Source: a candidate division WOR-3 bacterium (GTDB lineage: Bacteria > Hydrothermota > Tepidihabitantia > Tepidihabitantales > Tepidihabitantaceae). From it: 64,000 bases of DNA. The stretch spans positions 22,255-86,254 of the forward strand of contig CBFGIT010000008.1 in the NCBI GenBank assembly GCA_965648905.1, written 5' to 3'. The notes beneath the pieces were generated by a model. That model did not search any database. It was not told the origin of the DNA and saw only the letters and a program-made list of their open reading frames with translations. Positions 1-64,000 of this stretch are shown here, in pieces. Position 1 is the stretch's first letter. The number at the start of each line of letters is the position of its first letter. Position numbers and translations under genes: made by a program.

Positions 1-689
1 CGAACACCAGGACTGTACTCATCCTGCGGCAACACGCCCAGTCGGCTGAAGTTGTCCACATACTTCGCATACTGCGGGAACATCCAATCAGCCACGGTCG
101 CAGGATAGGTGCCGCCCGAGTAATCAACACGCACCCGGATACGTTTGGTGACTTCGATTTCACCCCCGCCCGGGTTGACCTGAACCGGATATACCTGCAG
201 GTTCGCCACAGCCAAGTCACGCCAGACCCCAGTCTCGACAACCGAGACGTCGCGGCCCGGGTAGCTCACACTCTGACCGTAGAAGGCTCGGTCGAACACC
301 GGCGGGCCCGGCTCCTGGCCGTCAAGCAGCGGCGGTTGGAGCGGGTAGACGTTCGCCACCTTGAGCGTCTTTGTCTCGCGGGAAAGCACGCGGGTGGTGA
401 CGCGTGCGCCTGAGGGAATCGCCAAGAGCACCGAAACCTTCGGTACCTGAGGCTTGCCCTCTTCGAGAACCGCCATCACCTCGCCGGGCAGAGTCACGAG
501 CGAGAACTCATTGCCCTCGGCCGTCATCGGCGTCACCTCAACGCCCGGCACGACGACCTCAAAGGTCGTGCCCCTCGTGCTCTGGTCCAGGATCGTGATG
601 CGGGCGCTGCCTTCTGGTCCGCCCGTGCTCTGCCAGGCAGCAGAGGCAGTCGTGACGGCCAGCAGCGCGGCCAATACTATCCTCATCAT
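1..689 (-). CDS. Secreted peptidase C25 (gingipain-like) N-terminal propeptide region; 3' end runs out of window
   Basis: Minus-strand translation from ATG at 689..687 gives MMRIVLAALLAVTTASAAW (signal peptide). It continues with motifs typical of the C25 propeptide (FYGQSVSYPGRDVSVVE..., VYPVQVNPGGGEIEVTKRIRVRVDY). RBS GGAGG lies 7 nt upstream. The ORF is open to position 1. Confidence 0.55.
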   Translation of the reverse strand, partial: MMRIVLAALLAVTTASAAWQSTGGPEGSARITILDQSTRGTTFEVVVPGVEVTPMTAEGNEFSLVTLPGEVMAVLEEGKPQVPKVSVLLAIPSGARVTTRVLSRETKTLKVANVYPLQPPLLDGQEPGPPVFDRAFYGQSVSYPGRDVSVVETGVWRDLAVANLQVYPVQVNPGGGEIEVTKRIRVRVDYSGGTYPATVADWMFPQYAKYVDNFSRLGVLPQDEYSPGV

Positions 690-872
690 TCAGGACCTCC
701 TGTCAGCAGACAGCTTCTCGGCTGCGCCTTTGAGGCAGCTTCAGTACCCGGGCCTGCGCAGCCGGTCCGGTCCGGATACCTGCATCAGTTTCTGCCAGCC
801 TGATTCAGTATAGTCTGCCGACCACGGATGTCAACTCACTCACGCCGGGACCAGAACCCAGGCCGGAACGTG

Positions 873-1904
873 CTATTCGTGCGCCTTGGTTGGTGCAGGC
901 TCGAATCGATACGGGTACTCGAATGACCTGCGGTGACGTCGGTCCGAGCCGGCAAGCCTGAACTTCGACGCGCGGGCGTTCTCGACCGCAAGACTGTCGA
1001 GCAGCGGAATCCCGCTGGAACGGCGAACCACCGCGGCGATGACATTGCCCTTGTTGTCGGTCGTAATCTCAACCAACACAGTCCCGGTGTCGCCAACCCC
1101 GACCTGGGGCAGAGGCGGAGCGCTGAGACGCTCCGGCAACACGGTCTGCCCGGCCCCGCCTGCCCGCCGTCCTTCAAACCGGCGTTCGACCGGCCGCGGT
1201 CGCTCCTCCGACCGATGACGTGCCGAAACGCTGAAGCGCTCATCCTGGCCCTGGACACGCTCATTGGATTCGGACTCGACCTTGTCGGTCTGCGCCGGTG
1301 TTTCGACCGCAGCCTGAGGCACGGCGGCGTCTTCTGAGAGATGGTCCTCTTGCTTCTGCACGGTAGCCGCAGCTTCGACCTCAACCTTCTTCTTCGATGG
1401 TCCGCTGACTCGACCCGACTTGCCGACCAGCACAGGTTCGGCCTTCTGCTCAAGTGAGGGAGCGGTCTCCTCTGCCGATTCGAGCCCGCTCGTCGCGCTC
1501 GGCTGCACCCGTTCCGGACGACGAACCGGCTCGTGCCGAAGCAGACCCGGGCCCATCGTTTGCCAGCCGACCAGCACAACGACCAGCACGACAACCAACG
1601 CGCCGGCCAGAGTGGCGACTCTGGGCCAGACAAACGAAGGCCGGTAGAACTGCTGACGCGGTCGCCTGTCCTGCTCGAGCCGACGCTGCACCCTCGCGCG
1701 GACCCAGTCCCAGTAGTCTTCGGCCAACTCAGGCGGCCCGACCTTGCGCGTCAGGCTGGTCAGATGCTCCAGTCTGACCAGCTCGCGCTGGCAGTCAGCA
1801 CAGGTCTTGAGGTGCTCGCGGACACTCTCCTCGGTCACCTGGTTCAACTCGCGGTCGTGCAGCGCCCCGAGCAGGGGGCGGAATGCCCGGCATTCTCGCT
1901 TCAT
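873..1904 (-). CDS. Anti-sigma factor with zf-HC2 (HLKTCADCQRE), one TM helix and a TonB-C-like C-terminal domain
   Basis: N-terminal CxxC/H zinc-finger motif typical of ECF anti-sigma factors. Hydrophobic segment LAGALVVVLVVVLVGW. C-terminus resembles a TonB C-terminal domain. Start overlaps the sigma-gene stop (ATGA). Confidence 0.6.
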   Translation of the reverse strand: MKRECRAFRPLLGALHDRELNQVTEESVREHLKTCADCQRELVRLEHLTSLTRKVGPPELAEDYWDWVRARVQRRLEQDRRPRQQFYRPSFVWPRVATLAGALVVVLVVVLVGWQTMGPGLLRHEPVRRPERVQPSATSGLESAEETAPSLEQKAEPVLVGKSGRVSGPSKKKVEVEAAATVQKQEDHLSEDAAVPQAAVETPAQTDKVESESNERVQGQDERFSVSARHRSEERPRPVERRFEGRRAGGAGQTVLPERLSAPPLPQVGVGDTGTVLVEITTDNKGNVIAAVVRRSSGIPLLDSLAVENARASKFRLAGSDRRHRRSFEYPYRFEPAPTKAHE

Positions 1905-2533
1905 GTTCGCGGCATGTACTCCTTGAGCAGTTGTTTCAGCTTCTCGCGCGCCCGGTTAAGACGCGACATCACCGTGCCGACCGGTATCCCGAGCGTCTCG
2001 CTGATTTCACTATAGCTCATCTCCTGGTCGACCCGCAAGACGAACACCACCCGCTGGTCCGCGGGCAGCCGGGTCAGAGCCCGGTTCAGGTCGCGCCGCA
2101 GACCAGAAGTATCCACGTCCGACTTCGGGTCTGCGATGTCGACCGCGTCAGCCTCGCCGTCACTCTGAGGCAGCGGAACCAGCCGGAAGCGTTTGTTCCG
2201 GTTCAAGTGGTTGATGCAGAGGTTCACGGCAATCTTCCTCAGCCAGGTGTAGAGCTGATACCGCTCATCGAACCGACTGATTGACCGGAATGCCCGGATG
2301 AACGTCTCCTGGGTCAGGTCGTCGGCGTCAGCATGGGAATGAACGAAGCCGTAGGTCACTTTGTAGATGCTCCTGACATATCGCCTCATCAGCTCGTCGA
2401 ACGCGGCCGTATCCCCGGACTGGACCGACCGGATCAGCGCAAGGTCCGGGACCCGGTCGCGGGTTCCGTCATCAACATCTACCGTTGTAGTGGACGGACT
2501 ATTCCGGAGGCTATCCGAAGCGGCGGCCTTCAA
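1901..2533 (-). CDS. ECF-type RNA polymerase sigma-70 factor
   Basis: Sigma70 region 2 (DLTQETFIRAFRSISRF) and region 4 HTH (MSYSEISETLGIPVGTVMSRLNRAREKL). Translationally coupled to the downstream anti-sigma gene. Confidence 0.85.
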   Translation of the reverse strand: MKAAASDSLRNSPSTTTVDVDDGTRDRVPDLALIRSVQSGDTAAFDELMRRYVRSIYKVTYGFVHSHADADDLTQETFIRAFRSISRFDERYQLYTWLRKIAVNLCINHLNRNKRFRLVPLPQSDGEADAVDIADPKSDVDTSGLRRDLNRALTRLPADQRVVFVLRVDQEMSYSEISETLGIPVGTVMSRLNRAREKLKQLLKEYMPRT

Positions 2534-3821
2534 ACTTGCCGCCTTTCACCAGGCCTTCATAGTGGCGCATGACCAGGTGGGCCTCAATCTGCTGGAGCGT
2601 ATCAAGCGCCACGCCGACAATAATCATCAACGTGGTCCCGCCGAAGTAGAAGGGTACGCGGAACGCGCTCATCAGATACCAGGGCAGCAGAGCCATGATG
2701 ACCAGAAAGACCGCACCCGGCAGGGTAATCAGCGAAAGTGCCCGGTCGATGTAGGCAGCGGTCTTCTCGCCCGGCCTGATACCGGGAATGAACCCGCCGT
2801 AGCGCTGCATGTTGTCGGCAAGGTCGCGCGGGTTGAACACAACCGACGTATAGAAGTAGGTGAAGAAGACGATCAGGGCCGCATAGAGCAGATTGTACAG
2901 CCACCCGCCGGGATTGAGCATGCTCTGCAGAGATTGAGTCCACGGCGCCTTGACAAAGGTGGCGAACGTCGAGGGGAAGACAACGAGACTCTGGGCAAAG
3001 ATAATCGGTATCACGCCCGCGGTCCAGATGCGGAGCGGAATGTGTGTTGACTGACCGCCGTACATCCTCCGGCCGACGATGCGCTTCGGATACTGGACCG
3101 GTATCTTGCGCACCGCCATGGTCAGTTCCACTACTCCGGCGTAGACCGCAAAAATGACCACGGCAATCATCACCAGCGCCAGCCAGGAGATCTCTCCGGC
3201 CCGGACCATGTTGAAAGTTCGTCCGATGTCCTGGGGAGTGTTGTCGAGACACCCCACGAAGATTAGAAAGGAGATGCCGTTGCCGATACCCCGGTCGGTA
3301 ATCTGCTCACCCAGCCACATGGCGAGAATCGTTCCCGCGGTCAGGGTAATGATGGTCATCAGCCGGAAGAAAAACCCGGGGGTTACGACAATCGAGCCGA
3401 ACTGGCCGACCGGCTGATTCTCAAGGTAAATCGCGATGGTCGACGCCTGAATTACGGCCAGCGCCACGGTCGCATAGCGGGTGTACTGATTGACCTTCTT
3501 GCGGCCTTCTTCGTCCTTCTGCAGTTTTTCCAGATAGGGAAAAACCGACCCGAGAAGCTGGAACACAATCGATGCCGAGATGTAGGGCATGATGCCCAGT
3601 GCGAACACCGACGCACGGGACAGCGCACCGCCGACGAAGATGTCATACAGCCCGAACACCGTGCCGCGCAACTGGCCAAGCATGTAAGCCAGAGCCTGAG
3701 CATTGATACCCGGCACCGGAATGTGCCCGCCCAGACGGTAGGCAACAACCATCGCCAGGGTGAAGATGATCTTCCGGCGCAGGTCCGGAATCTTGAATAT
3801 GTTGGGAAGGCTGCCGGTCAA
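2511..3821 (-). CDS. secY: Preprotein translocase subunit SecY
   Basis: 436 aa, 10-TM profile, conserved SecY motifs (GIMPYISASI, LLPWYL). Confidence 0.95.
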   Translation of the reverse strand: MTGSLPNIFKIPDLRRKIIFTLAMVVAYRLGGHIPVPGINAQALAYMLGQLRGTVFGLYDIFVGGALSRASVFALGIMPYISASIVFQLLGSVFPYLEKLQKDEEGRKKVNQYTRYATVALAVIQASTIAIYLENQPVGQFGSIVVTPGFFFRLMTIITLTAGTILAMWLGEQITDRGIGNGISFLIFVGCLDNTPQDIGRTFNMVRAGEISWLALVMIAVVIFAVYAGVVELTMAVRKIPVQYPKRIVGRRMYGGQSTHIPLRIWTAGVIPIIFAQSLVVFPSTFATFVKAPWTQSLQSMLNPGGWLYNLLYAALIVFFTYFYTSVVFNPRDLADNMQRYGGFIPGIRPGEKTAAYIDRALSLITLPGAVFLVIMALLPWYLMSAFRVPFYFGGTTLMIIVGVALDTLQQIEAHLVMRHYEGLVKGGKFEGRRFG

Positions 3822-4255
3822 GACAGCACCTCGACCGTACCTCCAGCCTGTTCAATCTTCGCCCGGGCCGACTTGCTGAAAGCGTGTGCGGTGACCTTGA
3901 CCGCCCGGCTGAGTTCACCCGAACCCAGCACCTTAATCCTGAGCCGGCCTTTGACCAGACCCTGAGCGCGCAGCGCGGCCGGGTCCACGGCGTCGATGGC
4001 GAGTTCGGCGAGGTCGCCGACATTCACGACCGCATACTCCTGCCGGGCCGGACTGACAAAGCCGCGCTTCGGAATCCGACGATAGAACGGCATCTGGCCA
4101 CCTTCGAACCTGGCGTCATGACGTGGCGCCGAATGCTGACCAGCACCCTTGTGCCCGCGGGTCGAAGTCTTGCCGTGACCTGAACCCGGCCCGCAGCCGC
4201 GGCGCTTGCGCCGGTGGGTCGAGCCCGGTGCCGGCTTGAGCGTCGTGAGTTTCAT
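3818..4255 (-). CDS. rplO: 50S ribosomal protein L15
   Basis: MKLTTLKPAPGSTHRRKRRGCGPGSGHGKTSTRGHKG... is a typical L15 N-terminus. Start overlaps the rpmD stop. Confidence 0.9.
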   Translation of the reverse strand: MKLTTLKPAPGSTHRRKRRGCGPGSGHGKTSTRGHKGAGQHSAPRHDARFEGGQMPFYRRIPKRGFVSPARQEYAVVNVGDLAELAIDAVDPAALRAQGLVKGRLRIKVLGSGELSRAVKVTAHAFSKSARAKIEQAGGTVEVLS

Positions 4256-4431
4256 GCTTCCTCGACTTTCACCAGATGCCTCACCTTAAAAATCATCCCT
4301 CTGATGACCGGTGTCGCCTTGTGGACCCGGGTCGCACCGACCCGGCGCAACCCGAGCGCACGGACGGTTCTCTTCAGCGGCTCCTTCTGGTCAATCAGGC
4401 TCTTAGCCAGCGTGACTCTCAGTTGATTCAT
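4252..4431 (-). CDS. rpmD: 50S ribosomal protein L30
   Basis: My translation: MNQLRVTLAKSLIDQKEPLKRTVRALGLRRVGATRVHKATPVIRGMIFKVRHLVKVEEA (59 aa). It sits in the L30 position between rpsE and rplO. Not present in the ORF track. Confidence 0.7.
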   Translation of the reverse strand: MNQLRVTLAKSLIDQKEPLKRTVRALGLRRVGATRVHKATPVIRGMIFKVRHLVKVEEA

Positions 4432-4956
4432 GATGGCTTGCCCTTTCTACGAAGTGACTGACCGGTTTGTTGCGAGCCGACGCGACCATGTCGATGGTCC
4501 GGACCTGAGCCAGTGCGGCAATCGTAGCCCGGGCCGTGTTGTAGGCGTTCCTTGAGCCAAGCGACTTGGAGAGCGCATCGCGCAGGCCGGCCGCTTCGAG
4601 CACTGCCCGGACCTGAGGACAGGCAATCAACCCGGTGCCTTGGGCCGCGGGTTTGACGATGACCCGGCTCGCTCCGAACTTGCCCCGGGTCTCATGGGGG
4701 ATGGTGTACCCTTTGGTCGCCACCCGCACCATGTCCTTGCGCGCCCGGGCCGTGGCCTTGCGCACCGCAACCGCGACTTCGGTCGCCTTGCCGTGCCCCA
4801 GACCGACCATGCCCTTTCCATCACCGACCACAACGGACGCTGATATCCGCATCCGTTTGCCGCCCTTCATCACCTTGGAGACCCGCTTGATGTTGATTAC
4901 CCGTTCAACGAACTCGAGCTCGGGCTGAGCAGCGTTACTTGTCCTGCGAGTTCCGG
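4403..4956 (-). CDS. rpsE: 30S ribosomal protein S5; true start upstream of the GTG at 4873 but no canonical start codon seen
   Basis: VVGDGKGMVGLGHGKATEV is the S5 core. Conserved N-terminal AQPELEFVERVINIKRVSKV is encoded in-frame upstream of the GTG at 4873, right after the rplR stop. Confidence 0.8.
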
Positions 4957-5304
4957 CTAGAATTTCAGACCTCCTTCTCGTGCGCCTTCGGCCACAGCCT
5001 TGACCCGGCCGTGATAGCGGTAGCCACCCCGGTCGAAAACGACCTGAGCGATACCCAGTTCCCGGGCCCGCGCTGCTATCAGCCGGCCGACTTCCTTGGC
5101 TGCCTCAGTTCGCTTGAGCTTCTTGTCACGGACCTGACCAAGCAACGATGTGACCGTTGAGAGCACTCGACCCCGGGAATCGTCAACCAGCACGGCGCTC
5201 ACCTGCCGGTTGCTGCGGTTGACGCACAATCTCGGCCGCTCCTGAGTGCCGGCGATACGCCGACGCAAACTCAGGTGCCGCCGTCTTCGTCTGTCGCGAA
5301 TCAT
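4957..5304 (-). CDS. rplR: 50S ribosomal protein L18
   Basis: 115 aa. N-terminal basic region and C-terminal GGYRYHGRVKAVAEGAREGGLKF are typical of L18. Confidence 0.9.
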   Translation of the reverse strand: MIRDRRRRRHLSLRRRIAGTQERPRLCVNRSNRQVSAVLVDDSRGRVLSTVTSLLGQVRDKKLKRTEAAKEVGRLIAARARELGIAQVVFDRGGYRYHGRVKAVAEGAREGGLKF

Positions 5305-5347
5305 GTCGAGTATACTATTGAAAAGGCCCCTGAAGTCAAGCCCTGTT

Positions 5348-6295
5348 TCAACCGAGCGCGTCGGACAGAATCCGGAAAATCATCTCGTCGTAGCTGATGC
5401 CCGCGGCCTCGGCCTGGGCCGGCAGGTCGGAAATGTCGGTCAGCCCGGGGATCGTGTTGACCTCAAGGAAGTATGGTTGCCGGTTCTGACTGATGACCAG
5501 GTCGAGTCGGGCAAATCCTTTGGCACCAACCAGTTGGAAAGCCTTGATGGATAGCTCCTTGACTCGCTTTTCAACCTTAGGGTCCAGCCGGGCCGGAATC
5601 ACGAACTCGGTCTCGCCTCGGGTATACTTGGCCTCGTAATCGTAGAACTTCTGCCGCTTAGGCACCAGTTCAAGAATCGGCAGCGGCTCAGCGCCCAGAA
5701 TCCCGACGGTCGCAATCATGCCCGGGACAAACTGCTCCAGCAGCACGTCGCCGAACCCGCGCCGGACCTTGATGCACCTTTCGATCGCTCCCTTCCTGCC
5801 TTCGAGCAGTTCGATGCCGACGCTTGAACCTTCGCAGCGCGGTTTGGCAATCATCGGGTAGCCGAATTTCTTCTCTGCCTCGGCCAGTGATGCCTCGGCC
5901 GTGTCGCGCGGCCCGATGAACACGTAGTCCGGCGTGGGAATCCCGGCGAAGGAGAAGAGCATCTTGGTGACCAGCTTATCCATACAGATGGCTGAGGCGG
6001 TCGTGCCCGAGCCGGTGTAGGGCAGCCCGAGCAGGTCAAGGAACCCCTGAATCGTGCCGTCCTCACCCGGTCGGCCGTGCAGCGCTATGAACGCCAGGTC
6101 GATTTTCGCCTTCTTCACCTGGTCGGCGAACGCCCGGGTGACGTCAATCGCCACCGCTTGGAATCCGAGTCGCTTGAGCGACTCGAGCACCCGCTGCCCG
6201 GAAAGCAGCGAGACTTCCCGCTCGCTCGACCAGCCGCCCAGGAGCACGCCGATTCGGCGCTTCTTCAGTCGCCTGATGATGTCGCTTCTACTCAC
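5348..6295 (-). CDS. ddl: D-alanine--D-alanine ligase
   Basis: 315 aa ATP-grasp ligase. N-terminal IGVLLGGWSSEREVSLLSG and the C-terminal ATP-grasp core match Ddl. Confidence 0.9.
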   Translation of the reverse strand: MSRSDIIRRLKKRRIGVLLGGWSSEREVSLLSGQRVLESLKRLGFQAVAIDVTRAFADQVKKAKIDLAFIALHGRPGEDGTIQGFLDLLGLPYTGSGTTASAICMDKLVTKMLFSFAGIPTPDYVFIGPRDTAEASLAEAEKKFGYPMIAKPRCEGSSVGIELLEGRKGAIERCIKVRRGFGDVLLEQFVPGMIATVGILGAEPLPILELVPKRQKFYDYEAKYTRGETEFVIPARLDPKVEKRVKELSIKAFQLVGAKGFARLDLVISQNRQPYFLEVNTIPGLTDISDLPAQAEAAGISYDEMIFRILSDALG

Positions 6296-6336
6296 TGTTC
6301 ACCTGCCTTAGAGTTATCAATTCACCTGGCTGCCGC

Positions 6337-7704
6337 TCACCACACTCCGGTTCTCAAGTATTCGTCGATCGAGTTCGCAGCGAGCCGGCCTGCCCCCATT
6401 GCCAGAATCACGGTTGCGGCTCCGGTAACAATGTCGCCGCCCGCGAACACGCCTTTCTTCGAAGTCCGACCGGTCTTCGGGTCGGCGATAATGTTGCCGT
6501 GCTTGGCCACAGAAATCCCGGGTGTGGTCTGAGGAATCAACGGATTCGGGCTGTTGCCGATCGCCACGACCACGGTATCCACCGCAATCCGGAACTCACT
6601 GCCTCGAACCGGAACCGGTCGCCGCCGGCCGCTGGCATCCGGCTCCCCCAGTTCCATCCTCAGACACTCGACCTCACGCACCCAGCCCTGCTCGTCGGCG
6701 ATGTAGCGCAACGGGTTGGTCAGAAGATGGAACTCGATCCCCTCCTGCTCGGCGTGATGCACCTCAGCCGACCGGGCCGGCATCTCCTCGCGCGACCGGC
6801 GGTAGATGAGCATCGACTTCTCCGCCCCCAGCCTCAGGGCGGTCCGGGCCGAGTCCATGGCGACGTTGCCGCCGCCGATGGTCGCCACCCGCTTGCCCCG
6901 GACAATCGGCGTATCGTACTTCGGGAACAGGTAAGCCTTCATCAGATTCGAACGGGTGAGGTACTCGTTGGCCGAGTAAATCCCGAGTGCATTCTCGCCC
7001 GGTATCCCCATGAAAGACGGCTGGCCGGCGCCGGTTCCGACAAACACCGCGTCGAACTCGGCCAGGAGCTCATCGACGGTCTTGAGCTTGCCGACCACGT
7101 AGTTCAACTCCAGCTTGACACCCATCGACTGAACGAACTTCACCTCCCGCTCGACAATCGCCTTGGGCAGTCGGAACTCGGGAATACCGTAGACCAGCAC
7201 TCCGCCCGGCTTGTGCAGCGCCTCAAACATCGTTACCGAGTGCCCCAGCTTGGCCAGGTCACTGGCCACGGTCAGCCCGGCCGGCCCGGCACCCACGACC
7301 GCAACTTTCTTACCGGTGGCAGGCTTCATCTCGCACATCACGCACTCGTTCTGCTCTGCCTCCCAGTCGGCAATGAACCGTTCCAGATTACCGATTGCCA
7401 CCGACTCCATCTTTTTCGCCAATACGCACTGCCCCTCGCACTGAGTTTCCTGCGGACAGACCCGGCCGCAGATTGCGGGCAGCGTATTGGTCTGCTTCAT
7501 CACCTTCATCGCCTCCCAGAAGTTGCCCAGAGCAATCTGGCCGATGAAACCCGGGATGTCGATGTTCACCGGGCAGCCCTGGACACAGCCCGGCTTCTTG
7601 CACTGCAGACAGCGTTTTGCTTCCTCAACCGCTTCTTCCGGTGAATAGCCGAACGGGACCTCGTCGAAGTTCCGGGCCCTTGCCCCGGGTTCCTGCTCGC
7701 GCAT
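6337..7704 (-). CDS. NADPH-dependent FAD/Fe-S oxidoreductase, GltD/SudA/NfnB-like (large subunit of NfnAB-type ferredoxin:NADP oxidoreductase)
   Basis: N-terminal 2x[4Fe-4S] Cys clusters (CLQCKKPGCVQGCP, CGRVCPQETQCEGQC). Two Rossmann GxGxxG sites (VAVVGAGPAGL, ATIGGGNVAMD). Start set at the internal Met after the 16-nt gap to the upstream gene. Confidence 0.8.
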   Translation of the reverse strand: MREQEPGARARNFDEVPFGYSPEEAVEEAKRCLQCKKPGCVQGCPVNIDIPGFIGQIALGNFWEAMKVMKQTNTLPAICGRVCPQETQCEGQCVLAKKMESVAIGNLERFIADWEAEQNECVMCEMKPATGKKVAVVGAGPAGLTVASDLAKLGHSVTMFEALHKPGGVLVYGIPEFRLPKAIVEREVKFVQSMGVKLELNYVVGKLKTVDELLAEFDAVFVGTGAGQPSFMGIPGENALGIYSANEYLTRSNLMKAYLFPKYDTPIVRGKRVATIGGGNVAMDSARTALRLGAEKSMLIYRRSREEMPARSAEVHHAEQEGIEFHLLTNPLRYIADEQGWVREVECLRMELGEPDASGRRRPVPVRGSEFRIAVDTVVVAIGNSPNPLIPQTTPGISVAKHGNIIADPKTGRTSKKGVFAGGDIVTGAATVILAMGAGRLAANSIDEYLRTGVW

Positions 7705-7720
7705 CGCGGTCTTCTTCGGG

Positions 7721-8566
7721 CTAACCTTGGCCACAGCAACCTCCCTGCCCGCGACCGCAGCATTGGACACTCTGTGCTTCGTAGAGCGCGAGCGACTGCT
7801 TCTCCTCGGCGAGGTAGGTCCGCAACCGCGCAATCAGAAGGTCAAAGTCAACCTTGTGACCATCGAACTCCGGCCCGTCCACGCAGGCCAGCTTGGTCTC
7901 ACCGCCCACTTCCACCCGGCAGACCCCGCACATCCCGGTCGCGTCGAGCATGATCGGGTTCAGGGAGACAACCGTCGGGATACCGTACGGCTGGGTCAGC
8001 TTTGACACCATCTTCATCATGATGACCGGACCGACCGCGAAGACCTGGTCAACCTTCTCCCCACGGTCGATGACCCGCTGGAGCATGTCGGTGACGAAAC
8101 CCTTGTTGCCGTTCGACCCGTCATCAGTCGCGACAATGAGCTCATCCGAAACCGCGGCCATCTCCTGGTCCATCAGTATCAGGTCTTTGTTCCGAAAACC
8201 GATGATCGAGATGACCCGATTACCTGCCTGCTTCAGGGCCCGGGCAACCGGGAAGATCTCGGGCGTTCCTACCCCGCCGCCGATGCAGACCACGGTCCCG
8301 AACTTCTCGATGTGAGAAGGTCGGCCCAGAGGACCAATCAAATCCATGATGCTGTCGCCCGCCTGCAACGTGCCCAGCAGCCGAGTTGACTTGCCGACCT
8401 CCTGGAAGACAATCACAAGAATACCCTTCTCCGGCACGACATCGGCAACGGTCAGAGGAATCCGCTCGCCTTCCTCGGTGACACGCAGCACGACGAACTG
8501 CCCGGGCTGAGCCTTGCGGCTGATTTCTGGAGCGTCAAGCTCGAATCGCTTGATACCGGGCGACAA
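7721..8566 (-). CDS. Ferredoxin-NADP reductase-like small subunit (SudB/NfnA/PyrK family, FAD + 2Fe-2S)
   Basis: FAD-binding beta-barrel (RIPLTVADV). NAD-binding GTVVCIGGGVGTPEI. C-terminal Cys cluster CGVCRVEVGGETKLACVDGPEF. Confidence 0.8.
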   Translation of the reverse strand: MSPGIKRFELDAPEISRKAQPGQFVVLRVTEEGERIPLTVADVVPEKGILVIVFQEVGKSTRLLGTLQAGDSIMDLIGPLGRPSHIEKFGTVVCIGGGVGTPEIFPVARALKQAGNRVISIIGFRNKDLILMDQEMAAVSDELIVATDDGSNGNKGFVTDMLQRVIDRGEKVDQVFAVGPVIMMKMVSKLTQPYGIPTVVSLNPIMLDATGMCGVCRVEVGGETKLACVDGPEFDGHKVDFDLLIARLRTYLAEEKQSLALYEAQSVQCCGRGQGGCCGQG

Positions 8567-9221
8567 CGACTGAACTGACAGAATCCTGGTCGTAGAGCCT
8601 CCTGATGCTTGAGATAACCGGCCGAGGTTGCGTAACTAACTGGGTTTCCGATGCTCAAGTTCAGGACCGTGTTCCACGCCGCGGAAACGGCCCGAACTGA
8701 GCAATAAGAATAACCATAAGCTGAGAAATGTCAATAGCACCTGCCACCAACTCAAACCAAAAGTCCCCGGCTGGCCGGGGTTCTCCGGTGACGCCGGAAT
8801 GTTGCCCGAGCGAGTGCTTCTGCCCGTCACCGCCGATAACCGTGCCATCGGCGCTGCCAGCCCGCTCCGGCCTGCTGCCGGGCCGGCGACCGACATTGAC
8901 AGAGCCTAATCCCGGCTGTAGCCTTAGTCGTCATTGTCAGACTGCCGAACGTTCCGGGGTGCGTGCGGAACTATCGTGTGGTGTCAGTCCACTCCCTGCC
9001 CCATGCGCCGCAATGCACCCCTTTGCTCGCACGGCTTGATTCCGGTCTGACCGACGCCGACCCGACCAACCCGTGACGCGAACTGCTAATCACATGCCCG
9101 ACAGAACTCAAGCCGCCGGCTCAACTCGATTTCCTCCCCTGTTGCTGGCCGGCGCGGCATGCCCATCGCCCTGATGCTCACCCCTGGCTGTCGGCACCTT
9201 TCCATTTTTCGCTCCCGGACG

Positions 9222-10031
9222 ATGTCGTACAACGCCGGCGTGTTTGTGTCTGCCGGTCAGGCGATGCTTATTGACCCGGGAATCTTCCCGGACGAAATGG
9301 ACCGACTCCGTGCTGCGGTGTATGAGCAGGACGCCGTGCCGGCCCGGCTGGTTATCACTCACAGCCACTGGGACCACCTGCTCGGGCCCGAGTACTTCCC
9401 GGATGTGCCGGTCGTGCAGCAGGTCGAAGCTGAGGCGGTGCTGGCCGAGTTCCGACCGGCAATTGAACGTCAGGTCACCGACTGGGAACGGCAGAACCGC
9501 ATCGAACGTGAGCAGCCGTTCTTCTGTCCTGAGCCGGATGAGACATTCGGGGCCCGGACCGAGCTCGCCGTCGGCAACGAAGCGCTGCAACTCATGCACG
9601 CACCCGGTCACGCCCCCGAACACCTTGTCGTGTATCACCCGGCATCCGGGCTGCTCTGGGCCGGCGACATGCTGAGCGACATCGAAATCCCCTTTGTCAT
9701 GCACAGCCTTGTTTCTTACCAGCGCACGGTTGAAGCGCTGGCCCGCCTCGACGTGCGCGTGCTCGTGCCCGGACACGGACAGGCGACGAGCGACCCCAAG
9801 GAAATCCGCCGCCGCTTCGAGCGCGACCGAACCTACCTCGACCGACTGCACGAAACGGTCGCGGCCGCAGTGGCGGCAGGCAGAAGCCCCTCCGAAACAC
9901 TGCATGCCAGTGCCGGCCTGAGTCCGCTTCCTGGCAATGAGGAACCGCACCGGCTGAACGTCGAGACCGCATTCCTCGAGCTGGCCGGCCGACGCGAACC
10001 AGACCACAAAGGCTGGAGCCGACTGCAATGA
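9222..10031 (+). CDS. MBL-fold metallo-hydrolase
   Basis: HSHWDH (HxHxDH) motif, downstream His/Asp ligands (PGHAPEH, PGHGQ). Start placed at MSYNAGVFVS; an upstream ATG at 9159 is also possible. Confidence 0.75.
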   Translation: MSYNAGVFVSAGQAMLIDPGIFPDEMDRLRAAVYEQDAVPARLVITHSHWDHLLGPEYFPDVPVVQQVEAEAVLAEFRPAIERQVTDWERQNRIEREQPFFCPEPDETFGARTELAVGNEALQLMHAPGHAPEHLVVYHPASGLLWAGDMLSDIEIPFVMHSLVSYQRTVEALARLDVRVLVPGHGQATSDPKEIRRRFERDRTYLDRLHETVAAAVAAGRSPSETLHASAGLSPLPGNEEPHRLNVETAFLELAGRREPDHKGWSRLQ

Positions 10032-10714
10032 GAATCCTCGGCACACTGATAAACGCCGGAGCGGTGATCGTCGGCAGCCTGGTCGGACTCGTGTTCCACA
10101 CCCGTCTGCCCAGACGACTGACCGAGGTTGCATTCCAGGGCATTGGCCTGTTCACCTTGTTCATCGGGTTCACGATGGCTGCCAAAACCCAGCACCTGCT
10201 GGTGCTCGTTTTTTCGATTGTCCTCGGTGCCGTTGCCGGTGAACTGGCGGCAATCGACCGTCACCTGAACCGGCTCGGCGACTGGCTCAAGACGAAACTC
10301 AAGTCCACCAATGCTCGTTTCACTGAAGGGATGGTTGCGGCGTTCCTCTTGTTCTGTATGGGCTCGATGACCGTGCTCGGAGCAATCGAAGAAGGCCTGG
10401 GCGCCAGACCGAACCTCCTCGTTGCCAAGTCGGTGCTCGACGGCTTTGCCTCAGCCGCACTGGCCGCGTCTCTGGGCGTCGGCGTGCTTTTCTCGGTCAT
10501 TCCGCTGCTGGTCTACCAGGGAACTCTGACCGTCTTTGCCGGCTCGCTCCGTCCGGTCCTATCCGACCCGGTTGTGAACGAAATCACTGCGGTCGGCGGA
10601 CTGATTCTCGTAGGGCTCGGAATCAACATCCTCGAATTGCGGCAACTCCGAGTCCTGAACATGCTGCCCGCGCTGGTTGTCGCCGGCGTGCTGGCCGCCC
10701 TGTTTGTCCGATGA
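10028..10714 (+). CDS. DUF554 (YqgA-like) family membrane protein
   Basis: 228 aa multi-TM protein. N-terminal ILGTLINAGAVIVGSLVG matches the YqgA/DUF554 pattern. ATGA overlap with the upstream MBL gene. Confidence 0.7.
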   Translation: MRILGTLINAGAVIVGSLVGLVFHTRLPRRLTEVAFQGIGLFTLFIGFTMAAKTQHLLVLVFSIVLGAVAGELAAIDRHLNRLGDWLKTKLKSTNARFTEGMVAAFLLFCMGSMTVLGAIEEGLGARPNLLVAKSVLDGFASAALAASLGVGVLFSVIPLLVYQGTLTVFAGSLRPVLSDPVVNEITAVGGLILVGLGINILELRQLRVLNMLPALVVAGVLAALFVR

Positions 10715-10777
10715 AGCTCTAGTCGAGAAGCATCGCCCCTCCTTGCGGAGGGGCGACTCCATTCCGAAAGCGCGCGG

Positions 10778-11404
10778 CTAGTCTACTGCCTGTACGCTCC
10801 TCGGCTGCAGGGAGAAATCTATCCCGGTCACCGGCTGGCCGTTCTCGATGACAACCGGTTCAGGATACGTCGCGCACGAGTACCCTGACTTCATTGCCTT
10901 CACTGTGTACGAACCATCGGCCAGACCGGCAATCGTGTAGGTGCCGTCATCTCCAGTCATGGCATAGCGGCCGCAACTGCCGGCCGTTACCTTGGCCCCG
11001 GCAATTGGCTCACCGGTCGCCGCGTCAGTAACCCGGCCGGAAATTGAGCCGCTGCCACCTCCACCGCCCATCGGTCTGAGCGCGATGTCGATTCCGGTCA
11101 CGGCCTGACCTTCCTCAACCCGCACCGGCGTGGGGTAAGTCTTGGCGTAGTAGGCGCCGCACTTCATCGCCTTGACCGAATAGCTGCCCGGGGCAAGACT
11201 ACTGATGGTGTAGGTTCCGTCGCCTGCGGTAGTTGCGGAGCGACCGCAGCCACCGACCGTAACCTTGGCGCCGGCGATTGGTGCGCCGGTCACGGAATCG
11301 GTAATCGTCCCTGATATCGACCCGGTTCCAAGGTCGCCCTTGGGAACCGAGACCGCAGCAAACAATAGCGTCGCACACGCGACCAGGACTGCGAACGTCT
11401 TCAT
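10778..11404 (-). CDS. Secreted protein with two tandem carboxypeptidase-regulatory-like (CarboxypepD_reg) domains
   Basis: Signal peptide MKTFAVLVACATLLFAAVSVP. Two ~90-aa internal repeats (ISGxxTDxxTGxPIAGAKVTxGxCGR...DGTYTIxxLAxGSYTVKAMKxGY...PVTGIDxxL). Confidence 0.65.
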   Translation of the reverse strand: MKTFAVLVACATLLFAAVSVPKGDLGTGSISGTITDSVTGAPIAGAKVTVGGCGRSATTAGDGTYTISSLAPGSYSVKAMKCGAYYAKTYPTPVRVEEGQAVTGIDIALRPMGGGGGSGSISGRVTDAATGEPIAGAKVTAGSCGRYAMTGDDGTYTIAGLADGSYTVKAMKSGYSCATYPEPVVIENGQPVTGIDFSLQPRSVQAVD

Positions 11405-11504
11405 CGATGCTCCTGTTAGTTTGTGGACCGTGGATTATCATAGCCGGTGCAGACCACAAGTCAAGCCAGGCTTGCACGCGGCTTCTCTCTGTCTATTATC
11501 AGTC

Positions 11505-12251
11505 GTGTTCAGACTTCTGCTCCTTATCCTGCCCGGCTTGGTTCTCGGTCAGTTCGTCGAACTCGGCCCCGGCGGCACGCTCCTGATGAACGTGCCCTAC
11601 TGCGGCGGCTGAGGCGACGGTGAGCGGTACCAGGTTCTGGTACTTGCCTCCGAGATGCCCGGGCCCTGCACCATCGATTCGGTCCAGCTCCTTTGCGGCA
11701 GCGATGAGTATGACCACGGCATCTTCTACAACTCGCTCATCCTCGCCTGCCACACATCGGTCGGCGAACTGGAGAGCACCTTTGACCGTAACTACACAGG
11801 CAACGTCCCAGAAACCGTTATGTCCGCTAACCCGCTCGTGCTGCAATGGGTCAACAACCAGTGGCACGGGCTCGCATTCAACCGCCCGTTCAGCTACAAC
11901 GGCATCGACAATCTGATTCTCGAATACCGCTGGCAGGGTGATGACGGCAACTCGGTCTACGACCGTGGGTTCTACACGGTCGGCAACCGAGCCTGTGACG
12001 CCCGGTCATCAACCGCCCCGCGCGGCACCCCTCGCAACTACATGCCACGCCACCGCATCTTCTACTCGCTCACCGCGGTCGAAGAACCCGCCGCTCTCCG
12101 GTCAAGCCGACCGTCGCCTTCGGTCTGTGCCGGCACCGACCACGGCCTGCTCTACGACGCTCTCGGCCGACCGGTCGCGCAGACCCCAACCGGCGTCTAT
12201 TTCCGGGTCCAACCTCGGGGCCGCTCGGCCCGTCTGCTTATCATCCGGTAG
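11505..12251 (+). CDS. Secreted protein with T9SS-like C-terminal sorting domain. Signal-peptide exon (GTG 11505) joined to body through an in-frame TGA at 11610; candidate selenocysteine/recoding site or pseudogene
   Basis: Same frame throughout: MFRLLLLILPGLVLGQFVELGPGGTLLMNVPYCGG-TGA-GDGERYQVLVLASEMPGPC...GVYFRVQPRGRSARLLIIR. The downstream ORF 11655..12251 alone lacks a signal peptide. Confidence 0.4.
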
Positions 12252-12263
12252 CGGGCTTTTTCG

Positions 12264-12292
12264 TTAGACATTGGACATCACATCGCTATAAT
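12264..12292 (+). promoter_or_regulatory. Near-consensus sigma70-type promoter TTAGAC-17-TATAAT for the flxD-like operon
   Basis: TTAGAC at 12264-12269, 17-nt spacer, TATAAT at 12287-12292, about 17 nt before the ATG at 12310. AT-rich island in a GC-rich background. Confidence 0.45.
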
Positions 12293-12309
12293 GACCTCTT
12301 ACCCTACCA

Positions 12310-12756
12310 ATGAGTATCGACGACCCGCCGAACGCAGGCTTTGAACCAAAGATCGTCGCGTTCCTGTGCAACTGGTGCTCCTATGCCGGTGCTGACCTGG
12401 CCGGCATCTCCCGCATCCAGTACCCGCCGTCAATCCGCGTCATTCGCGTCCCCTGCTCAGGCCGGGTTGACCCGTTCTACATCCTGAAGGCGCTCCAGAA
12501 CGGTGCTGACGGCGTGCTCGTCTCCGGCTGCCACCCGGGCGACTGCCACTACCTTACCGGCAACTACGTTGCCCGGCGCCGGTTCGCAGTGCTCAACGAC
12601 CTCCTGGAGTTTGCCGGCATCGACCCGGGCCGGGTCAGCTTCTCCTGGGTTTCGGCTGCGGAAGGCGAGCGCTTTGCCGAAGTCGTGCGCGAAGTCACGG
12701 AGAAAGTCCGGCAACTCGGGCCGAACCGCAAACTGGTCAAGGAGTCGGTTGGATGA
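12310..12756 (+). CDS. MvhD/FlxD-like iron-sulfur subunit (methyl-viologen-reducing hydrogenase delta subunit family)
   Basis: CNWCSYAGADLAG...PCSGRV...GADGVLVSGCHPGDCHY, the MvhD signature. Confidence 0.85.
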   Translation: MSIDDPPNAGFEPKIVAFLCNWCSYAGADLAGISRIQYPPSIRVIRVPCSGRVDPFYILKALQNGADGVLVSGCHPGDCHYLTGNYVARRRFAVLNDLLEFAGIDPGRVSFSWVSAAEGERFAEVVREVTEKVRQLGPNRKLVKESVG

Positions 12757-13598
12757 ACCGCCAGGACCAGCTCCGCCAGCGTGCCCGGGAGCTGCTCGAA
12801 GGCAAAGAGGTAGTTCTGGTGCTCGGCTACCGGTCAGGCCGACGACCCGGAACTGCCACGCCCGCGTTCATCACCCGTCCTGAGGATGCCGACAAACTGG
12901 TCTTCGACGACCGCTGCGGCATGAACCTGGCCGCGTACCTGCCGCGCGTCAAGAGCCGAGGCAGGATTGCCATCGTTGCCAAAGGCTGCGACTCGCGTTC
13001 CATTGTCACGCTGCTTAAAGAGAAACAGGTCACGCGCGACCAGCTCTTCATCCTTGGAGTCGCCTGCGAGGGCGTCAAGGAGCAGGGCCGGCTCAGCGAC
13101 TCTTGTACCACCTGCGAATACCCCAACCCGGTAGTCTTCGACGAGATGATAGGAGACACATCTCGAGGACGCGATTCCGCATCGTGTCCCCGGGCCCAAA
13201 ACGACTTCGAGAAGCTCTCCGCGGATGAACGCTGGCAGGTATTGATGGACGACGTCTCCCGCTGCATCCGCTGCTATGCCTGCCGCCAGGTCTGTCCCAA
13301 CTGCTACTGTCCGACCTGCTTTGTCGACGCGAACAACCCGCAGTGGGTCGGCAAGACCACGTCCGGTCCAGACAACATGATGTTCCATCTCATGCGGGCC
13401 ATGCACATGGCCGGTCGCTGTGTCGAGTGCGGCACGTGCAGCCGGGCCTGCCCGATGAGTATTGACCTGATGAGGTTCAACCGCAAGGTAGCGCAGATAG
13501 TCAAAGACCGGTTCGGTGCGGTCGCGGGTCTGAACCCGGACGAACCGCCCGCCCTCGCCGCGTTTGACCCGAACGACCGGCAGGAGTTCATCAAGTGA
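12753..13598 (+). CDS. 4Fe-4S dicluster oxidoreductase subunit, HydB/AsrA/FlxC-like (shorter paralog)
   Basis: CIRCYACRQVCPNCYCPTC and CVECGTCSRACPMSIDL ferredoxin-type cluster motifs. ATGA overlap with the upstream gene. Confidence 0.7.
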   Translation: MNRQDQLRQRARELLEGKEVVLVLGYRSGRRPGTATPAFITRPEDADKLVFDDRCGMNLAAYLPRVKSRGRIAIVAKGCDSRSIVTLLKEKQVTRDQLFILGVACEGVKEQGRLSDSCTTCEYPNPVVFDEMIGDTSRGRDSASCPRAQNDFEKLSADERWQVLMDDVSRCIRCYACRQVCPNCYCPTCFVDANNPQWVGKTTSGPDNMMFHLMRAMHMAGRCVECGTCSRACPMSIDLMRFNRKVAQIVKDRFGAVAGLNPDEPPALAAFDPNDRQEFIK

Positions 13599-14671
13599 AA
13601 CCCGGCATCATCACGGCCCAAGAACTGGCTCGGCTCGTGGCCGAGTGGGCCAAGACCAGCGCGGTCTTTGCCCCGGTCAGGGTGAAGAACTGGACCGAGT
13701 TCCGGCGCATATCTTCGCTCGGCGAGGCCGACCTTACGCGCGTGAACACCAAGCTGTCTGCCCGCACTCTGCTCTTTCCTCAGTGCGAGACGATGTTCCG
13801 GTTCAGGACTGACCGGCCGGCAGACCCAGAAGAACCGGCCCTGCCTGAGAAACAGGTCATCCTCGGTATTCGTCCGTGTGATGCTGCCGGCATCGCACTG
13901 CTCGACAAGTTCTTCTGTGGTCAGGGCGAAACCGACACCTACTACCAGCGCCGCCGCGCCAAGACGGTGCTTGTCGGCCTTGCCTGCAATGCTCCGGCCG
14001 ACACCTGCTTCTGCTTGGCAGTTGGTGGTTCACCGGCAGGCTTGCGCGGGCTCGACCTGCTGCTCACCGACTTGGGCGACAGGTACCTGGCTGAACCAGT
14101 TACCGACGCCGGCGCTGCCCTTCTGATACCAATCGGAGAGACTCTCAGGCCGGCAACCGATGCTGATACGGCGAAGAAGCAGGAACTGGCCGAGCAGGCC
14201 GGCGCTGCGATTACCGGGCGCATCGACACCCCAAGACTCAAGGCCCTGCTCGACAACTCAGACCAGAGCCCGGTATGGGAGGAACTCAGCCTCGCCTGCG
14301 TCAACTGCGGAGCCTGCACCTTTGTCTGCCCGACCTGCCATTGCTTCGACGTCACGGACGAGACCGGCAAAGGCCAGGGCGCGCGCATCAGGGTCTGGGA
14401 CACCTGTCAGGCCTGCCTTTACTCCCAGCACGCCTCAGGCCACAACCCGCGTGCCACTCCTGCGGCCCGATTCCGCAACCGGACCATGGACAAGTTCAAG
14501 TACACGGTCGAAATATACGGCGAAGTCTCCTGCGTCGGCTGCGGCCGCTGCATCATCGAGTGTCCAGCCGGGATTGACGTTAGAGAAACGGTGCAGACGT
14601 TGACCGCAGCACTGCAGGCAGAACCGGAGCCGGACGCAGTGCAGAAGGCAAAGTGCAAAACAGGCAACTGA
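13595..14671 (+). CDS. 4Fe-4S dicluster oxidoreductase subunit, sulfhydrogenase-beta/AsrA/FlxB-like
   Basis: 358 aa. CVNCGACTFVCPTCHCFD and CVGCGRCIIECPAGIDV motifs. N-terminus resembles AsrA/HydB. Confidence 0.7.
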   Translation: MKPGIITAQELARLVAEWAKTSAVFAPVRVKNWTEFRRISSLGEADLTRVNTKLSARTLLFPQCETMFRFRTDRPADPEEPALPEKQVILGIRPCDAAGIALLDKFFCGQGETDTYYQRRRAKTVLVGLACNAPADTCFCLAVGGSPAGLRGLDLLLTDLGDRYLAEPVTDAGAALLIPIGETLRPATDADTAKKQELAEQAGAAITGRIDTPRLKALLDNSDQSPVWEELSLACVNCGACTFVCPTCHCFDVTDETGKGQGARIRVWDTCQACLYSQHASGHNPRATPAARFRNRTMDKFKYTVEIYGEVSCVGCGRCIIECPAGIDVRETVQTLTAALQAEPEPDAVQKAKCKTGN

Positions 14672-15021
14672 CATTGAGGGACCTGAAGGAACGGCTATTG
14701 GACTTCGCCACTGTGTGCTTGAAACTGCACGGCAAGCTGGGTCGCACTGTGCCCGGCCGGTACATTGGCGGTCAGATGATGCGCTCGAGTTCTTCTGCCG
14801 GAGCCAACTACTACGAGGCCTGTGGTGCGGAAAGCCGGGCGGACTTTGCCCACAAACTCCAGATCGTACTCAAAGAACTGCGCGAGACTGAGTACTGGCT
14901 GAAGCTCGCCGGTCGAGGCGGCCTACTCTCGCCGGATGACGTCAAACTAGCCGCAACCGAAGCGGACGAACTGGCTCGCATCATCGCTAAATCTGTCCTT
15001 ACTACCAAGTCGAGAACGTGA
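14653..15021 (+). CDS. Four-helix-bundle protein (TIGR02436 / 23S rRNA intervening-sequence protein family), copy 1
   Basis: GQMMRSSSSAGANYYEACGAESRADFAHKLQIVLKELRETEYWLKL is the family signature. Paralogous to 36835..37203. Inserted between the flxB-like and flxA-like genes. Confidence 0.75.
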   Translation: MQNRQLTLRDLKERLLDFATVCLKLHGKLGRTVPGRYIGGQMMRSSSSAGANYYEACGAESRADFAHKLQIVLKELRETEYWLKLAGRGGLLSPDDVKLAATEADELARIIAKSVLTTKSRT

Positions 15022-15082
15022 TGAGCCTGCGTCCCGGTTTTGCCTTGCCCGTTCTGCACTTTGACTTGACCATTGCATCCTC

Positions 15083-15919
15083 ATGAATCCCTATCTCCCG
15101 ACACCTGTCAAGGTCGCCCGCGTCACCGTTGAGAACGACGCCCGCGACCTCAAGACCTTCGACCTCTCGTTTGTCGAACCCGAGGCCCGCAAGTCATTCA
15201 ACTTCATTCCGGGCCAGTTCGCTTTCCTCTCCATCCTCGGCGTGGGCGAAGCGCCGTTCGGCATCGCCTCTGCCCCTTCCGAAGAACTAATCAAGTACAC
15301 GGTCAAGCGGGTCGGTACCTTCACGACTGCGCTGCACGAGCTGGAACCGGGCGCGGTCGTCGGCATGCGCGGGCCCTGGGGCAACTCCTACCCATTTGAC
15401 CTGATGCAGGGCAAAGACGTCGTCATCGTCTCCGGCGGCTTCTCGTTCACCACCCTGCGCTCGACCATCGTCTATCTGCTCGACCCGGCCCGCCGGTCCC
15501 AGTTCGGCAGGATAACTGCGGTCTACGGTGCCCGCTCGAGCGGCGAGCTGCTCTACAAAGACGAAATCAAAGCCTGGGAATCAAGCCCCGACCTTGACCT
15601 GCACCTCTGCGTTGACCGGCTCGGCGGTGCGGCCTGGCCTAAGACCGAAGGCTTAGTCCCCAACGTGCTCAAACAGGTTGCGCCCTCAGCCGCAAACGCG
15701 GTCGCACTGGTCTGCGGTCCGCCGGTCATGATTCGCTTCACCCACCCGGTCCTGGAGCAGCTCGGATTCAGGCCGGAACATGTTTTTCTATCACTGGAGA
15801 ACCGGATGAAATGCGGCATCGGCAAATGCGGCCACTGCAACATCGGGCCCAAGTACGTCTGTAAAGACGGCCCGGTCTTCTCCTACGCCCAGCTCAAGAC
15901 CCTCCCGGCCGAGTACTAA
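15083..15919 (+). CDS. FAD/NAD(P)-binding oxidoreductase subunit with C-terminal 2Fe-2S (HydG/AsrB/FlxA-like)
   Basis: Ferredoxin-reductase-type FAD- and NAD-binding folds. C-terminal CGIGKCGHCNIGPKYVCKDGPVF. Confidence 0.8.
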   Translation: MNPYLPTPVKVARVTVENDARDLKTFDLSFVEPEARKSFNFIPGQFAFLSILGVGEAPFGIASAPSEELIKYTVKRVGTFTTALHELEPGAVVGMRGPWGNSYPFDLMQGKDVVIVSGGFSFTTLRSTIVYLLDPARRSQFGRITAVYGARSSGELLYKDEIKAWESSPDLDLHLCVDRLGGAAWPKTEGLVPNVLKQVAPSAANAVALVCGPPVMIRFTHPVLEQLGFRPEHVFLSLENRMKCGIGKCGHCNIGPKYVCKDGPVFSYAQLKTLPAEY

Positions 15920-16033
15920 CCGCCAAGTCGCCAGCGCCGGGCCTTCGGTTACCCGGTAACCACGACCTGAGATACGCTCTGCGCTTGACGCACCTCGACC
16001 ATTCGTGGCGGGACGTCGCTCCGGCAACTTCGG

Positions 16034-17062
16034 TCATGCCTTCTCGTCCTGGTCCGGCGGAATCATGACCTTGTACCTCTCCCACGCCGCCAGCGCCGCT
16101 TCGCCTGCCTTGATTGCCTGCTCGGACCGCCTCTTCCAAGTCGCGACGTAGTCGGCAATCATTCGCCGTTTGCTTTCCAGGTCCAACTCGGGAAGAGCGG
16201 CAATCGCCCCGATGATGCGCGCGGCATCGCTCAGCCGCTTGAACATGAAGCCTTCTGCCACCAGCGGCTCCAGCGTCTCGTGCGCCGCCCGCTGCGCCTG
16301 TGACTCGACAAAGGCCTTCATCTTCGCACCGTGGTCGAGCTTCGCCCGCCGCTCGTCCCACGCCTTCTCTTTGACGGTCGTCTCACCCAGACAGACAAGC
16401 GTCGCAGACCCGGCATACACCTCGCCCTGGTTCAGCTCGAGCTCAGTGAGGACATCGCTTATCACTTCTCCCAGAGCCTCCACCATCGCCGGGTCAAGGC
16501 CCTTGCTCCTGCAGACCGCGATGCCCCGCGCCACCCGGTCTTCCAGACGCCGCCGCTTGCGACCGGGCCAGCGCCAGTGCGCCCGGCAGATTCCTCGTGC
16601 CGTCTTCACCAGCCACTTGCGCTGGGCCGGCTTCAGGGTTTGGCCGTAGCTGTCGACCAATTGCTCCAGAGCCTCATCCAATGGCCGGCTCTCAATGACG
16701 GCGTTCTTGAACGCTTCGAGCCGGCGCTGTCGGACTTCCGGCTGCTCGGTCCTTGTCTGTGGCTCCGGCTGGGCCACCGGCTTCGTCTCCGGCTCAGGCG
16801 TCCTTGCCGTGAGCGGCCCAAGCAGGTCGAGCAGGTCGGCAAAGCCTGCCCCGCATCCGCGCAGGTAGTCCACGACCAGGCCGAACGATGGATAGGGAAC
16901 CTTGCCGCGCTCCAACTGGCTGGCCAGGACTGCCGCGCCTTTGCCGGCCCTGCCTGCCCGCGCCATCAACTTAGCCTGGGTCAGACCCGCCCGCAGCCGC
17001 AGCGAACGCAGCCGGGCACCCAATTCAGGTGTGAATCTGGCCGTATCAGCACAACGTTTCAT
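16034..17062 (-). CDS. XRE-family helix-turn-helix protein with long uncharacterized helical C-terminal domain
   Basis: N-terminal HTH LGARLRSLRLRAGLTQAKLMARAG. The remaining ~270 aa have no motif I recognise. Confidence 0.55.
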   Translation of the reverse strand: MKRCADTARFTPELGARLRSLRLRAGLTQAKLMARAGRAGKGAAVLASQLERGKVPYPSFGLVVDYLRGCGAGFADLLDLLGPLTARTPEPETKPVAQPEPQTRTEQPEVRQRRLEAFKNAVIESRPLDEALEQLVDSYGQTLKPAQRKWLVKTARGICRAHWRWPGRKRRRLEDRVARGIAVCRSKGLDPAMVEALGEVISDVLTELELNQGEVYAGSATLVCLGETTVKEKAWDERRAKLDHGAKMKAFVESQAQRAAHETLEPLVAEGFMFKRLSDAARIIGAIAALPELDLESKRRMIADYVATWKRRSEQAIKAGEAALAAWERYKVMIPPDQDEKA

Positions 17063-17461
17063 GGCTGTCCGCCTTTCCCCTCCATTATATTGAAAGACTA
17101 AGCGACCTGCAATCCGGTCAAGTGAGACAACGCCAGCCGATTAAACGACTTAGCCGCCAGCAGCCGTCGTTCTCAACCCCCCAGGGGGAACGGTCTGGGG
17201 AGCGGTAAGGGAGACGGCGGCCCGAGCCGCTTTCCCGGCCCAGAACCCGGCGGTTTCGCCCGCGTCTCCCCTTGCGGCTTTCCCTGTGGCTCGGCCTGTT
17301 GCTCAGGCAGTCGCAGAGATTTCGGCAGACCGGGCCGCAGCGACAGCGGCAGGCCGAGCAGAACCCGGAGTCGCAATCAGGGCGGCTCGGCTCATCGCTC
17401 GCCACGCGGCTCACCGTGCCGACCTCCTCGCGGCCCGGCGCGCCGCAAGGGCAGCAGCCGC

Positions 17462-18427
17462 CTAAATCGCTTCGATAGTCGACGGCGGCTTGGCCGTGAT
17501 ATTATAGGTCACGCTCACCACACCCGGCACTTCGGTCGTGATGCGTGAGGCGAGCCTCTCCAGCTTCTCGAACGGCAGACGAGTCACGGTCGCGGTGACT
17601 GCGTCCGTGCTCTCCCAGCACCGGACCTCAATCTGGTGTCCGAAGTCCCGCTTGCCTGCCCTCATGCCGGTCACCCTGTCGTTGTGCAGGATGGCAAGAA
17701 ACTGGAACGCGCCCGAGCCCTTAAGTTCCTGCTCGACAATCAGGGTCGCCTTGCGCACGACCGCAACGCGCTCGGGCGTCACCTCGCCGATGACGCGCGC
17801 GGCCAGAGCCGGGCCTGGGAACGGCGGCCGGGCAAAGATTTCTTCGGGCAGGCCGAGTTCCTTGCCCACGCGGCGAATCCCGGTCTTGCGCAGTTGCAGC
17901 ACCGGCTCAAGTACTCGGTACCCGAACGCGGCCTGGGTGTCGATGCCGAGTTGTTCGAGAATGTTGTGCTGCCGCTTCACGCCCGCGACCGTCTCCTCAA
18001 CGTCGGTCCAGTTCGTGCCCTGCAACAAGTACTTGGCCCCGCTCTCCTTCACGAGGCGACCGAACACCTTCTTGTAGAAAGTCTGAGTAATCGCCTCGCG
18101 CTTCTCCTCCGGGTCGGTCAGCCCTTCAAGCGCGGCGAAGAACTCGTCCTCGGCGTGGACCAGTTCGACCGCAACGCCCAGCTTCCTGAACACCTCGACG
18201 ATGTACTCCGGCTCGCCCTCACGCATGATGCCGTTGGCGATGAAGAAGGTCTTCAGCCGCTCGCCCAGCGCGCGGTGGCCGATCATCGTCACGACCGACG
18301 AATCCACGCCACCGGACAAGGCGTTCACGGCCCGGCCGCTTCCCACGGTCCTCTTCAGGCTCTCGACCTGCTCGGCGACAAACTGCTTCGGATTCAGCTC
18401 TTCAAGCGGTATCTCTTTGACGTTCAC
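17462..18427 (-). CDS. guaA: GMP synthase PP-ATPase subunit (archaeal-type split GuaA, subunit B)
   Basis: PP-loop ALSGGVDSSV and the GMP synthase C-terminal dimerization region. No glutamine amidotransferase domain in this ORF. Confidence 0.8.
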   Translation of the reverse strand: MNVKEIPLEELNPKQFVAEQVESLKRTVGSGRAVNALSGGVDSSVVTMIGHRALGERLKTFFIANGIMREGEPEYIVEVFRKLGVAVELVHAEDEFFAALEGLTDPEEKREAITQTFYKKVFGRLVKESGAKYLLQGTNWTDVEETVAGVKRQHNILEQLGIDTQAAFGYRVLEPVLQLRKTGIRRVGKELGLPEEIFARPPFPGPALAARVIGEVTPERVAVVRKATLIVEQELKGSGAFQFLAILHNDRVTGMRAGKRDFGHQIEVRCWESTDAVTATVTRLPFEKLERLASRITTEVPGVVSVTYNITAKPPSTIEAI

Positions 18428-18580
18428 TCTGTCTCCGTTTCGGGTTTGTTGTGCACTTGCACTAGGCTAGCCACGACCGGCGTGAGGTCAAGCATAAGAA
18501 GTAGGTGACTGTCCCTAGTTTCGTGGCGAGAAGCGGGCCGGGTGTTGCCCGGCCCGCTTGAAGGTGATGAGCGGTTTCGG

Positions 18581-21304
18581 CTAGTTGCTCTTGACCAGCT
18601 TGACCGTGCCCGAGAACTCGCCGGCCTGCATCTGCACGTAGTAGATGCCGGTGCCGACCGTCTGTCCGGCATCGTTCACGCCGTTCCACAGCAGGGCGTA
18701 GTACCCGGGCCGCTGCGCGCCGGCAAACAGAGTCCTGACCTGTCGGCCGTCCGCCGAATAGACCGTGATGCGCACGTCAACCGAGCGCGGCAGTTCGTAC
18801 CGCACGCCTGCGACCGCCGCGGACGGATTGGCGCCAAGGCTTCTGATGCTGAACCGCCTGGGCAACTCGGCTCCACCTACGACACCGGTGAGCGGAATAA
18901 CCTGAAACGAGTCCGAGACCATGTCGTTAGCCGGGTTCTCGTCGCCGGCTAGGAGCGTCCTGGCCTGAGCTGCGAACCAGCCGACCGGCTGTGCCACCCA
19001 GTTCGCAAAGCTGACCGTGTCGGTTGCCCCTGAGGCAATGGTCACTGACTGCGTGTCGGCATAGCCCGAGCTGATAAGGAACTCAACGTCAAAAGTCTCA
19101 GGCGACGAGCCGAGATTGACAACCACGGCCTGCGGCACTATCACCAGCCCTGAGTCAACCTGACCGACCGGCGCGACAATCACATGCGCAGCCACGTCGT
19201 GAGTGAGTGCGACCGGCGTGATGTCGCCGGTGATGGTCCAGGCAAACGGCTGTTTCGAGCCGGTCGCGACGTTCTGTGCGCCGACCCAGATTGCCCACTC
19301 GCCGGTGTCAGGCGCGTTGATGCGCGCGCACTCTTCGACGTTGACCGCGTCCCAGGTGCCGGGGTTGGGCTGGGACTGACCGCCCGAGTACTTGTTACCC
19401 CGGTACTCAGTGCCGCCCGGCGCGATCAGTTCGAGGTTCAGGTCGTTGACCAGTGTCGGGTTGGCGCTGGGCGCGGCCGCGGTATCGGTCCACGCCAGGC
19501 ACGCACGCAGCGGGATAGACGAGTTGACGCGGAAGCGAATCTCCTTGAACTGACCGGTGGCAAGCCCGACCGTGTCGTCCATTATCATGAGCTTGCGCTC
19601 ATCGCCCGGGAAATAGAGCACCGAGTCGGCATCGATGCGGCCCCAGCCGATGTCAAAGCTCGGGACTGTGTACGAACCGACGTTCGGGTCCGCCGACACC
19701 ATTGCCATCGAACGCAGCAGGGCCGCGCTGATATAGCTGATGCGGTTCTGCGGCTCGGGCGTGCCGGTCGGGTAGTACCCTTCCTGCAGGTAGCAGCGCA
19801 TCAGGCCGACCGTGCCGTTCGCGGTCGGCGTGGCCATCGAGGTACCGGACATCTGCGAGTAGGTGTTGGCGCCGGTGTTCCGAGCCGACCAGATGTCCAC
19901 GCCCGGGGCCACGACGTTGGGCTTGATGCGGTTGTCCTGGGTCGGGCCGCGGCTTGAGAAGCTGGCAATCGTGTTGGAGCTGGTGCCGCGATTGGTCGCG
20001 CCGATGGTCAGCACGTTCTTGGCGATGCCGGGGTTACGCAGCCGCCGGGTCGAAGTCTCGTTGCCCGCAGCCATCAGGTTCATGAAGTCCTTGTGCGCCC
20101 AGCCGAATGCGTCGGTCGAGGCGTCCTGAATCAGGTACGTTCCCTGGGTATTAGACCAGCCCCACGAGCCGGAATGCTGTTTGATTGGCCGAACCGAGTC
20201 GGGCAGAGTGCGGCCGAGGTAGACCGTGTCCCACATCGGCGTGTGGTCGGTCGGCACGAGGAACGACGTGCCGTTGGTGATGTCCACAAAGTAGTACCGC
20301 GCATCCCTGGCCATGCCGTCGTAATAGCTCGTGCCGCCGGTCACCGAGTCGTCACCACAGATACTGCCCGCCACATGGCTGCCGTGATACTGGCCTTCGC
20401 TTACGTCGGCCGAGCCGAACCGCTTGTACGCGACCACCTTGCGGTGGTCCGGCCACACTCCGGGCGGCGTGATGGCCAGCGCCGGGTCGCGGAACATGTC
20501 GTGCCCGGTATTGAGACCGGTGTCGGTCGCGGACATGATGACGCCCTGGCCGCGCACGCCGTTGCGCCATACCGGCCGCGCTGCCATGCTCGTATCCGGC
20601 GGCGACGTGGCCAGGTACCCGCTCTGCATCACCCATTGTGACGTGTTGTTGCAGAACGAGCCTTCGCGGAACTCCTGAATCCAGAACGTCTGAGACAGGC
20701 GGGCAACCGCAGCAATGTCGTCCGGCTCAAGTGCGGCCGTGATGGTCGTGCCGAAGCTCGATGTCATCTTCTCCTCCACGACACCGCCAGCAGCCTCGAT
20801 CGCATCGGTGATGGCAGTCGGGTCTTCGCCCTGCATAGCCAGGATGACCACACGCTTCATTCCGACCTCGTCGAGCAGACCGGGCTCGAGCTTGTACGCC
20901 GGCTGGAACAGCCCGACCCAGCGCACGAATGGCCGGGCCTTGGCCTGGGCGACCTGGTTCGGGTCGAGCTTGGCCAGCATCGCGTAGTGCGGCACATAAC
21001 CGAACACTCTGATGCCGTGCTCCTTTAGAGCCGAAACCCATGCCTGCTCAATCGGCCCGGTGAACTGCACGATGTAGTACTGGGTCGCCTGCCCGGTGCC
21101 GTCGAGCCTGAGTTCGGCCGGCAATGGTGGCTCGCCGGTGCGAGTGTCGATGACGTAGCCGCTTGAGAAACTGATGAAATTGGCTTCTTCTCCGGTAACC
21201 GGCTTGAACCTGCCCACCGGCCCCATGTCATACTTCGGGACGGCAAGCACCGGAACCGCCAGTACCGCAAGCAGCAGAGGTACTGCCTTTGATAGATGTC
21301 TCAT
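18581..21304 (-). CDS. Secreted subtilisin-like serine peptidase (S8) with T9SS-type C-terminal sorting domain
   Basis: Signal peptide. Asp (ATDTGLNTGHDMF), His (GSHVAGSI) and Ser (GTSMATP) catalytic motifs. C-terminal GIYYVQMQAGEFSGTVKLVKSN. Confidence 0.85.
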   Translation of the reverse strand: MRHLSKAVPLLLAVLAVPVLAVPKYDMGPVGRFKPVTGEEANFISFSSGYVIDTRTGEPPLPAELRLDGTGQATQYYIVQFTGPIEQAWVSALKEHGIRVFGYVPHYAMLAKLDPNQVAQAKARPFVRWVGLFQPAYKLEPGLLDEVGMKRVVILAMQGEDPTAITDAIEAAGGVVEEKMTSSFGTTITAALEPDDIAAVARLSQTFWIQEFREGSFCNNTSQWVMQSGYLATSPPDTSMAARPVWRNGVRGQGVIMSATDTGLNTGHDMFRDPALAITPPGVWPDHRKVVAYKRFGSADVSEGQYHGSHVAGSICGDDSVTGGTSYYDGMARDARYYFVDITNGTSFLVPTDHTPMWDTVYLGRTLPDSVRPIKQHSGSWGWSNTQGTYLIQDASTDAFGWAHKDFMNLMAAGNETSTRRLRNPGIAKNVLTIGATNRGTSSNTIASFSSRGPTQDNRIKPNVVAPGVDIWSARNTGANTYSQMSGTSMATPTANGTVGLMRCYLQEGYYPTGTPEPQNRISYISAALLRSMAMVSADPNVGSYTVPSFDIGWGRIDADSVLYFPGDERKLMIMDDTVGLATGQFKEIRFRVNSSIPLRACLAWTDTAAAPSANPTLVNDLNLELIAPGGTEYRGNKYSGGQSQPNPGTWDAVNVEECARINAPDTGEWAIWVGAQNVATGSKQPFAWTITGDITPVALTHDVAAHVIVAPVGQVDSGLVIVPQAVVVNLGSSPETFDVEFLISSGYADTQSVTIASGATDTVSFANWVAQPVGWFAAQARTLLAGDENPANDMVSDSFQVIPLTGVVGGAELPRRFSIRSLGANPSAAVAGVRYELPRSVDVRITVYSADGRQVRTLFAGAQRPGYYALLWNGVNDAGQTVGTGIYYVQMQAGEFSGTVKLVKSN

Positions 21305-21462
21305 GAACGCTCCTGTTGAGTCGCTTTACTGACCTCTTGCCGCCTGCGCTACGGCAAGACGAGAATTCGGAATCAGATATATTACATTGGACTGATGCTT
21401 CGGTCAAACGGTTCGAAACCCGGGCAGCATCATGCTCGGCCGAGCTGACCGAAGAGAAGTTG

Positions 21463-21496
21463 AGACAAAAAGCAGCCGGCCCGCTGACGGGCCGGC
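21463..21496 (-). terminator. Rho-independent terminator downstream of ftsZ
   Basis: On the minus strand: GCCGGCCCG-TCAG-CGGGCCGGC hairpin followed by TGCTTTTTGTCTC. Confidence 0.55.
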
Positions 21497-21579
21497 TCTG
21501 TCTGGCATGTCGGAGGCTATAACACGCCCGACTCGGAACTACTTACCGTTCACACACCGCTCGCCGCGTGCCGCAGCGT

Positions 21580-22731
21580 CTAGTCCATCTGCCGACGGAT
21601 GAAAGCCGGCACGTCAAGGTTGGACTTGTCCAGAGTGAGCACCGTCTCCCGGCCGACGCGCCGGCGCGTGATGGGAAACAGGTCAACGTGCTCAAGCAGG
21701 TCGGAGACATCGGCCAGTCGGGGCAATGGCTCGTTCAGCCCGGTCGCGATGAGCGTGACCTTGACCGTGTCGCGCAGGGACCGTGACCGGGCCGCGCCCA
21801 GGCGGACGTCAGCCTGACCATTGGTCGCGTGATAGACCGCAGTCGCGGCCTGGTCGACTTCTTTGAGCGTCATCGTCTCGTCACCGGTGATGTTCAGCAG
21901 CACTTTGCGCGCGGTCTCCACGGCCATGTCTTCAATCAACGGCGAGTGCAGGGCCCGCTGCGCTGCCTCGACCGCCCGGCCATCGCCGTTGGCCATGCCG
22001 ACCGACATGACCGCGCCGCCCCGCTCCGACATCACCGACCGGACGTCGGCAAAGTCGATATTGATGAGCTGGCGGGTAATGACGATTTCGGCAATGCCCC
22101 GCACCGCATCGAGCAGGACCTCATCGGCCAGCCGGAACGCCTCAAAGCAGGGCTGTTCGCCGTAGACCTCGAGCACGCGCTGGTTGGGCAGGACAATGAG
22201 CGTGTCGACGCTCGGCCGCAGGGCTTCGATACCCCCGGCGGCCTTTTCTTCGCGTGCCCGGCCTTCGAAAGTGAACGGCCGGGTGACAACCGCGACCACG
22301 AGCGCGCCCTGACGCTTCGCTTCCTGGGCGATGACCGGTGCGGCGCCTGTCCCTGTACCGCCACCCTCGCCCGCAGCGATGAAGACCATATCGAACCCGG
22401 CCAGATTCTCGCGCAGGGTCTCGATTGACTCCTCGGCGGCCTGACGTCCGATTTGCGGATTGCCGCCTGAACCCAGGCCGCCGGTCAACTGTGCGCCGAT
22501 CTGCACCTTGTTCGGCGCGAGTGACATCGAGAGTGCCTGCAGGTCGGTGTTGACCGCGTAGTGCTCGACGCCGGTCACGTTTGCGGCCATCATGTGATTG
22601 ATGGCGTTGCAGCCGGCGCCGCCGACTCCGAACACGCCAATCCGGGTGAGCGTTCGTTCCTCAACCGGTTCGATCATGCTTTGCCTCCTTTGTTTGAAAC
22701 CACTAATCAGCACCCGGCCGTCGGGCCGCAA
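21580..22731 (-). CDS. ftsZ: Cell division GTPase FtsZ
   Basis: Tubulin signature GGGTGTGAAPVIAQ and the N-terminal IGVFGVGGAGCNAINHM. Confidence 0.95.
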   Translation of the reverse strand: MRPDGRVLISGFKQRRQSMIEPVEERTLTRIGVFGVGGAGCNAINHMMAANVTGVEHYAVNTDLQALSMSLAPNKVQIGAQLTGGLGSGGNPQIGRQAAEESIETLRENLAGFDMVFIAAGEGGGTGTGAAPVIAQEAKRQGALVVAVVTRPFTFEGRAREEKAAGGIEALRPSVDTLIVLPNQRVLEVYGEQPCFEAFRLADEVLLDAVRGIAEIVITRQLINIDFADVRSVMSERGGAVMSVGMANGDGRAVEAAQRALHSPLIEDMAVETARKVLLNITGDETMTLKEVDQAATAVYHATNGQADVRLGAARSRSLRDTVKVTLIATGLNEPLPRLADVSDLLEHVDLFPITRRRVGRETVLTLDKSNLDVPAFIRRQMD

Positions 22732-22767
22732 CCAACTCCGGTGTCGTTCGCGGCCGATGGTCGAACA

Positions 22768-23988
22768 TCATACGAACCAGCTCCTGATTTCGTCCAGGAG
22801 CGAGTCCCAGAATCTTGCGCCTGGGGCCCGGGATGCCCAGCGGCCTTCCAGCCCGCCGCGGACCAGCCCGACCGCAGTGGCGAATGACGGGTCGCGGCTG
22901 ACCTCGTCCGGCCCGGACAGCCGGTCAGGACGACCGATCCGCACCGGCATTCCAAACACCTGCTCTGCCAGGACGTCAATGCCGGGAAGCAGAGCGCCGC
23001 CGCCGGTCAGAACCACGCCCGCGGCCAGACCCTCGACCAGACCGGACTTGCGCAGCTCGGCATCGGCCATGGTCAGGATTTCCTCAGCCCTTGGTTCGAT
23101 AATCGAAGCCAGCAGCCGCCGGGAAACCTGCTTGGGCCCCCGGCCTGAGGCATCCTCAACCGGAATCGACTCGTCCTTGTCCACAAGGCTGGCCATTGCC
23201 ACGCCGTGCCGGCGCTTCAGTTCCTCGGCCTGGCTGTAAGTCGTACGCACTCCGATCGCCACGTCTTTGGTGATGTTGCCCGCGCCGACCGGCAGCAGCT
23301 TCGTGAACCGGATTTCGCCGTCGCGGTAGATCGACAGGTCGGTCACACCGCCTAGGTCAACGAGCACCACCCCCTGGTCCCGGTCCTCCTGGTCACAGAC
23401 GCCGGACATCGTCGCGATCGACTGAAGCATCAGTGACCGGTTCCTGACGTCGAGCTGGTCGAGCACGCGATACAGGTTCGCCACCGCCGTGACCGCCCCG
23501 ATGATCAGCATCGCCTCGACTTCAAGCCGAACCCCAAACAGGCCCAGCGGGTTACGCACGCCTTTCTGGCCGTCAACGATGAACTGGGTCGGCACGACGT
23601 GCAGTATCTGCTCGTCGTTCGGCAGCCGGATTGTCTGGGCCTGCTTGATGACGTCCTCAACGTCGCGCGCGCTGATGCCGCGCTGGGGCCGGCGCACCGG
23701 AACCGCCCCGACTCCGGCGATGTGCTTGACGTGCTCGCCCGAGACTCCAACGTAGACCGGGTAGGCACGGAACTTGCCGCCTGAGGTCGCCTCGGCCGCC
23801 TTGACCGCGGTTTCGACCGACCCGGTCGCCTTGTCCAAATTGATAACCACGCCCTGCCTGAACCCGTCCGGCGGCGCCGTCCCGAACCCGACGATGCTCG
23901 TCTTGCCCGCGTTGTCGGTCTCGGCAATTACGACCGCCACCTTGGTACTCCCGATGTCGACTGCTGCGGTTCTCCTAACTCTTGCCAT
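22768..23988 (-). CDS. ftsA: Cell division protein FtsA
   Basis: Actin-fold ATPase. AVDIGSTKVAVVIAE and DLGGVTDLSIYRDG motifs. Confidence 0.9.
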   Translation of the reverse strand: MARVRRTAAVDIGSTKVAVVIAETDNAGKTSIVGFGTAPPDGFRQGVVINLDKATGSVETAVKAAEATSGGKFRAYPVYVGVSGEHVKHIAGVGAVPVRRPQRGISARDVEDVIKQAQTIRLPNDEQILHVVPTQFIVDGQKGVRNPLGLFGVRLEVEAMLIIGAVTAVANLYRVLDQLDVRNRSLMLQSIATMSGVCDQEDRDQGVVLVDLGGVTDLSIYRDGEIRFTKLLPVGAGNITKDVAIGVRTTYSQAEELKRRHGVAMASLVDKDESIPVEDASGRGPKQVSRRLLASIIEPRAEEILTMADAELRKSGLVEGLAAGVVLTGGGALLPGIDVLAEQVFGMPVRIGRPDRLSGPDEVSRDPSFATAVGLVRGGLEGRWASRAPGARFWDSLLDEIRSWFV

Positions 23989-24976
23989 TGAACTGCCTCC
24001 TTGGGAACGGTTGCGCCATGCCGGGAAGTATGCGCACCTCTTCTTCGAGGAGTATGCCCGTCTTTTCCTCGACCGTCGCTTTCACAATCTGAGCCAGCTC
24101 ATAGACGTCAGCGCAGCGCGCGCCCCCGGCATTGACGATGAAGTTGGCATGCTTCATCGAGACGCGCGCGCCGCCGACGCTACGGCCCTTCAGGCCGCAC
24201 TCCTCAATCAACCGGGCAGCCGGAATCCTCGGCTCAGAACCTGCCGTCCGTGACTCCGGATTCTTGAAGAATGACCCGGCCGAAGGCTCGGGCGGGTGGA
24301 TTGCCCGGCGTCGCTGCCGTACCTGGTCGGCAGTCTGACCCTGGGAAGAAACCGGTTCGAGCCGGAACCGGACCCGGGTCGCCACCAGCCCGTCGTCAAT
24401 CAACGGCTCCCGGTAGCGTACGGTCAGCTCTTCGCGCCGACGTCGCCAGGGACGACCGACGCGGTCCAGTCCGCTCACTTCGACGATAACGTCGGCGATA
24501 CACCGACCGAACGCACCGGCATTGGAAGCAAGCGCACCGCCTACGGTTCCGGGTATGCCGGCCAGAAACTCAACTCCGCCCAGCCCGGCGGCCTGAACTG
24601 CGCTAACCACATCGTCGAGCCTTGCACCAGCCCCGGCCTCGATGAATCCCGAACCCTGGCCGTCCGACCGCGGATACGCCGCACCGGATACTGGGGAAAC
24701 GTTGGCCAGAGCACCACCCAGCCTGACCACGACTCCGGCCAGACCCTGGTCCGACACGAGCACGTTCGTGCCCCGACCCAGGACCCGGCAGTCAACCAGC
24801 TCCTCATGGCAGAAGCCGAGCACACGGGCCAGGGCCGGCTCGGCTCTCACTTCGAGCATCAACTCGGCGTCGCCACCGATGCGGAAACTGGTGTGACGGG
24901 CGAGCGGCTCAGCCGGCCGAAACTCGACGTCGTCGTCGGCTAGAGCTGCTTCAAGACCTCGTCGCCAATCGTCCAT
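23975..24976 (-). CDS. murB: UDP-N-acetylenolpyruvoylglucosamine reductase MurB
   Basis: FAD-binding domain (FRIGGDAELM...LGRGTNVLVSDQG) and the MurB C-terminal domain. Confidence 0.9.
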   Translation of the reverse strand: MDDWRRGLEAALADDDVEFRPAEPLARHTSFRIGGDAELMLEVRAEPALARVLGFCHEELVDCRVLGRGTNVLVSDQGLAGVVVRLGGALANVSPVSGAAYPRSDGQGSGFIEAGAGARLDDVVSAVQAAGLGGVEFLAGIPGTVGGALASNAGAFGRCIADVIVEVSGLDRVGRPWRRRREELTVRYREPLIDDGLVATRVRFRLEPVSSQGQTADQVRQRRRAIHPPEPSAGSFFKNPESRTAGSEPRIPAARLIEECGLKGRSVGGARVSMKHANFIVNAGGARCADVYELAQIVKATVEEKTGILLEEEVRILPGMAQPFPRRQFNGKS

Positions 24977-26310
24977 ATGTTGCCTGCTCCGAGCGTCAGC
25001 ACGACGTCGCCGGCACGTAGTCGCGGCACGAGCGCCGCGGCCAGGTCGCCGAGCTCGGGAACAATCTGCACTGCCGGTTGCGGGCCGTTCCGGCGCACCG
25101 CGTCGGCAATCAGCTCCGAATCAACCCCCGGGATCTCCGGTTCGGATGCGGCGTAGATTCGAGTCAGAACCAGTTCATCGGCCGCGGCAAAACTCGGCCC
25201 GAACTCATCGGCCAGCAGCCGGGTACGAGTATAGCGGTGCGGTTGGAATACTACGATGATACGCCGGGTCGGGAAGGCATGCCGCAACGCCTCAATCGTC
25301 ACCCGTACCTCAGTCGGATGATGGCCGTAGTCATCGAACACCGTGATGCCCGACTTTTCGCCGCGTTTCTCCAACCGCCGATGCACCCCGCCAAAGACCC
25401 GCAGCGCCGCCTCAGTCACGCCCGGCTCGATGCCGAGTTCGGTCGCAACCGCAATTGCCGCCAGCGCATTCTGCACGTTGTGCAGTCCGGGCAACGGCAG
25501 ATTGAATCGGCCGACCTCCTGATTCCCGTACCGGACCGTGAAGGCAGACGAGAAGCCGTAGAGCTGCAGGTCACGGACCACAAGGTCTGCGGGCTCGCCG
25601 GTCGCGTAGGTCACGACCCGCCGCGCCACCCGCCGACGGATCGCCCGAACCGCGGGCGAGTCCAGACAGAGAATCGCGGCACCGTAGAACGGCACCCGGT
25701 TCACGAAGTGAACGAACTCGCGCTTCAGGTCGGCGAGGTCTCGATACACGTCCAGATGTTCGCGCTCGATGTTCGTGACCACGGCAATTGTCGGATAGAG
25801 GTCAAGGAACGAACGGTCACTCTCGTCTGCCTCCGCCACCAGGTACTGGGACTGGCCCAGCTTGGCCCCGGAATCGCTCGAAAGAACCCGACCGCCGACA
25901 ACCCAGGTCGGGTCCATGCCGGCACGTTCCAGCACGTGCGCCACCAGCGAAGTAACGGTCGTCTTGCCGTGGCTGCCCGAGACCGCGATCGAGAACTTCA
26001 TCCGCATCAGCTCGGCGAGCATCTCAGCCCGTCTGATAACCGGCACGCCCTGTGCGCGTGCCCGGTCGAGCTCCGGATTGCTCGAAACCACGGCCGAGGA
26101 GTACACCACAACCTGCGCGTCGGCCACGCAGGCCGCATCATGACCGATCGTGACCGCGACTCCGGCTTCGGTCAGCGCCTGAGTTGTGTCACTGGCGCGG
26201 GCGTCGCTGCCCGACACCTCGAACCCCATATTCTTGAGAACCAAGGCGATGCCCGACATACCGACCCCGCCGATGCCGACAAAGTGTACCCGCTTCACCC
26301 GACCGAACAT
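24940..26310 (-). CDS. murC: UDP-N-acetylmuramate--L-alanine ligase MurC
   Basis: VHFVGIGGVGMSGIA N-terminus. Mur ligase central domain (GSHGKTTVTSL). Confidence 0.9.
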   Translation of the reverse strand: MFGRVKRVHFVGIGGVGMSGIALVLKNMGFEVSGSDARASDTTQALTEAGVAVTIGHDAACVADAQVVVYSSAVVSSNPELDRARAQGVPVIRRAEMLAELMRMKFSIAVSGSHGKTTVTSLVAHVLERAGMDPTWVVGGRVLSSDSGAKLGQSQYLVAEADESDRSFLDLYPTIAVVTNIEREHLDVYRDLADLKREFVHFVNRVPFYGAAILCLDSPAVRAIRRRVARRVVTYATGEPADLVVRDLQLYGFSSAFTVRYGNQEVGRFNLPLPGLHNVQNALAAIAVATELGIEPGVTEAALRVFGGVHRRLEKRGEKSGITVFDDYGHHPTEVRVTIEALRHAFPTRRIIVVFQPHRYTRTRLLADEFGPSFAAADELVLTRIYAASEPEIPGVDSELIADAVRRNGPQPAVQIVPELGDLAAALVPRLRAGDVVLTLGAGNIWTIGDEVLKQL

Positions 26311-26311
26311 G

Positions 26312-27376
26312 CTAGCTCCGATGAGAGGAACATCGATTGGCCGCGCTCAACGTCGGCTCCTTTCCGCGCTCTGCCGCACAATCGCAGCCTGCCAACATCT
26401 CGATAATCCGTCCAGCAATGACCCGGGCTGCATCTGGGCGGGCCACGGTTCGGGCTGCCTGCTCCATGCGCCGACGCTTTGGCTCATCGTCCATCAGGCT
26501 GCGGATTGTGCTCGTCAGCCCGGACAGGCGGGTCTGGTCCAGAACAGAGGCTGCTCCGACCGCAGCAAGATGCTGGGCATTGGCATCCTGATGCCGATCA
26601 GTGGCATATGGAAACGGTATCAGTATCGCCGGTATGTTGAAGGCAACCAGCTCAGACAGAACCATCCCGCCCGCCCGGGAGACGCAAATCGTGGCCCGTC
26701 GATACAACTCTTCAGGCCGAGATGTGAAAGCGACCAGTTCGCAGTTCGCCGAACTGCGCCGGCCTCTGATGTAGTCATAGTCGCGGTGGCCGGTGAGGAT
26801 GATGAAGTTCAATGTGGTCAGCGCTGCCGCCGCATCGAGTGCAGCCAGGTTTAGAGCCCGCGCACCCTGACTTCCGCCCAGAACGAGCACTGTGCGACCG
26901 TCGTCGCTCCGACCGCCGGCCGCGAGCGCACCCCGCAGCGGATTACCCGTCACCTCGTAGCATCCGGGTAACGGTTTCGCCGGTACGAATCCGAGAAACG
27001 TCGCCTTTGCCCGGCGCGCAAAGAACCGTGTCACCCGACCGGGAATGCAGTTCTGCTCGAGCAGGAAGAAAGGTATGCGGCTGACCAGCGCTGCTGCAAG
27101 CACTGCTGCCGAGGCAAAGCCGCCGGTTGCCACCACCCCTTGGGGCGTGACCCGTCGCAGCAGAACCAGAGCCCGGAACAACCCGACCAGCCCGACCCAC
27201 AGCCCGAGCGCTTTGGCCCAGGCTTTCTTGCCGTAGAATCCGCGCGCCGGCAGCGACACAAACTCCACGCCGTGCTCTGCCGCCACCTGACACTCCAGCC
27301 CGCGGTCGCGCCCGACCCAGACCACCTTTGTGCCGAGCCGACGCAGCTCATCAACGAGCGCCAGGGCCGGAAACAC
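26312..27376 (-). CDS. murG: UDP-GlcNAc:undecaprenyl-PP-MurNAc-pentapeptide GlcNAc transferase MurG; the canonical GTG start truncates the G-loop (see findings)
   Basis: GT28 family (HVFPALALVDEL...). In-frame upstream codons encode RTILVAAGGTGGH with no ATG/GTG/TTG before the ftsW stop. Confidence 0.85.
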   Translation of the reverse strand: MFPALALVDELRRLGTKVVWVGRDRGLECQVAAEHGVEFVSLPARGFYGKKAWAKALGLWVGLVGLFRALVLLRRVTPQGVVATGGFASAAVLAAALVSRIPFFLLEQNCIPGRVTRFFARRAKATFLGFVPAKPLPGCYEVTGNPLRGALAAGGRSDDGRTVLVLGGSQGARALNLAALDAAAALTTLNFIILTGHRDYDYIRGRRSSANCELVAFTSRPEELYRRATICVSRAGGMVLSELVAFNIPAILIPFPYATDRHQDANAQHLAAVGAASVLDQTRLSGLTSTIRSLMDDEPKRRRMEQAARTVARPDAARVIAGRIIEMLAGCDCAAERGKEPTLSAANRCSSHRS

Positions 27377-27465
27377 ATGTCCGCCGGTCCCGCCGGCTGC
27401 GACGAGAATCGTTCGCTCGACTCCACGGTCAGCCGATTCCCGGTCCTGGGGTCGAGGGGTCGGTG

Positions 27466-28626
27466 CTATCCTGCACCTCCGAACCGATTTGTCGTCCGCC
27501 AGCCCAGAACCGGGTCAGCCAGGAACGTACGACTGCGCCGAAAACATGAGACATTCAACAGCACTCCGGCCGCAGCCATGTTCGTAACCAGGGCCGAGCC
27601 GCCGTACGATATGAACGGCAGCGGCTGACCCGTGGTCGGTACAAGTCCGAGCGTCACCGCGACATGTACCAGCGCATACATGAAGAGCATCACCGTAATG
27701 CCGGCAGCCAGCAGTTGACTGAAATTCCCGCTCGCTTCCCGGCTCACCCGCATCCCGCGTACCAGCAGCAAAGCGTAGAGCACAAAGACGACGACACTTC
27801 CTACAAACCCGGATTCCTCGCCCACCGAAGCGAAGATGAAGTCGTTGTGCATTTTGGGCAGGAACAGCCGCTTCTGCCGGCCTTCACCCAGGCCCATGCC
27901 CAGCAGTTGGCCCGAGCCAATCGCAATCAGGGACTGCTGCTGGTGATAGCGGTTGCCGTTGACAAAGTTGTTCCAGCGCCGGTTCGCGTAAGGCTGGAAC
28001 CGTATCACCCCGGCCACCAGCACAATCATCGCCAGGGTCACCGGCAGAAGAAACCGCACACTGACTCCGGCCACGAAGAAGAGCACCAGACACGACCCGA
28101 CCATAATGACGCTCGTCCCGATTGAAGGTTGAACCAGGGTCAAAAGAACCATGCCGAGCACCACGAGCCCGGGTTTGGCCACGGTGTTTCTGAAGTTCGG
28201 CTCCTTGCCGTCCCCGGCCAGGTCGGCGAAATAGCCGGCCAGCCAGAAAATCAGAGCGTACTTGGCGAACTCGGCCGGCTGAATTGATACGAACCAGACC
28301 GGCAGGTCGCGCTTGGCCACACCGCAGGCCAGACCGATTAGCCGTGTCAGGACAAGAAGGCCGGCCGAACCGCCCAGCAGCACCCAACGCAGCCGGCGCC
28401 AGCACACCGTGTGGTTGAGCAACGCGGTCACGGTCATGGCCGTAGCTCCGACCAGAACCCGGACCGCGTGCAGCCTGAGAAACGACGCGCCACGGTCAAG
28501 CGTGGTCGCGTAGACGGCGATGACGCCAATCATGACCAGCGCGGCGACAACGAAAAGAATGCGCGAGTCAATCGGGCTGGTTCGACACAGTCTCGAATCG
28601 CTGTTGTGTCGGTCAATCGCGAACAT
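27466..28626 (-). CDS. ftsW: SEDS-family lipid II flippase/peptidoglycan glycosyltransferase FtsW
   Basis: Multi-TM SEDS protein. Start set at MFAIDRHNS (ATG 28626), 2 nt after the murD stop. The ORF track offers an upstream ATG at 28683. Confidence 0.85.
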   Translation of the reverse strand: MFAIDRHNSDSRLCRTSPIDSRILFVVAALVMIGVIAVYATTLDRGASFLRLHAVRVLVGATAMTVTALLNHTVCWRRLRWVLLGGSAGLLVLTRLIGLACGVAKRDLPVWFVSIQPAEFAKYALIFWLAGYFADLAGDGKEPNFRNTVAKPGLVVLGMVLLTLVQPSIGTSVIMVGSCLVLFFVAGVSVRFLLPVTLAMIVLVAGVIRFQPYANRRWNNFVNGNRYHQQQSLIAIGSGQLLGMGLGEGRQKRLFLPKMHNDFIFASVGEESGFVGSVVVFVLYALLLVRGMRVSREASGNFSQLLAAGITVMLFMYALVHVAVTLGLVPTTGQPLPFISYGGSALVTNMAAAGVLLNVSCFRRSRTFLADPVLGWRTTNRFGGAG

Positions 28627-28628
28627 CG

Positions 28629-30041
28629 CTAGCTCATTGCCCTCGGTTGAATCGGTATTCGGTCCGCCCTGCCCGACCGGCACTTGCGCACCAGAACCCG
28701 AAACGCCTCACCCCGCGCCTGGAAGTCGGCGAACTGGTCGAAACTGGCAAACCCGGGCGAGAAAAGCACTGTGTCGCCGGCCACGGCCCGGCCCTGTGCA
28801 GCCCGTACCGCACTCTCAAGGTCAGCAGCCTTGCTCCAGCGGCTGAATCCGCGCTGCTTGAGCGCGCGTGCCAGGCGGTGCCGATTCTCGCCGGTCAGGA
28901 CTACCCATTTGGCGTGTCGCTCGATTGCCGCCAGATAGTCGTCCAAAGGCAGACCCTTTTCGCGGCCCCCGGCAATCAACACGACCCCTCTCCGCTCGGC
29001 TGCTGCGGCCAGGGACCGCGCTGCTGCAACTGGATTGGTACTCATCGAATTGTTCACGAACACCACCCGATTGATAACCGCCACCCGCTCCATCCGATGC
29101 TCAAGACCCCGGAACCTCGAAAGCACCTGCTGCATCGGTCCCGGCCCTGCGCCCAGCAGCCCCGAGGCAAGACACGCGGCCAGCGCGTTCTCAACATTGT
29201 GCTCACCCGGAAGCGCCAGTTGGGTCTTGGGCATCACCCTGCGTCCCAGGCACCAGATGTCTCCGTTCACAAGGCACGCGCCGTTCGCCCGGCCGCGAGT
29301 TGAAAAGAACCGCTTCCTGCCCCGGCCGCGCGCACGCGCCTGCCGGACACGCTCGTCGTCACGGTTCAGCACCGCAAAGTCTTCTCTTGTCTGCCGGTCC
29401 AGAACCCGCAGCTTGCTCTCAGCATAGGCCGCCATGGTCTGGTGTCGGTTAAGATGGTCGGGCGTGATGTTCAACACGACCGCAACCTTCGGCTTCAGCC
29501 AGCGTGCCCGCTCCAGTTGAAAACTCGAAGTCTCGACCACATAGTAGTCCCGGGCCGCCTGACCAAGAGCCTGAGAAAGAGGCTTGCCCGGTGCCAGGTT
29601 ACCACCCCAGAACACCTTCTTGCCCGAGGCAACAAGAATCCGGGCAATCAGAGTCGTGGTTGTTGACTTGCCATTGGTCCCGGTGACGACAACCAGCGGC
29701 CCCGGGACAAAACAGGAGGAGAAGTCGAGCTCATCAGCCACCTTTGTCCCGTGTTTGAGCAGGGCTTTGACTACCGGGTGCGAGTCTGGTATCCCTGGGC
29801 TGACTATCGCCCATTTCGGATTCACCGCATCAGGCTGGTTCGTAAGCTCAAGCCCCTGCTGTTTCAAACCTGCCACCGCCTCGCTCGTCCGCACGGCTCG
29901 ATTCTCATCCCAACCCAGAACCTCGGCTCCGGCCCGCAGCAGAAAGCGGCTGACGCTCTGGCCGGACCGGCCCAGCCCTAGTACCAGAAACCGACTCCCT
30001 GCCAGCTCCGGAATTCCCTGCTTCACCGACCGCGCCATCAC
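28629..30041 (-). CDS. murD: UDP-N-acetylmuramoylalanine--D-glutamate ligase MurD
   Basis: FLVLGLGRSGQSVSRFL and VVVTGTNGKSTTTTLIARIL. Confidence 0.9.
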   Translation of the reverse strand: MMARSVKQGIPELAGSRFLVLGLGRSGQSVSRFLLRAGAEVLGWDENRAVRTSEAVAGLKQQGLELTNQPDAVNPKWAIVSPGIPDSHPVVKALLKHGTKVADELDFSSCFVPGPLVVVTGTNGKSTTTTLIARILVASGKKVFWGGNLAPGKPLSQALGQAARDYYVVETSSFQLERARWLKPKVAVVLNITPDHLNRHQTMAAYAESKLRVLDRQTREDFAVLNRDDERVRQARARGRGRKRFFSTRGRANGACLVNGDIWCLGRRVMPKTQLALPGEHNVENALAACLASGLLGAGPGPMQQVLSRFRGLEHRMERVAVINRVVFVNNSMSTNPVAAARSLAAAAERRGVVLIAGGREKGLPLDDYLAAIERHAKWVVLTGENRHRLARALKQRGFSRWSKAADLESAVRAAQGRAVAGDTVLFSPGFASFDQFADFQARGEAFRVLVRKCRSGRADRIPIQPRAMS

Positions 30042-31126
30042 CTTATCTTCAGTGTTGCCAGAGCTGCCAGACCAAACAAGGCGGCCAGAATCATGAACCG
30101 GGTCACAACCTTAGGCTCAGCCCAGCCGGCCAGCTCAAAATGATGGTGAATCGGCGCCATCCTGAACAGCCGTCTACCCCGGGTCGCGCGGAAGTATCCC
30201 ACCTGAAGAATCACCGACCCGGCCTCAAGCACGAACACACCGCCGACAATCGGCAGCAGCATCTCGTGCTTGGTCAGAACCGCAGCCAGTCCGAGCACGC
30301 CGCCGAGTGGCAGCGACCCGGTGTCACCCATGAACACCTCAGCCGGGTGAGCATTGAACCAGAGAAAGCCAAGACACGCACCGGTCAATGCCAAACAGAA
30401 GACCGCGGTCTCGCCCGCGGTCGGCACGAACATGATGTTCAGGTACTGGGCGATGCGGAAATGACCGGAAACATACGCCAGCACGGCATAGGTCGCCAGC
30501 GCGATGACCATCAGTCCTGAAGCCAACCCATCCAGGCCGTCGGCCAGGTTGACCGCGTTCGACGTTCCAATAACCACCGTCATGACAAACGGTATGTAGA
30601 GCCAGCCGAAATCAGCCACCAGGTTCTTGAACAGAAGCACGTTGGTGTGCGAACGCCGCAGCGGGTCAACCGGCACAAAATAGAGCACTGCCCCGATGAA
30701 TAGTGCCAGCGCCAACTGAACCACGAGTTTCACGGTTTTGCTCAGGCCGCGCGGCCGGCCCAGTCTCACCTTGACATAGTCGTCCCAGAAACCGAGCAAT
30801 CCGAGCCAGACCAGAGTCAGCAGCCCGAGCTGAACCTGGCGGTTCTCGAGGTCGGCAAAGAGCAGGACCGCGATTCCGCCGGCCGCAAGAATCAGAATGC
30901 CGCCCATGGTCGGGGTCCCGGCTTTGCCCTGATGTCGCTGGGGCACCTCATCACGAATCCGTTGTCCGATGTTGAGACGCCGCACGACCCGAATGAGCGC
31001 GGGCCCGAGCAGCAGAGTAAGCATGATGCTTGTCGCTCCGGCCGCGGCTGCTCTGAAAGTAATGTATCTGAACAGGTTGAACAACCCAAATGACCCGCGC
31101 AATGGTGCGAGCAGCTCATAGAGCAT
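30038..31126 (-). CDS. mraY: Phospho-N-acetylmuramoyl-pentapeptide transferase MraY
   Basis: 10-TM polyprenyl-phosphate sugar-phosphotransferase. NAVNLADGLDGLA motif. Confidence 0.95.
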   Translation of the reverse strand: MLYELLAPLRGSFGLFNLFRYITFRAAAAGATSIMLTLLLGPALIRVVRRLNIGQRIRDEVPQRHQGKAGTPTMGGILILAAGGIAVLLFADLENRQVQLGLLTLVWLGLLGFWDDYVKVRLGRPRGLSKTVKLVVQLALALFIGAVLYFVPVDPLRRSHTNVLLFKNLVADFGWLYIPFVMTVVIGTSNAVNLADGLDGLASGLMVIALATYAVLAYVSGHFRIAQYLNIMFVPTAGETAVFCLALTGACLGFLWFNAHPAEVFMGDTGSLPLGGVLGLAAVLTKHEMLLPIVGGVFVLEAGSVILQVGYFRATRGRRLFRMAPIHHHFELAGWAEPKVVTRFMILAALFGLAALATLKIR

Positions 31127-32692
31127 CTACTGCTCCCCGCCCGGCTCTTCTTCCGCCTTCGCCTTCAACCGCCCTTCGAGCACCTCGCGCGCCACCTCAC
31201 GGTCGTCGAAGTGGCGACGTTCGGCTCCGACAATCTGATAGTCCTCGTGACCCTTGCCGCAAATCACGACCGTATCACCAGACCGAGCCAGCCGCAAGGC
31301 ACGTTCAATTGCCGCGGCCCGGTCCGGCTCAACCAACACTTCGGCTCGCGGCCGCCGGATGCCCGTGCCATTGTCCTTCCTCACTTCCTGCTCGACTCCG
31401 ACCAGAATCTCCTCGATAATCGCCTCGGGTTTCTCGCCGCGCGGGTTGTCCGAAGTAACGACACAGACATCGGCCAGCTTTGCTGCCGTCTCTCCCATCT
31501 GGGGGCGCTTGCCTCGGTCCCGGTCCCCACCGCATCCGAACACAACCAGAACCCGGCCGGACGTGAACCGGCGTACCGTCGCCAGCACCCGACCGAGCGC
31601 ATCGGGCGTGTGTGCGTAGTCGACAAAGACGCCGAACCCCTGACCCGCGGCCACCGGTTCGAGCCGGCCCGGGACACCGGTAAGAGCTTCAGCTCCGGCA
31701 ACAATCTGTTCGAGCGGCCAGCCCAGGGCCCGACCCGCAGCCACCGCGGCAAGCAGATTCGACAACTGATGCTCGCCCACCAGCTTCATCCGCACCGGCA
31801 CAACCCGGCCTTCAACACTCACCGAACAGTCCAGACCATCAGGCCGCACCGCCTCAACCTTGCCCGACACCTCAGGAACCGGCTCCAGGTCCGGCCGCGT
31901 TCCGTAGCCGACCACGCGCGCCCGGGTCCGGTGTGGAATGTCCCGGCCCAAGGCATCGTCGTAGTTCACCACCGCAACCGCGTTCGGCCCAAGCTGAGTG
32001 AACAGCTTCGCCTTCGCTGCCCGATAGTTGTCCATTGTCCGGTGGAAGTCGAGATGGTCCTGGGTCACGTTGGTCAGCACCGCAACCCTGAAGTCAAGGT
32101 CGAACACCCGGTCCAGCTCCAGCGCGTGTGACGAAACCTCGGCGATGCACAGCCCGGCGCCGCGCTCGACCAGTGACGAGAGAATCTCTACCAGTTCCAG
32201 ACTCTCGGGCGTGGTCTGACCGGCCGGCCGCAACTGGCCGCCGTCATAGTACTCAATCGTCCCGATGAATCCCGGTTCCTGCCCGCCCTGTCGCGCCATC
32301 GCCCGGAGTAGATAGGTGGTCGTGGTCTTGCCGTTCGTACCCGTAACACCGACCAGACTCAGTTTCCGACTCGGGAAGCAGTAGAACCGGTTCGCGACCT
32401 GGGCCAGGAACCGCCGCGGCGTCGCGGTCTGCACCACGGTCACCCAGCTCTTCTGCACCCGGCTTACGTCCGAGCAGGCCACGCACAACGCGCCCCGGTT
32501 CACCGCGTCATCGATGAAGTCGGTGCCCGATGCCCGGAGCCCGTCAATCGCGACGAACAGCGCGCCCGGGCCTGACCGGGCCGAATGGTAGCAGATACTC
32601 CTCACCTCGACCGCCGCATTGCCGTAGACCACACAGGGTACGCCCTTGGTCAGGTCGGCAAGCTTCTTTGCGGTCGGCCCCGGTGTTTTCAC
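31127..32692 (-). CDS. murE: UDP-MurNAc-tripeptide synthetase MurE (meso-DAP/L-Lys adding)
   Basis: VGVTGTNGKTTTTYLL, TTPESLEL, and FGCGGDRDRGKRPQMG (MurE-specific). Start at GTG 32692 overlapping the ftsI stop (GTGA). Confidence 0.85.
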   Translation of the reverse strand: MKTPGPTAKKLADLTKGVPCVVYGNAAVEVRSICYHSARSGPGALFVAIDGLRASGTDFIDDAVNRGALCVACSDVSRVQKSWVTVVQTATPRRFLAQVANRFYCFPSRKLSLVGVTGTNGKTTTTYLLRAMARQGGQEPGFIGTIEYYDGGQLRPAGQTTPESLELVEILSSLVERGAGLCIAEVSSHALELDRVFDLDFRVAVLTNVTQDHLDFHRTMDNYRAAKAKLFTQLGPNAVAVVNYDDALGRDIPHRTRARVVGYGTRPDLEPVPEVSGKVEAVRPDGLDCSVSVEGRVVPVRMKLVGEHQLSNLLAAVAAGRALGWPLEQIVAGAEALTGVPGRLEPVAAGQGFGVFVDYAHTPDALGRVLATVRRFTSGRVLVVFGCGGDRDRGKRPQMGETAAKLADVCVVTSDNPRGEKPEAIIEEILVGVEQEVRKDNGTGIRRPRAEVLVEPDRAAAIERALRLARSGDTVVICGKGHEDYQIVGAERRHFDDREVAREVLEGRLKAKAEEEPGGEQ

Positions 32693-34443
32693 TGCGGGAT
32701 TACCCAGCCGGCATGACGGTCCAGACCAGGCCGGGCCGCGGCATACAGTCTTGCCCGCCGGCTCTCGGCCCGCTCCCAGCGGACCAGCCGGCTCCCGATG
32801 CAACTGAACACCGGACAGCAGACCGCGCCCGCGAACCGTTCGGTCCTCGGCTCGTCAATCAGCACGGCGATAACAAACCGCGGCCGTTCCTTGGGCAGAA
32901 ACCCGACAAAAGTCATTCGTGACCTCGTCATCGAGTAGCCACCCCACGGCTCGATCTTCTGTGCCGTGCCGGTCTTGCCGCAGGCAGCAACGCCCTCGAT
33001 TCGGGCCAGCACTCCGGTCCCCTCGGTGACCACCCGTTCCAGAATGTCCTTGATGCGCGCGCAGTTCTCTCGCCTCAGCACGCGGCGCACTGCCGTCGAC
33101 CGGGTTCGGCGCAGTACTCGGTTTCCCTGTTTCACTGAGTCGAGCAGGTACGGCCGCAGGTACACTCCGTCGTTGGCCACGCACAGATATGCGGCGGCCA
33201 TCTGCATCAGCGTCACGGTCAACCCTTGACCGAACACGACATTGGCAAAGCGCAGCGGCTTCAGTCGCCCCGGCCGGTCCAGATACCCCGCGCCTTCGTT
33301 GGGCAGCCCGAGTCCGGTCATCGTCCCGAACCCGAGCCCGCGCGCCAGCTCGTAGTAGTCTGCCGGGTCGAGCTGCTCCGACAACAGGGCGCAGCCGGCA
33401 TTCGACGACTTCACGAACAAACCATCGAAATCGAGCACCCCGTTCGGATGCACATCGCGTATCTTCCGGCCGGCAATCTCGACGTAACCCGGGGAAACGT
33501 CATACTTTCGCTGCACCAGTTTGTACGCGTCCCGGCTCTCCAATGCAGCCGCACACACCACCAGTTTGAATGAAGAGCCCGGCTCGAACTGGTCCGACAC
33601 TGCCGCGAGTTTCAGTCGTTCCTTGGGCACGCGCCCTGGTTCGTCCGGGTCATACTCCGGGTAGTCAACCAGCCCGAGCACGGCTCCGGTCTGAGCATCG
33701 AGCACGACCGCGGAACCGGAAAGGGCTCCGGTTCTCTCCACTGCCTGAGCTAGGGCATCACGGCATATCTCCTGGACGTCGATGTCCAGGGTCAGGTAAA
33801 TGTCCGCGCCGCCGACCGCTTCCTGGCGCGGCAGACTCGGGTGTGGATACCGCTGCCCAACCGCATCCCTGAGCAGCAGCGCCCAGCCGTCCCGGCCGCG
33901 CAGAATTGAGTCGTACTCGGCCTCAATCCCGGCCCGACCCCGACCGTCGCTGACAAACCCGACCACATCCGCGCCGAGCCCATGGTACGGGTACTCCCGC
34001 CTGAAGTCGTCATTGACAAATGTGCAGTTGTGATACTGCCGCTTGACCAGCACTCGGCGCAGTGCCTCGCCGGTTCGGTAATCGATATGGCGGCAGAACC
34101 AGTAGAACGTCTGACGCTCGGCCATCTCCTGGGCAATCTTGCGACGTTCGCCCAGTCCGAATCGAGAAAGAATCGCGGCCAGGGTCTCCTGCGAAGCGGC
34201 GTACTGCGGCAGCAGATGAATCGAGCACGAGCTCTTCGACAGTGCCAGTGAACGTCCGGCCCGGTCAAACACTTCGCCACGGCGAGCCGGTAGTTCCACC
34301 CTCAGCCAGTGCTGGACCTGGGCCTCACGTCGATAGTACGCTCCGCGCACGAGCTGGACAAACCCGACGTACAGAAAGAGCAGGACCCACCCTGCAAGCA
34401 GCGTCCCCGTGACGAACCGGAACCTGCCTCCACCCAAGGTCAA
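32689..34443 (-). CDS. ftsI: Penicillin-binding protein transpeptidase FtsI (PBP3-like)
   Basis: N-terminal TM anchor, SxxK (GSSFK), SxN (KSSNAG) and KTG (CGKTGTAQK) motifs. Confidence 0.9.
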   Translation of the reverse strand: MTLGGGRFRFVTGTLLAGWVLLFLYVGFVQLVRGAYYRREAQVQHWLRVELPARRGEVFDRAGRSLALSKSSCSIHLLPQYAASQETLAAILSRFGLGERRKIAQEMAERQTFYWFCRHIDYRTGEALRRVLVKRQYHNCTFVNDDFRREYPYHGLGADVVGFVSDGRGRAGIEAEYDSILRGRDGWALLLRDAVGQRYPHPSLPRQEAVGGADIYLTLDIDVQEICRDALAQAVERTGALSGSAVVLDAQTGAVLGLVDYPEYDPDEPGRVPKERLKLAAVSDQFEPGSSFKLVVCAAALESRDAYKLVQRKYDVSPGYVEIAGRKIRDVHPNGVLDFDGLFVKSSNAGCALLSEQLDPADYYELARGLGFGTMTGLGLPNEGAGYLDRPGRLKPLRFANVVFGQGLTVTLMQMAAAYLCVANDGVYLRPYLLDSVKQGNRVLRRTRSTAVRRVLRRENCARIKDILERVVTEGTGVLARIEGVAACGKTGTAQKIEPWGGYSMTRSRMTFVGFLPKERPRFVIAVLIDEPRTERFAGAVCCPVFSCIGSRLVRWERAESRRARLYAAARPGLDRHAGWVIPQ

Positions 34444-34757
34444 CGCGCCCTCGCGAACTCCATTCTCCGCTCGCTGCTCGTACCGGTTGAATCCTTCTGG
34501 CCTGGCTCGATCGCGACCATGGTCGGCCGCACTGGCTCGGCCGCAACCAACGTCCAGATTGAATCGAGTCGTTCGAACCTGGTCAACTGCGCGATTTCCA
34601 CATCCAGACGGTCCAGCTCATCTTTCAGCAACTGCCGCTCGGTCGCAAGCGTGGTAAGCTGCCGGGTCAACCTGACGCTCCGGTCATGCTGATAAAGGTA
34701 GGCAAGCGCCAGACCGCAGAGCAGTATCAGCCCGACAATCCTGCCCGCACTGCTCAT
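34440..34757 (-). CDS. ftsL: FtsL-like cell division protein (single TM + coiled coil)
   Basis: 105 aa with TM helix IVGLILLCGLALAYL followed by a Leu-heptad region. Position between rsmH and ftsI. Confidence 0.6.
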   Translation of the reverse strand: MSSAGRIVGLILLCGLALAYLYQHDRSVRLTRQLTTLATERQLLKDELDRLDVEIAQLTRFERLDSIWTLVAAEPVRPTMVAIEPGQKDSTGTSSERRMEFARAR

Positions 34758-35614
34758 CCGACCACCTCGGCGGCCCGCAGCCGCGCACTCCTTGCCCGGG
34801 GATTGCGCCGCACCTCATCCGGCCCGGGCGCCACTGCCTTGCGCGTCAGCACCCGCAGCCGCGTGCCGGCCGAGCCAAAGGCCTGCTTCACCAGACGTGC
34901 CTCGAGTGAATGATAGCAGATCGTTACTAACCTTCCGCCGCGCACCAGTACTTCAAGTGCCGCGGCCAGACCCATTCGCACCGCCCCAAGCTCATCATTG
35001 ACGGCAATCCGCAGTGCCTGAAACACCCGCGGCAGAGCCCGACGGACGAATCGCCCGGGCAAGACCTGCCGGACCACTCTAACCAGGTCCTGGGTCGTGC
35101 GTATCCGACTCCGCGCCCCGTGCACCACTCGGGCAATCCGGCCGCTCATCGGCTCCTCGCCATAGTCCCGCAACAGACTCTTGAGCTCTCGTTCCGGAGT
35201 CCTTCGCACCAGCTCAAGCGCGCTCTGCCGCTTGCCCGCCTGGTCAAACCGCATGTCCAGCGGCCCGTCATACTGATGACTGAATCCCCGGCCCGGCTCC
35301 TGCAACTGGTGAAGCGATACCCCGAAGTCAAAGAACACACCCGTCACCGGTCCAAGCCCAAGACGCTGGACAATCGACGCCATGTCCACGTAGCTGCTCT
35401 GAACCAGCGCTACGTTGTTGTAACCACTGAGTGCTTTCGAGGCCTCGGCAATCGCGTCCGGGTCAACGTCCAACCCCAGGACGAAGCGCGCCCCGGCATC
35501 AAGAATGGCGCGGGCGTGCCCTCCTCCCCCGACCGTTGCGTCAATCACTGTTCCGGTCTCGGGCCTGAGGAACTCCAGCACCTCATTGACCATCACCGGC
35601 TCGTGAAACATCAT
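34754..35614 (-). CDS. rsmH: 16S rRNA (cytosine1402-N4)-methyltransferase RsmH/MraW
   Basis: MMFHEPVMVNEVLEF...DATVGGGGHARAIL. Start set at the MM pair, which removes the overlap with mraZ. Confidence 0.9.
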   Translation of the reverse strand: MMFHEPVMVNEVLEFLRPETGTVIDATVGGGGHARAILDAGARFVLGLDVDPDAIAEASKALSGYNNVALVQSSYVDMASIVQRLGLGPVTGVFFDFGVSLHQLQEPGRGFSHQYDGPLDMRFDQAGKRQSALELVRRTPERELKSLLRDYGEEPMSGRIARVVHGARSRIRTTQDLVRVVRQVLPGRFVRRALPRVFQALRIAVNDELGAVRMGLAAALEVLVRGGRLVTICYHSLEARLVKQAFGSAGTRLRVLTRKAVAPGPDEVRRNPRARSARLRAAEVVG

Positions 35615-36143
35615 CCTGCTGAGGCTCGGTCTTTGGGTTCTGGCCACAAGCGGTACCGCTCACGACTTCGGGTCTGTTGCCCTGGGGCCTGAGACGGTCG
35701 AGTCTTGTAAGGTCGTCATCATACTGGCTGTCTGCCGACTGGAAGTACGTGCGATAACGTGTTGGCTCCCAGACCTCGAAAAACGGCCCGACCCCGATTA
35801 TCACTGCGGAATCGGTAATGCCGGTCACGTCCTTGAGGTTCTTGGGGATAAGAATCCGACCCTGGCTGTCCAACTCGACCTCGCGCGACTGTGACAACCT
35901 GGTCCGGCGCAGCCGCCGCGCCTGTGGGTCATAGAGCGGCACCCCGCCCATCACTTCCTCGACGTGCCTGCGCCAACCTTCGGCAGTGTGTACCTCTATG
36001 CAGCAGTCCGGCCCTCGCGCCATAACAACCCTATCACCGTCCACCAACCGCATCTGCTTGCGGAACGCGTGAGGAACTGCTACCCGGCTCTTCGGGTCAA
36101 CTGCATGAACAAACTCACCAACACAGACCGGCTCAGGACTATC
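35583..36143 (-). CDS. mraZ: Transcriptional regulator MraZ
   Basis: Two MraZ repeats (VDPKSRVAVPHAFRKQM... and LDSQGRILIPKNLKDV...). Start GTG 36143 preferred over GTG 36167 because GTGG repeats (putative operator) lie across 36141-36170. Confidence 0.8.
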   Translation of the reverse strand, partial: DSPEPVCVGEFVHAVDPKSRVAVPHAFRKQMRLVDGDRVVMARGPDCCIEVHTAEGWRRHVEEVMGGVPLYDPQARRLRRTRLSQSREVELDSQGRILIPKNLKDVTGITDSAVIIGVGPFFEVWEPTRYRTYFQSADSQYDDDLTRLDRLRPQGNRPEVVSGTACGQNPKTEPQQDDVSRAGDGQ

Positions 36144-36170
36144 CACGCGAGTCCACCACTTTTCCACACT
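36141..36170 (-). promoter_or_regulatory. Three GTGG direct repeats at ~10-bp spacing (putative MraZ operator) at the mraZ 5' end
   Basis: Minus strand: GTGTGGaaaaGTGGTGGactcGCGTGGata. Upstream sigma70-like TTGACA (plus 36237-36232), 17-nt spacer, TAGACT (plus 36214-36209). Confidence 0.35.
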
Positions 36171-36614
36171 GGTACTTGCGGTGAATTGTACTCATAGACA
36201 CCTGTATGCAGTCTATCACCACCATGCCTGCCTGTCAACTTCGGCTTTTGAGAATCACTAAGTCCGTAAGTCTTAGCCAAATAATATATTAACATATCCT
36301 CTGATACTGATGCTCGGTTCAGTACGCTTCTGGCCAGGCATCTGCTGCAGTCCGTGTCCCGCACCGTGTTCCGTGTCAGGCATCCTGCACTTTGAAGCCT
36401 GCATTCTGCCCTGGCAGCAATAGCGCGCTGGCCTGGTCATTGAGGCTTGGGCTTTACCACTCCCCTCCATCCGCCCTCTGCTGCCCGACACCCTACGACT
36501 CGGTCATTGCAGTCTGCACCATGCCCTCCGTGCTTGACTTCACCGCGCCCCGGCCTATATTTCGGGTCTATGCGGAATGGCGAGCAGCCCGACCAGAACC
36601 AGCTCATCCGGCGC

Positions 36615-36800
36615 GATGTTCTACCCTATGCCGAGGGCGTCTGTGTGAACGAGAGCAAGACCAAGATAGGCTACGAAATCAGCTTCAACCGCTACTTCTA
36701 CAAACCCCAGCCGCTTCGGACGCTCGAACAAATCCGCGCCGACATCCTGGCGTTGGAGAAGGAAACGGAAGGACTGCTGGACGAGATAGTCGGAAAGTGA
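36615..36800 (+). pseudogene. C-terminal remnant of a type I restriction-modification methyltransferase (HsdM-like) gene
   Basis: Only the last ~60 codons of ORF 36447..36800 look like protein: DVLPYAEGVCVNESKTKIGYEISFNRYFYKPQPLRTLEQIRADILALEKETEGLLDEIVGK, which matches the HsdM C-terminal NRYFY...LEEI pattern. The upstream part of the ORF is low-complexity non-protein-like. Confidence 0.45.
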
Positions 36801-37497
36801 TGAATGATGAGTGATGAATTATGAGCGGTGAAAGATGAGTACTCAACGCGGACAGAAGCTGACAGAAAGGACGCGGGAGTTCGCGCTACGGGTGATTCGC
36901 CTGTGCTCGGAACTGCCCAAATCTACGGTTGCTCAAGTTATCGGCAAGCAGATGCTCCGGGCCGGGACATCGGTTGGCGCGCACTATCGCGAAGCCGTGC
37001 GCAGTCGGTCTGACGCAGAGTTTGTCAGCAAGCTCGAAGGCGCCCTGCAGGAAGCAGAGGAGACGCGCTACTGGCTTGAACTTCTGACAGCCGAGCGACT
37101 GGGTCCGCAGTCGGAACTTGCGGCCCTAGCGTCCGAGATTGATGAACTTGCCGCCATGCTCGTCGCCAGCGTCAAAACCGTCAAGGCACGAACGAAGCGA
37201 TAAACTCGGAATGATAAGCGATGAATTCAGCCGACAGAGAACGCGGCGGCCTGTAGGTTCGCTTCTTGCTCATCCTCAATCATTCCCTGCTCCTCGGATG
37301 ACCCGCCGCAACCGATGAATACCCCGCGTTCGTCACAAGAAATTCATCGCCTGTCTTCTCGCATCGTATGAGCACTCAGCACCCATCATTCATCACTCCG
37401 CGCTCTCCTTCAGCCTCCCCCACTCAGAACTCATCACTCATTACTCATCGTTCTCCTTCTTCCCCCACTCATAATTCATCATTCATAACTCATCACT
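36796..37497. repeat. Imperfect ~30-bp inverted repeats (27/30) flanking four-helix-bundle gene copy 2, plus additional degenerate TCATCACTCAT-type copies at 37385-37450
   Basis: Left arm 36796-36825 AGTGATGAATGATGAGTGATGAATTATGAG. Right arm 37468-37497 CTCATAATTCATCATTCATAACTCATCACT. Confidence 0.6.
36835..37203 (+). CDS. Four-helix-bundle protein (TIGR02436 / 23S rRNA intervening-sequence protein family), copy 2
   Basis: GKQMLRAGTSVGAHYREAVRSRSDAEFVSKLEGALQEAEETRYWLELL. Clear paralog of 14653..15021. Confidence 0.8.
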   Translation: MSTQRGQKLTERTREFALRVIRLCSELPKSTVAQVIGKQMLRAGTSVGAHYREAVRSRSDAEFVSKLEGALQEAEETRYWLELLTAERLGPQSELAALASEIDELAAMLVASVKTVKARTKR

Positions 37498-38047
37498 CTC
37501 CTCTCCGCCCCTACCCTACCTACAAGCCCTCCGGCATGCCGTGGCTGGCTGGCTGACACCGTGTTCGACCTGACCTACAACAAAGAAGTCGCGTAGCGAC
37601 GCCCGGTCTCAGTTCGACTCGGTCAGCCTCTCGCTAACAGCAACTGAGAGCTCCTTTGCCCCTGAACAGGACCGTAGGCCGTGCTATGAGCAATGCCTGC
37701 AGTCGTGCTTCTCGAAGTACCGGCTTGAGTGCTTGGCAGCGTGACACCAGAAGTCACTTATGCTGCACTGGCTGGTGTCACATTGCCTGTACTCGGAGCA
37801 GTTCAGGACCAGATGACGACTGCTTGGACGGTGGCGATCACGCTGGACGTGCCATTAGGATTGCCGAGACGATGGAATCGAAAGATGACACCGGCCGTTC
37901 CGAATGGAATGACATTGGGAATGCTCTAGGGAACCGCCTGCCGGACGTCCCCAATCCTCCAGTTCAGCAGTCACTTCTTTCGCATAACCGATTGACCGCT
38001 AAACCGTTAGCCGCAATCAGCCGTATGTCGCCCAGTTAGACGACTTG

Positions 38048-38353
38048 TCAGCTTGAGCTGCCGGTGCCGGTTGCGGCCTCGACTTTGTGCTTCATCGACG
38101 AAGGCTTGTCGCGCCGGTCGTCGACCTTCATCACCGTATAGATGCGCTTGCAGCCGAGACGCTCGTATTCGTCGTGAATTGAGCGGATTGCCTGAAGTAC
38201 CGGTTCCCAGTCGCCCTGGATGCAGGTTCCCATCGAATTGACCTGGTACTCAAGGCCCGAGGCCCTGACTATCTCGACTGCCCGGCGCACAAACCGGCTG
38301 ACTGATGTCTCGCCGGTGCCGGTGGGGACAACGCTGATTTCAAAGATGGGCAT
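38048..38353 (-). CDS. MTH1187/YkoF-family protein (thiamine-binding/DUF77-like)
   Basis: 101 aa. ISVVPTGTGETSVSRFV...SGLEYQVNSMGTCIQGDWEPVLQAI pattern. Confidence 0.75.
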   Translation of the reverse strand: MPIFEISVVPTGTGETSVSRFVRRAVEIVRASGLEYQVNSMGTCIQGDWEPVLQAIRSIHDEYERLGCKRIYTVMKVDDRRDKPSSMKHKVEAATGTGSSS

Positions 38354-38362
38354 CGGTCTTCC

Positions 38363-38881
38363 TCACATGAATCGCTCGAACCGGTCTTTCGAGACTTTGC
38401 AAATTGGGCATTTGTCCGGCGGCGCGTCTCGGGCACAGAGATAGCCGCAGACCTTACACCGCCAGACCGGCAAAGGCAGAGTGCGGGGAGCCTGAGTCTG
38501 TGCCGTTCCTTCCAGCCGTGAGAACCCTTCACGCATGTACTTCTCCGGCCGGCGTTCCGGGATTGACTTGTGCGGCTTGCGGCCGGCAATCCAGTCTTCG
38601 CTGACGTAGAGTGCGCAGTAGCACGCGCCAAACTCGGCCAAATCCGCATCCCGGTAGTCGCACGGACAGATGATATCCAGGTCTTTTTCCCGCGCGCCGA
38701 ACGGCAGCCGGCACGGACATGCCCAGTAGCCGTGGCGCTGCTGGTTTTCAAGCAGACCCTGAATCAGACGCAGGGTGAACTCTTTGTCCGGGTTGAGCCG
38801 GTAACCGCCTGCCTCTGCCTCGCGCTTCAGCCGCTCGTAGACCTGAACAACCTCAGCCGAAAACTGCTCAGACGCACTCAT
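38363..38881 (-). CDS. Ferredoxin:thioredoxin reductase catalytic-subunit-like protein fused to a C-terminal rubredoxin-like zinc ribbon
   Basis: FTR catalytic CPC..CPC..CHC-type cluster (WACPCRLPF...ICPCDYRD...GACYCALYV). C-terminal [10 protein letters not shown]...CPICKV. Confidence 0.7.
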
Positions 38882-39114
38882 AGCTCAAGCAGTTCGCGGA
38901 TCCGTTCCTCGTCAAACCCGGCCACAACCTGGTCGTCAATCTTGATTGTTGGATACGAGCCGCGCGGGTTCAGCTCACGCACCCGACCGGCCATCTGCTG
39001 GCGCTCGTCCCCGGTGCACTGGTCAACGTAGATGTAGTCGTAGGCGACGCTGTTCGAATCGAGCAGTTCTTTGGTCCGGCGGCACCAGCCGCAGGTTGAC
39101 AGGGCATAGAGCAT
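38878..39114 (-). CDS. Glutaredoxin-like thioredoxin-fold protein (CxxC)
   Basis: [18 protein letters not shown]...[17 protein letters not shown]. Start set at the internal Met; the ORF track extends it to 39201. Confidence 0.65.
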
Positions 39115-39149
39115 CACGCGGTGTTTGTTGTTTGTCCCGGACTGATGAA

Positions 39150-39347
39150 CTATCGGCACAATTCTTCTCCTTCTGATTGGGGCTGGCTTTGACCGAAACA
39201 CTCAGGGCAGTCTGTCTCGCCCTTGGGCAATGGCTTGCCGCAGATTGCGCAGGTGATGACTGCAACCTGGCAGGGGGTGCAGACTGAATCGTCCTCGCCC
39301 GGCAGTCCGTCGCAGTAGGGACAGCGGCATTCAGCGTTGGACTTCAC
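39150..39347 (-). CDS. Small Cys-rich zinc-ribbon protein (65 aa)
   Basis: CRCPYCDG...CTPCQVAVITCAICGKPLPKGETDCPEC. Four CxxC pairs. Sits between iscU and the glutaredoxin-like gene. Confidence 0.4.
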   Translation of the reverse strand: MKSNAECRCPYCDGLPGEDDSVCTPCQVAVITCAICGKPLPKGETDCPECFGQSQPQSEGEELCR

Positions 39348-39721
39348 TTCGCCTCCTTGGCTTTGGCCCGGTAGTTTTCGATTGCCCGGTGCAGGGCATC
39401 TGCTCCAAGATTAGAGCAGTGGAGCTTATTGGGTGGCAGGCCGCCGAGCTCCTGGGCAACGTCGGCATTGGTTATCTTCATCGCCTCATCCAGGGTCTTG
39501 CCGATCGCCATCTCGCTAACCATCGAGGAGACCGCAATCGCCGCTCCGCACCCGAACGTCTTGAACTTCACGTCGGTGAGCACATTGTCTTTGACCGTGA
39601 TGTAGAAGGTCATCATGTCACCGCAGACCGGGTTGCCGATTTCCCCGACTCCGTCTGCGTGCTCGATTTCGCCGACATTGCGCGGGTTGCGGAAATGCTC
39701 CATCACTTTCTCAGAATACAC
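39344..39721 (-). CDS. iscU: Fe-S cluster assembly scaffold IscU/NifU-N
   Basis: GNPVCGDMM, KFKTFGCGAAIA and LPPNKLHCS give the three conserved Cys plus His. Confidence 0.9.
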   Translation of the reverse strand: MYSEKVMEHFRNPRNVGEIEHADGVGEIGNPVCGDMMTFYITVKDNVLTDVKFKTFGCGAAIAVSSMVSEMAIGKTLDEAMKITNADVAQELGGLPPNKLHCSNLGADALHRAIENYRAKAKEAK

Positions 39722-40965
39722 TAGCTCTCCTCGCTTGTGTGCTCGTCTTCTTCACAGACCTCACCCGGCCTGGTCCGGTAAGGGTCTTCGCCCCGCTCGA
39801 ACCGGGCATAGAGCGGCGACATCCGACGCAGCCGTTCAACAATCGGCGGCAGCTTTTCCAGGAAGTAGTCAACGTCGCTGTCGGTCGAATCCTTGCCCAA
39901 GGTCAGGACCAGCGAAGACTGGGCCAGAGCATGGGGCAGTCCCATTGCCAGGAGCACATGTGAAGCCTTCAGATTGCGGGCTGTGCAGGATGAACCCGAG
40001 GCGGCCCTAATGCCCTCGTCGTCGAGGAACAGAAGCATCGCCTCGCCCTCAACGAACTCAACGCACATGCTGACATGGCCGGGCAGGCGATGGTCAGGAC
40101 AACCGGTCATGACTACGTGTTTCAGCCGCTCAGGCAGCTCGGTCCGGATGCGACGACTCAACCGGGCGAGAAGTCTTGACCATTCATCAACATGGTTGCG
40201 GCAGAACTCGGCCGCGACCCCGAACCCGGCAATCGCGGCCACATTCTCGGTCCCGGCCCGCCGGTTCCGCTCCTGGAACCCACCGTCAATGAGCGGCCGA
40301 ATCGTCACCCCTTTGCGCAGATACAGGGCCGCCGCGCCGCGCGGCCCGTAGACCGACTGCGCGGCAAATGAGTAGGCATCAATCCCGAGCTCAGCAACGT
40401 CAACCGGAATCCGGCCGACCGCAGCACAGCCATCAGAGTGAAACAATACCTTGTGCGCACAGCAGGTTCGGGTCAGCTCCATCAGATTCTGAATCGTGCC
40501 GACCTCGTTGTTGGCGTGCATGACCGAAATCAGCACTGTGTCGGGTCGAACCGCGGCCTTAAGCTGGTCAGGTTGCACCGAACCGTTCCGGTCTACCGGC
40601 ACTTCGGTTACCTCAAATCCCAGTCGTCTGAGCGCGCGCGCCGGCTCCATGACAGACGCGTGTTCGATGGCCGAAACGACGATGTGCTTTCCCTTATCCA
40701 TCCGGGCCAGGGCAAGGCCTTTGACCGCAAGGTTGTTGCTTTCGGAGCCGGACGCAGTGAAGACGATTTCCTCGGGCCGGGCATTGACAAGGGCCGCAAC
40801 CTGGGCTCGTGCGGTCTCAAGAGCCTGCCTCGGCCGCTCGCCGCCCCGGTGCAGACTTGAAGGGTTGCCGTACTCTTCGGTGAGAAACTCCTGCATTGCC
40901 TCCCTTGCCTGCTCAAGTACCGGTGCTGCTGCCGCGTGGTCAAAGTTGATGTCGGGCATACTCAT
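39721..40965 (-). CDS. iscS: IscS/NifS-like class V aminotransferase-fold protein lacking the PLP-binding lysine (HK replaced by QS)
   Basis: NifS-family N-terminus and active-site loop GSSCTARNL are present. At the PLP site the sequence is IDAYSFAAQSVYGPRGAAALYLRK, where E. coli IscS has [24 protein letters not shown]. Confidence 0.8.
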   Translation of the reverse strand: MSMPDINFDHAAAAPVLEQAREAMQEFLTEEYGNPSSLHRGGERPRQALETARAQVAALVNARPEEIVFTASGSESNNLAVKGLALARMDKGKHIVVSAIEHASVMEPARALRRLGFEVTEVPVDRNGSVQPDQLKAAVRPDTVLISVMHANNEVGTIQNLMELTRTCCAHKVLFHSDGCAAVGRIPVDVAELGIDAYSFAAQSVYGPRGAAALYLRKGVTIRPLIDGGFQERNRRAGTENVAAIAGFGVAAEFCRNHVDEWSRLLARLSRRIRTELPERLKHVVMTGCPDHRLPGHVSMCVEFVEGEAMLLFLDDEGIRAASGSSCTARNLKASHVLLAMGLPHALAQSSLVLTLGKDSTDSDVDYFLEKLPPIVERLRRMSPLYARFERGEDPYRTRPGEVCEEDEHTSEES

Positions 40966-41070
40966 ATAGACGAACTGCGGGTCGGTTTCGGTTCGAAGCG
41001 CCTAGAGTCTAGTATGCCGCAAGCAGTTGTCAAACGAACATCACGCCCGAAACAGGGACGACAACACCGG

Positions 41071-41098
41071 TTGACAGCACTGACTTGCCCGGTATGAT
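41071..41098 (+). promoter_or_regulatory. Sigma70-type promoter TTGACA-16-TATGAT immediately upstream of thrS (predicts leaderless or near-leaderless mRNA)
   Basis: TTGACA 41071-41076, TATGAT 41093-41098, GTG start at 41105 (7 nt after the -10). Confidence 0.45.
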
Positions 41099-41104
41099 TG
41101 CACC

Positions 41105-43009
41105 GTGATTCGCGTTACCGTCAACGGTGCGACCCGAGAAGTCGAACCGGGCACAACTGTTGCTGAAGTGCTTGCCGACCCAACTGCCCTGGCGGCTCGA
41201 GTCGACGGCCGGCTTATCGACCTGTCGTCGCCGCTTGAAGCCGACGCCGTGGTCGAGCCGGTCAGGTTCGACTCTGAGCCAGGCCGGGACGTATTCTGGC
41301 ATTCAGCCTCGCACCTGTTGGCCCAGGCGGTCAAGCAGCTCTATCCCCAGGCCAAAGTAACCATCGGGCCGGCTGTGCCTGAGGGTTTCTACTACGACTT
41401 TGACGTGGACCCGCCGTTCACCGAGGCGGACCTGGAGAAGATTGAAACCCGGATGCGGGAGCTGGCTGCGCAGAAGATACCGGTGGTGCACAAGTGGCTT
41501 GCGCGCGACCAGGCCCTGAAGCTCTTTGCCGAGCGGGGCGAAACCTACAAGAACGAAATCATCAGCGAGCTGCCCGACGAGCAGATTTCGGTCTACGAGC
41601 AGGGCGACTTCGTCGACCTGTGCCGCGGGCCGCACGTGCCCAGCACCGGATACCTGAAGGCGGTCAAGCTGCTGAGCGTGGCCGGTGCCTACTGGCGCGC
41701 CGACGAGAAGAACCGGATGCTGTCGCGGGTCTACGGCGTGGCCTTCCCGACGCGCGAGCAGCTCAAAGAACATTTGGCCATGCTTGAGGAGGCCAAACGA
41801 CGCGACCACCGCAAGCTCGGTCCGGCCCTGGACCTCTACAGCTTCCATGAAGAAGCCGGCGCCGGCCTTGTTTTCTGGCATCCCAAGGGCGCGACGGTTC
41901 GGCGGATGATTCAGCAGTACTGGGAGCAGGAGCATCTCGCTGCCGGTTACCAGCTCGTGCTGACGCCGCACATCGCGCGCGCCGGATTGTGGCAGACCTC
42001 TGGCCACCTCGACTACTACAGCGAGAACATGTACCTGATGGACGTGGAACAGGAGCAGTACGTCCTGAAGCCGATGAACTGCCCGGGCCACATGCTTATC
42101 TACCGGACCAGAGTGCATTCGTATCGCGACCTGCCTCTGCGGATGGGCGAATGGGGCACGGTCTACCGCCGGGAACGGTCCGGCGTGCTGCACGGCATGA
42201 TGCGGGTACGCGGTTTTACCCAGGACGACGCCCATATCTTCTGCACGCCCGAACAGGTCGAGGACGAGGCGTTCGGCGTGGTCAGCCTCTCGGTGAAGAT
42301 GCTGCGGGCATTCGGGTTCGAGAAGTTCAAGGTTGACCTGTCGGTGCGCGACCCCCGACACCGGGAAAAGTACCTGGGCACGGACGAGCAATGGCAACTG
42401 GCCGAGCAGGCCCTGGTACGTGCGCTCGAACGCACCGGTCTCCCCTATCGGCGGGCTGAAGGTGAGGCGGTCTTCTACGGGCCGAAGATTGACATCAAGC
42501 TGCTCGACTCGCTCGGCCGGGAATGGCAGTGTCCGACCTGCCAGTTCGACTTCAACGAAGGGGTACGGTTCGACCTGTACTATATGGGCCAGGACGGCCA
42601 GCACCATCCGGTCTATCTTGTCCACCGTACCGTGCTCGGCGGCATCGAGCGGTTCATGGGCATTCTCGTCGAGCACTACGCCGGCGCGTTCCCGGCCTGG
42701 CTGGCGCCGGTCCAGGTGCGGGTAATGTCGGTGACCGACGCTGAGGCGGCCTATGCCGCAGCCACTGCCGACCGGCTTCAGGCTGAGGGCGTCAGGGTTG
42801 AAACCGACTTAAGAAGTGATAAAATTAGCCACAAAATCAGTGAAGCCGAACGTCAGAAAATCCCGTTCATGTTCGTGGTAGGCGGACGCGAAGCACAGTC
42901 CGGTGCGGTCGCGCTCCGGCGCCACGGCCGGGGTAATCTCGGCGCACTGCCTTTTGCCGCCGCTTTAGCCCAAGTCAAGGAGGAGATCAACGCACCCGGG
43001 TCAGAGTAG
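41105..43009 (+). CDS. thrS: Threonine--tRNA ligase
   Basis: 634 aa: TGS domain, editing domain, class II core (motifs 2/3), anticodon-binding domain. Confidence 0.95.
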   Translation: MIRVTVNGATREVEPGTTVAEVLADPTALAARVDGRLIDLSSPLEADAVVEPVRFDSEPGRDVFWHSASHLLAQAVKQLYPQAKVTIGPAVPEGFYYDFDVDPPFTEADLEKIETRMRELAAQKIPVVHKWLARDQALKLFAERGETYKNEIISELPDEQISVYEQGDFVDLCRGPHVPSTGYLKAVKLLSVAGAYWRADEKNRMLSRVYGVAFPTREQLKEHLAMLEEAKRRDHRKLGPALDLYSFHEEAGAGLVFWHPKGATVRRMIQQYWEQEHLAAGYQLVLTPHIARAGLWQTSGHLDYYSENMYLMDVEQEQYVLKPMNCPGHMLIYRTRVHSYRDLPLRMGEWGTVYRRERSGVLHGMMRVRGFTQDDAHIFCTPEQVEDEAFGVVSLSVKMLRAFGFEKFKVDLSVRDPRHREKYLGTDEQWQLAEQALVRALERTGLPYRRAEGEAVFYGPKIDIKLLDSLGREWQCPTCQFDFNEGVRFDLYYMGQDGQHHPVYLVHRTVLGGIERFMGILVEHYAGAFPAWLAPVQVRVMSVTDAEAAYAAATADRLQAEGVRVETDLRSDKISHKISEAERQKIPFMFVVGGREAQSGAVALRRHGRGNLGALPFAAALAQVKEEINAPGSE

Positions 43010-43010
43010 T

Positions 43011-43544
43011 CGAGTACCAAGAGAAGGTTTCAAGGACCGCCCCAAAGTCAATGACCAGATACGAGTACCCTATGTCCGCGTCATCGGCACCGACAAGAAG
43101 CCGATCGGCATTCTGCCGACCCGCGACGCCCTGGGTCTGGCCCGACGCCAGGACCTCGACCTGGTCATGCTTGCGCCGAACGAAGACCCGCCGGTGTGCG
43201 GCATCATGGACTTCGGCAAGTACCTCTACGAACAGAAGACCAGGCAGCGCGAGTCGAAGAAGAAGCAGCACCAGACCGAGGTCCGGGAAATGCGGATGAA
43301 GATGAAAATCGGACCGGGCGACTACGAGGTCAAGCTGCGCAAGATGCGCGAGTTCCTGGCCGAAAAGGATCGGATTCGCGTCACCCTCTGGCTGCGCGGC
43401 CGCGAAGTCGTCCACGCCGATCTGGGCATGAAGCTGATGGAGAAGATTGCCGCTGACCTCTCTGACATCGCCCGGCTGGAGGGGCAGGCCCGACAGACAA
43501 CCGAAGGCAGGAAATCAATCCAGATGATGTTGGTACCAAGATGA
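43011..43544 (+). CDS. infC: Translation initiation factor IF-3; 5' end not resolved, no ATG/GTG/TTG in frame before the conserved N-domain
   Basis: In-frame upstream translation gives KVNDQIRVPYVRVIGTDKKPIGILPTRDALGLARRQDLDLVMLAPNEDPPVCGIMDFGKYLYEQ. This aligns residue-for-residue with E. coli and B. subtilis IF3. The ORF track starts only at 43167. Confidence 0.75.
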   Translation, partial: RVPREGFKDRPKVNDQIRVPYVRVIGTDKKPIGILPTRDALGLARRQDLDLVMLAPNEDPPVCGIMDFGKYLYEQKTRQRESKKKQHQTEVREMRMKMKIGPGDYEVKLRKMREFLAEKDRIRVTLWLRGREVVHADLGMKLMEKIAADLSDIARLEGQARQTTEGRKSIQMMLVPR

Positions 43545-43735
43545 AACAACGTTCACTCAGTTCTCTGAAGAAGCGCATCAAGCGTTCTGCCCGCGGCAAG
43601 TTCGTTCACCGCCGCAGCGGCACGAGCCACAATAACGCCAGCAAGTCGAAACGCCGCAAGCGGGTCCTGCACTCGCCGACCGTGCTTGAGGGAACCCTGG
43701 CGAAACGGGTAGCGACGCTCGTGCCCTACAAGTAG
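43541..43735 (+). CDS. rpmI: 50S ribosomal protein L35
   Basis: 64 aa, basic, MKQRSLSSLKKRIKRSARGK... ATGA overlap with infC. Confidence 0.85.
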   Translation: MKQRSLSSLKKRIKRSARGKFVHRRSGTSHNNASKSKRRKRVLHSPTVLEGTLAKRVATLVPYK

Positions 43736-43748
43736 TCACGGAGGAACC

Positions 43749-44120
43749 ATGCCCAGAGTAACAACCGGTCCCTATACCAGACAACGTCGCAAGAAGTGGC
43801 TCCGTCAGGCCAAAGGCTACTGGGGCGGGAAGTCGCGGCTCTACAAGACCGCCCGACAGCAGGTGATGCACGGCCTCATCTCCTCTTACAAGGAGCGCCG
43901 CCGCAAGAAGCGCGTCTTCCGCGGCCTGATGATTACCCGGATAAATGCCGCGCTCCGGCTGCACGACTTGAGCTACAGCCGGTTCATCTGGGGACTGAAG
44001 CAGGCGGGCATTGAACTCGACCGGAGCGTTCTTTCGGAGCTCGCGATCCGCTCGCCCGACGACTTCGCCCGACTGGTCGAACAGGTTCGCTCCTTTCTGA
44101 ACACGGCCCAGTCGGCCTAG
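43749..44120 (+). CDS. rplT: 50S ribosomal protein L20
   Basis: MPRVTTGPYTRQRRKKWLRQAKGYWGGKS... is the canonical L20 N-terminus. Confidence 0.9.
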   Translation: MPRVTTGPYTRQRRKKWLRQAKGYWGGKSRLYKTARQQVMHGLISSYKERRRKKRVFRGLMITRINAALRLHDLSYSRFIWGLKQAGIELDRSVLSELAIRSPDDFARLVEQVRSFLNTAQSA

Positions 44121-44273
44121 CCGACTTCGATTTCGCCGGGGCGCCTCCGCCCTCGCTCGCCCGCTCTTTACACGTCAGGCTCTTGGAGTAGAATCTGCCA
44201 TGGTAGCAGTCTCAGCTCTACGCGGCACGGTTGCCGGTCAATGCCGGAACCAGTGCCGCGTCGGCGTCAGTAA

Positions 44274-45746
<1,473 letters not shown>

Positions 45747-45764
45747 AACTGCTGCCGAACTCCC

Positions 45765-48629
45765 CTACCTTACCAGCACGAACCGGGCAACGTGGCGATG
45801 GAAGGTGGTGTGGAGGACCGCGGCGTACAGGCCGGCCGCAACCGGTTTGCCGGCCTGATTCCTGCCGTCCCAGAACGCGCCCGCTGCTTCAAGCGTGGCC
45901 TTGTCGCCCGACGCACCGTACCGACCCGGCCGCGACAGCACTGCTCCGTTCAGGACCGACTCATACACCATCACACCGGATGACGAGTAGACCCTGAGCT
46001 TGGCATCGGTAACCGGACGGGTCAGATTGATTGGAAAGTAGACCCGGTTGTGCTCAGTCGGGACAAAAGGATTCGGGAAGATCGTGCCGATGCCGTCACC
46101 GACGATATCAGGAGTCTCTGGCCCAGGCGGATAAAGCCGGTACACCGAATCGACCCTGGGCACGCCGTAACCGAAGGTGCAGCTCTTCACCGAACGCGTG
46201 GCAGTCGCGAAGAGCACGGCTTTCACCGACTCGGCACTCCACTGTGGTCGTACTTCTTTCACCAGCGCACACACGCCGGCCACCAGAGCGGTCGCACAAG
46301 AAGTACCGACCGCGCCGTCCAGCCAGTCGAGCGAATCCGGAGCGACCACTGCCACTGTGTCGCACAGCGCCACCAGGTCAGGCTTAGTGCGGCCGTCCGC
46401 CGTTGGTCCGGTTCCGGTGTGGCGCCACGGAGTCAGGTTTTTCTGGACTCCGCCGACCGTGATAACATTCTCAGCATCGCCCGGTGTGACGATGTAGGGC
46501 CCGGGCCAGGGGTTGACCGTCGTATCCCGGTTGCCCATGGCCGTGACCACGACCACGCCGCGGCGGGCAGCAAGGTCGGCGGCAATTGAGACCAGCGCGG
46601 TCTTGCCGTCGAGCTGGCTCGGTGAGTACCAGCCGCGATAACCGAGCGAAGACGAGACGATATCAGCACCGATGCGCTCGGCCCACTCCAGCGCCTCAAT
46701 ATAGGTATCTTCTTCCATGTTGTACTCGTAGAAACGGTTGGAGCGAACCTTGTACAGCTCGGTCTTGGCAACAATCAGGTCAACACCAGGTGCAATACCG
46801 ACCAGCCCGCCCTGCTGCCAGCCGGCAATGATTGACGCCATGCGTGTACCGTGGTCCGGCTGCTGAGGTGAGAACTTGGCCGTATCTGAATCTTCCCAGA
46901 CCGTGTTGTCGTCTCCGCGCTTGAACCAGACCGCCAGTTCACTCTGACCCGTCCCGACCAGTGCCGGCATGTAGCAGAACCCGGCAGTGTCGAGTGGCCC
47001 GGTCCTGCTCCAGGATACTCCGTCGTCAGTTGACTGCGCACGGTAGAGCAATCCGCCGGTCTCATAGAGTACCGAAAGCCGGCCCGCCTGGTCCTGCCTG
47101 GGACTGAAACTGCCGACCGACAGCGTGCTCTCAGCCACAAGACCGGCCTGAGCCCAGTTCTGCCCCCGGTCGCGCGATACCAGCAGGGCAAGACGCACCA
47201 GGCCGTTTTCCGATTCATTCTTGTAGTAAAGAGACAGGTTGTCACCATTCTGCGTTAGGCGGCAGGCTCGCGCCCCAACAGCGGCCAGCTCACGACCGGG
47301 TCCAAAACTCACGCCGCCGTCGGTCGAACTGAACTGCAGTAGCCGACCGGACTTGTACCCGTTGGCAACGATGTCAATGCTGCCGCCCGGTCCGACCGCG
47401 ACCTGAGGGTATGCCACCGGCTCGCCAGCACTGAACACATTCGCCAGCAGCGGCTCGGGCGCGGGCATGACAATCGATGCTTTCCAGAGCACCAGCAGCG
47501 ATTCAGCCCGGACCGCTGTGACATAGAGCGTGTCCCCGGCAACCGCGATGCCGGGAAAGCGTCCTGAACCCAGGTACATGCTCGTCCCATACCAGTCTGT
47601 GCCGATGTACCAACCGAGATAGACATTAGCACTGGCATCGGCTCCGGCCGGGGCCAGCTCGTCATAGACAAGGTAGGAAGTGAACCGGTTCGTCGCAAAG
47701 TTGAGATTCTCACAGGTGTTGTCGAACGGCCTGGACCGGACAATCGGGGTCGGGTCTGACCAGGTTCGGCCGGCATCAGTGGTGTGGCAGGTGAAGATGA
47801 CCCGGACCGGCGGGTTGTAGCCATAGGCGAAGCTGTCGGCAACAAAGGCCAGTAGACAGGTATCGATTGAGCCGTTGACCGTGGTGAGTGCCGGGTCGCG
47901 CACCAGACCTAAGTAGCGCAGGTTGTCAATCTGCCCGGGCTGCCAGTTGTCGGAACGGGCCGAGAAGAAGTTGTCGCCCGACAGGAAGTCGTGCTGCTTG
48001 TGGATGCGCAGTCGGGCGACCGCCCGGTTGCGCAGCTTAAGACCGGTATCAAACAGGGCAAGCTTGACGTTCGCGCCCGAGAAACCGCGGAACGCGACCT
48101 CAGGCACACCCATCATCTGCGCCTGGTCAAAGGACGAGCCGTAGAACCGTCGGTATTCCGCGGTGTCGGCCCGGCGCGAATCGAGCGGTTCGAACCGGGC
48201 AAGAGGGAACGTCGGGACGCCGTCGGCCGCATGGACCCCCACCGCCTTGACGTCGTAGACGAACGGCAGCGCGTAGACCGCCGGGACAACTGAGGCCGGC
48301 AGGATGAAGCTCGCCGCATTGAGCCAGTTCGACACTGTCCGCCGACGACCGCCCAGGGCCTCAATTGCACGGACATACTGCTCGCGCACCGGCAGGTCGT
48401 CGAAGTCGAATCCGCCAATCAACTCACGACCACGGCGCGCCGCCACATCCGGCGCGGCCTGAGCCGCAACTGCACTCCGTGCCCGAAGGTAGTCAGCTTC
48501 GCTGAACACGCCCTTGTCCGTGAAGAAGACCCAGACGTGGTTGGTCCGAAGCACCGGGACCTGGGTCTTGTCCGGCACGCGCACCAGGCTTGTGCCGAGA
48601 AGCAGCAGGAAAACAATTGCCGGGTTCAT
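45765..48629 (-). CDS. Secreted subtilisin-like serine peptidase (S8) with T9SS-type C-terminal domain, second copy
   Basis: Signal peptide MNPAIVFLLLLGTSLV. Asp (ALFDTGL), His (DHGTRMASIIAG) and Ser (GTSCATALVAG) motifs. C-terminal ...GLYAAVLHTTFHRHVARFVLVR. Confidence 0.8.
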   Translation of the reverse strand: MNPAIVFLLLLGTSLVRVPDKTQVPVLRTNHVWVFFTDKGVFSEADYLRARSAVAAQAAPDVAARRGRELIGGFDFDDLPVREQYVRAIEALGGRRRTVSNWLNAASFILPASVVPAVYALPFVYDVKAVGVHAADGVPTFPLARFEPLDSRRADTAEYRRFYGSSFDQAQMMGVPEVAFRGFSGANVKLALFDTGLKLRNRAVARLRIHKQHDFLSGDNFFSARSDNWQPGQIDNLRYLGLVRDPALTTVNGSIDTCLLAFVADSFAYGYNPPVRVIFTCHTTDAGRTWSDPTPIVRSRPFDNTCENLNFATNRFTSYLVYDELAPAGADASANVYLGWYIGTDWYGTSMYLGSGRFPGIAVAGDTLYVTAVRAESLLVLWKASIVMPAPEPLLANVFSAGEPVAYPQVAVGPGGSIDIVANGYKSGRLLQFSSTDGGVSFGPGRELAAVGARACRLTQNGDNLSLYYKNESENGLVRLALLVSRDRGQNWAQAGLVAESTLSVGSFSPRQDQAGRLSVLYETGGLLYRAQSTDDGVSWSRTGPLDTAGFCYMPALVGTGQSELAVWFKRGDDNTVWEDSDTAKFSPQQPDHGTRMASIIAGWQQGGLVGIAPGVDLIVAKTELYKVRSNRFYEYNMEEDTYIEALEWAERIGADIVSSSLGYRGWYSPSQLDGKTALVSIAADLAARRGVVVVTAMGNRDTTVNPWPGPYIVTPGDAENVITVGGVQKNLTPWRHTGTGPTADGRTKPDLVALCDTVAVVAPDSLDWLDGAVGTSCATALVAGVCALVKEVRPQWSAESVKAVLFATATRSVKSCTFGYGVPRVDSVYRLYPPGPETPDIVGDGIGTIFPNPFVPTEHNRVYFPINLTRPVTDAKLRVYSSSGVMVYESVLNGAVLSRPGRYGASGDKATLEAAGAFWDGRNQAGKPVAAGLYAAVLHTTFHRHVARFVLVR

Positions 48630-48631
48630 CG

Positions 48632-48943
48632 TCAGTCCCCGGACAGGAATCCGCCGAGCGTGCCGGCCAGACCCAGAACCAGGATGCCGCCCAGTACGAC
48701 CACGACCAGCACGGTGTTGGTAATGCCGAGAATCAAGCAGGTGCGGCCGACCCGCTTTGACTGGTCCGACACGCTGCCGGTAAGCAGCAGGATGCCGTAG
48801 AACAGACCGACCAGCGGATAGAGCAGCGAGAACACATAAAGCCAGGTAACCTGGGTGAGATAAAGGATATCAATCAGGGCGTGCCAGCGGTCGAGTTGAC
48901 GCGGCTGAAGTTGCTGAGTCTCGGTCGGTTCAGCGGTTGTCAT
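48632..48943 (-). CDS. Small integral membrane protein (2-3 TM), hypothetical
   Basis: Hydrophobic segments YLTQVTWLYVFSLLYPLVGLFYGILLL and LVVVVLGGILVLGLAG. 2-nt gap from the upstream peptidase gene. Confidence 0.4.
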   Translation of the reverse strand: MTTAEPTETQQLQPRQLDRWHALIDILYLTQVTWLYVFSLLYPLVGLFYGILLLTGSVSDQSKRVGRTCLILGITNTVLVVVVLGGILVLGLAGTLGGFLSGD

Positions 48944-48973
48944 GGGCCTCCCTTGACCAGGCAGAAAAGAAAG

Positions 48974-49047
48974 TACCCCGCGCCAGAATTGAACTGGCAA
49001 CCCACGGATTAAGAATCCGTTGCTCTACCAAGTTGAGCTAGCGGGGC
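48974..49047 (-). tRNA. tRNA-Lys (anticodon CTT)
   Basis: Hand-folded 74-nt cloverleaf: acceptor GCCCCGC/GCGGGGT, anticodon loop TTCTTAA, T-loop TTCAATT. No encoded CCA. Confidence 0.8.
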
Positions 49048-49067
49048 ACAAGTGCAGTACCACGCGA

Positions 49068-49141
49068 CGCGCCCGGCGCGACTCGAACGCGCAACCTGCG
49101 GGTTCGAAGCCCGACGCTCTGTCCAGTTGAGCTACGGGCGC
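49068..49141 (-). tRNA. tRNA-Arg (anticodon TCG)
   Basis: 74-nt cloverleaf: acceptor GCGCCCG/CGGGCGC, anticodon loop CTTCGAA, T-arm GCGCG-TTCGAGT-CGCGC. One U-C mismatch at the base of the anticodon stem. Confidence 0.75.
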
Positions 49142-49235
49142 TGCTAGAGACGCCTCCGGCCGGTCGCCGGACGTGAAGTGTAACGAAATCCGGCCAGGAT
49201 GCAACCATCGCCGGCGCTGACGAACACAACACGAG

Positions 49236-49310
49236 GGTGAGTGAGGGGACTTGAACCCCCAACATCCTGAGCCACAGTCAGGTACTCTAACCAGTTGAGC
49301 TACACTCACC
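49236..49310 (-). tRNA. tRNA-His (anticodon GTG) with encoded G-1
   Basis: 75 nt: extra 5' G pairing with C73, acceptor GTGAGTG/CACTCAC, anticodon loop CTGTGGC. Confidence 0.85.
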
Positions 49311-49434
49311 ATTGGGGTGTACTGCTAGTATAGCGGACGCCGTTTTGATGTCCAGCGAGCGCGGTTTCCTTTGACGACCGCTGATTTCGCCGCTATATTC
49401 CCGCCGACCGATTCCAACAAAGGAGCCTCAGACT

Positions 49435-50418
49435 ATGAAAACGAAAGAAATGAAACGACTGCTCGTCACCGGCGCTGTCGGCCAGATTGGCTCGGAACTG
49501 ACCCTGGCCCTGCGCCAGCGCTACGGCGCCGACAATGTGATTGCCACCGGCCGCAAGACCGCGCCGAGTCCGGAACTTAAGGACTCCGGCCCGTTCTACT
49601 TCATTGACGTCGCCCAGCGCGAGACTCTGGAAGAGGTCGTGCGCAAACACAACATTGACACGATTGTCCATATGGCCGCCATCCTCTCCGCGGTCGGCGA
49701 GAAGGACCCGATGCGCTGCTGGGACGTCAACATCAACGGCACCCTGGTTGTGCTCGAATGTGCCCGTGCCCACGAAATGGCCCGGGTGATTATCCCCAGC
49801 TCGATTGCCGCTTTCGGCCCTGAGACCCCGCGCGTCAACACGCCGAACGACACGATCCTGAAGCCGCGCACGATGTACGGCATCACCAAGGTCGCGGGCG
49901 AGCTTCTGGGCGACTACTACTTCCGCAAGTACGGACTCGACGTGCGCGGCCTGCGCTATCCGGGCATCATCTCGCACATGACCCTGCCCGGCGGCGGCAC
50001 CACCGACTTTGCGGTCGCCATCTATTTCGAGGCGGTCAAGAACCGGCGCTACACGTGCTTTGTGCGCGAGGACACGCGGCTGCCGATGATGTACATGCCC
50101 GACTGCATCAAGGCAACGATTGACCTGGCCGAGGCCGACCTGTCCCGGCTCGTCCACCACTGCGACTTCAACGTCGGTGCGATGAGCTTCTCGGCCGGCG
50201 AGCTGGCCGCGTCCATCAAGAAGTACATCCCGGACTTCGTCTGCACCTACGAGCCGGACTTCCGTCAGGCAATCGCCGATTCCTGGCCCCAGTCACTCGA
50301 CGATTCGGCCGCCCGCGAAGAATGGGGCTGGAAGCCGTCCTATGACCTCGACGCCATGACCAAAGACATGCTCGACGTTCTGACTCGCCGGCACCAGGCA
50401 GGCAAGCTCGGGTACTAG
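49435..50418 (+). CDS. tdh: NAD-dependent epimerase/dehydratase-family protein, probable L-threonine 3-dehydrogenase (short-chain type)
   Basis: LLVTGAVGQIGSEL Rossmann motif. Extended SDR Tyr-x3-Lys region (YGITKVAGE). Confidence 0.8.
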   Translation: MKTKEMKRLLVTGAVGQIGSELTLALRQRYGADNVIATGRKTAPSPELKDSGPFYFIDVAQRETLEEVVRKHNIDTIVHMAAILSAVGEKDPMRCWDVNINGTLVVLECARAHEMARVIIPSSIAAFGPETPRVNTPNDTILKPRTMYGITKVAGELLGDYYFRKYGLDVRGLRYPGIISHMTLPGGGTTDFAVAIYFEAVKNRRYTCFVREDTRLPMMYMPDCIKATIDLAEADLSRLVHHCDFNVGAMSFSAGELAASIKKYIPDFVCTYEPDFRQAIADSWPQSLDDSAAREEWGWKPSYDLDAMTKDMLDVLTRRHQAGKLGY

Positions 50419-50457
50419 CCTTGACCAGTGCTGTGGTTCTCCTAGACTATTCTCAAC

Positions 50458-50934
50458 GTGCTGTACTTTGAAAAGAAAGACCTGAGTCAGTACTTCAACC
50501 CGGATGGTATCCGGTACTATGAAGGCCGCGGCGAGATTGGGCTCTGCCTGCACCTGCCGCTGGTCAACTACGTTGCCGGCACCTCGCCCGGCGAGGACTA
50601 CATGCTGATGATCGCCGTCGCCAACGACCTGATTGAGTATCTGCTCTACAAGCGGCCGACCAAAGGCCCGGAAGCGTGGGACTACGATGCCGAGAGGGCA
50701 GCCGAAGTCTACACGGTCTGCGGCGACAACCCGAGCATCGCCGGCATCATCATCTACGACCGCAACTTCCTCGGCGGAGCCAAGCTCCAGGTGTTCCTGG
50801 ACAAGACCTTCGGCTCGAACGAAATCGCGATCCGCTGGAAGAATCAGATGGTCGGCGACGAGCGCTTAATCGACGACTACATCGCCTATCTTCAGGAGAC
50901 ACTCCGCAACGGCGGGGCCGGCGCGTCGGCCTGA
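50458..50934 (+). CDS. Hypothetical protein (158 aa), no recognised domain
   Basis: GTG-start ORF with no overlapping alternative. No SD. Function unknown. Confidence 0.45.
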   Translation: MLYFEKKDLSQYFNPDGIRYYEGRGEIGLCLHLPLVNYVAGTSPGEDYMLMIAVANDLIEYLLYKRPTKGPEAWDYDAERAAEVYTVCGDNPSIAGIIIYDRNFLGGAKLQVFLDKTFGSNEIAIRWKNQMVGDERLIDDYIAYLQETLRNGGAGASA

Positions 50935-50950
50935 GCCCCGAAGAGAGACC

Positions 50951-51628
50951 TTGGCTGCTCAAGAACCCGCCGTGATCCTGAGAGCCGTCACCCGGGACCC
51001 GGAAGTCATTGCTCTGGTCGAGGAGGCGGACCGGCAGCTCGCCACGCTCGGCTACACCGAACACGGCCCCCGGCATGCCCGGCTCGTGGCCAAGAACGCC
51101 AAGGCGGTTCTCACCGCGCTGGGATTCGATGAACGCGAAGCCGAGCTGGCCGCGATCGCCGGGTACCTGCACGACATCGGCAACGTCGTCAATCGGGACC
51201 AGCACGAACGCACGAGCGCCCTCCTGGCGCGCGATGTCCTGCTGCGTCTGAGAATGGGCTACGGCGAGGCGGCCCAGGTCATGGCCGCCATCGGTAACCA
51301 CCATGAGGAAGGCGGCAACCCGGTTTCCAACATCTCATCGGCGCTGATTCTTGCCGACAAGGCTGACGTCCACCGGAGCCGGGTGCGCAATCCCGAGCTG
51401 GTGAAGTTCGACATTCACGACCGCGTCAACTATGCGGTGAAGAAATCCGGGCTGAGCGTAGACAAGGCCGGCCGCCGCATCACCTTCGACCTGCAGGTTG
51501 ATACCGCCATCGCGCCGGTGATGGAGTACTTCGAGATCTTCCTCGCCCGGATGCTCATCTCGCGCCGGGCCGCCGACTTCCTTGAGTGCCGCTTCGAGCT
51601 GGTCATCAACGGCACGCGCCTGGTCTAA
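50951..51628 (+). CDS. HD-domain phosphohydrolase-family protein
   Basis: H...HD metal-binding motif (HGPRHA...AGYLHDIGN) and a downstream His (IGNHHEEG). Confidence 0.7.
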   Translation: MAAQEPAVILRAVTRDPEVIALVEEADRQLATLGYTEHGPRHARLVAKNAKAVLTALGFDEREAELAAIAGYLHDIGNVVNRDQHERTSALLARDVLLRLRMGYGEAAQVMAAIGNHHEEGGNPVSNISSALILADKADVHRSRVRNPELVKFDIHDRVNYAVKKSGLSVDKAGRRITFDLQVDTAIAPVMEYFEIFLARMLISRRAADFLECRFELVINGTRLV

Positions 51629-51634
51629 CGCAGC

Positions 51635-53182
51635 CTAGCCGGTCCGATAGACCGAATCGAGCACGGTTCCGTCCACCCACTTGACGACGGCCACAACCTG
51701 GTCAGACAGCTTCGGTCGCGCCGGCCGACCGCACATCCGCTCAATCTCAGCCTTCATCTCCCCGATGTCTCTTATCGGCAACCCCGATCCTTTGATCGCA
51801 TCGCGCAGGTCGGTCCGTCGCGGGTTGATAGCGATGCCCAGCTCGGTGACGACCACGTCGACCAGTTCGCCCGGCCCGACCAACGTGGTGACCCGGTCTA
51901 CGATTATCGGCAGCCGGTCACGCATGGCCGGAACCGCAAGGATAACGCACTTGGCGAAAAGACAGTTCTGCCAGCCGCCGATGCCATGCCGCAGCCTGCC
52001 GTCAGAATGAGTCACCACGTTGGCGTTGAACTCGGTATCGACCTCGGTCGCCGACAGCACAGCAACGTCGAGCAGGTTTATGTAGTTACCCTTGGCATGG
52101 TAGTTGTAGCTCACGAGCGGTGAAATCGACACGTGCCCCCGGTTGACCGCAATCGAGCGCACCGCCTCAAGGTCGAACGCCTGGCCGTCCACCAGCGCTG
52201 GGGCCAGTCCCTGTTCGAGCATCCGGACCAGGTAACGGGTTGTGCCGCCATGTATCCATCCGGCCTTGACACCTTCAGCCTTCATCATGTCGGCAAGGTA
52301 CACGGCAAACGCCAGTGAGATACCACCTGCTCCGCCCTGAAAACTGAACCCGTCCTTCAAGATTCCCGACTCCCTGATGAATCGGGCGACTAGCTCAGCA
52401 ATGTAGAGCCGGTCCGGCGAGCGGGTGACTTCGGTCGTACCGGACATGATTTTCGCCGGGTTGCCGATTGAGTCCTGTTGAACCACAAAGTCGACGTGGG
52501 TTCCGTTGAGCTGAAATGGAATGCAAGGAAACGGAACCAGGTTGTTGGTGACAATCACCGTGCGGTCCGCGTACATCGTGTCTGCGACCGCATAGCCGAG
52601 TACACCGCAGGCAGAGTCACCCTTGATACCGTTGGCATTACCGAACTTGTCTGCCGCCGGCGCGGCCAGGACCGCGATGTCGATGTGAATCTCGCCGTCC
52701 TGAATCGCCTGGGCCCGGCCACCGTGCGACCGCAGAACCCCGAGCCCGCGCATCCGACCCTGGGTGCAGTAATCGCCGAGCGGGCCGTTGAGGCTGCCTT
52801 CGATGTGATGAATGACACCGGCGTCAAGGTGCTTCATGATCGGAGCATGGCATGGAAACGCCGCGGACGGGTACCAGACCAAATCCTTCAGTCCCATCTC
52901 GGCGCAGATGTCAAAGAGCTGCAAAGGCAGGGTGTCGCCGTCGCGGAAGTGATGGTGCGTGGAAATGCACATGCCGTCACGGATGCCGCACTTCTCAAGC
53001 GCAGTGCGCAAGTCCGGCACGGTCTTGTCACCGTTGTCCGGGTAGTCGATACAGGTCGGAATCTGGGGACAGGCCTTGCGCCCCGAAGGCCGATGCTTGC
53101 CCACGCCGGCAAACGGAACCGCGGGTCTGCCATTGACTTCAGTCGGGACCTTTCGGCCCAGCGCGTTCTCAACGAGCTTCAT
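51635..53182 (-). CDS. citF: Citrate lyase alpha subunit-like (citrate CoA-transferase, CitF family)
   Basis: 515 aa CitF-family protein with the two CoA-transferase-like halves. Confidence 0.8.
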   Translation of the reverse strand: MKLVENALGRKVPTEVNGRPAVPFAGVGKHRPSGRKACPQIPTCIDYPDNGDKTVPDLRTALEKCGIRDGMCISTHHHFRDGDTLPLQLFDICAEMGLKDLVWYPSAAFPCHAPIMKHLDAGVIHHIEGSLNGPLGDYCTQGRMRGLGVLRSHGGRAQAIQDGEIHIDIAVLAAPAADKFGNANGIKGDSACGVLGYAVADTMYADRTVIVTNNLVPFPCIPFQLNGTHVDFVVQQDSIGNPAKIMSGTTEVTRSPDRLYIAELVARFIRESGILKDGFSFQGGAGGISLAFAVYLADMMKAEGVKAGWIHGGTTRYLVRMLEQGLAPALVDGQAFDLEAVRSIAVNRGHVSISPLVSYNYHAKGNYINLLDVAVLSATEVDTEFNANVVTHSDGRLRHGIGGWQNCLFAKCVILAVPAMRDRLPIIVDRVTTLVGPGELVDVVVTELGIAINPRRTDLRDAIKGSGLPIRDIGEMKAEIERMCGRPARPKLSDQVVAVVKWVDGTVLDSVYRTG

Positions 53183-54375
53183 GCACTCTCCTTGTCCCAG
53201 CCCGAAACCAGCCGTCCCAGCTTCTCGGCCAGTTCGACCGTGCGCAGGCAGCGCTTCACCACTGGTGCGTCAACCATCTTCGAGCCGACCGCAACCGCGC
53301 CATGACCCTGAGCCCGAGCCTTGCGATAAGCCAGCACCACTTTCCTTGCCTGCTCAACCTCGTCGACCGAAGGCGTGAATGCCTCATTCACCACCGGTAT
53401 CTGACGCGGGTGGACGCAGCCCTTGCCTTCAAACCCGAACTCGCGGGCAACGCGGCAACTGGCCGCCAGTCCTTCGAGGTCATCGACGTTACCGTAGACC
53501 GTATCTATCGGCTGGACCCCGGCCGCCCGGGCTGCATTCACGACCTGGGACCGGGCCCAGACCGTCTCAAGCCCGGCTTGGGTTTTACTTGCGCCGGTGT
53601 CGGCCAGGTAGTCTTCCATTCCCCAGGTCAGGGCTGCGACCCGTTCCGATGCACGGGCAATCCTAGCCGCTTCGAACATACCCTGCGCGGTCTCGATAAT
53701 CGGCATCAACCACACCTCAGTTGAGGCCTGCTTCAATCGCCGGTCCAACTCCTTGATATCGTCCTCAACCTCGCACTTGGGCACAAGTATCAGGTTCGCA
53801 CCCGCCCTGACCAGCGTATCCAGCTCATCCAGGCCGCGCGGCAACTGGTTGACGCGCACCATCCGTTCACAGTCTCCAAAGTCCACGACCCGCAGGGCAT
53901 TGCGGACAAGAACGAGCGCCGCGTCTTTCTCTTCAGGTGGCACCGAATCCTCCAGGTCAAGAATCACCGCGTCTGCGCCGTGGATTCGCGCGTTGACCAT
54001 GAACCGTGCCTCATTGCCTGGCAGATAGAGCCGCGACCGGCGCCAGTGGTCGCGGGCCGAAGGCCGGGCAAAGGTCGGGCCAGCCTCAGGCAGCCATTCC
54101 TTGACTGCCTGGCCCGGCTTTGCCCGCCGAACTGCAGCTTCAAGCCGGGCCATGATAACAAACGGCAGCGCGCCTCTGTCCTCCACCTGCACCTTCGCGT
54201 GCTTGACGCCAAAGAACTCAAGCCCTTCCCTCGCCAGTGCTCTAATACTCTCCCCGTACATCGCCTCGACTTTGCTCTTCACGTCAAGCTGAATGCCGCC
54301 CGACTTCTCCAGCTCGACCGAGACCCAGACGTCGCTTCGGACCCCTTCGCCGCGCAGTCCTGCCTGGCCGGTCAT
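53179..54375 (-). CDS. Fused citrate-lyase acyl-carrier (CitD-like, N-terminal ~95 aa) and citryl-CoA/citramalyl-CoA lyase beta subunit (CitE, HpcH/HpaI aldolase fold)
   Basis: N-terminus aligns to CitD (DRGALPFVIMARLEAAVRRA vs E. coli DKGALDCILRARLEA). Remainder is CitE-like (RSRLYLPGN...DLED). ATGA overlap with the citF-like gene. Confidence 0.75.
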   Translation of the reverse strand: MTGQAGLRGEGVRSDVWVSVELEKSGGIQLDVKSKVEAMYGESIRALAREGLEFFGVKHAKVQVEDRGALPFVIMARLEAAVRRAKPGQAVKEWLPEAGPTFARPSARDHWRRSRLYLPGNEARFMVNARIHGADAVILDLEDSVPPEEKDAALVLVRNALRVVDFGDCERMVRVNQLPRGLDELDTLVRAGANLILVPKCEVEDDIKELDRRLKQASTEVWLMPIIETAQGMFEAARIARASERVAALTWGMEDYLADTGASKTQAGLETVWARSQVVNAARAAGVQPIDTVYGNVDDLEGLAASCRVAREFGFEGKGCVHPRQIPVVNEAFTPSVDEVEQARKVVLAYRKARAQGHGAVAVGSKMVDAPVVKRCLRTVELAEKLGRLVSGWDKESA

Positions 54376-54376
54376 G

Positions 54377-54871
54377 CTAGGCTCCTGCCTTGCGCGCGGC
54401 CAGCTTGCGCCGCGTGAACTCCAGGAGTCCGCCTGCCTCGCAGATCGCGAGAATCTCCTGAGGCAGCTTCGGGAAGGTATAGGTCTTGTCTCCCACCTTT
54501 ATTGTCCCTGCGGCCGCATCCAGCTCAACCGCCATTCCCGGCTCGTACGCATCGACCGCGTCCGGAGCCTCGACCAGAAGCAACCCCTGGTTGATGGCGG
54601 CCCGGTAGAAGATGCGGGCAAAACTCCGGGCAACAATTGCCTGCACACCCACGGCCTTGAGTCCGACAACCGGCTGCTCCCGCGACGACCCGCATCCGAA
54701 GTTCTTGCCTGCCATCACGATGTCGCCCGGCTGCACCGCCTTGGCAAACTCCGGGTCAAGGTCCTCAAGCAGATGCGGCTTAATCTCCTCCGGCTTCGAG
54801 CAGGTATAGGTGTACTTGCCCGGAAAGAGCATGTCGGTATTGATATCGTCACCATACTTCCAGACTCTCAT
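54377..54871 (-). CDS. leuD: Aconitase-family hydro-lyase small subunit (LeuD/HACN-small, archaeal type)
   Basis: 164 aa. GDDINTDMLFPGKY...GKNFGCGSSREQ is the LeuD swivel-domain signature. Confidence 0.85.
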   Translation of the reverse strand: MRVWKYGDDINTDMLFPGKYTYTCSKPEEIKPHLLEDLDPEFAKAVQPGDIVMAGKNFGCGSSREQPVVGLKAVGVQAIVARSFARIFYRAAINQGLLLVEAPDAVDAYEPGMAVELDAAAGTIKVGDKTYTFPKLPQEILAICEAGGLLEFTRRKLAARKAGA

Positions 54872-54956
54872 ACTTCACCTCCACAGGCAATGCCGGTCGG
54901 CTCGGTCAGCTCTGGCTTCTGCATTCTGGCTTCTGGATTCTGCCTACGTCCTGCCA

Positions 54957-56219
54957 TTACCCCACCTTTCTCGGGTCGGTTATCATCCCGGTGATGGCCG
55001 AAGCGGCCACGGTCGCGGGCGAGGCAAGATAAATCTCTGCATCCTTGCAGCCCATCCGGCCCTTGAAGTTGCGGTTCGAGGTCGAAATGCACCTTTCGCC
55101 TGGAGCCAGACACCCCTGATGCGCACCAAGACACGGCCCGCACCCGGGCGGCAGGAGCACTGCGCCGGCGGCCACGAGAGTCTGGATGTCACCAGCGTCA
55201 AGTGATCGCTCCAGCTCGGCCCGCGACGCGGGCAGGACCAGGAGCCGCGTGCGCGGGTGAACCTTCTTGCCCCGAAGGACACGTGCGGCCAAAGCAAGGT
55301 CTGATGCCCGGCCATTCGTGCAGGTGCCGACTAAGCACTGCTGCACCTCGGTTCCGGCGAGTTCAGTCACCGGCTTGTACTTGTCCACCTTGTGGGGCAG
55401 AGCCACAGCCGGCACAATGCTGTCCAGGTCGAACCTCAGTTCCTGCCGGTAATTCGCACCCTCGTCTGCCCACTCTGCGCTCCACGAACTTTCAGCCACA
55501 CCAATGGACTGAAGATACCCCTTGGTCACTTCATCCACCGGGAACACAGCATTCTTCGCCCCCATCTCCACGCCCATATTGGCAATCACGAACCGGTCGT
55601 CAACCGACAACGAGCCCAGGTCGCCCCAGTACTCGACCGAGCAGTAGTCTGCCCCGTCTGCGCCGACCTTGCCGACGATGGTCAGCACCAGGTCCTTGGC
55701 GGTCACCATGTCGCCCAATTTGCCCCGCAGCACAATCCTGATTGACTCCGGCACCTTGAACCAAGTCTCGCCGGTCATAAGCAAGGCCGCAGCCTCGGTC
55801 CGGTCAATCCCGGTGGCAAGAGCGTTCACCGCGCCGTACGAACACGTGTGCGAGTCTGACCCGACCGCCAGCATCCCAGGCAGTACCAGCCCCTTCTCAA
55901 CCATCACTTGATGACACACTCCGGTTCCGACGTCAAAGAAGTGCTTGATCCCGTACCTCTGCACAAACTCGCGTATCTTCTTGTGGCTTGTTGCGGTCTT
56001 CTCATCTGATGCCGGTATCACATGGTCGAGCACGACTACCGGCTGATTCGGGTCGGCCACGCCGTACTCAGCAAGGTCCTTGCTGACCTTGTCGGTAATG
56101 GCCGCAGCATTGTCGTGCATCAGAAGCCGGTCCGGCTTACAGGTCACGAGCTCGCCAGCCCGGGCCTGCTTCCTGCCGCCCTTGCGGGCGAGCACTTTCT
56201 CGGCAAATGTCATCGGCAT
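54957..56219 (-). CDS. leuC: Aconitase-family hydro-lyase large subunit (LeuC/HACN-large, archaeal type)
   Basis: 420 aa. MTFAEKVLARK...LLMHDNAAAI. Cys ligands in GTCTNGRASD and LLPPGCGPCLG. Confidence 0.9.
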   Translation of the reverse strand: MPMTFAEKVLARKGGRKQARAGELVTCKPDRLLMHDNAAAITDKVSKDLAEYGVADPNQPVVVLDHVIPASDEKTATSHKKIREFVQRYGIKHFFDVGTGVCHQVMVEKGLVLPGMLAVGSDSHTCSYGAVNALATGIDRTEAAALLMTGETWFKVPESIRIVLRGKLGDMVTAKDLVLTIVGKVGADGADYCSVEYWGDLGSLSVDDRFVIANMGVEMGAKNAVFPVDEVTKGYLQSIGVAESSWSAEWADEGANYRQELRFDLDSIVPAVALPHKVDKYKPVTELAGTEVQQCLVGTCTNGRASDLALAARVLRGKKVHPRTRLLVLPASRAELERSLDAGDIQTLVAAGAVLLPPGCGPCLGAHQGCLAPGERCISTSNRNFKGRMGCKDAEIYLASPATVAASAITGMITDPRKVG

Positions 56220-57008
56220 GATTCCTCACTTGGTTCGATGGTACTCAACTGCCAGATTATAGACAGCCCGGCCCGCACTGCAAGAACGCCAGTTGCCGTT
56301 CGCCTCTCGCCGCCCGCTCCTCGCTTTCCGCCACTTCACATCGTGCGTCCGCCGCCTGCCTCTCACATCCACCTGCTCGCAGATTCGCGTCTTGTTCGCA
56401 CTCTGGCTTCGGCGCTGCCCTGAGGCTCGCTACGAGTCGTGGCTTCAGGCCCGGATTCAAGCGCGGACTCGGACGCGCTCGCCAGCCCGCAACTACCCCT
56501 GCCTCGGCGTACGCTGACTAGTCTGCTGCCTCGCCTGACAGGCTTCGTGAACTCTCAGCCGCAGGTCTGGTCACGGGCGCGAACGGAAAGCATCCTGACC
56601 TTGTGCCTAACCTCTGGCTTGGTAGGGGGAGCGACTCCCGGAGTCACTCCCGTTACCAAAGACAAGAGCAGATACCGAATGTGGCTCGCAGCACTAAGTC
56701 CCGGGACTACGCGGCTTAGGCTCAGTGCCCCGCAGTCTGGAAGCTCGCCGGCATCATTCCTAGGCCCGAGGTTCTGATGCCGCAAGTTGTCGGCCGACAG
56801 CCCAGAGCCGTCAGCATTCACCCCAAAGCCTGGCCCGGCAACTCACCCCGCTGCCCACCGCTCTTCGGTCGCAGTCGAACAGCGGCGGCGTGGTTCGCAC
56901 CCCATCCAAACCACGTCGGGCACATTCGGTTCTGCCAAGCCACAGCGGACGATCGGGAATGCTGACGTAACCCAAGACTCAAGACGCACCGGACTGCTCT
57001 GACAAGGG

Positions 57009-57036
57009 CAGGGGCGGCTGGACTGCCGCCCCTGCG
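57009..57036. repeat. Perfect 11-bp inverted repeat hairpin (GCAGGGGCGGC-TGGACT-GCCGCCCCTGC), possible bidirectional terminator
   Basis: Followed on the plus strand by GTGGCCCCCGGCCTGTCTTGTTTGG. On the minus strand it lies just 3' of the small ORF 57065..57367. Confidence 0.45.
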
Positions 57037-57064
57037 TGGCCCCCGGCCTGTCTTGTTTGGCGCA

Positions 57065-57367
57065 CTAGCGCCGGCTAGGCTCTTGCTGCCGGCTTCGCCT
57101 CGCGTGAGGTCTGGGCTGCGGCAGTCTGACCTCAGGGTCGGAAACACTGCTCTGAGTGAGCGACTTTGCCGCCTCAATCCGCTCGTAGAACAGCTCAGCA
57201 CCATGTTCACCATGGGCTCCGACCTGCGAGAGCTTCTCTCTGTTGACAACAATCGCATACCCTGCACCAGCAATCATGGCCACTCCGACCAGCAACTGAA
57301 TCAGTCTCATCAATCGTGTCACGGCAACCTCCGGGTTGTTGTTTGTACTTTCGTGCCTTTCAGTCAT
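57065..57367 (-). CDS. Small hypothetical membrane protein (100 aa)
   Basis: AAGAGGG RBS 4 nt before the ATG. One TM helix (LIQLLVGVAMIAGAGYAIVV). Region has lower GC than its surroundings. Confidence 0.35.
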   Translation of the reverse strand: MTERHESTNNNPEVAVTRLMRLIQLLVGVAMIAGAGYAIVVNREKLSQVGAHGEHGAELFYERIEAAKSLTQSSVSDPEVRLPQPRPHARRSRQQEPSRR

Positions 57368-57696
57368 GCCCTCTTGGTTGCAGTTGTCGTTCCAATCTGG
57401 CCCAAGTACTAAGTGACGCAGAATTGGAACTTAGCAGCACACGGAAATCGCCGGCACGGACGAGATGTTGTCGATTGACGACATCTTCTCCGATCAGTCA
57501 ACTGTGCTTATCCGATAATGCTTTGATTCTCATAGCTTTAGGCAATCTAATGATTGTGTCGCCAGGTTACAACGTTTGTCGTCGCCGGGATACGGTTTGT
57601 GATGCGCTTGCTTCGAACGACCAAAGCCCGGTCCGCCAGCAGGGTCTGGACCCGTTTGTGTCTGGTGAGGGAGCTTCGGGCGGCTACTGCACGGTC

Positions 57697-57724
57697 TTTA
57701 CAAATCCAGCGCGTTCACTAGAAT
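57697..57724 (+). promoter_or_regulatory. Sigma70-type promoter TTTACA-16-TAGAAT 5 nt upstream of the purE ATG (predicts leaderless mRNA)
   Basis: TTTACA 57697-57702, TAGAAT 57719-57724, ATG 57730. Confidence 0.4.
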
Positions 57725-57729
57725 AGGCA

Positions 57730-58254
57730 ATGCCAAGAAGAGCTGCGTCGCTGGTTGCGGTCGCGATGGGCAGCGACTCGGACCTGCCGGTCATGAACGA
57801 GTGCCTCAGGATTCTGGAACGATTCTCTGTCCCATATGAATGCGCGGTCGTCTCCGCACACCGCACCCCGGACCGGTGTCGCCAGTTTGTCCGCTCCGCA
57901 GTTGCTCGGGGCGCCAAGGTGATTATCGCCGGAGCAGGACGAGCAGCTCATCTGCCCGGAGTGATCGCGTCGTACACGACTGTGCCGGTTGTGGGAGTGC
58001 CGCTCGACGCCGGAATGTCGGGCCTGGATGCGCTACTCTCGATCGCGCAGATGCCCGCCGGAGTGCCGGTGGCCTGCATGGCAGTCGGCAAGTCGGGTGC
58101 GACCAATGCAGCCCTCCTGGCAGTTGAGATTCTGGCGACTTCTGACCGCGACCTGGCAAGAGAGCTGAAGCAACACCGCAGAAGCATGGCAGCCGAGGTA
58201 GTCAGGAAGTCGCGCCTGGTTGCTGCAAAATCCGGCCCGGTCGACAAGCCATGA
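57730..58254 (+). CDS. purE: 5-(carboxyamino)imidazole ribonucleotide mutase PurE
   Basis: VAVAMGSDSDLPVM...VIIAGAGRAAHLPGVIAS signature. Confidence 0.9.
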   Translation: MPRRAASLVAVAMGSDSDLPVMNECLRILERFSVPYECAVVSAHRTPDRCRQFVRSAVARGAKVIIAGAGRAAHLPGVIASYTTVPVVGVPLDAGMSGLDALLSIAQMPAGVPVACMAVGKSGATNAALLAVEILATSDRDLARELKQHRRSMAAEVVRKSRLVAAKSGPVDKP

Positions 58255-59141
58255 CCCGGCCTGTCAGCTCCGTTGAGTTGCCCGGACTGACGCGTGTAGC
58301 CCAAGGCAAGGTCAGAGACATCTTCCAAGTCGGTGCCGACCTGCTGGTGGTGTGCTCTGACCGTTTGTCGGCGTTCGACGTTGTTCTGCCTGATCCGATT
58401 CCGGACAAAGGCAAGGTGCTGAATCTGCTGTCGGCGTTCTGGTTCGACCAATTCCGGGACGTGATACCGAATCATGTCATTTCGACTGATTCCGGGCAGT
58501 TCCCGGCTGAGCTTGCGCCGTATCGGGACGTGCTGGACGGTCGGGCGATGCTTGTCAAGCGGGCCCGGCCCCTGCCGGTCGAATGTGTTGTGCGTGGGTA
58601 TCTTGCCGGCAGCGCGTGGGTCGAGTATCGGGACAAGGGCTCGGTGTGCGGTATCGAGCTGCCTCGGGGACTGGAGCAGTCTCAGCAGTTGCCCAGCCCG
58701 ATTTTCACGCCTTCGACCAAGGCCCAGTCCGGCCACGACGTGAATATCACCGAGCAGGAGATGGGCGACCTTGTCGGCTACGCTGAAAAGCAGTGGGTGA
58801 AGAGTGTTTCGCTTGAGCTCTACCGTCGAGGTGCCGAGTATGCACGGGAGCGGGGCATTATCATTGCCGACACGAAGTTCGAGTTCGGCCTGTACCGTGG
58901 TGAGATGATGCTCATCGACGAGGTTCTGACTCCGGATTCGTCCCGGTTCTGGGATGTGGAGAACTACCGGGTTGGGTCTTCCCCGCCCAGTTTTGACAAG
59001 CAGTTCGTGCGCGACTATCTTCAGGCGCTCGGGTGGACTAAGACCCCGCCCGGGCCGCGCCTGCCCGGCGAGGTGATTGCCGGTACGTCGGCCCGGTACC
59101 GCGAGGCGTACCGCCGCATCACGGGCAGCGACCTGAAGTAG
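58251..59141 (+). CDS. purC: Phosphoribosylaminoimidazole-succinocarboxamide synthase PurC
   Basis: GKVRDIF...SDRLSAFD and IADTKFEFG motifs. ATGA overlap with purE. Confidence 0.9.
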   Translation: MTRPVSSVELPGLTRVAQGKVRDIFQVGADLLVVCSDRLSAFDVVLPDPIPDKGKVLNLLSAFWFDQFRDVIPNHVISTDSGQFPAELAPYRDVLDGRAMLVKRARPLPVECVVRGYLAGSAWVEYRDKGSVCGIELPRGLEQSQQLPSPIFTPSTKAQSGHDVNITEQEMGDLVGYAEKQWVKSVSLELYRRGAEYARERGIIIADTKFEFGLYRGEMMLIDEVLTPDSSRFWDVENYRVGSSPPSFDKQFVRDYLQALGWTKTPPGPRLPGEVIAGTSARYREAYRRITGSDLK

Positions 59142-60170
59142 ATGCGGGTCGCGGACTTCGACTACGACCTGCCGGTCGAGCTCGTCGCTCAGGAGCCGCC
59201 TGCTCGGCGTGATGATTCGCGTCTGCTTGTGCTGGAGCGCAGAACCGGCTGCTGGCACGACGAGCACTTTCGGGACATCGGCCGGTGGCTCAAGTCGGGT
59301 GACGTCCTGGTGCTGAACGACACGCGAGTCATTCCGGCCCGGGTGTTCGGCCGTCTGCCGACCGGGGCCAGTGTCGAACTGCTGCTGCTGCGCCTGACTT
59401 CGCCCGGAGTCTGGGAAACTCTGGCACGACCGGCGCGCAAGGCCAGACCAGGAGTGAAGCTGATCGTGGGCAGGTTCTGCGTCGAGGTGCTGGAGCGAAG
59501 GCCGGATGGAATCAGACTGGTGCGGGTCGAACCTGACGAGGTCAGCGAACTCCTGGCCGAGCAGGGTGAGGTAGCTTTGCCGCCGTACATCCGGAAGAAG
59601 TGCGCAGAGCCGGAGCGCTACCAGACCGTCTTTGCGCGGGCCGCGGGCGCTGTTGCCGCACCGACCGCCGGGCTGCACTTCACGCCTGAGCTCCTTGAGA
59701 GCCTGAAGCACCAGGGCGTTCAGACTGAATTTGTGACGCTGCACGCCGGGCTCGGAACGTTTCGACCGGTGAAGACAGAGACGGTGGAAGAGCACGTCAT
59801 GCATCCGGAGGAATTTGAGTTGACCGAGGAGGCAGCCGACCGGGTCAACCGCGCTCTGGCTCAAGGCCGGCGGATTGTCTGCGGCGGAACGACCACGGTG
59901 CGGGTGCTTGAGACCCAGGCGGTGTTTGATAATTCGTCCTCGGCCTGGCAGGTGGTTCCGGGCCGGGGCGAGACGCGGCTGTACATTTGCCCGGGGTATG
60001 AGTGGAAGGTCTGCGGTGCGATGCTGACCAATTTCCATCTGCCCCGGTCGACCCTGCTGATGCTGGTGGCGGCATTCGCCGGCCGCGAGCTGGTCCTGGC
60101 TGCGTACCGGCATGCGATCGACCGGAAGTACCGGTTCTACAGCTTCGGCGATGCGATGCTGATTGTGTAG
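59142..60170 (+). CDS. queA: S-adenosylmethionine:tRNA ribosyltransferase-isomerase QueA
   Basis: MRVADFDYDLP...LVLNDTRVIPAR and the C-terminal GGTTTVR motif. Confidence 0.9.
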   Translation: MRVADFDYDLPVELVAQEPPARRDDSRLLVLERRTGCWHDEHFRDIGRWLKSGDVLVLNDTRVIPARVFGRLPTGASVELLLLRLTSPGVWETLARPARKARPGVKLIVGRFCVEVLERRPDGIRLVRVEPDEVSELLAEQGEVALPPYIRKKCAEPERYQTVFARAAGAVAAPTAGLHFTPELLESLKHQGVQTEFVTLHAGLGTFRPVKTETVEEHVMHPEEFELTEEAADRVNRALAQGRRIVCGGTTTVRVLETQAVFDNSSSAWQVVPGRGETRLYICPGYEWKVCGAMLTNFHLPRSTLLMLVAAFAGRELVLAAYRHAIDRKYRFYSFGDAMLIV

Positions 60171-60617
60171 GGCTGACCACGATACTGATTGAACAATGGA
60201 GAACGACACGTGAATAGAAGAAAACCATGGCCCGGACCGAGAGCGGGCAACACGGCACGGCACGGAAGCCACGGGCAGAATCCTCGCCGTAGCGCGCGGC
60301 CGGGTGAGCCGGACGGCAACCGGTTTGAGCCGGGAACGCGCCTCGACTGGCGCGGCGTGCCGATTCGTTCGGAACGCCGGTGGAAAAGTGGAGAGAACTA
60401 TCGAAACCCCAAAGCGGGCAGTGGCTACGGGCCCCGGAAGTTCGGTTCTTCATCTCATTTCGGACGGTCATCATCCTCGACCCCGGTTGACGGTAACCGG
60501 CCCGGGCCGAACCGCCAGAGGGACCGACGGGCAGGCCGACGTCACGAGACAAGACGGAGAGCGCGACCGCACACCGAAGCGCGAACGCCGGCACACCGTA
60601 CCCCTGAGCCATTCTCG

Positions 60618-62000
60618 GTGGTCGAACTTCTGCGCGTGACCGGCGGGCGTCAGGTCGGCAACGGACCTCAGTTCTTCAGCAGCGTTTCAATCGACACCCG
60701 GACTCTGAAGCCAGGTGATGTCTATTTCGCCCTGCACGGCAAGCGGCTCAACGGACACCAGTTTGTCGGTGACGCGCTCAGGCTCGGAGCGGCCGCGGTC
60801 GTGGTTGACCAGGCCGATGCCGCACCGGACGACTCGCTCGCGATTGTCGTTGACAACACGACTCTGGCTCTGGGTCGGTTTGCCGCGGCTTACCGGGCGA
60901 AGTTCGACATACCGGTCTTTGCAGTCACGGGCAGCAACGGCAAGACCACGACCAAAGAGATGCTGGCCGCAGTTCTCTCGCACCGGCTGCGGACGGTCTA
61001 TGCTCCGGACAGCTTCAACAACGATATCGGCGTGCCGCTGACCGTGCTGAAGCTGAACCACGAGACCCAGGCCGCGGTCTTTGAACTGGAGATGAACGAA
61101 CTCGGCGGCACCGCCCGGCTGGCCCGTATCTGCCAGCCAAAGTATGGCATCATCACGAACATCGGCGACACTCACCTCGAAGCGATGAAGGGCCGACCCG
61201 GGGTCGCGCAGGAGAAAGGCGAACTGCTACAATGTCTACCCAGGCAGGGCGTGGCGATACTCAACGCCGACGACCCGGCGGTCATGGACCTGGCTCATAA
61301 GCACTGGGCCGGCCGGACACTGACATTCGGCCTGGAGCAGCCGGCTGACCTGTGGGCAACCGACATCCGGACCAATGACCTCACCGGTGTGCGATTCAAG
61401 ATTCAGGGGAGGCATCCGGTCTCACTGCGGGTACCGGGAGTCCACAACGTGATGAACGCGCTGGCTGCCTGTGCTGCTTTGGTGGCCAGCGGCACGAGTG
61501 TCGAGAAGGCTCTGGCCGGACTGGATCGGTTCCGCCCCCTGCCCATGCGACTGACTGTTCGCCGCCTGTCTCAGGTAACGCTGATTGACGACAGCTACAA
61601 TGCCAATCCGCAGTCAATGCGAGCCGCACTTGCGGTTCTCGCGGGCAGCGCGTCAGCCGGACACCGGGTGGCGTTCCTCGGCGACATGCTGGAACTGGGC
61701 GAAGCCGCACCTCAACTGCACGAGGAGCTGGGCCGCGAGCTGGCCGGAGCGGTGGACCGAGGCGTGCTCGTTGGCGCAATGGCCGAGCATGTGCTCGTCG
61801 GCGCGGTCGAGGCCGGGATGAACCGGGATGCCTTCGTTCTCGCCGAGGCCAGCGACCGGTTGCCGGACGCGGTGTTTGACATGGTCAGACCCGGGGATAC
61901 AATCCTCGTCAAAGGCTCACGCGCCACAGCCATGGAACTGGTGAGCCAGGAGATTAGCAGACGATATGCAGAAAACAACGTCCAGTCCGTCGGAAGTTGA
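60618..62000 (+). CDS. murF: UDP-MurNAc-pentapeptide synthetase MurF (D-Ala-D-Ala adding); relocated away from the dcw cluster
   Basis: Start set at GTG 60618 (MVELLRVTGGRQV...), matching MurF N-termini. The in-frame 143-codon Arg-rich extension back to ATG 60189 looks non-coding. AVTGSNGKTTTKEML, DDSYNANP. Confidence 0.8.
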   Translation: MVELLRVTGGRQVGNGPQFFSSVSIDTRTLKPGDVYFALHGKRLNGHQFVGDALRLGAAAVVVDQADAAPDDSLAIVVDNTTLALGRFAAAYRAKFDIPVFAVTGSNGKTTTKEMLAAVLSHRLRTVYAPDSFNNDIGVPLTVLKLNHETQAAVFELEMNELGGTARLARICQPKYGIITNIGDTHLEAMKGRPGVAQEKGELLQCLPRQGVAILNADDPAVMDLAHKHWAGRTLTFGLEQPADLWATDIRTNDLTGVRFKIQGRHPVSLRVPGVHNVMNALAACAALVASGTSVEKALAGLDRFRPLPMRLTVRRLSQVTLIDDSYNANPQSMRAALAVLAGSASAGHRVAFLGDMLELGEAAPQLHEELGRELAGAVDRGVLVGAMAEHVLVGAVEAGMNRDAFVLAEASDRLPDAVFDMVRPGDTILVKGSRATAMELVSQEISRRYAENNVQSVGS

Positions 62001-63939
62001 TTCGGTGCCGGCCCGGCCCATCGGCATCACCGACACGACCCTGCGCGATGCCCACCAGTCGCTCTGGGCCACGCGGATGCGTCTGTCCGACATGTTGCCG
62101 GTCCTGGAGCAGATTGACCGGGTCGGTTACTATTCCCTCGAGATGTGGGGCGGGGCGACGTTTGACGTATGTCTGCGCTACCTGAACGAGGACCCCTGGG
62201 AGCGACTGAGCGAAATCCGGCGCCGGGTCAAGAAGACCAAGCTCCAGATGCTGCTGCGCGGCCAGAACGTAGTCGGCTACCGCAACTACCCGGACGACGT
62301 GCTCGAGGAGTTCGTCGCCCGGTCGGCCGACCGCGGCCTGGACATCTACCGCGTGTTCGATGCTCTGAACGATGCCCGCAACCTCGAGCGGGCGATCGAG
62401 TACGTCAAGAAGCACGGCAAGCATGCCCAGGGCACGCTCTGTTATGCCATCAGCCCGGTCCACACCATCGAGTATTTCCTGGCCCGGGCCCGCGAGCAGA
62501 AAGAGATGGGCATCGATTCAATCTGCATCAAGGACATGGCCGGCATCATTGCGCCGTCCATGGCGTATGAGCTGGTGCGGGCACTGAAAGAGGAAATCAG
62601 ATTGCCGGTCCAGCTCCACTGCCACGCCTCAAGCGGCATGGCGGTGGCGAGCTATGTCAAGGCGGCAGAGGCCGGCGTTGACGTCATCGACACTGCGACC
62701 GCACCGCTTGCCTTCATGACCTCGCAGCCGGCGGCCGAGACGATGGTCGCCTGCTTTGCCGGCACGAAATGGGACCCCAAGCTCGACCTGGCGGCGATGG
62801 AACAGGTTGAGCTCCACTTTGAGAAGAACGCGGCCGAGCGGTGTGTCGGCACGAACAAGGTGGTTGACTCGATGGTCATCATCCACCAGATACCAGGAGG
62901 CATGGCTTCGAACCTCCTCTCCCAGCTCCGGGAACAGAAGGCCGAGGACCGGCTGAACGAAGTACTCGAAGAAGTGCCGCGCGTGCGTGAGGACCTGGGC
63001 TACCCGCCGCTGGTGACTCCGACCAGTCAGATCGTCGGGGTTCAGGCGGTGATGAATGTGCTCAGCGGTGACCGGTACAAGCTCGTCCCCAAGGAAGTCA
63101 AGGACTACGTGAAAGGACTCTACGGTCGGCCGCCCGCGCCCATCAGGGAGGCGGTGCTGGCCAAGATTCTGGGCAGCGAGAAGCCGATCAAGGTCCGGCC
63201 CGCTGACCTGCTCGAGCCGGCCATGCCCAGGGTGCGTCGGGAACTCGGTCGCGACCTGGTCGACAAAGAAGAGGATTACATCTCGTACGCCATCTTCCCC
63301 GAGGTGTCGCTCAAATTCTTTAACTGGCGCAAGAACCCGACCCAGAGCCCTGAGCCCAAGCCGGTCCAGGCAAGCACGGCACCGGCCCAGGCCAAGCCAG
63401 CGCCGGTTGTCCATCCTGATGACCCGGTTGTCCGGCGCGTGCGCGGCATGATGGAGCTTGTCACCCAGCACGGCGTGACCGAGTTCGAGTGGCAGCACGA
63501 TGAAGAGAAGGTGCGCATCAGACGCGGCAGTGTGTCCGAACCAGCGCCAGTGTCGGTCGCGCCCCCTGTGGTAACGCCGGCTTCTCCGGCACCCCAGACA
63601 GTACCTTCATCAGCACCGGTCCAGACGGCGCCGACTCAGGCCCGGGAAGCCGGCACCGAGCCGACTCCACCGCGGGAGCCGACCCGGCCCGCGGCCAACA
63701 CCGAAGAAGTGACATCGCCGATGGTCGGGACTTTCTACCTCAGGGCCCGACCCGAGTCACCGCCGTTCATCGAGAAGGGCGACGTGGTCGATGCCGGCTC
63801 AACCCTGTGTATCGTCGAGGCAATGAAGCTGATGAACGAGATCCAGGCCGAGAAGAAGTGCCGGATCGTGGACATCGTGGTTGATGACGGCGAGTCGGTC
63901 GAGTACGGCCAGCCGCTCGTCATCATCGAACCGCTCTAG
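61966..63939 (+). CDS. Biotin-dependent carboxyltransferase 5S subunit with C-terminal biotinyl carrier domain (oxaloacetate decarboxylase alpha / pyruvate carboxylase subunit B-like)
   Basis: N-terminal ITDTTLRDAHQS (HMGL-like TIM barrel). Pro/Ala-rich linker. C-terminal biotinylation site CIVEAMKLMNEI. Confidence 0.85.
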   Translation: MQKTTSSPSEVDSVPARPIGITDTTLRDAHQSLWATRMRLSDMLPVLEQIDRVGYYSLEMWGGATFDVCLRYLNEDPWERLSEIRRRVKKTKLQMLLRGQNVVGYRNYPDDVLEEFVARSADRGLDIYRVFDALNDARNLERAIEYVKKHGKHAQGTLCYAISPVHTIEYFLARAREQKEMGIDSICIKDMAGIIAPSMAYELVRALKEEIRLPVQLHCHASSGMAVASYVKAAEAGVDVIDTATAPLAFMTSQPAAETMVACFAGTKWDPKLDLAAMEQVELHFEKNAAERCVGTNKVVDSMVIIHQIPGGMASNLLSQLREQKAEDRLNEVLEEVPRVREDLGYPPLVTPTSQIVGVQAVMNVLSGDRYKLVPKEVKDYVKGLYGRPPAPIREAVLAKILGSEKPIKVRPADLLEPAMPRVRRELGRDLVDKEEDYISYAIFPEVSLKFFNWRKNPTQSPEPKPVQASTAPAQAKPAPVVHPDDPVVRRVRGMMELVTQHGVTEFEWQHDEEKVRIRRGSVSEPAPVSVAPPVVTPASPAPQTVPSSAPVQTAPTQAREAGTEPTPPREPTRPAANTEEVTSPMVGTFYLRARPESPPFIEKGDVVDAGSTLCIVEAMKLMNEIQAEKKCRIVDIVVDDGESVEYGQPLVIIEPL

Positions 63940-64000
63940 CCGGCCCGGGCACCCGGAATCGATGAGCTACCTGGTCGGGACCAGCGGCTTTTCGTTTGAC

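Follow-up and report, generated by a model that had tools for sequence, protein, structure and literature searches.

A conserved WOR-3 operon that joins a lysine-less IscS with IscU and a thiol reductase suggests an alternative sulfur supply for Fe-S clusters

The 64-kb window, that is, the whole stretch of WOR-3 DNA that was analysed, carries on its minus strand a six-gene operon encoding, in this order, an IscS/NifS-fold protein (hereafter WOR-3 IscS), the scaffold IscU, a zinc ribbon protein, a methanoredoxin-like glutaredoxin (Grx), a ferredoxin:disulfide reductase (FDR) and an MTH1187-like protein (Table 1). A sequence-only reading of the same DNA had proposed this composition; the members are confirmed by Pfam and NCBIfam matches and recur as a conserved unit, with the refinement that Grx most likely starts at the GTG at 39159 (GGAG lies 8 nt upstream) rather than at 39201. 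The GTG start of IscU overlaps the stop codon of WOR-3 IscS (TAGTG), the start of the zinc ribbon overlaps the IscU stop (GTGA), and the ATG of FDR overlaps the Grx stop (ATGA). These overlapping stops and starts support coupling of the IscS, IscU, ribbon, Grx and FDR genes. A promoter consensus scan (10 of 12 matches) gave two sites against 0.9 expected, a putative one upstream of WOR-3 IscS and a divergent one for thrS. No riboswitch or other RNA family was found near the operon with Rfam, the only matches being three tRNAs at 48974-49309. No second class-V aminotransferase was found by tblastn within the window, and the sulfur carriers TusA and DsrE were found neither in the window nor in any WOR-3-type operon.

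Table 1. Positions of the operon genes, key codons and promoter-like sites in the window
Feature	Position	Strand	Remarks
thrS promoter-like site	41071-41098	+	divergent from the promoter-like site of WOR-3 IscS
Promoter-like site TTGACA-16 nt-TAGACT	41006..41033	-	~40 nt upstream of the WOR-3 IscS start; putative, consensus match
WOR-3 IscS	39721..40965	-	414 aa, IscS/NifS-fold; second ATG at 40959 may be the start
Gln203-Ser204 codons CAG TCG	40354..40359	-	His205-Lys206 PLP-binding position, E. coli numbering
Cys327 codon TGC	39985..39987	-	mobile-loop Cys; E. coli IscS Cys328, A. fulgidus Cys321
Val353 codon	39907..39909	-	position of the alpha-carboxylate-binding Arg354 in canonical IscS
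IscU scaffold	39344..39721	-	125 aa; three Cys, Asp and His ligands all present
Double zinc ribbon, Cys-rich	39150..39347	-	65 aa; CxCPYC...CxPC...CxxC...CxxC
Methanoredoxin-like dithiol glutaredoxin (Grx)	38878..39159	-	93 aa; invariant STCGWC motif
FDR, ferredoxin:disulfide reductase	38363..38881	-	FTR catalytic domain CPC...CPC...CYC and C-terminal rubredoxin CxxC...CxxC
MTH1187-family (PF01910) protein	38048..38353	-	101 aa; Cys44 in MGTC and Cys68 in LGCK

WOR-3 IscS has the complete NifS/IscS fold and the active-site cysteine loop, as the sequence-only reading had stated: its match to PF00266 is full-length (E 3.6e-71), with residues 6-367 aligned on profile positions 1-370 of 371, and the loop motif GSSCTARNL is present. 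The AF2 model is of high confidence (pLDDT 94, pTM 0.92) except at loop residues 328-330, and the low confidence at the Cys loop is consistent with flexibility. The best PDB fold match to the model is 4HVK, the A. fulgidus IscS (rmsd 1.2 A, TM 0.97), and IscS and NFS1 structures follow with TM 0.87-0.92. Every NCBIfam equivalog cut-off is missed, with 436 bits against 530.75 for NifS (TIGR03402) and 344 bits against 643 for IscS (TIGR02006).

The lysine that binds PLP in canonical proteins is absent. The DNA quoted earlier for the replacement of His-Lys by Gln-Ser was located at 40380-40343 on the minus strand, where Gln203 is encoded by CAG (40359-40357) and Ser204 by TCG (40356-40354). In the HMMER alignment with the best solved homologue, 9wep, the segment sfaaQSvygprg pairs gaplessly with sfsaHKmygpkg, and profile and MAFFT alignments agree in placing Ser204 in the lysine column. 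A neighbouring lysine shifted into the PLP site would account for the change, but no compensating lysine occurs in any PLP-contact segment of WOR-3 IscS. The 120 closest homologues (60-100% identity; those named belong to WOR-3/Caldifarciminota) all lack the PLP lysine as well, with Ser in 119 and Ala in one, and their His205 column holds mainly Met (67) or Gln (48).

Further residues of the pocket have changed along with the lysine. By E. coli numbering, Gln183, Ser203 and His205 are replaced in WOR-3 IscS by Ala, Ala and Gln, respectively; Gln183 is Ala in 119 of the 120 closest homologues, where Ser203 and His205 are also replaced, and the Arg354 column holds Val, Met or Leu in all 120, compared with Arg in 129 of 150 representatives of the whole family. 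The contacts kept in WOR-3 IscS are His102, Asp178, Ser74 and Thr239, and half of the PLP contacts (His104, Asp180, Ser/Thr76 and Thr243 in E. coli numbering) are invariant in the clade, with His104, Asp180 and Cys328 each conserved in 120/120. The loop Cys is likewise kept in all 150 family representatives. The residues that remodel the pocket (Ala181, Ala202, Ser204, Gly179) are themselves conserved to 95% or more; the pocket is thus more ordered than a disused one needs to be, and another ligand could bind there. Intermediates of the P0124 type keep His-Lys but have lost Gln183 and Arg354. Lys333, six residues past the loop Cys, is the sole clade-invariant lysine that is mostly missing from canonical proteins, where Glu or Asp usually takes its place, and an acidic tail at the C-terminus (GEDPY...) is likewise conserved in the WOR-3 form. 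The dN/dS of WOR-3 IscS is 0.105 against an 87%-identical orthologue. Five catalytic residues are therefore gone from a protein whose fold is intact, which is under purifying selection and whose operon is conserved. By analogy with A. fulgidus IscS2, which has the same substitution pattern and is reported to be inactive, WOR-3 IscS would be expected to lack both PLP and desulfurase activity.

IscU matches PF01592 (E 1.8e-49) and scores above the TIGR03419 cut-off (203.6 against 187.9 bits), and its dN/dS of 0.059 marks the strongest constraint in the operon. The zinc ribbon matches DZR_2 and DZR weakly, both below the Pfam cut-off, and has a dN/dS of 0.47; in other operons it is found whole on the C-terminus of IscU (L004), reduced to half (L002, L087) or absent (L086). 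Grx matches PF00462 (E 1.6e-11), among solved structures it comes closest to 3NZN (E 1.8e-20) and 5CAX (E 5.4e-17), and it also matches the N-terminal domain of a natural Grx-FTRc fusion, 7PWE (E 3.4e-15). FDR matches PF02943 and PF21349 and aligns across its full length with PDB 4TPU (E 1.4e-61); every Cys is invariant in alignment A3, and dN/dS is 0.147. The MTH1187-like protein matches PF01910 (E 1.2e-31, 108.9 bits against 24.9) and TIGR00106 (90.7 against a cut-off of 54.7). Its Cys44 and Cys68 are both present in all 18 aligned WOR-3-type copies and missing from MTH1187, MJ1052, YBL001c, 1YQH, TM0486 and the more distant operon L109.

The six-gene operon was seen at L001, L002/3, L004, L085, L086 and L087 and at the WOR-3-type loci among L088-L099; it is conserved at every WOR-3-type locus examined, and the flanking genes are unrelated. 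WOR-3 genomes with the operon include GCA_026418295.1 and GCA_965649225.1. At L001 it lies beside oxygen-detoxification genes (rubrerythrin, peroxiredoxin, desulfoferrodoxin, ferritin and a flavodiiron protein), and at L119 a peroxiredoxin gene is situated upstream. In a metagenome scan centred on FDR, the lysine was missing from every full-length IscS encoded up to 6 kb upstream, and the His-Lys position took four forms (QS/MS, QA/QT, ND and HT). A Grx homologue lies directly upstream (~240 nt) of FDR in nearly all loci with enough upstream DNA, although in roughly 21 of the 34 such Grx-FDR pairs IscSU is not close by. This makes Grx-FDR a general redox unit, which may serve general thiol homeostasis here. 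IscU proteins encoded beside lysine-less IscS mostly share 80-87% identity with that of the window (range 46-87%), those beside canonical IscS 54-70%; no ligand change distinguishes the two sets, which differ in minor signature residues only. In a genome-contig search with WOR-3 IscS, which covered sister clades, the best match listed was 55% identical and no WOR-3 sequence was among the matches listed. Other lysine-less IscS-IscU pairs adjoin genes for the persulfide carriers TusA and DsrE in several lineages, a linkage for which no published account was found in a literature search. With neighbours of these two kinds, TusA/DsrE and a disulfide reductase driven by ferredoxin, the chemistry may involve persulfides or disulfides no less than free sulfide, the source that the sequence-only reading had suggested.

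On balance we favour the view that WOR-3 IscS is a conserved, inactive and PLP-free descendant of a cysteine desulfurase, retained as the partner of IscU, with Cys327 serving as a ligand or relay, sulfur arriving independently of PLP and electrons coming from Grx-FDR. It would still act as the dimeric partner of the scaffold in a predicted complex, in which Cys327 is probably the fourth ligand of the nascent IscU cluster, a sulfur acceptor or relay, or both. Sulfur could arrive as free sulfide, polysulfide or a protein persulfide. In canonical ISC systems, ferredoxin performs the reductive step. Here the methanoredoxin-like dithiol protein and FDR would most likely carry ferredoxin electrons into the assembly complex, and the couple could reduce a persulfide on Cys327 or IscU, a polysulfide or a heterodisulfide to sulfide and free thiols. 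The Cys-rich ribbon, which some operons carry as a fusion with IscU, would be an accessory part, as would the MTH1187-like protein with its two cysteines.

A broader and much more tentative proposal is that lysine-less IscS-IscU pairs represent a distinct, PLP-independent mode of loading IscU with sulfur in anaerobic Bacteria and Archaea; no other version would be as complete and self-contained as the WOR-3 operon. Sulfur would reach the retained Cys of IscS as persulfide or polysulfide, delivered by TusA/DsrE in groups such as Archaeoglobi, Bathyarchaeia and Dehalococcoidia. Its source in WOR-3 might be the MTH1187-like protein with its two cysteines, or the environment itself. The ferredoxin-driven methanoredoxin/FDR couple would then reduce this sulfur to the sulfide of the cluster.

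Other explanations of the operon have to be weighed. It may, with a probability that is low but appreciable, be mainly a device for thiol-redox or oxidative-stress repair, in which Grx-FDR keeps cysteines reduced once oxygen has entered and WOR-3 IscS-IscU rebuilds damaged clusters with sulfur supplied by a canonical SufS or NifS encoded elsewhere. The prevalence of Grx-FDR pairs without IscSU and the neighbouring oxygen-detoxification and peroxiredoxin genes at L001 and L119 fit this explanation, as does M. acetivorans, which has an active IscS2 in addition to a lysine-less IscS1 (PMC7585200). However, the flanking genes vary in every other context examined, and the window holds no second class-V enzyme in its 64 kb. 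Stress repair also leaves unexplained why the lysine is lost in every full-length IscS beside Grx-FDR, and why TusA/DsrE lie beside other lysine-less pairs.

It is rather improbable that WOR-3 IscS is still an enzyme, binding PLP or a related cofactor either without a covalent bond or by way of a different lysine, for example Lys333, and carrying out desulfuration or some other reaction in the pocket. The invariance of His104, Asp180, Ser/Thr76 and Thr243 would agree with this, and the pocket changes are fixed, not drifting (Ala181 and Ser204 each in 119/120), while Lys333 is invariant in the clade against the usual Glu or Asp of canonical proteins. Yet the A. fulgidus protein retains the same His, Asp and Thr and is reported to be inactive. 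The residues that contact the carboxylate (Arg354), O3' (Gln183) and the phosphate (Ser203 and His205) have all been lost together, and we know of no fold-type I PLP enzyme in which the Schiff-base lysine comes from the Cys loop.

We consider it very unlikely that WOR-3 IscS is a sulfur-relay adaptor for thio-cofactor synthesis or tRNA thiolation, of the TusA type, instead of a component of Fe-S assembly. In several lineages TusA or DsrE does adjoin a lysine-less IscS; TusA and IscS of E. coli bind each other, and the corresponding structure, PDB 3LVJ, is among the fold matches. Against this, the neighbour that never varies and is translationally coupled is an IscU with all its cluster ligands (dN/dS 0.059), and neither carrier occurs in the window or in the WOR-3-type operons. 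A sequencing or assembly error, or a decaying pseudogene, was rejected as the origin of the lysine loss with near certainty. Nothing was found in its favour, and against it stand the same loss in 120 independent homologues, intact ORFs, a dN/dS of 0.105 and a confident AF2 model.

How strict anaerobes without a working desulfurase supply sulfur to Fe-S clusters is a question explicitly raised in the papers on the SMS and MIS systems (PMC13066941, PMC12192291). In the case of SMS, a mevalonate-dependent E. coli strain without isc and suf has served for complementation (PMC12192291). Until now the IscS of A. fulgidus, the sole characterised lysine-less IscS, has passed for an oddity. Loss of the lysine is in fact widespread and under strong purifying selection, occurs in several forms that fall into separate clades of a rough tree, and is repeatedly linked with TusA/DsrE persulfide carriers or with a ferredoxin-driven disulfide reductase. 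A conserved operon of lysine-less IscS, IscU and a thiol reductase suggests that Fe-S clusters can obtain their sulfur by an alternative route, and the annotation "cysteine desulfurase" in WOR-3, Dehalococcoidia, Archaeoglobi, Bathyarchaeia and other groups is probably wrong about activity. These results provide a set of proteins for expression tests of a PLP-independent sulfur route to IscU. They also suggest what FDR and methanoredoxin, two proteins with poorly defined substrates, may serve as a physiological client.

Among known systems, A. fulgidus IscS2 (AF_0564; PDB 4HVK, 4EB5/4EB7 with IscU and 4R5F D199K) resembles WOR-3 IscS most closely, with the same fold (rmsd 1.2-1.5 A) at 44-45% identity. 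The statement in the sequence-only reading that this protein naturally has Asp in place of the lysine is borne out by the alignment and by the literature (PMC7585200). It is PLP-free, and it is reported to have no desulfurase activity and to provide a Cys ligand to the [2Fe-2S] cluster of IscU (PMC7585200; PMC13066941). Common to both proteins are the replacement of Gln183 by Ala, the loss of His205 (Asn in A. fulgidus) and of Lys206 (Asp), a hydrophobic residue at Arg354 (Leu) and the retention of His104, Asp180 and the loop Cys; at 11 key positions WOR-3 IscS reads SHNDAAQSTCV and the A. fulgidus protein THNDASNDSCL. Both also adjoin IscU, which in A. fulgidus is encoded immediately downstream. 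They differ in that the His-Lys position is Asn-Asp in A. fulgidus, with Asp in 119 of 120 members of the archaeal lysine-less clade, and Gln/Met-Ser in the WOR-3 form, to which the acidic C-terminal tail and the invariant Lys333 are likewise peculiar. The neighbours differ as well: in A. fulgidus DsrE lies directly upstream of IscS2 and TusA/DsrE ~6 kb away, while F. placidus and a Bathyarchaeota genome have TusA, the lysine-less IscS and IscU in a row, all without Grx-FDR. The two proteins had been suggested to belong to one class. The co-substitutions and the closest structure uphold the likeness, whereas a rough NJ tree with the key columns left out (backbone branches 0.002-0.007 long, without support values) places them in separate, purely lysine-less clades, so that the likeness may be convergent instead of reflecting shared membership.

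The FDR of M. acetivorans (4TPU) is ~60% identical to that of the operon and has the same two domains and all cysteines, and the operon Grx shares the STCxWC active site of the methanoredoxin-type proteins 3NZN and 5CAX. FDR reportedly reduces methanoredoxin, a result ascribed to Prakash and colleagues in 2018. Reduction of a thioredoxin-type protein by FDR has been reported (PMC6262447). No report was found that ties FDR or methanoredoxin to IscS-IscU, to which both are translationally coupled in the present operon.

With the canonical type I desulfurases (E. coli IscS 1P3W, human NFS1 and 9wep), WOR-3 IscS shares the fold, a dimer-type architecture, the mobile Cys loop and the IscU partner, but Lys206, His205, Ser203, Gln183 and Arg354 are all replaced. 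The MIS system (MisS-MisU) of Garcia et al. 2022, as portrayed in PMC13066941 and PMC12192291, is similar in that an IscS-like and an IscU-like protein form a pair in an anaerobe, in an operon without HscBA, IscA or an ISC ferredoxin. MIS is described as including a working cysteine desulfurase, and the WOR-3 operon differs from it in that the desulfurase residues are, to judge from the sequence, gone from IscS and four more genes are fixed to the pair.

The lysine-less IscS/NifS-fold protein encoded in the window (IscS*) aligns over the whole profile of the class-V aminotransferase family (PF00266), and its nearest solved relatives, in the order 9wep (E 1e-120), Archaeoglobus fulgidus IscS2 (4eb5/4r5f, E 6e-104), NFS1, and Escherichia coli IscS, are cysteine desulfurases. 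The sequence-only reading had proposed that the PLP-binding His-Lys pair is replaced by Gln-Ser and that the active-site loop GSSCTARNL keeps its cysteine, and both proposals are borne out. Because the HMMER alignment with 9wep, which pairs 'sfaaQSvygprg' with 'sfsaHKmygpkg', is free of gaps, Gln203-Ser204 occupy the HK position; the loop cysteine is Cys327. Eleven catalytic positions were mapped on IscS* in E. coli numbering. Ser/Thr76, His104, Asn155, Asp180, Thr243, and Cys328 are retained, and the replacements are Gln183 to Ala, Ser203 to Ala, His205 to Gln, Lys206 to Ser, and Arg354, the substrate-carboxylate residue, to Val. Every NCBIfam cysteine-desulfurase equivalog cut-off exceeds the score of IscS* (e.g., 530.75 for NifS vs. 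436 bits). The AlphaFold2 model is confident (pLDDT 94, pTM 0.92), with disorder limited to the loop that carries the Cys and to the C-terminal tail, and among solved structures PLP-free IscS of A. fulgidus (4HVK; rmsd 1.2 Å, TM 0.97) matches it best. A. fulgidus IscS2 reportedly has no desulfurase activity, and its loop cysteine ligates the [2Fe-2S] cluster of IscU (PMC7585200; PMC13066941). By analogy, IscS* most likely partners IscU without being catalytic. An acidic C-terminal extension (SPLYARF.KGEDPY..K.G..CEE..H) is specific to the clade, canonical proteins ending earlier; its Cys is present in five of seven aligned operons.

The lysine-less form of IscS* is a conserved state rather than damage. 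Its 120 closest matches in the database share 60-100% identity with it; several bear the name 'candidate division WOR-3 bacterium', a phylum whose current NCBI taxonomy name is Caldifarciminota. All 120 lack the lysine, with Ser in that column in 119; the Gln183 column is Ala in 119, the Arg354 column holds Val, Met, or Leu in every case, and His104, Asp180, and the loop Cys are retained throughout. Compared with the 87%-identical orthologue of locus L085, dN/dS is 0.105 for IscS*, and the corresponding values are 0.059 for IscU, 0.147 for the ferredoxin:disulfide reductase (FDR), and 0.47 for the zinc ribbon encoded with it. A 'displaced' lysine could only be Lys333, six residues past the loop cysteine. 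This residue of the Cys loop is invariant in 120/120 close homologues, and at its position most canonical IscS/NifS proteins have Glu or Asp, so IscS* may retain some enzymatic function or have acquired a new one. Half of its PLP contacts are still invariant in the clade, and conservation is also high in the remodelled pocket.

Loss of the lysine extends to the wider family. Among the 150 nearest cluster representatives at 50% identity, every protein has the loop Cys and 23 do not have the lysine. The substitutes in these 23 include Gln, Arg, Ser, Thr, Gly, Asn, and Asp, and most of them are also without Gln183 and Arg354. The earlier statement that an A. fulgidus IscS carries Asp at this position is correct for IscS2, whose sequence, taken from a PDB alignment, has Ala for Gln183, Asn for His205, Asp for Lys206, and Leu for Arg354; its 120 closest relatives, from Archaeoglobi, Hadarchaeia, and Bathyarchaeia, have Asp there in 119 cases. 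A neighbour-joining tree was calculated with the key columns left out; its backbone has very short branches, none with a support value. In this tree IscS* falls within a clade of 27 leaves, all lysine-less, that also includes proteins from genomes of Dehalococcoidia, Desulfomonilaceae, Thermodesulfobacteriota, and Actinomycetota, and A. fulgidus IscS2 falls in a separate lysine-less clade near canonical archaeal proteins. P0124, a near relative in the representative library, still has His-Lys, yet Gln183 (Ala) and Arg354 (Leu) are already gone; it may be an intermediate en route to lysine loss.

All the operon members that had been proposed around IscS* were identified: IscU, the zinc ribbon, a methanoredoxin-like CxxC glutaredoxin (Grx), FDR (FTRc-rubredoxin), and a clear MTH1187-family member as the last product. 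The six genes are tightly packed on the (-) strand; stop and start codons overlap between IscS* and IscU (TAGTG), IscU and the ribbon (GTGA), and Grx and FDR (ATGA), and 9 nt separate FDR from the MTH1187-like gene. IscU retains the full set of cluster ligands, and its TIGR03419 score exceeds the cut-off. Grx (STCGWC) most resembles 3NZN and 5CAX, both of the methanoredoxin type; a further match is to the N-terminal domain of the solved protein 7PWE (196 aa), in which a glutaredoxin-like domain is naturally fused to an FTR catalytic domain. This fusion matches Grx and then FDR in order, which is fusion-type evidence that both work together. The gene order is conserved in L001, L002/L003, L004, L085, L086, and L087, where the flanking genes are unrelated, and in the WOR-3-type loci among L088-L099 from an FDR-centred metagenome scan. 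Across these operons the zinc ribbon is a separate gene, a whole or half fusion to the IscU C-terminus, or absent (one). The MTH1187-like protein has Cys44 ('MGTC') and Cys68 ('LGCK'), which are invariant in 18 aligned WOR-3-type copies; none of the five solved members of the family has them, nor does the copy in L109, a more distant operon. The family's conserved MGT.xEG motif includes one of these two cysteines. The metagenome contig L091 (3472-4119) carries this gene twice in inverted orientation, probably an assembly artefact.

Features of the window discussed in the text
Feature	Position	Strand	Remarks
PF05635 gene and repeats	36792-37511		
Inverted repeats	36792-36835, 37458-37501		44 nt, imperfect
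23S rRNA intervening-sequence (IVS) protein gene	36835-37203	(+)	PF05635; four-helix-bundle
IVS-protein gene to operon end	37204-38047		~850 nt
Hairpin	37735-37787		16-nt arms
MTH1187-like protein	38048-38353	(-)	
Start codon of Grx	39159	(-)	GTG, most likely; GGAG ahead
IscS*	39721-40965	(-)	414 aa; PF00266 end to end, E 3.6e-71
C-terminal extension of IscS*	39724-39806	(-)	clade-specific
Lys333 codon of IscS*	39967-39969	(-)	
Gln203-Ser204 codons	40359-40354	(-)	CAG TCG; PLP-binding His-Lys position
Promoter-like site (predicted)	41033-41006	(-)	upstream of IscS*
Three tandem tRNA genes	48974-49309	(-)	
Citrate lyase alpha subunit (CitF), CitE-like lyase, aconitase-family protein	51635-56219	(-)	CitE-like lyase has a fused N-terminal acyl-carrier (MdcD/CitD-like) domain

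Beyond the operon, the PF05635 gene is bracketed by the inverted repeats, which are 84% complementary, and the repeats consist of tandem units, a 14-nt AGTGATGAATGATG (three copies) and one of ~45 nt (three copies); together they look like a cassette outside any rRNA gene. The adjoining stretch up to the operon end has no convincing ORF and no Rfam match, and contains the AGTGATGAATGATG/~45-nt tandem repeats and the hairpin.

In the FDR-centred scan, Grx lies directly upstream of FDR in nearly all loci with enough upstream DNA, and an IscS homologue is nearby in ~13 of 34 loci with at least 2.5 kb upstream. The full-length IscS proteins near FDR all lack the lysine and take four forms: Gln/Met-Ser (the WOR-3 type), Gln-Ala and Gln-Thr (L109, L146), Asn-Asp (L119; 54% identity to A. 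fulgidus IscS2), and His-Thr (L101, L127). A canonical IscS was seen near Grx-FDR just once, in L028, at a distance of 4.5 kb. The His-Thr proteins, from metagenome contigs, constitute a third lysine-less type (His104 to Asp, Gln183 to His, Arg354 retained) and lie near IscU, TusA, and a Grx-FDR pair. Grx-FDR is a general unit usually found without IscSU, and the L001 operon adjoins oxygen-defence genes; a general redox or repair role for the operon, with sulfur from a desulfurase encoded elsewhere, is a live alternative, although no class-V enzyme besides IscS* was found within the 64-kb window.

TusA or DsrE persulfide carriers often adjoin lysine-less IscS-IscU pairs outside WOR-3, as in the bacterial and metagenome loci L005, L006, L007, L013, L119, L101, and L127. 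In A. fulgidus, DsrE is immediately upstream of IscS2, and TusA, DsrE, and TusA lie ~6 kb upstream; Ferroglobus placidus and a Bathyarchaeota genome have the order TusA-IscS*-IscU. Among the matches listed for an IscS-centred genome sample, such neighbours occur in 4/9 lysine-less vs. 2/69 canonical loci (Fisher p = 0.0012, a value that ignores shared ancestry and truncated contigs). One of these two canonical loci, L079 (1668-3549) of a Sedimentisphaerales MAG, has a lysine-bearing IscS with DsrE upstream and TusA downstream. IscU proteins beside lysine-less IscS are mostly 80-87% identical to that of the window (range 46-87%), and those beside canonical IscS 54-70%, again among the matches listed.

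Lysine-less IscS has been noted in A. fulgidus and as IscS1 of Methanosarcina acetivorans (PMC7585200). In the literature outside Garcia et al. (2022), Prakash et al. (2018), and Balsera et al. (2013), we found no description of a large bacterial lysine-less clade with fixed substitutions, of the six-gene operon, or of lysine-less IscS being repeatedly coupled to Grx-FDR and TusA/DsrE. FDR of the operon shares ~60% identity with M. acetivorans FDR (4TPU) along its entire length, with all cysteines conserved. Whereas other lysine-less pairs often have TusA/DsrE, neither carrier was found anywhere in the window or among the WOR-3-type operons examined, and these operons encode the two-Cys MTH1187-like protein. 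The linkage of IscS* to a ferredoxin-driven dithiol reductase (Grx-FDR) and, elsewhere, of lysine-less IscS to persulfide carriers suggests that sulfur would reach the predicted IscS*-IscU complex without PLP. A persulfide, polysulfide, or heterodisulfide there would then be the target of a reductive step, one that ferredoxin carries out in canonical ISC systems.

Follow-up and report, generated by a model that had tools for sequence, protein, structure and literature searches.

The window, a 64-kb stretch of DNA from an uncultured WOR-3 bacterium, carries four co-directional open reading frames on its minus strand, at exactly the coordinates first noted (51635-56219). The original prediction also had the gene content right, but named the genes in the wrong order: since they lie on the minus strand, transcription proceeds from the LeuC-like gene through the LeuD-like gene and CitD::CitE to CitF. 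The first gene (54957..56219) encodes the 420-aa large subunit of a LeuC-type [4Fe-4S] hydro-lyase and is followed by genes for a 164-aa LeuD-like small subunit (54377..54871), a 398-aa CitD::CitE fusion (53179..54375) and the 515-aa citrate lyase alpha subunit CitF, an acetyl-ACP:citrate ACP-transferase (51635..53182). A GAGG ribosome-binding site (56224-56227) lies 4 nt ahead of the LeuC-like ATG (56217-56219), and a promoter-like site, composed of TTGCAG, a 16-nt spacer and TATAAT, can be read further upstream on the same strand (56256..56283). A consensus promoter scanner did not report this putative promoter, because its -35 hexamer agrees at only three of six positions. The LeuD/CitDE junction is TAG-C-ATG, and the CitDE stop and CitF start codons overlap as ATGA; to judge from these junctions, the LeuD-like, CitDE and CitF genes are translationally coupled.

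The LeuC-like and LeuD-like proteins match Pfam Aconitase (3e-97) and Aconitase_C (9e-18), respectively, and fall into the archaeal-type subfamily (TIGR02086/TIGR02087). The cluster ligands of the large subunit, Cys300 (GTCTNGR) and Cys360/Cys363 (GCGPCLG), are intact, as is the catalytic GSSRE motif of the small subunit. The large subunit passes subfamily models only (PRK00402, 525 bits; hacA_fam, 515) and stays below all equivalog cut-offs (LEU2, 444 against 611; HacA_Meth, 436 against 550; PRK07229 aconitase, 338 against 612); likewise, the small subunit matches the LEUD_arch subfamily (178 bits) and misses the equivalogs leuD (154 against 246) and HacB (140-143 against 230). Two Methanocaldococcus jannaschii enzymes, HACN (4KP2, 364 bits) and IPMI (4KP1, 357 bits), are equally distant from the large subunit. 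The specificity loop of the small subunit, aligned with MJ1277, PH LeuD and MJ1271, reads LFPGKYTYTCSK and is specific to its clade. It is kept in about 90 orthologues, ATP-citrate-lyase-linked ones included, with LFPG[KR]YTYTC identical across CitDEF-linked, ACL-linked, Eisenbacteria and archaeal LeuD members, and it differs from both the YLVY of IPMI (isopropylmalate/citramalate isomerase) and the YLRT of HACN.

The third gene joins an ACP domain (PF06857, residues 14-85, 1e-18) and an HpcH_HpaI domain (residues 113-323, 3e-47) in a single protein, as do more than 100 homologues; the predicted fusion of CitD to the N-terminus of CitE is thus real and conserved. Its acyl-carrier domain (residues 1-88, about 54112-54375) is followed by a conserved linker (residues 89-112) and the citryl-ACP lyase TIM-barrel (residues 113-398), and in an AlphaFold model (pLDDT 93.5, pTM 0.91) the C-terminal domain aligns structurally with CitE-like lyases. 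The carrier domain contains a near-invariant Arg13-Ser14-Asp15 (the RSD motif is 97% conserved), in which Ser14 (54334-54336), located one position off E. coli Ser14, is probably the modified residue. Only the CitD domain, among all four proteins of the operon, reaches an NCBIfam equivalog cut-off (citD, TIGR01608, 66.3 against 63.5). The CitE domain, 36% identical to E. coli CitE, scores 252 against the 443 of the citE equivalog, its top-scoring family, followed by RipC (170) and malyl-CoA lyase (65). CitF (Pfam CitF, 9.5e-136) shares 40% identity with its E. coli namesake across 463 aa, matches the structures 2HJ0 (397 bits) and 1XR4 (362 bits), and obtains 493 bits with TIGR01584, the cut-off of which is 501. 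For CitF as for CitE, the highest model scores are those of citrate lyase families.

The accessory genes citC, citX and citG were found neither in the window or 35 related loci by tblastn (E. coli queries, 1e-3), nor by phmmer (E. coli queries, E<=1) in 1.24 Mb of sequence comprising the window and 118 related loci. With the fused CitD-CitE, the non-adjacent accessory genes and an archaeal-type LeuCD pair inside the operon, the locus is indeed unlike a classical citCDEFXG cluster, as had been claimed. Homologues of leuA, leuB and icd are likewise absent from the 64-kb window. An oxaloacetate decarboxylase-like gene, which the original prediction had placed at 61966..63939, is present there, but its link to the operon is weak: the encoded biotin enzyme exceeds the cut-off for pyruvate carboxylase subunit B (815 against 402 bits), narrowly misses the OadA equivalog (726 against 756.5) and thus fits the former better by score, and its gene lies outside the operon, beyond purE, purC, queA and a murF-like gene.

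The arrangement is no oddity of one genome, but standard in WOR-3 and part of Acidobacteriota. Where LeuC is at least 69% identical to that of the window and enough downstream sequence is available, LeuD, CitDE and CitF follow directly in 26 of 26 loci, with WOR-3 and Acidobacteriota both represented. Most loci of LeuC orthologues at this level of identity also carry genes for an IDH-like dehydrogenase (IsoDH), an HD protein and a second aconitase-family protein (Acn2) upstream; Acn2 precedes LeuCD in 55 of the 86 scored loci, and those reaching far enough upstream have the order IsoDH-HD-Acn2-LeuC-LeuD-CitDE-CitF. IsoDH, which has 32-36% identity with Icd of E. coli, retains Ser113 of the latter as well as an Icd-specific insertion missing from LeuB, and its best PDB matches are isocitrate and homoisocitrate dehydrogenases, above IPMDH.

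A sister clade (63-67% identity) has this block between a 2-oxoacid:ferredoxin oxidoreductase and ATP-citrate lyase, in the order KorA-KorB-IsoDH-HD-Acn2-LeuC-LeuD-AclB-AclA. This order occurs in three independent loci (L078, L117 and L118, the last from a 4.1-Mb genome). In L117 and L118 there are also genes resembling those for succinyl-CoA synthetase or ADP-forming acyl-CoA synthetase, plus one for an acetyl-CoA hydrolase/transferase; of the two, L117 alone was noted with an acetyl-CoA synthetase gene too. Two unrelated citrate-cleaving systems, CitDE-CitF and ATP-citrate lyase, thus occupy one slot beside the same LeuCD block; citrate is the only substrate that they are known to have in common, which suggests that citrate is what the operon handles and that LeuCD serves as an aconitase.

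We propose, with a probability of roughly 55%, that these four genes make up the citrate end of a pathway of the TCA type. The LeuCD-type Fe-S hydro-lyase would act as an aconitase, or as half of one, and interconvert isocitrate or cis-aconitate and citrate. CitF would then exchange acetyl for citrate on the carrier thioester, so that citryl-S-ACP is formed and acetate released, and the CitE domain, to which the ACP is tethered within one polypeptide, would split citryl-S-ACP into oxaloacetate and restore acetyl-S-ACP. In the presumed direction of flux, isocitrate or aconitate would yield oxaloacetate and acetate without ATP. Given the IsoDH/HD/Acn2 extension in relatives and the exchange for ATP-citrate lyase, the operon may do without ATP what the citrate-cleavage arm does in a reductive or branched TCA cycle. 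The same exchange and the TCA-type neighbours in relatives favour what the original prediction had mentioned only in brackets, namely an aconitate/citrate route.

Several observations sit less well with citrate. The TCA context is taken from relatives that are 63-89% identical, and the window itself has neither an IDH-like gene nor a second aconitase-family gene. Equivalog level is reached by the CitD domain alone, citC, citX and citG are missing locally, and the carrier serine is displaced relative to E. coli. The LeuD loop has no arginine where methanogen HACN uses one for the distal carboxylate, and it shares PGKYTY with fused proteins that match the homoaconitase model TIGR00139 and are encoded next to, or not far from, these lyase genes (L019, L012). 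IsoDH has an isoleucine in place of Icd Asn115. Finally, two aconitase-family enzymes per cluster are unusual for citrate and recall the two-enzyme isomerization of homocitrate in fungi (PMC3556520).

The best-surviving alternative, which we nevertheless think unlikely, builds on some of these features: the hydro-lyase would be a homoaconitase, the lyase would cleave homocitrate into 2-oxoglutarate and acetate in a reversed 2-oxoadipate/alpha-aminoadipate-type chain shortening, and the IDH-like enzyme of the relatives would be a homoisocitrate dehydrogenase. Such a role is suggested by L019, where a fused 657-aa aconitase-family protein directly upstream of IsoDH-CitDE-CitF passes the TIGR00139 equivalog (737 against 530 bits), with the PGKYTY-containing loop GIYPGKYTYIDD, and by L012, where a partial copy (408 bits) lies about 3.8 kb upstream of CitDE-CitF; membership in TIGR00139, however, is a naming rule rather than an assay. 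Fungi, moreover, need two aconitase-family enzymes for homocitrate (PMC3556520). AksF homoisocitrate dehydrogenases are the best NCBIfam matches of IsoDH (258-285 bits, under cut-off) and Thermus HICDH ranks high among its PDB matches, but IsoDH lacks Arg85 of the latter and has Ser113 of Icd. Homocitrate is also disfavoured by the three loci in which ATP-citrate lyase, with its citrate-synthase-like domain, fills this slot and Kor is present, and by the succinyl-CoA synthetase-like genes downstream in L117 and L118. Furthermore, neither citrate lyase nor ATP-citrate lyase is known to have a homologue that cleaves homocitrate.

The original prediction preferred citramalate cleavage, which the comparative context does not support and which we consider quite improbable. 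Here, an isomerase or hydratase acting on citraconate/(R)-citramalate would feed a citramalate lyase that yields pyruvate and acetate; with the relatives' dehydrogenase, this would amount to a reversed citramalate pathway from 2-oxobutyrate. Its premise is correct in that clostridial citramalate lyase is a CitDEF-type complex, encoded with CitCXG inside a glutamate-fermentation cluster (PMC4682846), but citC, citX and citG are lacking in the window and the 118 loci, and genes for glutamate mutase, methylaspartase or mesaconase are absent from the vicinity. Among solved structures, the small subunit of the M. jannaschii isopropylmalate/citramalate isomerase (3VBA, 5e-40) comes closest, yet the LeuD loop is not YLVY, and the scores with LEU2 and leuD stay far below the cut-offs. 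Where Icd has Asn115-Val116, IsoDH has the hydrophobic pair Ile-Val, comparable to the Leu-Leu of LeuB, but it is nearer to IDH and HICDH than to IPMDH. A CstA-type pyruvate/peptide transporter 3' of CitF in some WOR-3 loci would suit a pyruvate-forming lyase; against it, the same LeuCD clade, with an identical loop, adjoins in other lineages genes for ATP-citrate lyase in place of CitDE-CitF, 2-oxoacid:ferredoxin oxidoreductase, the IDH-like enzyme and succinyl-CoA synthetase. Least probable is a chance pairing of the organism's usual isopropylmalate isomerase, serving leucine and isoleucine synthesis, with an unrelated citrate-fermentation lyase on the same transcript, which would fit the public annotation of the clade as 3-isopropylmalate dehydratase and the isolated archaeal members without TCA neighbours, but not the 26/26 adjacency over WOR-3 and Acidobacteriota, the placement of the pair, in two types of cluster, with an IDH-like gene on one side and citrate-cleaving genes on the other, the scores below the LeuC and LeuD equivalog cut-offs, or the fact that leuA and leuB never adjoin the pair in the loci examined.

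Compared with known systems, the lyase has alpha, beta and gamma functions homologous to those of the enterobacterial and lactic-acid-bacterial citCDEFXG enzyme (EC 4.1.3.6), and presumably the same acyl exchange and subsequent Claisen cleavage on a carrier thioester. It differs in that the gamma subunit is joined to the N-terminus of beta, in the position of the carrier serine, in the lack of citC ligase, citX and citG in the window and the 1.24 Mb of related loci, in the lack of a citrate transporter or oadGAB, and in having an aconitase-family pair at the head of the operon. Clostridial citramalate lyase (EC 4.1.3.22) of the methylaspartate pathway likewise acts on a 2-hydroxy-dicarboxylate and is annotated as citrate lyase, but its genes are grouped with those for glutamate mutase, methylaspartase, a class-I-fumarase-type mesaconase and citCXG (PMC4682846), whereas the hydratase partner in the window is of the aconitase family. 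The M. jannaschii IPMI (MJ0499/MJ1277) and homoaconitase (MJ1003/MJ1271), the best PDB matches, share the two-subunit LeuCD architecture, Fe-S ligands and GSSRE with our pair, which is below both equivalog cut-offs; its loop (YTYTCS) is one residue longer than theirs, and its clade has a TCA-like context instead of one in leucine or coenzyme B biosynthesis. Fungal Aco2/AcoA and Lys4 provide a precedent for splitting dehydration and rehydration over two aconitase-family enzymes (PMC3556520). The relatives' loci have two enzymes of this family side by side, of which the window has one, but substrate and enzyme subfamilies differ from those of the fungi.

The CitD-CitE fusion is not new: the same two-polypeptide make-up was noted in Ignavibacterium album (IALB_1146, CitF; IALB_1147, CitE::CitD fusion), where Liu et al. 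(2012; PMC3362086) suggested that the ATP-independent lyase might close an unconventional reverse TCA cycle, and an Ignavibacteriaceae locus (L012, 52% identity) was among our homologues. That report, a genome annotation, describes neither a link to LeuCD-type genes, with which the lyase genes appear to share an operon in the window, nor the exchange for ATP-citrate lyase (PMC3362086). A reverse-TCA role for citrate lyase has also been proposed in G. bemidjiensis (PMC2996986). A parallel in pathway terms is offered by the reductive TCA clusters with ATP-citrate lyase, whose order (Kor-IDH-aconitase step-AclBA) is found in the sister loci and of which the window operon would represent the last two steps. 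In the relatives, the aconitase step is assigned to LeuCD-type proteins, two per cluster, and accompanied by a conserved HD protein, unlike in those clusters; and whereas ATP-citrate lyase delivers acetyl-CoA, the proposed lyase would cleave citrate to acetate without ATP.

The four genes named in the original prediction are all present, each precisely where it had been placed, and all lie on the minus strand. In transcription order, they encode a LeuC-like protein (56219..54957, 420 aa; Pfam Aconitase), a LeuD-like protein (54871..54377, 164 aa; Pfam Aconitase_C), a CitD::CitE fusion (CitDE; 54375..53179, 398 aa) with an ACP domain (PF06857) at residues 14-85 and an HpcH_HpaI domain at residues 113-323, and CitF (53182..51635, 515 aa; Pfam CitF). 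The junction between LeuD and CitDE reads TAG-C-ATG and that between CitDE and CitF is an ATGA overlap, so that these three genes are translationally coupled; the 85 nt that separate LeuD from the gene before it include a GGAGG site. Upstream of LeuC, about 600 nt (56220-56817) carry no supported ORF: two ORFs of 112 and 151 aa within them have no family match, and no Rfam family reaches its gathering score there. By eye, this region contains a GAGG site and a promoter-like TTGCAG-16 nt-TATAAT sequence (56256-56283, minus strand), which goes unscored by the consensus scanner; near the operon, the promoter/terminator scanner returned nothing beyond shuffled expectation.

In NCBIfam, LeuC and LeuD are placed solely in the broad archaeal-type subfamilies of isopropylmalate isomerase (IPMI) and homoaconitase (HACN), and both miss every equivalog cut-off. 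LeuC scores 444 bits against LEU2 (TIGR02083; cut-off 611), 436 against HacA_Meth (550) and 338 against the PRK07229 aconitase (612), while LeuD scores 154 bits against leuD (TIGR02084; 246) and 140-143 against HacB (230); the mitochondrial, AcnA and AcnB models among the curated aconitase families stay far under their cut-offs. The [4Fe-4S] ligands Cys300, Cys360 and Cys363 of LeuC are intact, as is the catalytic-serine motif GCGSSREQ (GSSRE) of LeuD. The specificity loop of LeuD reads YTYTCS, not YLVY as in isopropylmalate/citramalate isomerase, and has no arginine at the position matching Arg26 in the YLRT loop of methanogen HACN. Neither leuA nor leuB occurs in the window or in the annotated related loci. 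With its missed equivalogs, its divergent loop and no leuA or leuB in these sequences, the pair does not fit the profile of a 3-isopropylmalate/citramalate isomerase; nor does it fit that of a methanogen-type homoaconitase (HacAB), whose equivalogs are likewise missed and whose loop arginine is lacking.

The loop, LFPG[KR]YTYTC, hardly varies between CitDEF-linked, ATP-citrate lyase (ACL)-linked, Eisenbacteria and archaeal members, which argues for a single specificity across the LeuCD clade. Neither this loop nor the Arg/Lys rule derived from fungal aconitases (PMC3556520) gives a reliable reading of substrate chain length, as the loop and mitochondrial aconitase do not align residue for residue. 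Lone LeuCD pairs, 64-67% identical to that of the window and with the same specificity loop, are found in the metagenome loci L067-L073, L101, L111 and L116, where an archaeosine tRNA-guanine transglycosylase is among the conserved neighbours. These loci thus probably come from archaeal genomes, which would make this a clade shared by bacteria and archaea.

CitF matches PF04223 over its full length (9.5e-136), is 40% identical to E. coli CitF and, at 493 bits, falls narrowly below the TIGR01584 cut-off of 501. In the fusion protein, the CitD domain matches PF06857 and just passes the TIGR01608 equivalog (66.3 against 63.5), and the C-terminal domain matches HpcH_HpaI (2.7e-47) and carries a DLEDSV motif; the top NCBIfam family of the latter is citE, at 252 bits far under the equivalog cut-off of 443. 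The AlphaFold model of the entire fusion has a pLDDT of 93.5 and a pTM of 0.91. In a fold search with this model, the C-terminal domain aligns structurally with CitE-like lyases, and the 50 matches listed consist of such lyases only, with no solved structure for the carrier domain among them. The fusion architecture is kept in more than 100 homologues (54-80% identity) from MAGs of WOR-3, Acidobacteriota, Methylomirabilota/Rokubacteria, Planctomycetota, Ignavibacteriaceae and others, and CitF nearly always comes directly after it.

In an alignment of 44 of these proteins, Arg13-Ser14-Asp15 of the carrier domain is near-invariant (RSD, with Ser14 97% conserved), and the linker WLPEPGP...RRSRLYLPGNE is conserved as well. 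The serine aligns one residue past Ser14 of E. coli CitD (ES-G-D versus R-S-D), the known attachment site of the prosthetic group there; judging from this alignment, Ser14 of the fusion is probably the equivalent site. The canonical accessory genes were sought with E. coli queries: neither tblastn (1e-3; window and 35 loci) nor phmmer (E<=1; 1.24 Mb, comprising the window and 118 related loci) detected citC, citX or citG. Their reported absence next to the operon thus holds, and extends to these related loci.

To place the operon in a wider context, we retrieved 80 metagenome loci with the window LeuC and mapped their neighbours by tblastn and called genes; an automatic ORF clustering was set aside because it was dominated by shadow ORFs in high-GC DNA. 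In all 26 loci whose LeuC reaches 69% identity or more and that continue for 1.2 kb or more beyond LeuD, CitDE comes directly after LeuD. Of the 86 LeuCD loci scored, 55 have a second aconitase-family gene upstream; this gene, Acn2, is 33-35% identical to LeuC/LeuD and is either split or fused to about 600 aa. Loci with sufficient upstream sequence show an IDH-like dehydrogenase (IsoDH), a 191-aa HD protein (HD191), Acn2 and then LeuC, in this order, and the called genes of one WOR-3 contig read Iso_dh-HD-Aconitase+Aconitase_C-Aconitase-Aconitase_C-ACP/HpcH-CitF-CstA. Only the last four genes of the cluster are present in the window and in L010, its closest relative, and no IsoDH or Acn2 homologue is found anywhere in the 64-kb window.

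In a sister clade, with LeuC 63-67% identical to that of the window, both subunits of a 2-oxoacid:ferredoxin oxidoreductase (Kor) precede the block IsoDH-HD-Acn2-LeuC-LeuD, and a two-subunit ACL comes after it; we observed this in L078, L117 and L118, the last of which belongs to a 4.1-Mb genome. The AclB subunit combines ATP-grasp_2 with an ATP-citrate-synthase ATP-grasp domain, and AclA contains CoA_binding, Ligase_CoA and Citrate_synt domains. In L117 and L118, the block is adjoined by succinyl-CoA synthetase-like or ADP-forming acyl-CoA synthetase-like genes and by an acetyl-CoA hydrolase/transferase gene; L117 has an acetyl-CoA synthetase gene as well, and in L078 a thiolase follows AclA. 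The same LeuCD clade thus stands directly upstream of two non-homologous citrate-cleaving systems, CitDEF in one set of loci and ACL in the other. Citrate is the only substrate common to ACL and CitDE-CitF, so that their exchange indirectly favours citrate as the substrate of the lyase. In the orthologous loci, LeuCD lies between an isocitrate-type dehydrogenase and a citrate-cleaving enzyme; of these two neighbours, the window has just the citrate-cleaving one. The order Kor-IsoDH-(HD)-Acn2-LeuCD-citrate cleavage parallels the reductive direction of the TCA cycle, an observation that is no proof of direction. A variant order, Acn2-LeuC-LeuD-HD-CitF-IsoDH, is seen on a 5.4-kb metagenome contig (L105), whose CitF resembles that of E. 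coli (44%) more than that of the window.

The dehydrogenase of these clusters looks IDH-like by sequence. It shares 32-36% identity with E. coli Icd, keeps Ser113 and all catalytic Arg, Tyr, Lys and Asp residues, has Ile where Icd has Asn115, and carries an Icd-type insertion that is missing from LeuB; its top PDB matches are isocitrate and homoisocitrate dehydrogenases, ranking before isopropylmalate dehydrogenases. HD191, located between IsoDH and Acn2 (L034 5272-5847, L078 4562-5137, L117 6588-7163, L118 6593-7168), is conserved in CitDEF-type and ACL-type clusters alike and has neither an NCBIfam match at E<=1e-20 nor a PDB sequence match. The window has an HD gene of its own (50951-51628, plus strand), which is convergent with CitF across a gap of just 6 nt and is kept in L010 together with the neighbouring hypothetical and SDR genes. 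We rejected it as a member of the system, given that its homology to HD191 is limited to the HD motif.

With a probability of roughly 55%, we consider the operon to provide two successive steps, one of the aconitase type and then an ATP-independent citrate cleavage that yields oxaloacetate and acetate. As with all functional statements made here, this reading draws on homology and gene neighbourhood, and the TCA context comes from the relatives, not from the window itself. Gene architecture, translational coupling, the conserved linkage and the exchange of one lyase system for the other are direct observations; the substrate, the way LeuCD and Acn2 share the work, flux direction and carrier modification are inferred. 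The LeuCD-type pair would catalyze the aconitase-type step, and CitDE-CitF would cleave citrate without ATP, using a carrier tethered to the lyase subunit. More tentatively, and with distinctly less confidence, the loci may jointly represent a widespread TCA-type module in uncultured WOR-3, Acidobacteriota and other phyla, in which a distinct clade of LeuCD-type aconitases is combined with a lyase that replaces ACL and whose tethered carrier is primed without the canonical CitC, CitX and CitG. In such a module, LeuCD and Acn2 may act as a two-enzyme system alongside the conserved HD protein, and the two-polypeptide lyase, in place of ACL, would complete a reductive route from 2-oxoglutarate to oxaloacetate and acetate, as part of either an unconventional reverse TCA cycle or a B12-independent glutamate fermentation.

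Among the alternatives, homocitrate as the substrate survives best, unlikely as it is. The TIGR00139 'homoaconitase' model is passed by a fused aconitase-family protein that lies directly upstream of IsoDH-CitDE-CitF in L019, and it is also matched in L012 by a partial copy, at a distance of about 3.8 kb upstream of CitDE-CitF; both proteins have PGKYTY in common with the LeuD loop of the window. Moreover, the best NCBIfam matches of IsoDH are AksF-type homoisocitrate dehydrogenases, albeit below cut-off, and fungal homocitrate conversion needs two aconitase-family enzymes (PMC3556520). However, the ACL, Kor and succinyl-CoA synthetase context of the relatives speaks against homocitrate, and Arg85 of the Thermus homoisocitrate dehydrogenase (HICDH) is absent from IsoDH.

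The original prediction had favoured a citramalate cleavage route, which we now regard as quite improbable. Citramalate lyase is indeed CitDEF-like (PMC4682846), and the nearest solved small subunit to LeuD is that of the M. jannaschii isopropylmalate/citramalate isomerase, but the LeuD loop, the equivalog scores, the neighbouring genes and the exchange with ACL all count against the route. The citramalate lyase of the methylaspartate pathway is clustered with glutamate mutase, methylaspartase, mesaconase and citCXG (PMC4682846); no such clostridial-style setting is seen here, where the neighbours in the window are housekeeping genes and the relatives carry IDH-like, HD and aconitase-family genes. 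That an ordinary leucine isomerase is co-transcribed with the lyase by coincidence is very unlikely in view of the 26/26 linkage across phyla and of the fact that neither the window nor the annotated relatives contain leuA or leuB.

The surroundings of the operon consist of housekeeping genes. They comprise IMPDH, an S8 peptidase and three tRNAs; the SDR, hypothetical and HD genes; purE, purC, queA, a murF-like gene and a PycB-like biotin enzyme; and, further off, secY, thrS and a dcw cluster. With 92-95% identity to 'candidate division WOR-3' proteins, ThrS assigns the window to a WOR-3 genome. The tRNAs, Lys(ctt), Arg(tcg) and His(gtg), are arranged in tandem between the S8 peptidase and SDR genes (48973-49309, minus strand) and are the only Rfam matches in the window. 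A stretch of lower GC content (0.56) at about 36200-38000 has few ORFs and two tandem-repeat arrays, a 14-mer in 3.2 copies (36796-36840) and a 45-mer in 3 copies (37373-37511), and no Rfam match at E<=0.01. Two very large S8 (subtilisin-family) peptidases, of 907 aa (18581-21304) and 954 aa (45765-48629), both encoded on the minus strand, fit a protein-degrading lifestyle.

The biotin enzyme, a biotin carboxyltransferase with a BCCP domain (61966-63939, plus strand), had been linked to the operon as a possible oxaloacetate decarboxylase. This link is weak: the protein passes the model for pyruvate carboxylase subunit B (815 against 402 bits) and narrowly misses the OadA equivalog (726 against 756.5), no oadB or oadG is visible, and the four genes purE, purC, queA and murF-like intervene. 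The gene that follows it is outside the window. We left it out of the system; a 2-oxoglutarate carboxylase type enzyme, of which it would form the large subunit, is just as possible.

CitDE-CitF also occurs without LeuCD. In the Rokubacteria-type loci L011, L015, L016, L017 and L018, its neighbours are a TetR regulator, a fused TRAP DctQM transporter, a Zn-dependent dehydrogenase (Zn-ADH) and a TPP enzyme, a context that suggests catabolic use of the lyase for an imported acid and does not name the substrate. In a Planctomycetaceae MAG (L013, 6470-9617), an AMP-binding, acyl-CoA/ACP ligase-like gene follows CitD::CitE in place of CitF and could provide an alternative carrier-loading route. Other contexts, in Planctomycetota and Bacteroidales, were discarded as uninformative on the substrate, with sulfatases, a carbamoyltransferase and the like as neighbours.

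If the favoured reading is right, thousands of genes from uncultured bacteria and archaea that now carry the label '3-isopropylmalate dehydratase' or 'homoaconitate hydratase' would be TCA-cycle aconitases, and reconstructions that score such genomes as aconitase-less or leucine-making would be wrong. The loci would also offer the first comparative-genomic support for an ATP-independent citrate lyase standing in for ACL in a reductive TCA branch. Should the substrate instead be homocitrate or citramalate, a new lyase specificity would emerge, which is also worth knowing. A fused carrier-lyase without CitC, CitX and CitG poses the biochemical question of how the carrier is loaded.

In a literature search that misses most subscription journals, we found no paper on a LeuCD-type clade in TCA clusters or on its strict linkage to a fused lyase, and no description of the ACL/CitDE-CitF interchange or the conserved HD protein. 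Related ideas exist as proposals. For Geobacter bemidjiensis, a reverse-TCA role has been put forward for a classical citCDEFXG cluster (PMC2996986); in such clusters the operon itself supplies the ligase gene citC and, for holo-ACP synthesis, citX and citG, whereas the window operon is without them. Likewise, the genome paper on Ignavibacterium album describes a CitF and CitE::CitD pair and suggests a possible unconventional reverse TCA cycle with an ATP-independent lyase (PMC3362086). The CitD-CitE fusion is thus already known, and the locus is not a categorically new system; the module would be the ATP-independent counterpart of the aconitase and ATP-citrate lyase arm in a reductive or branched TCA pathway.
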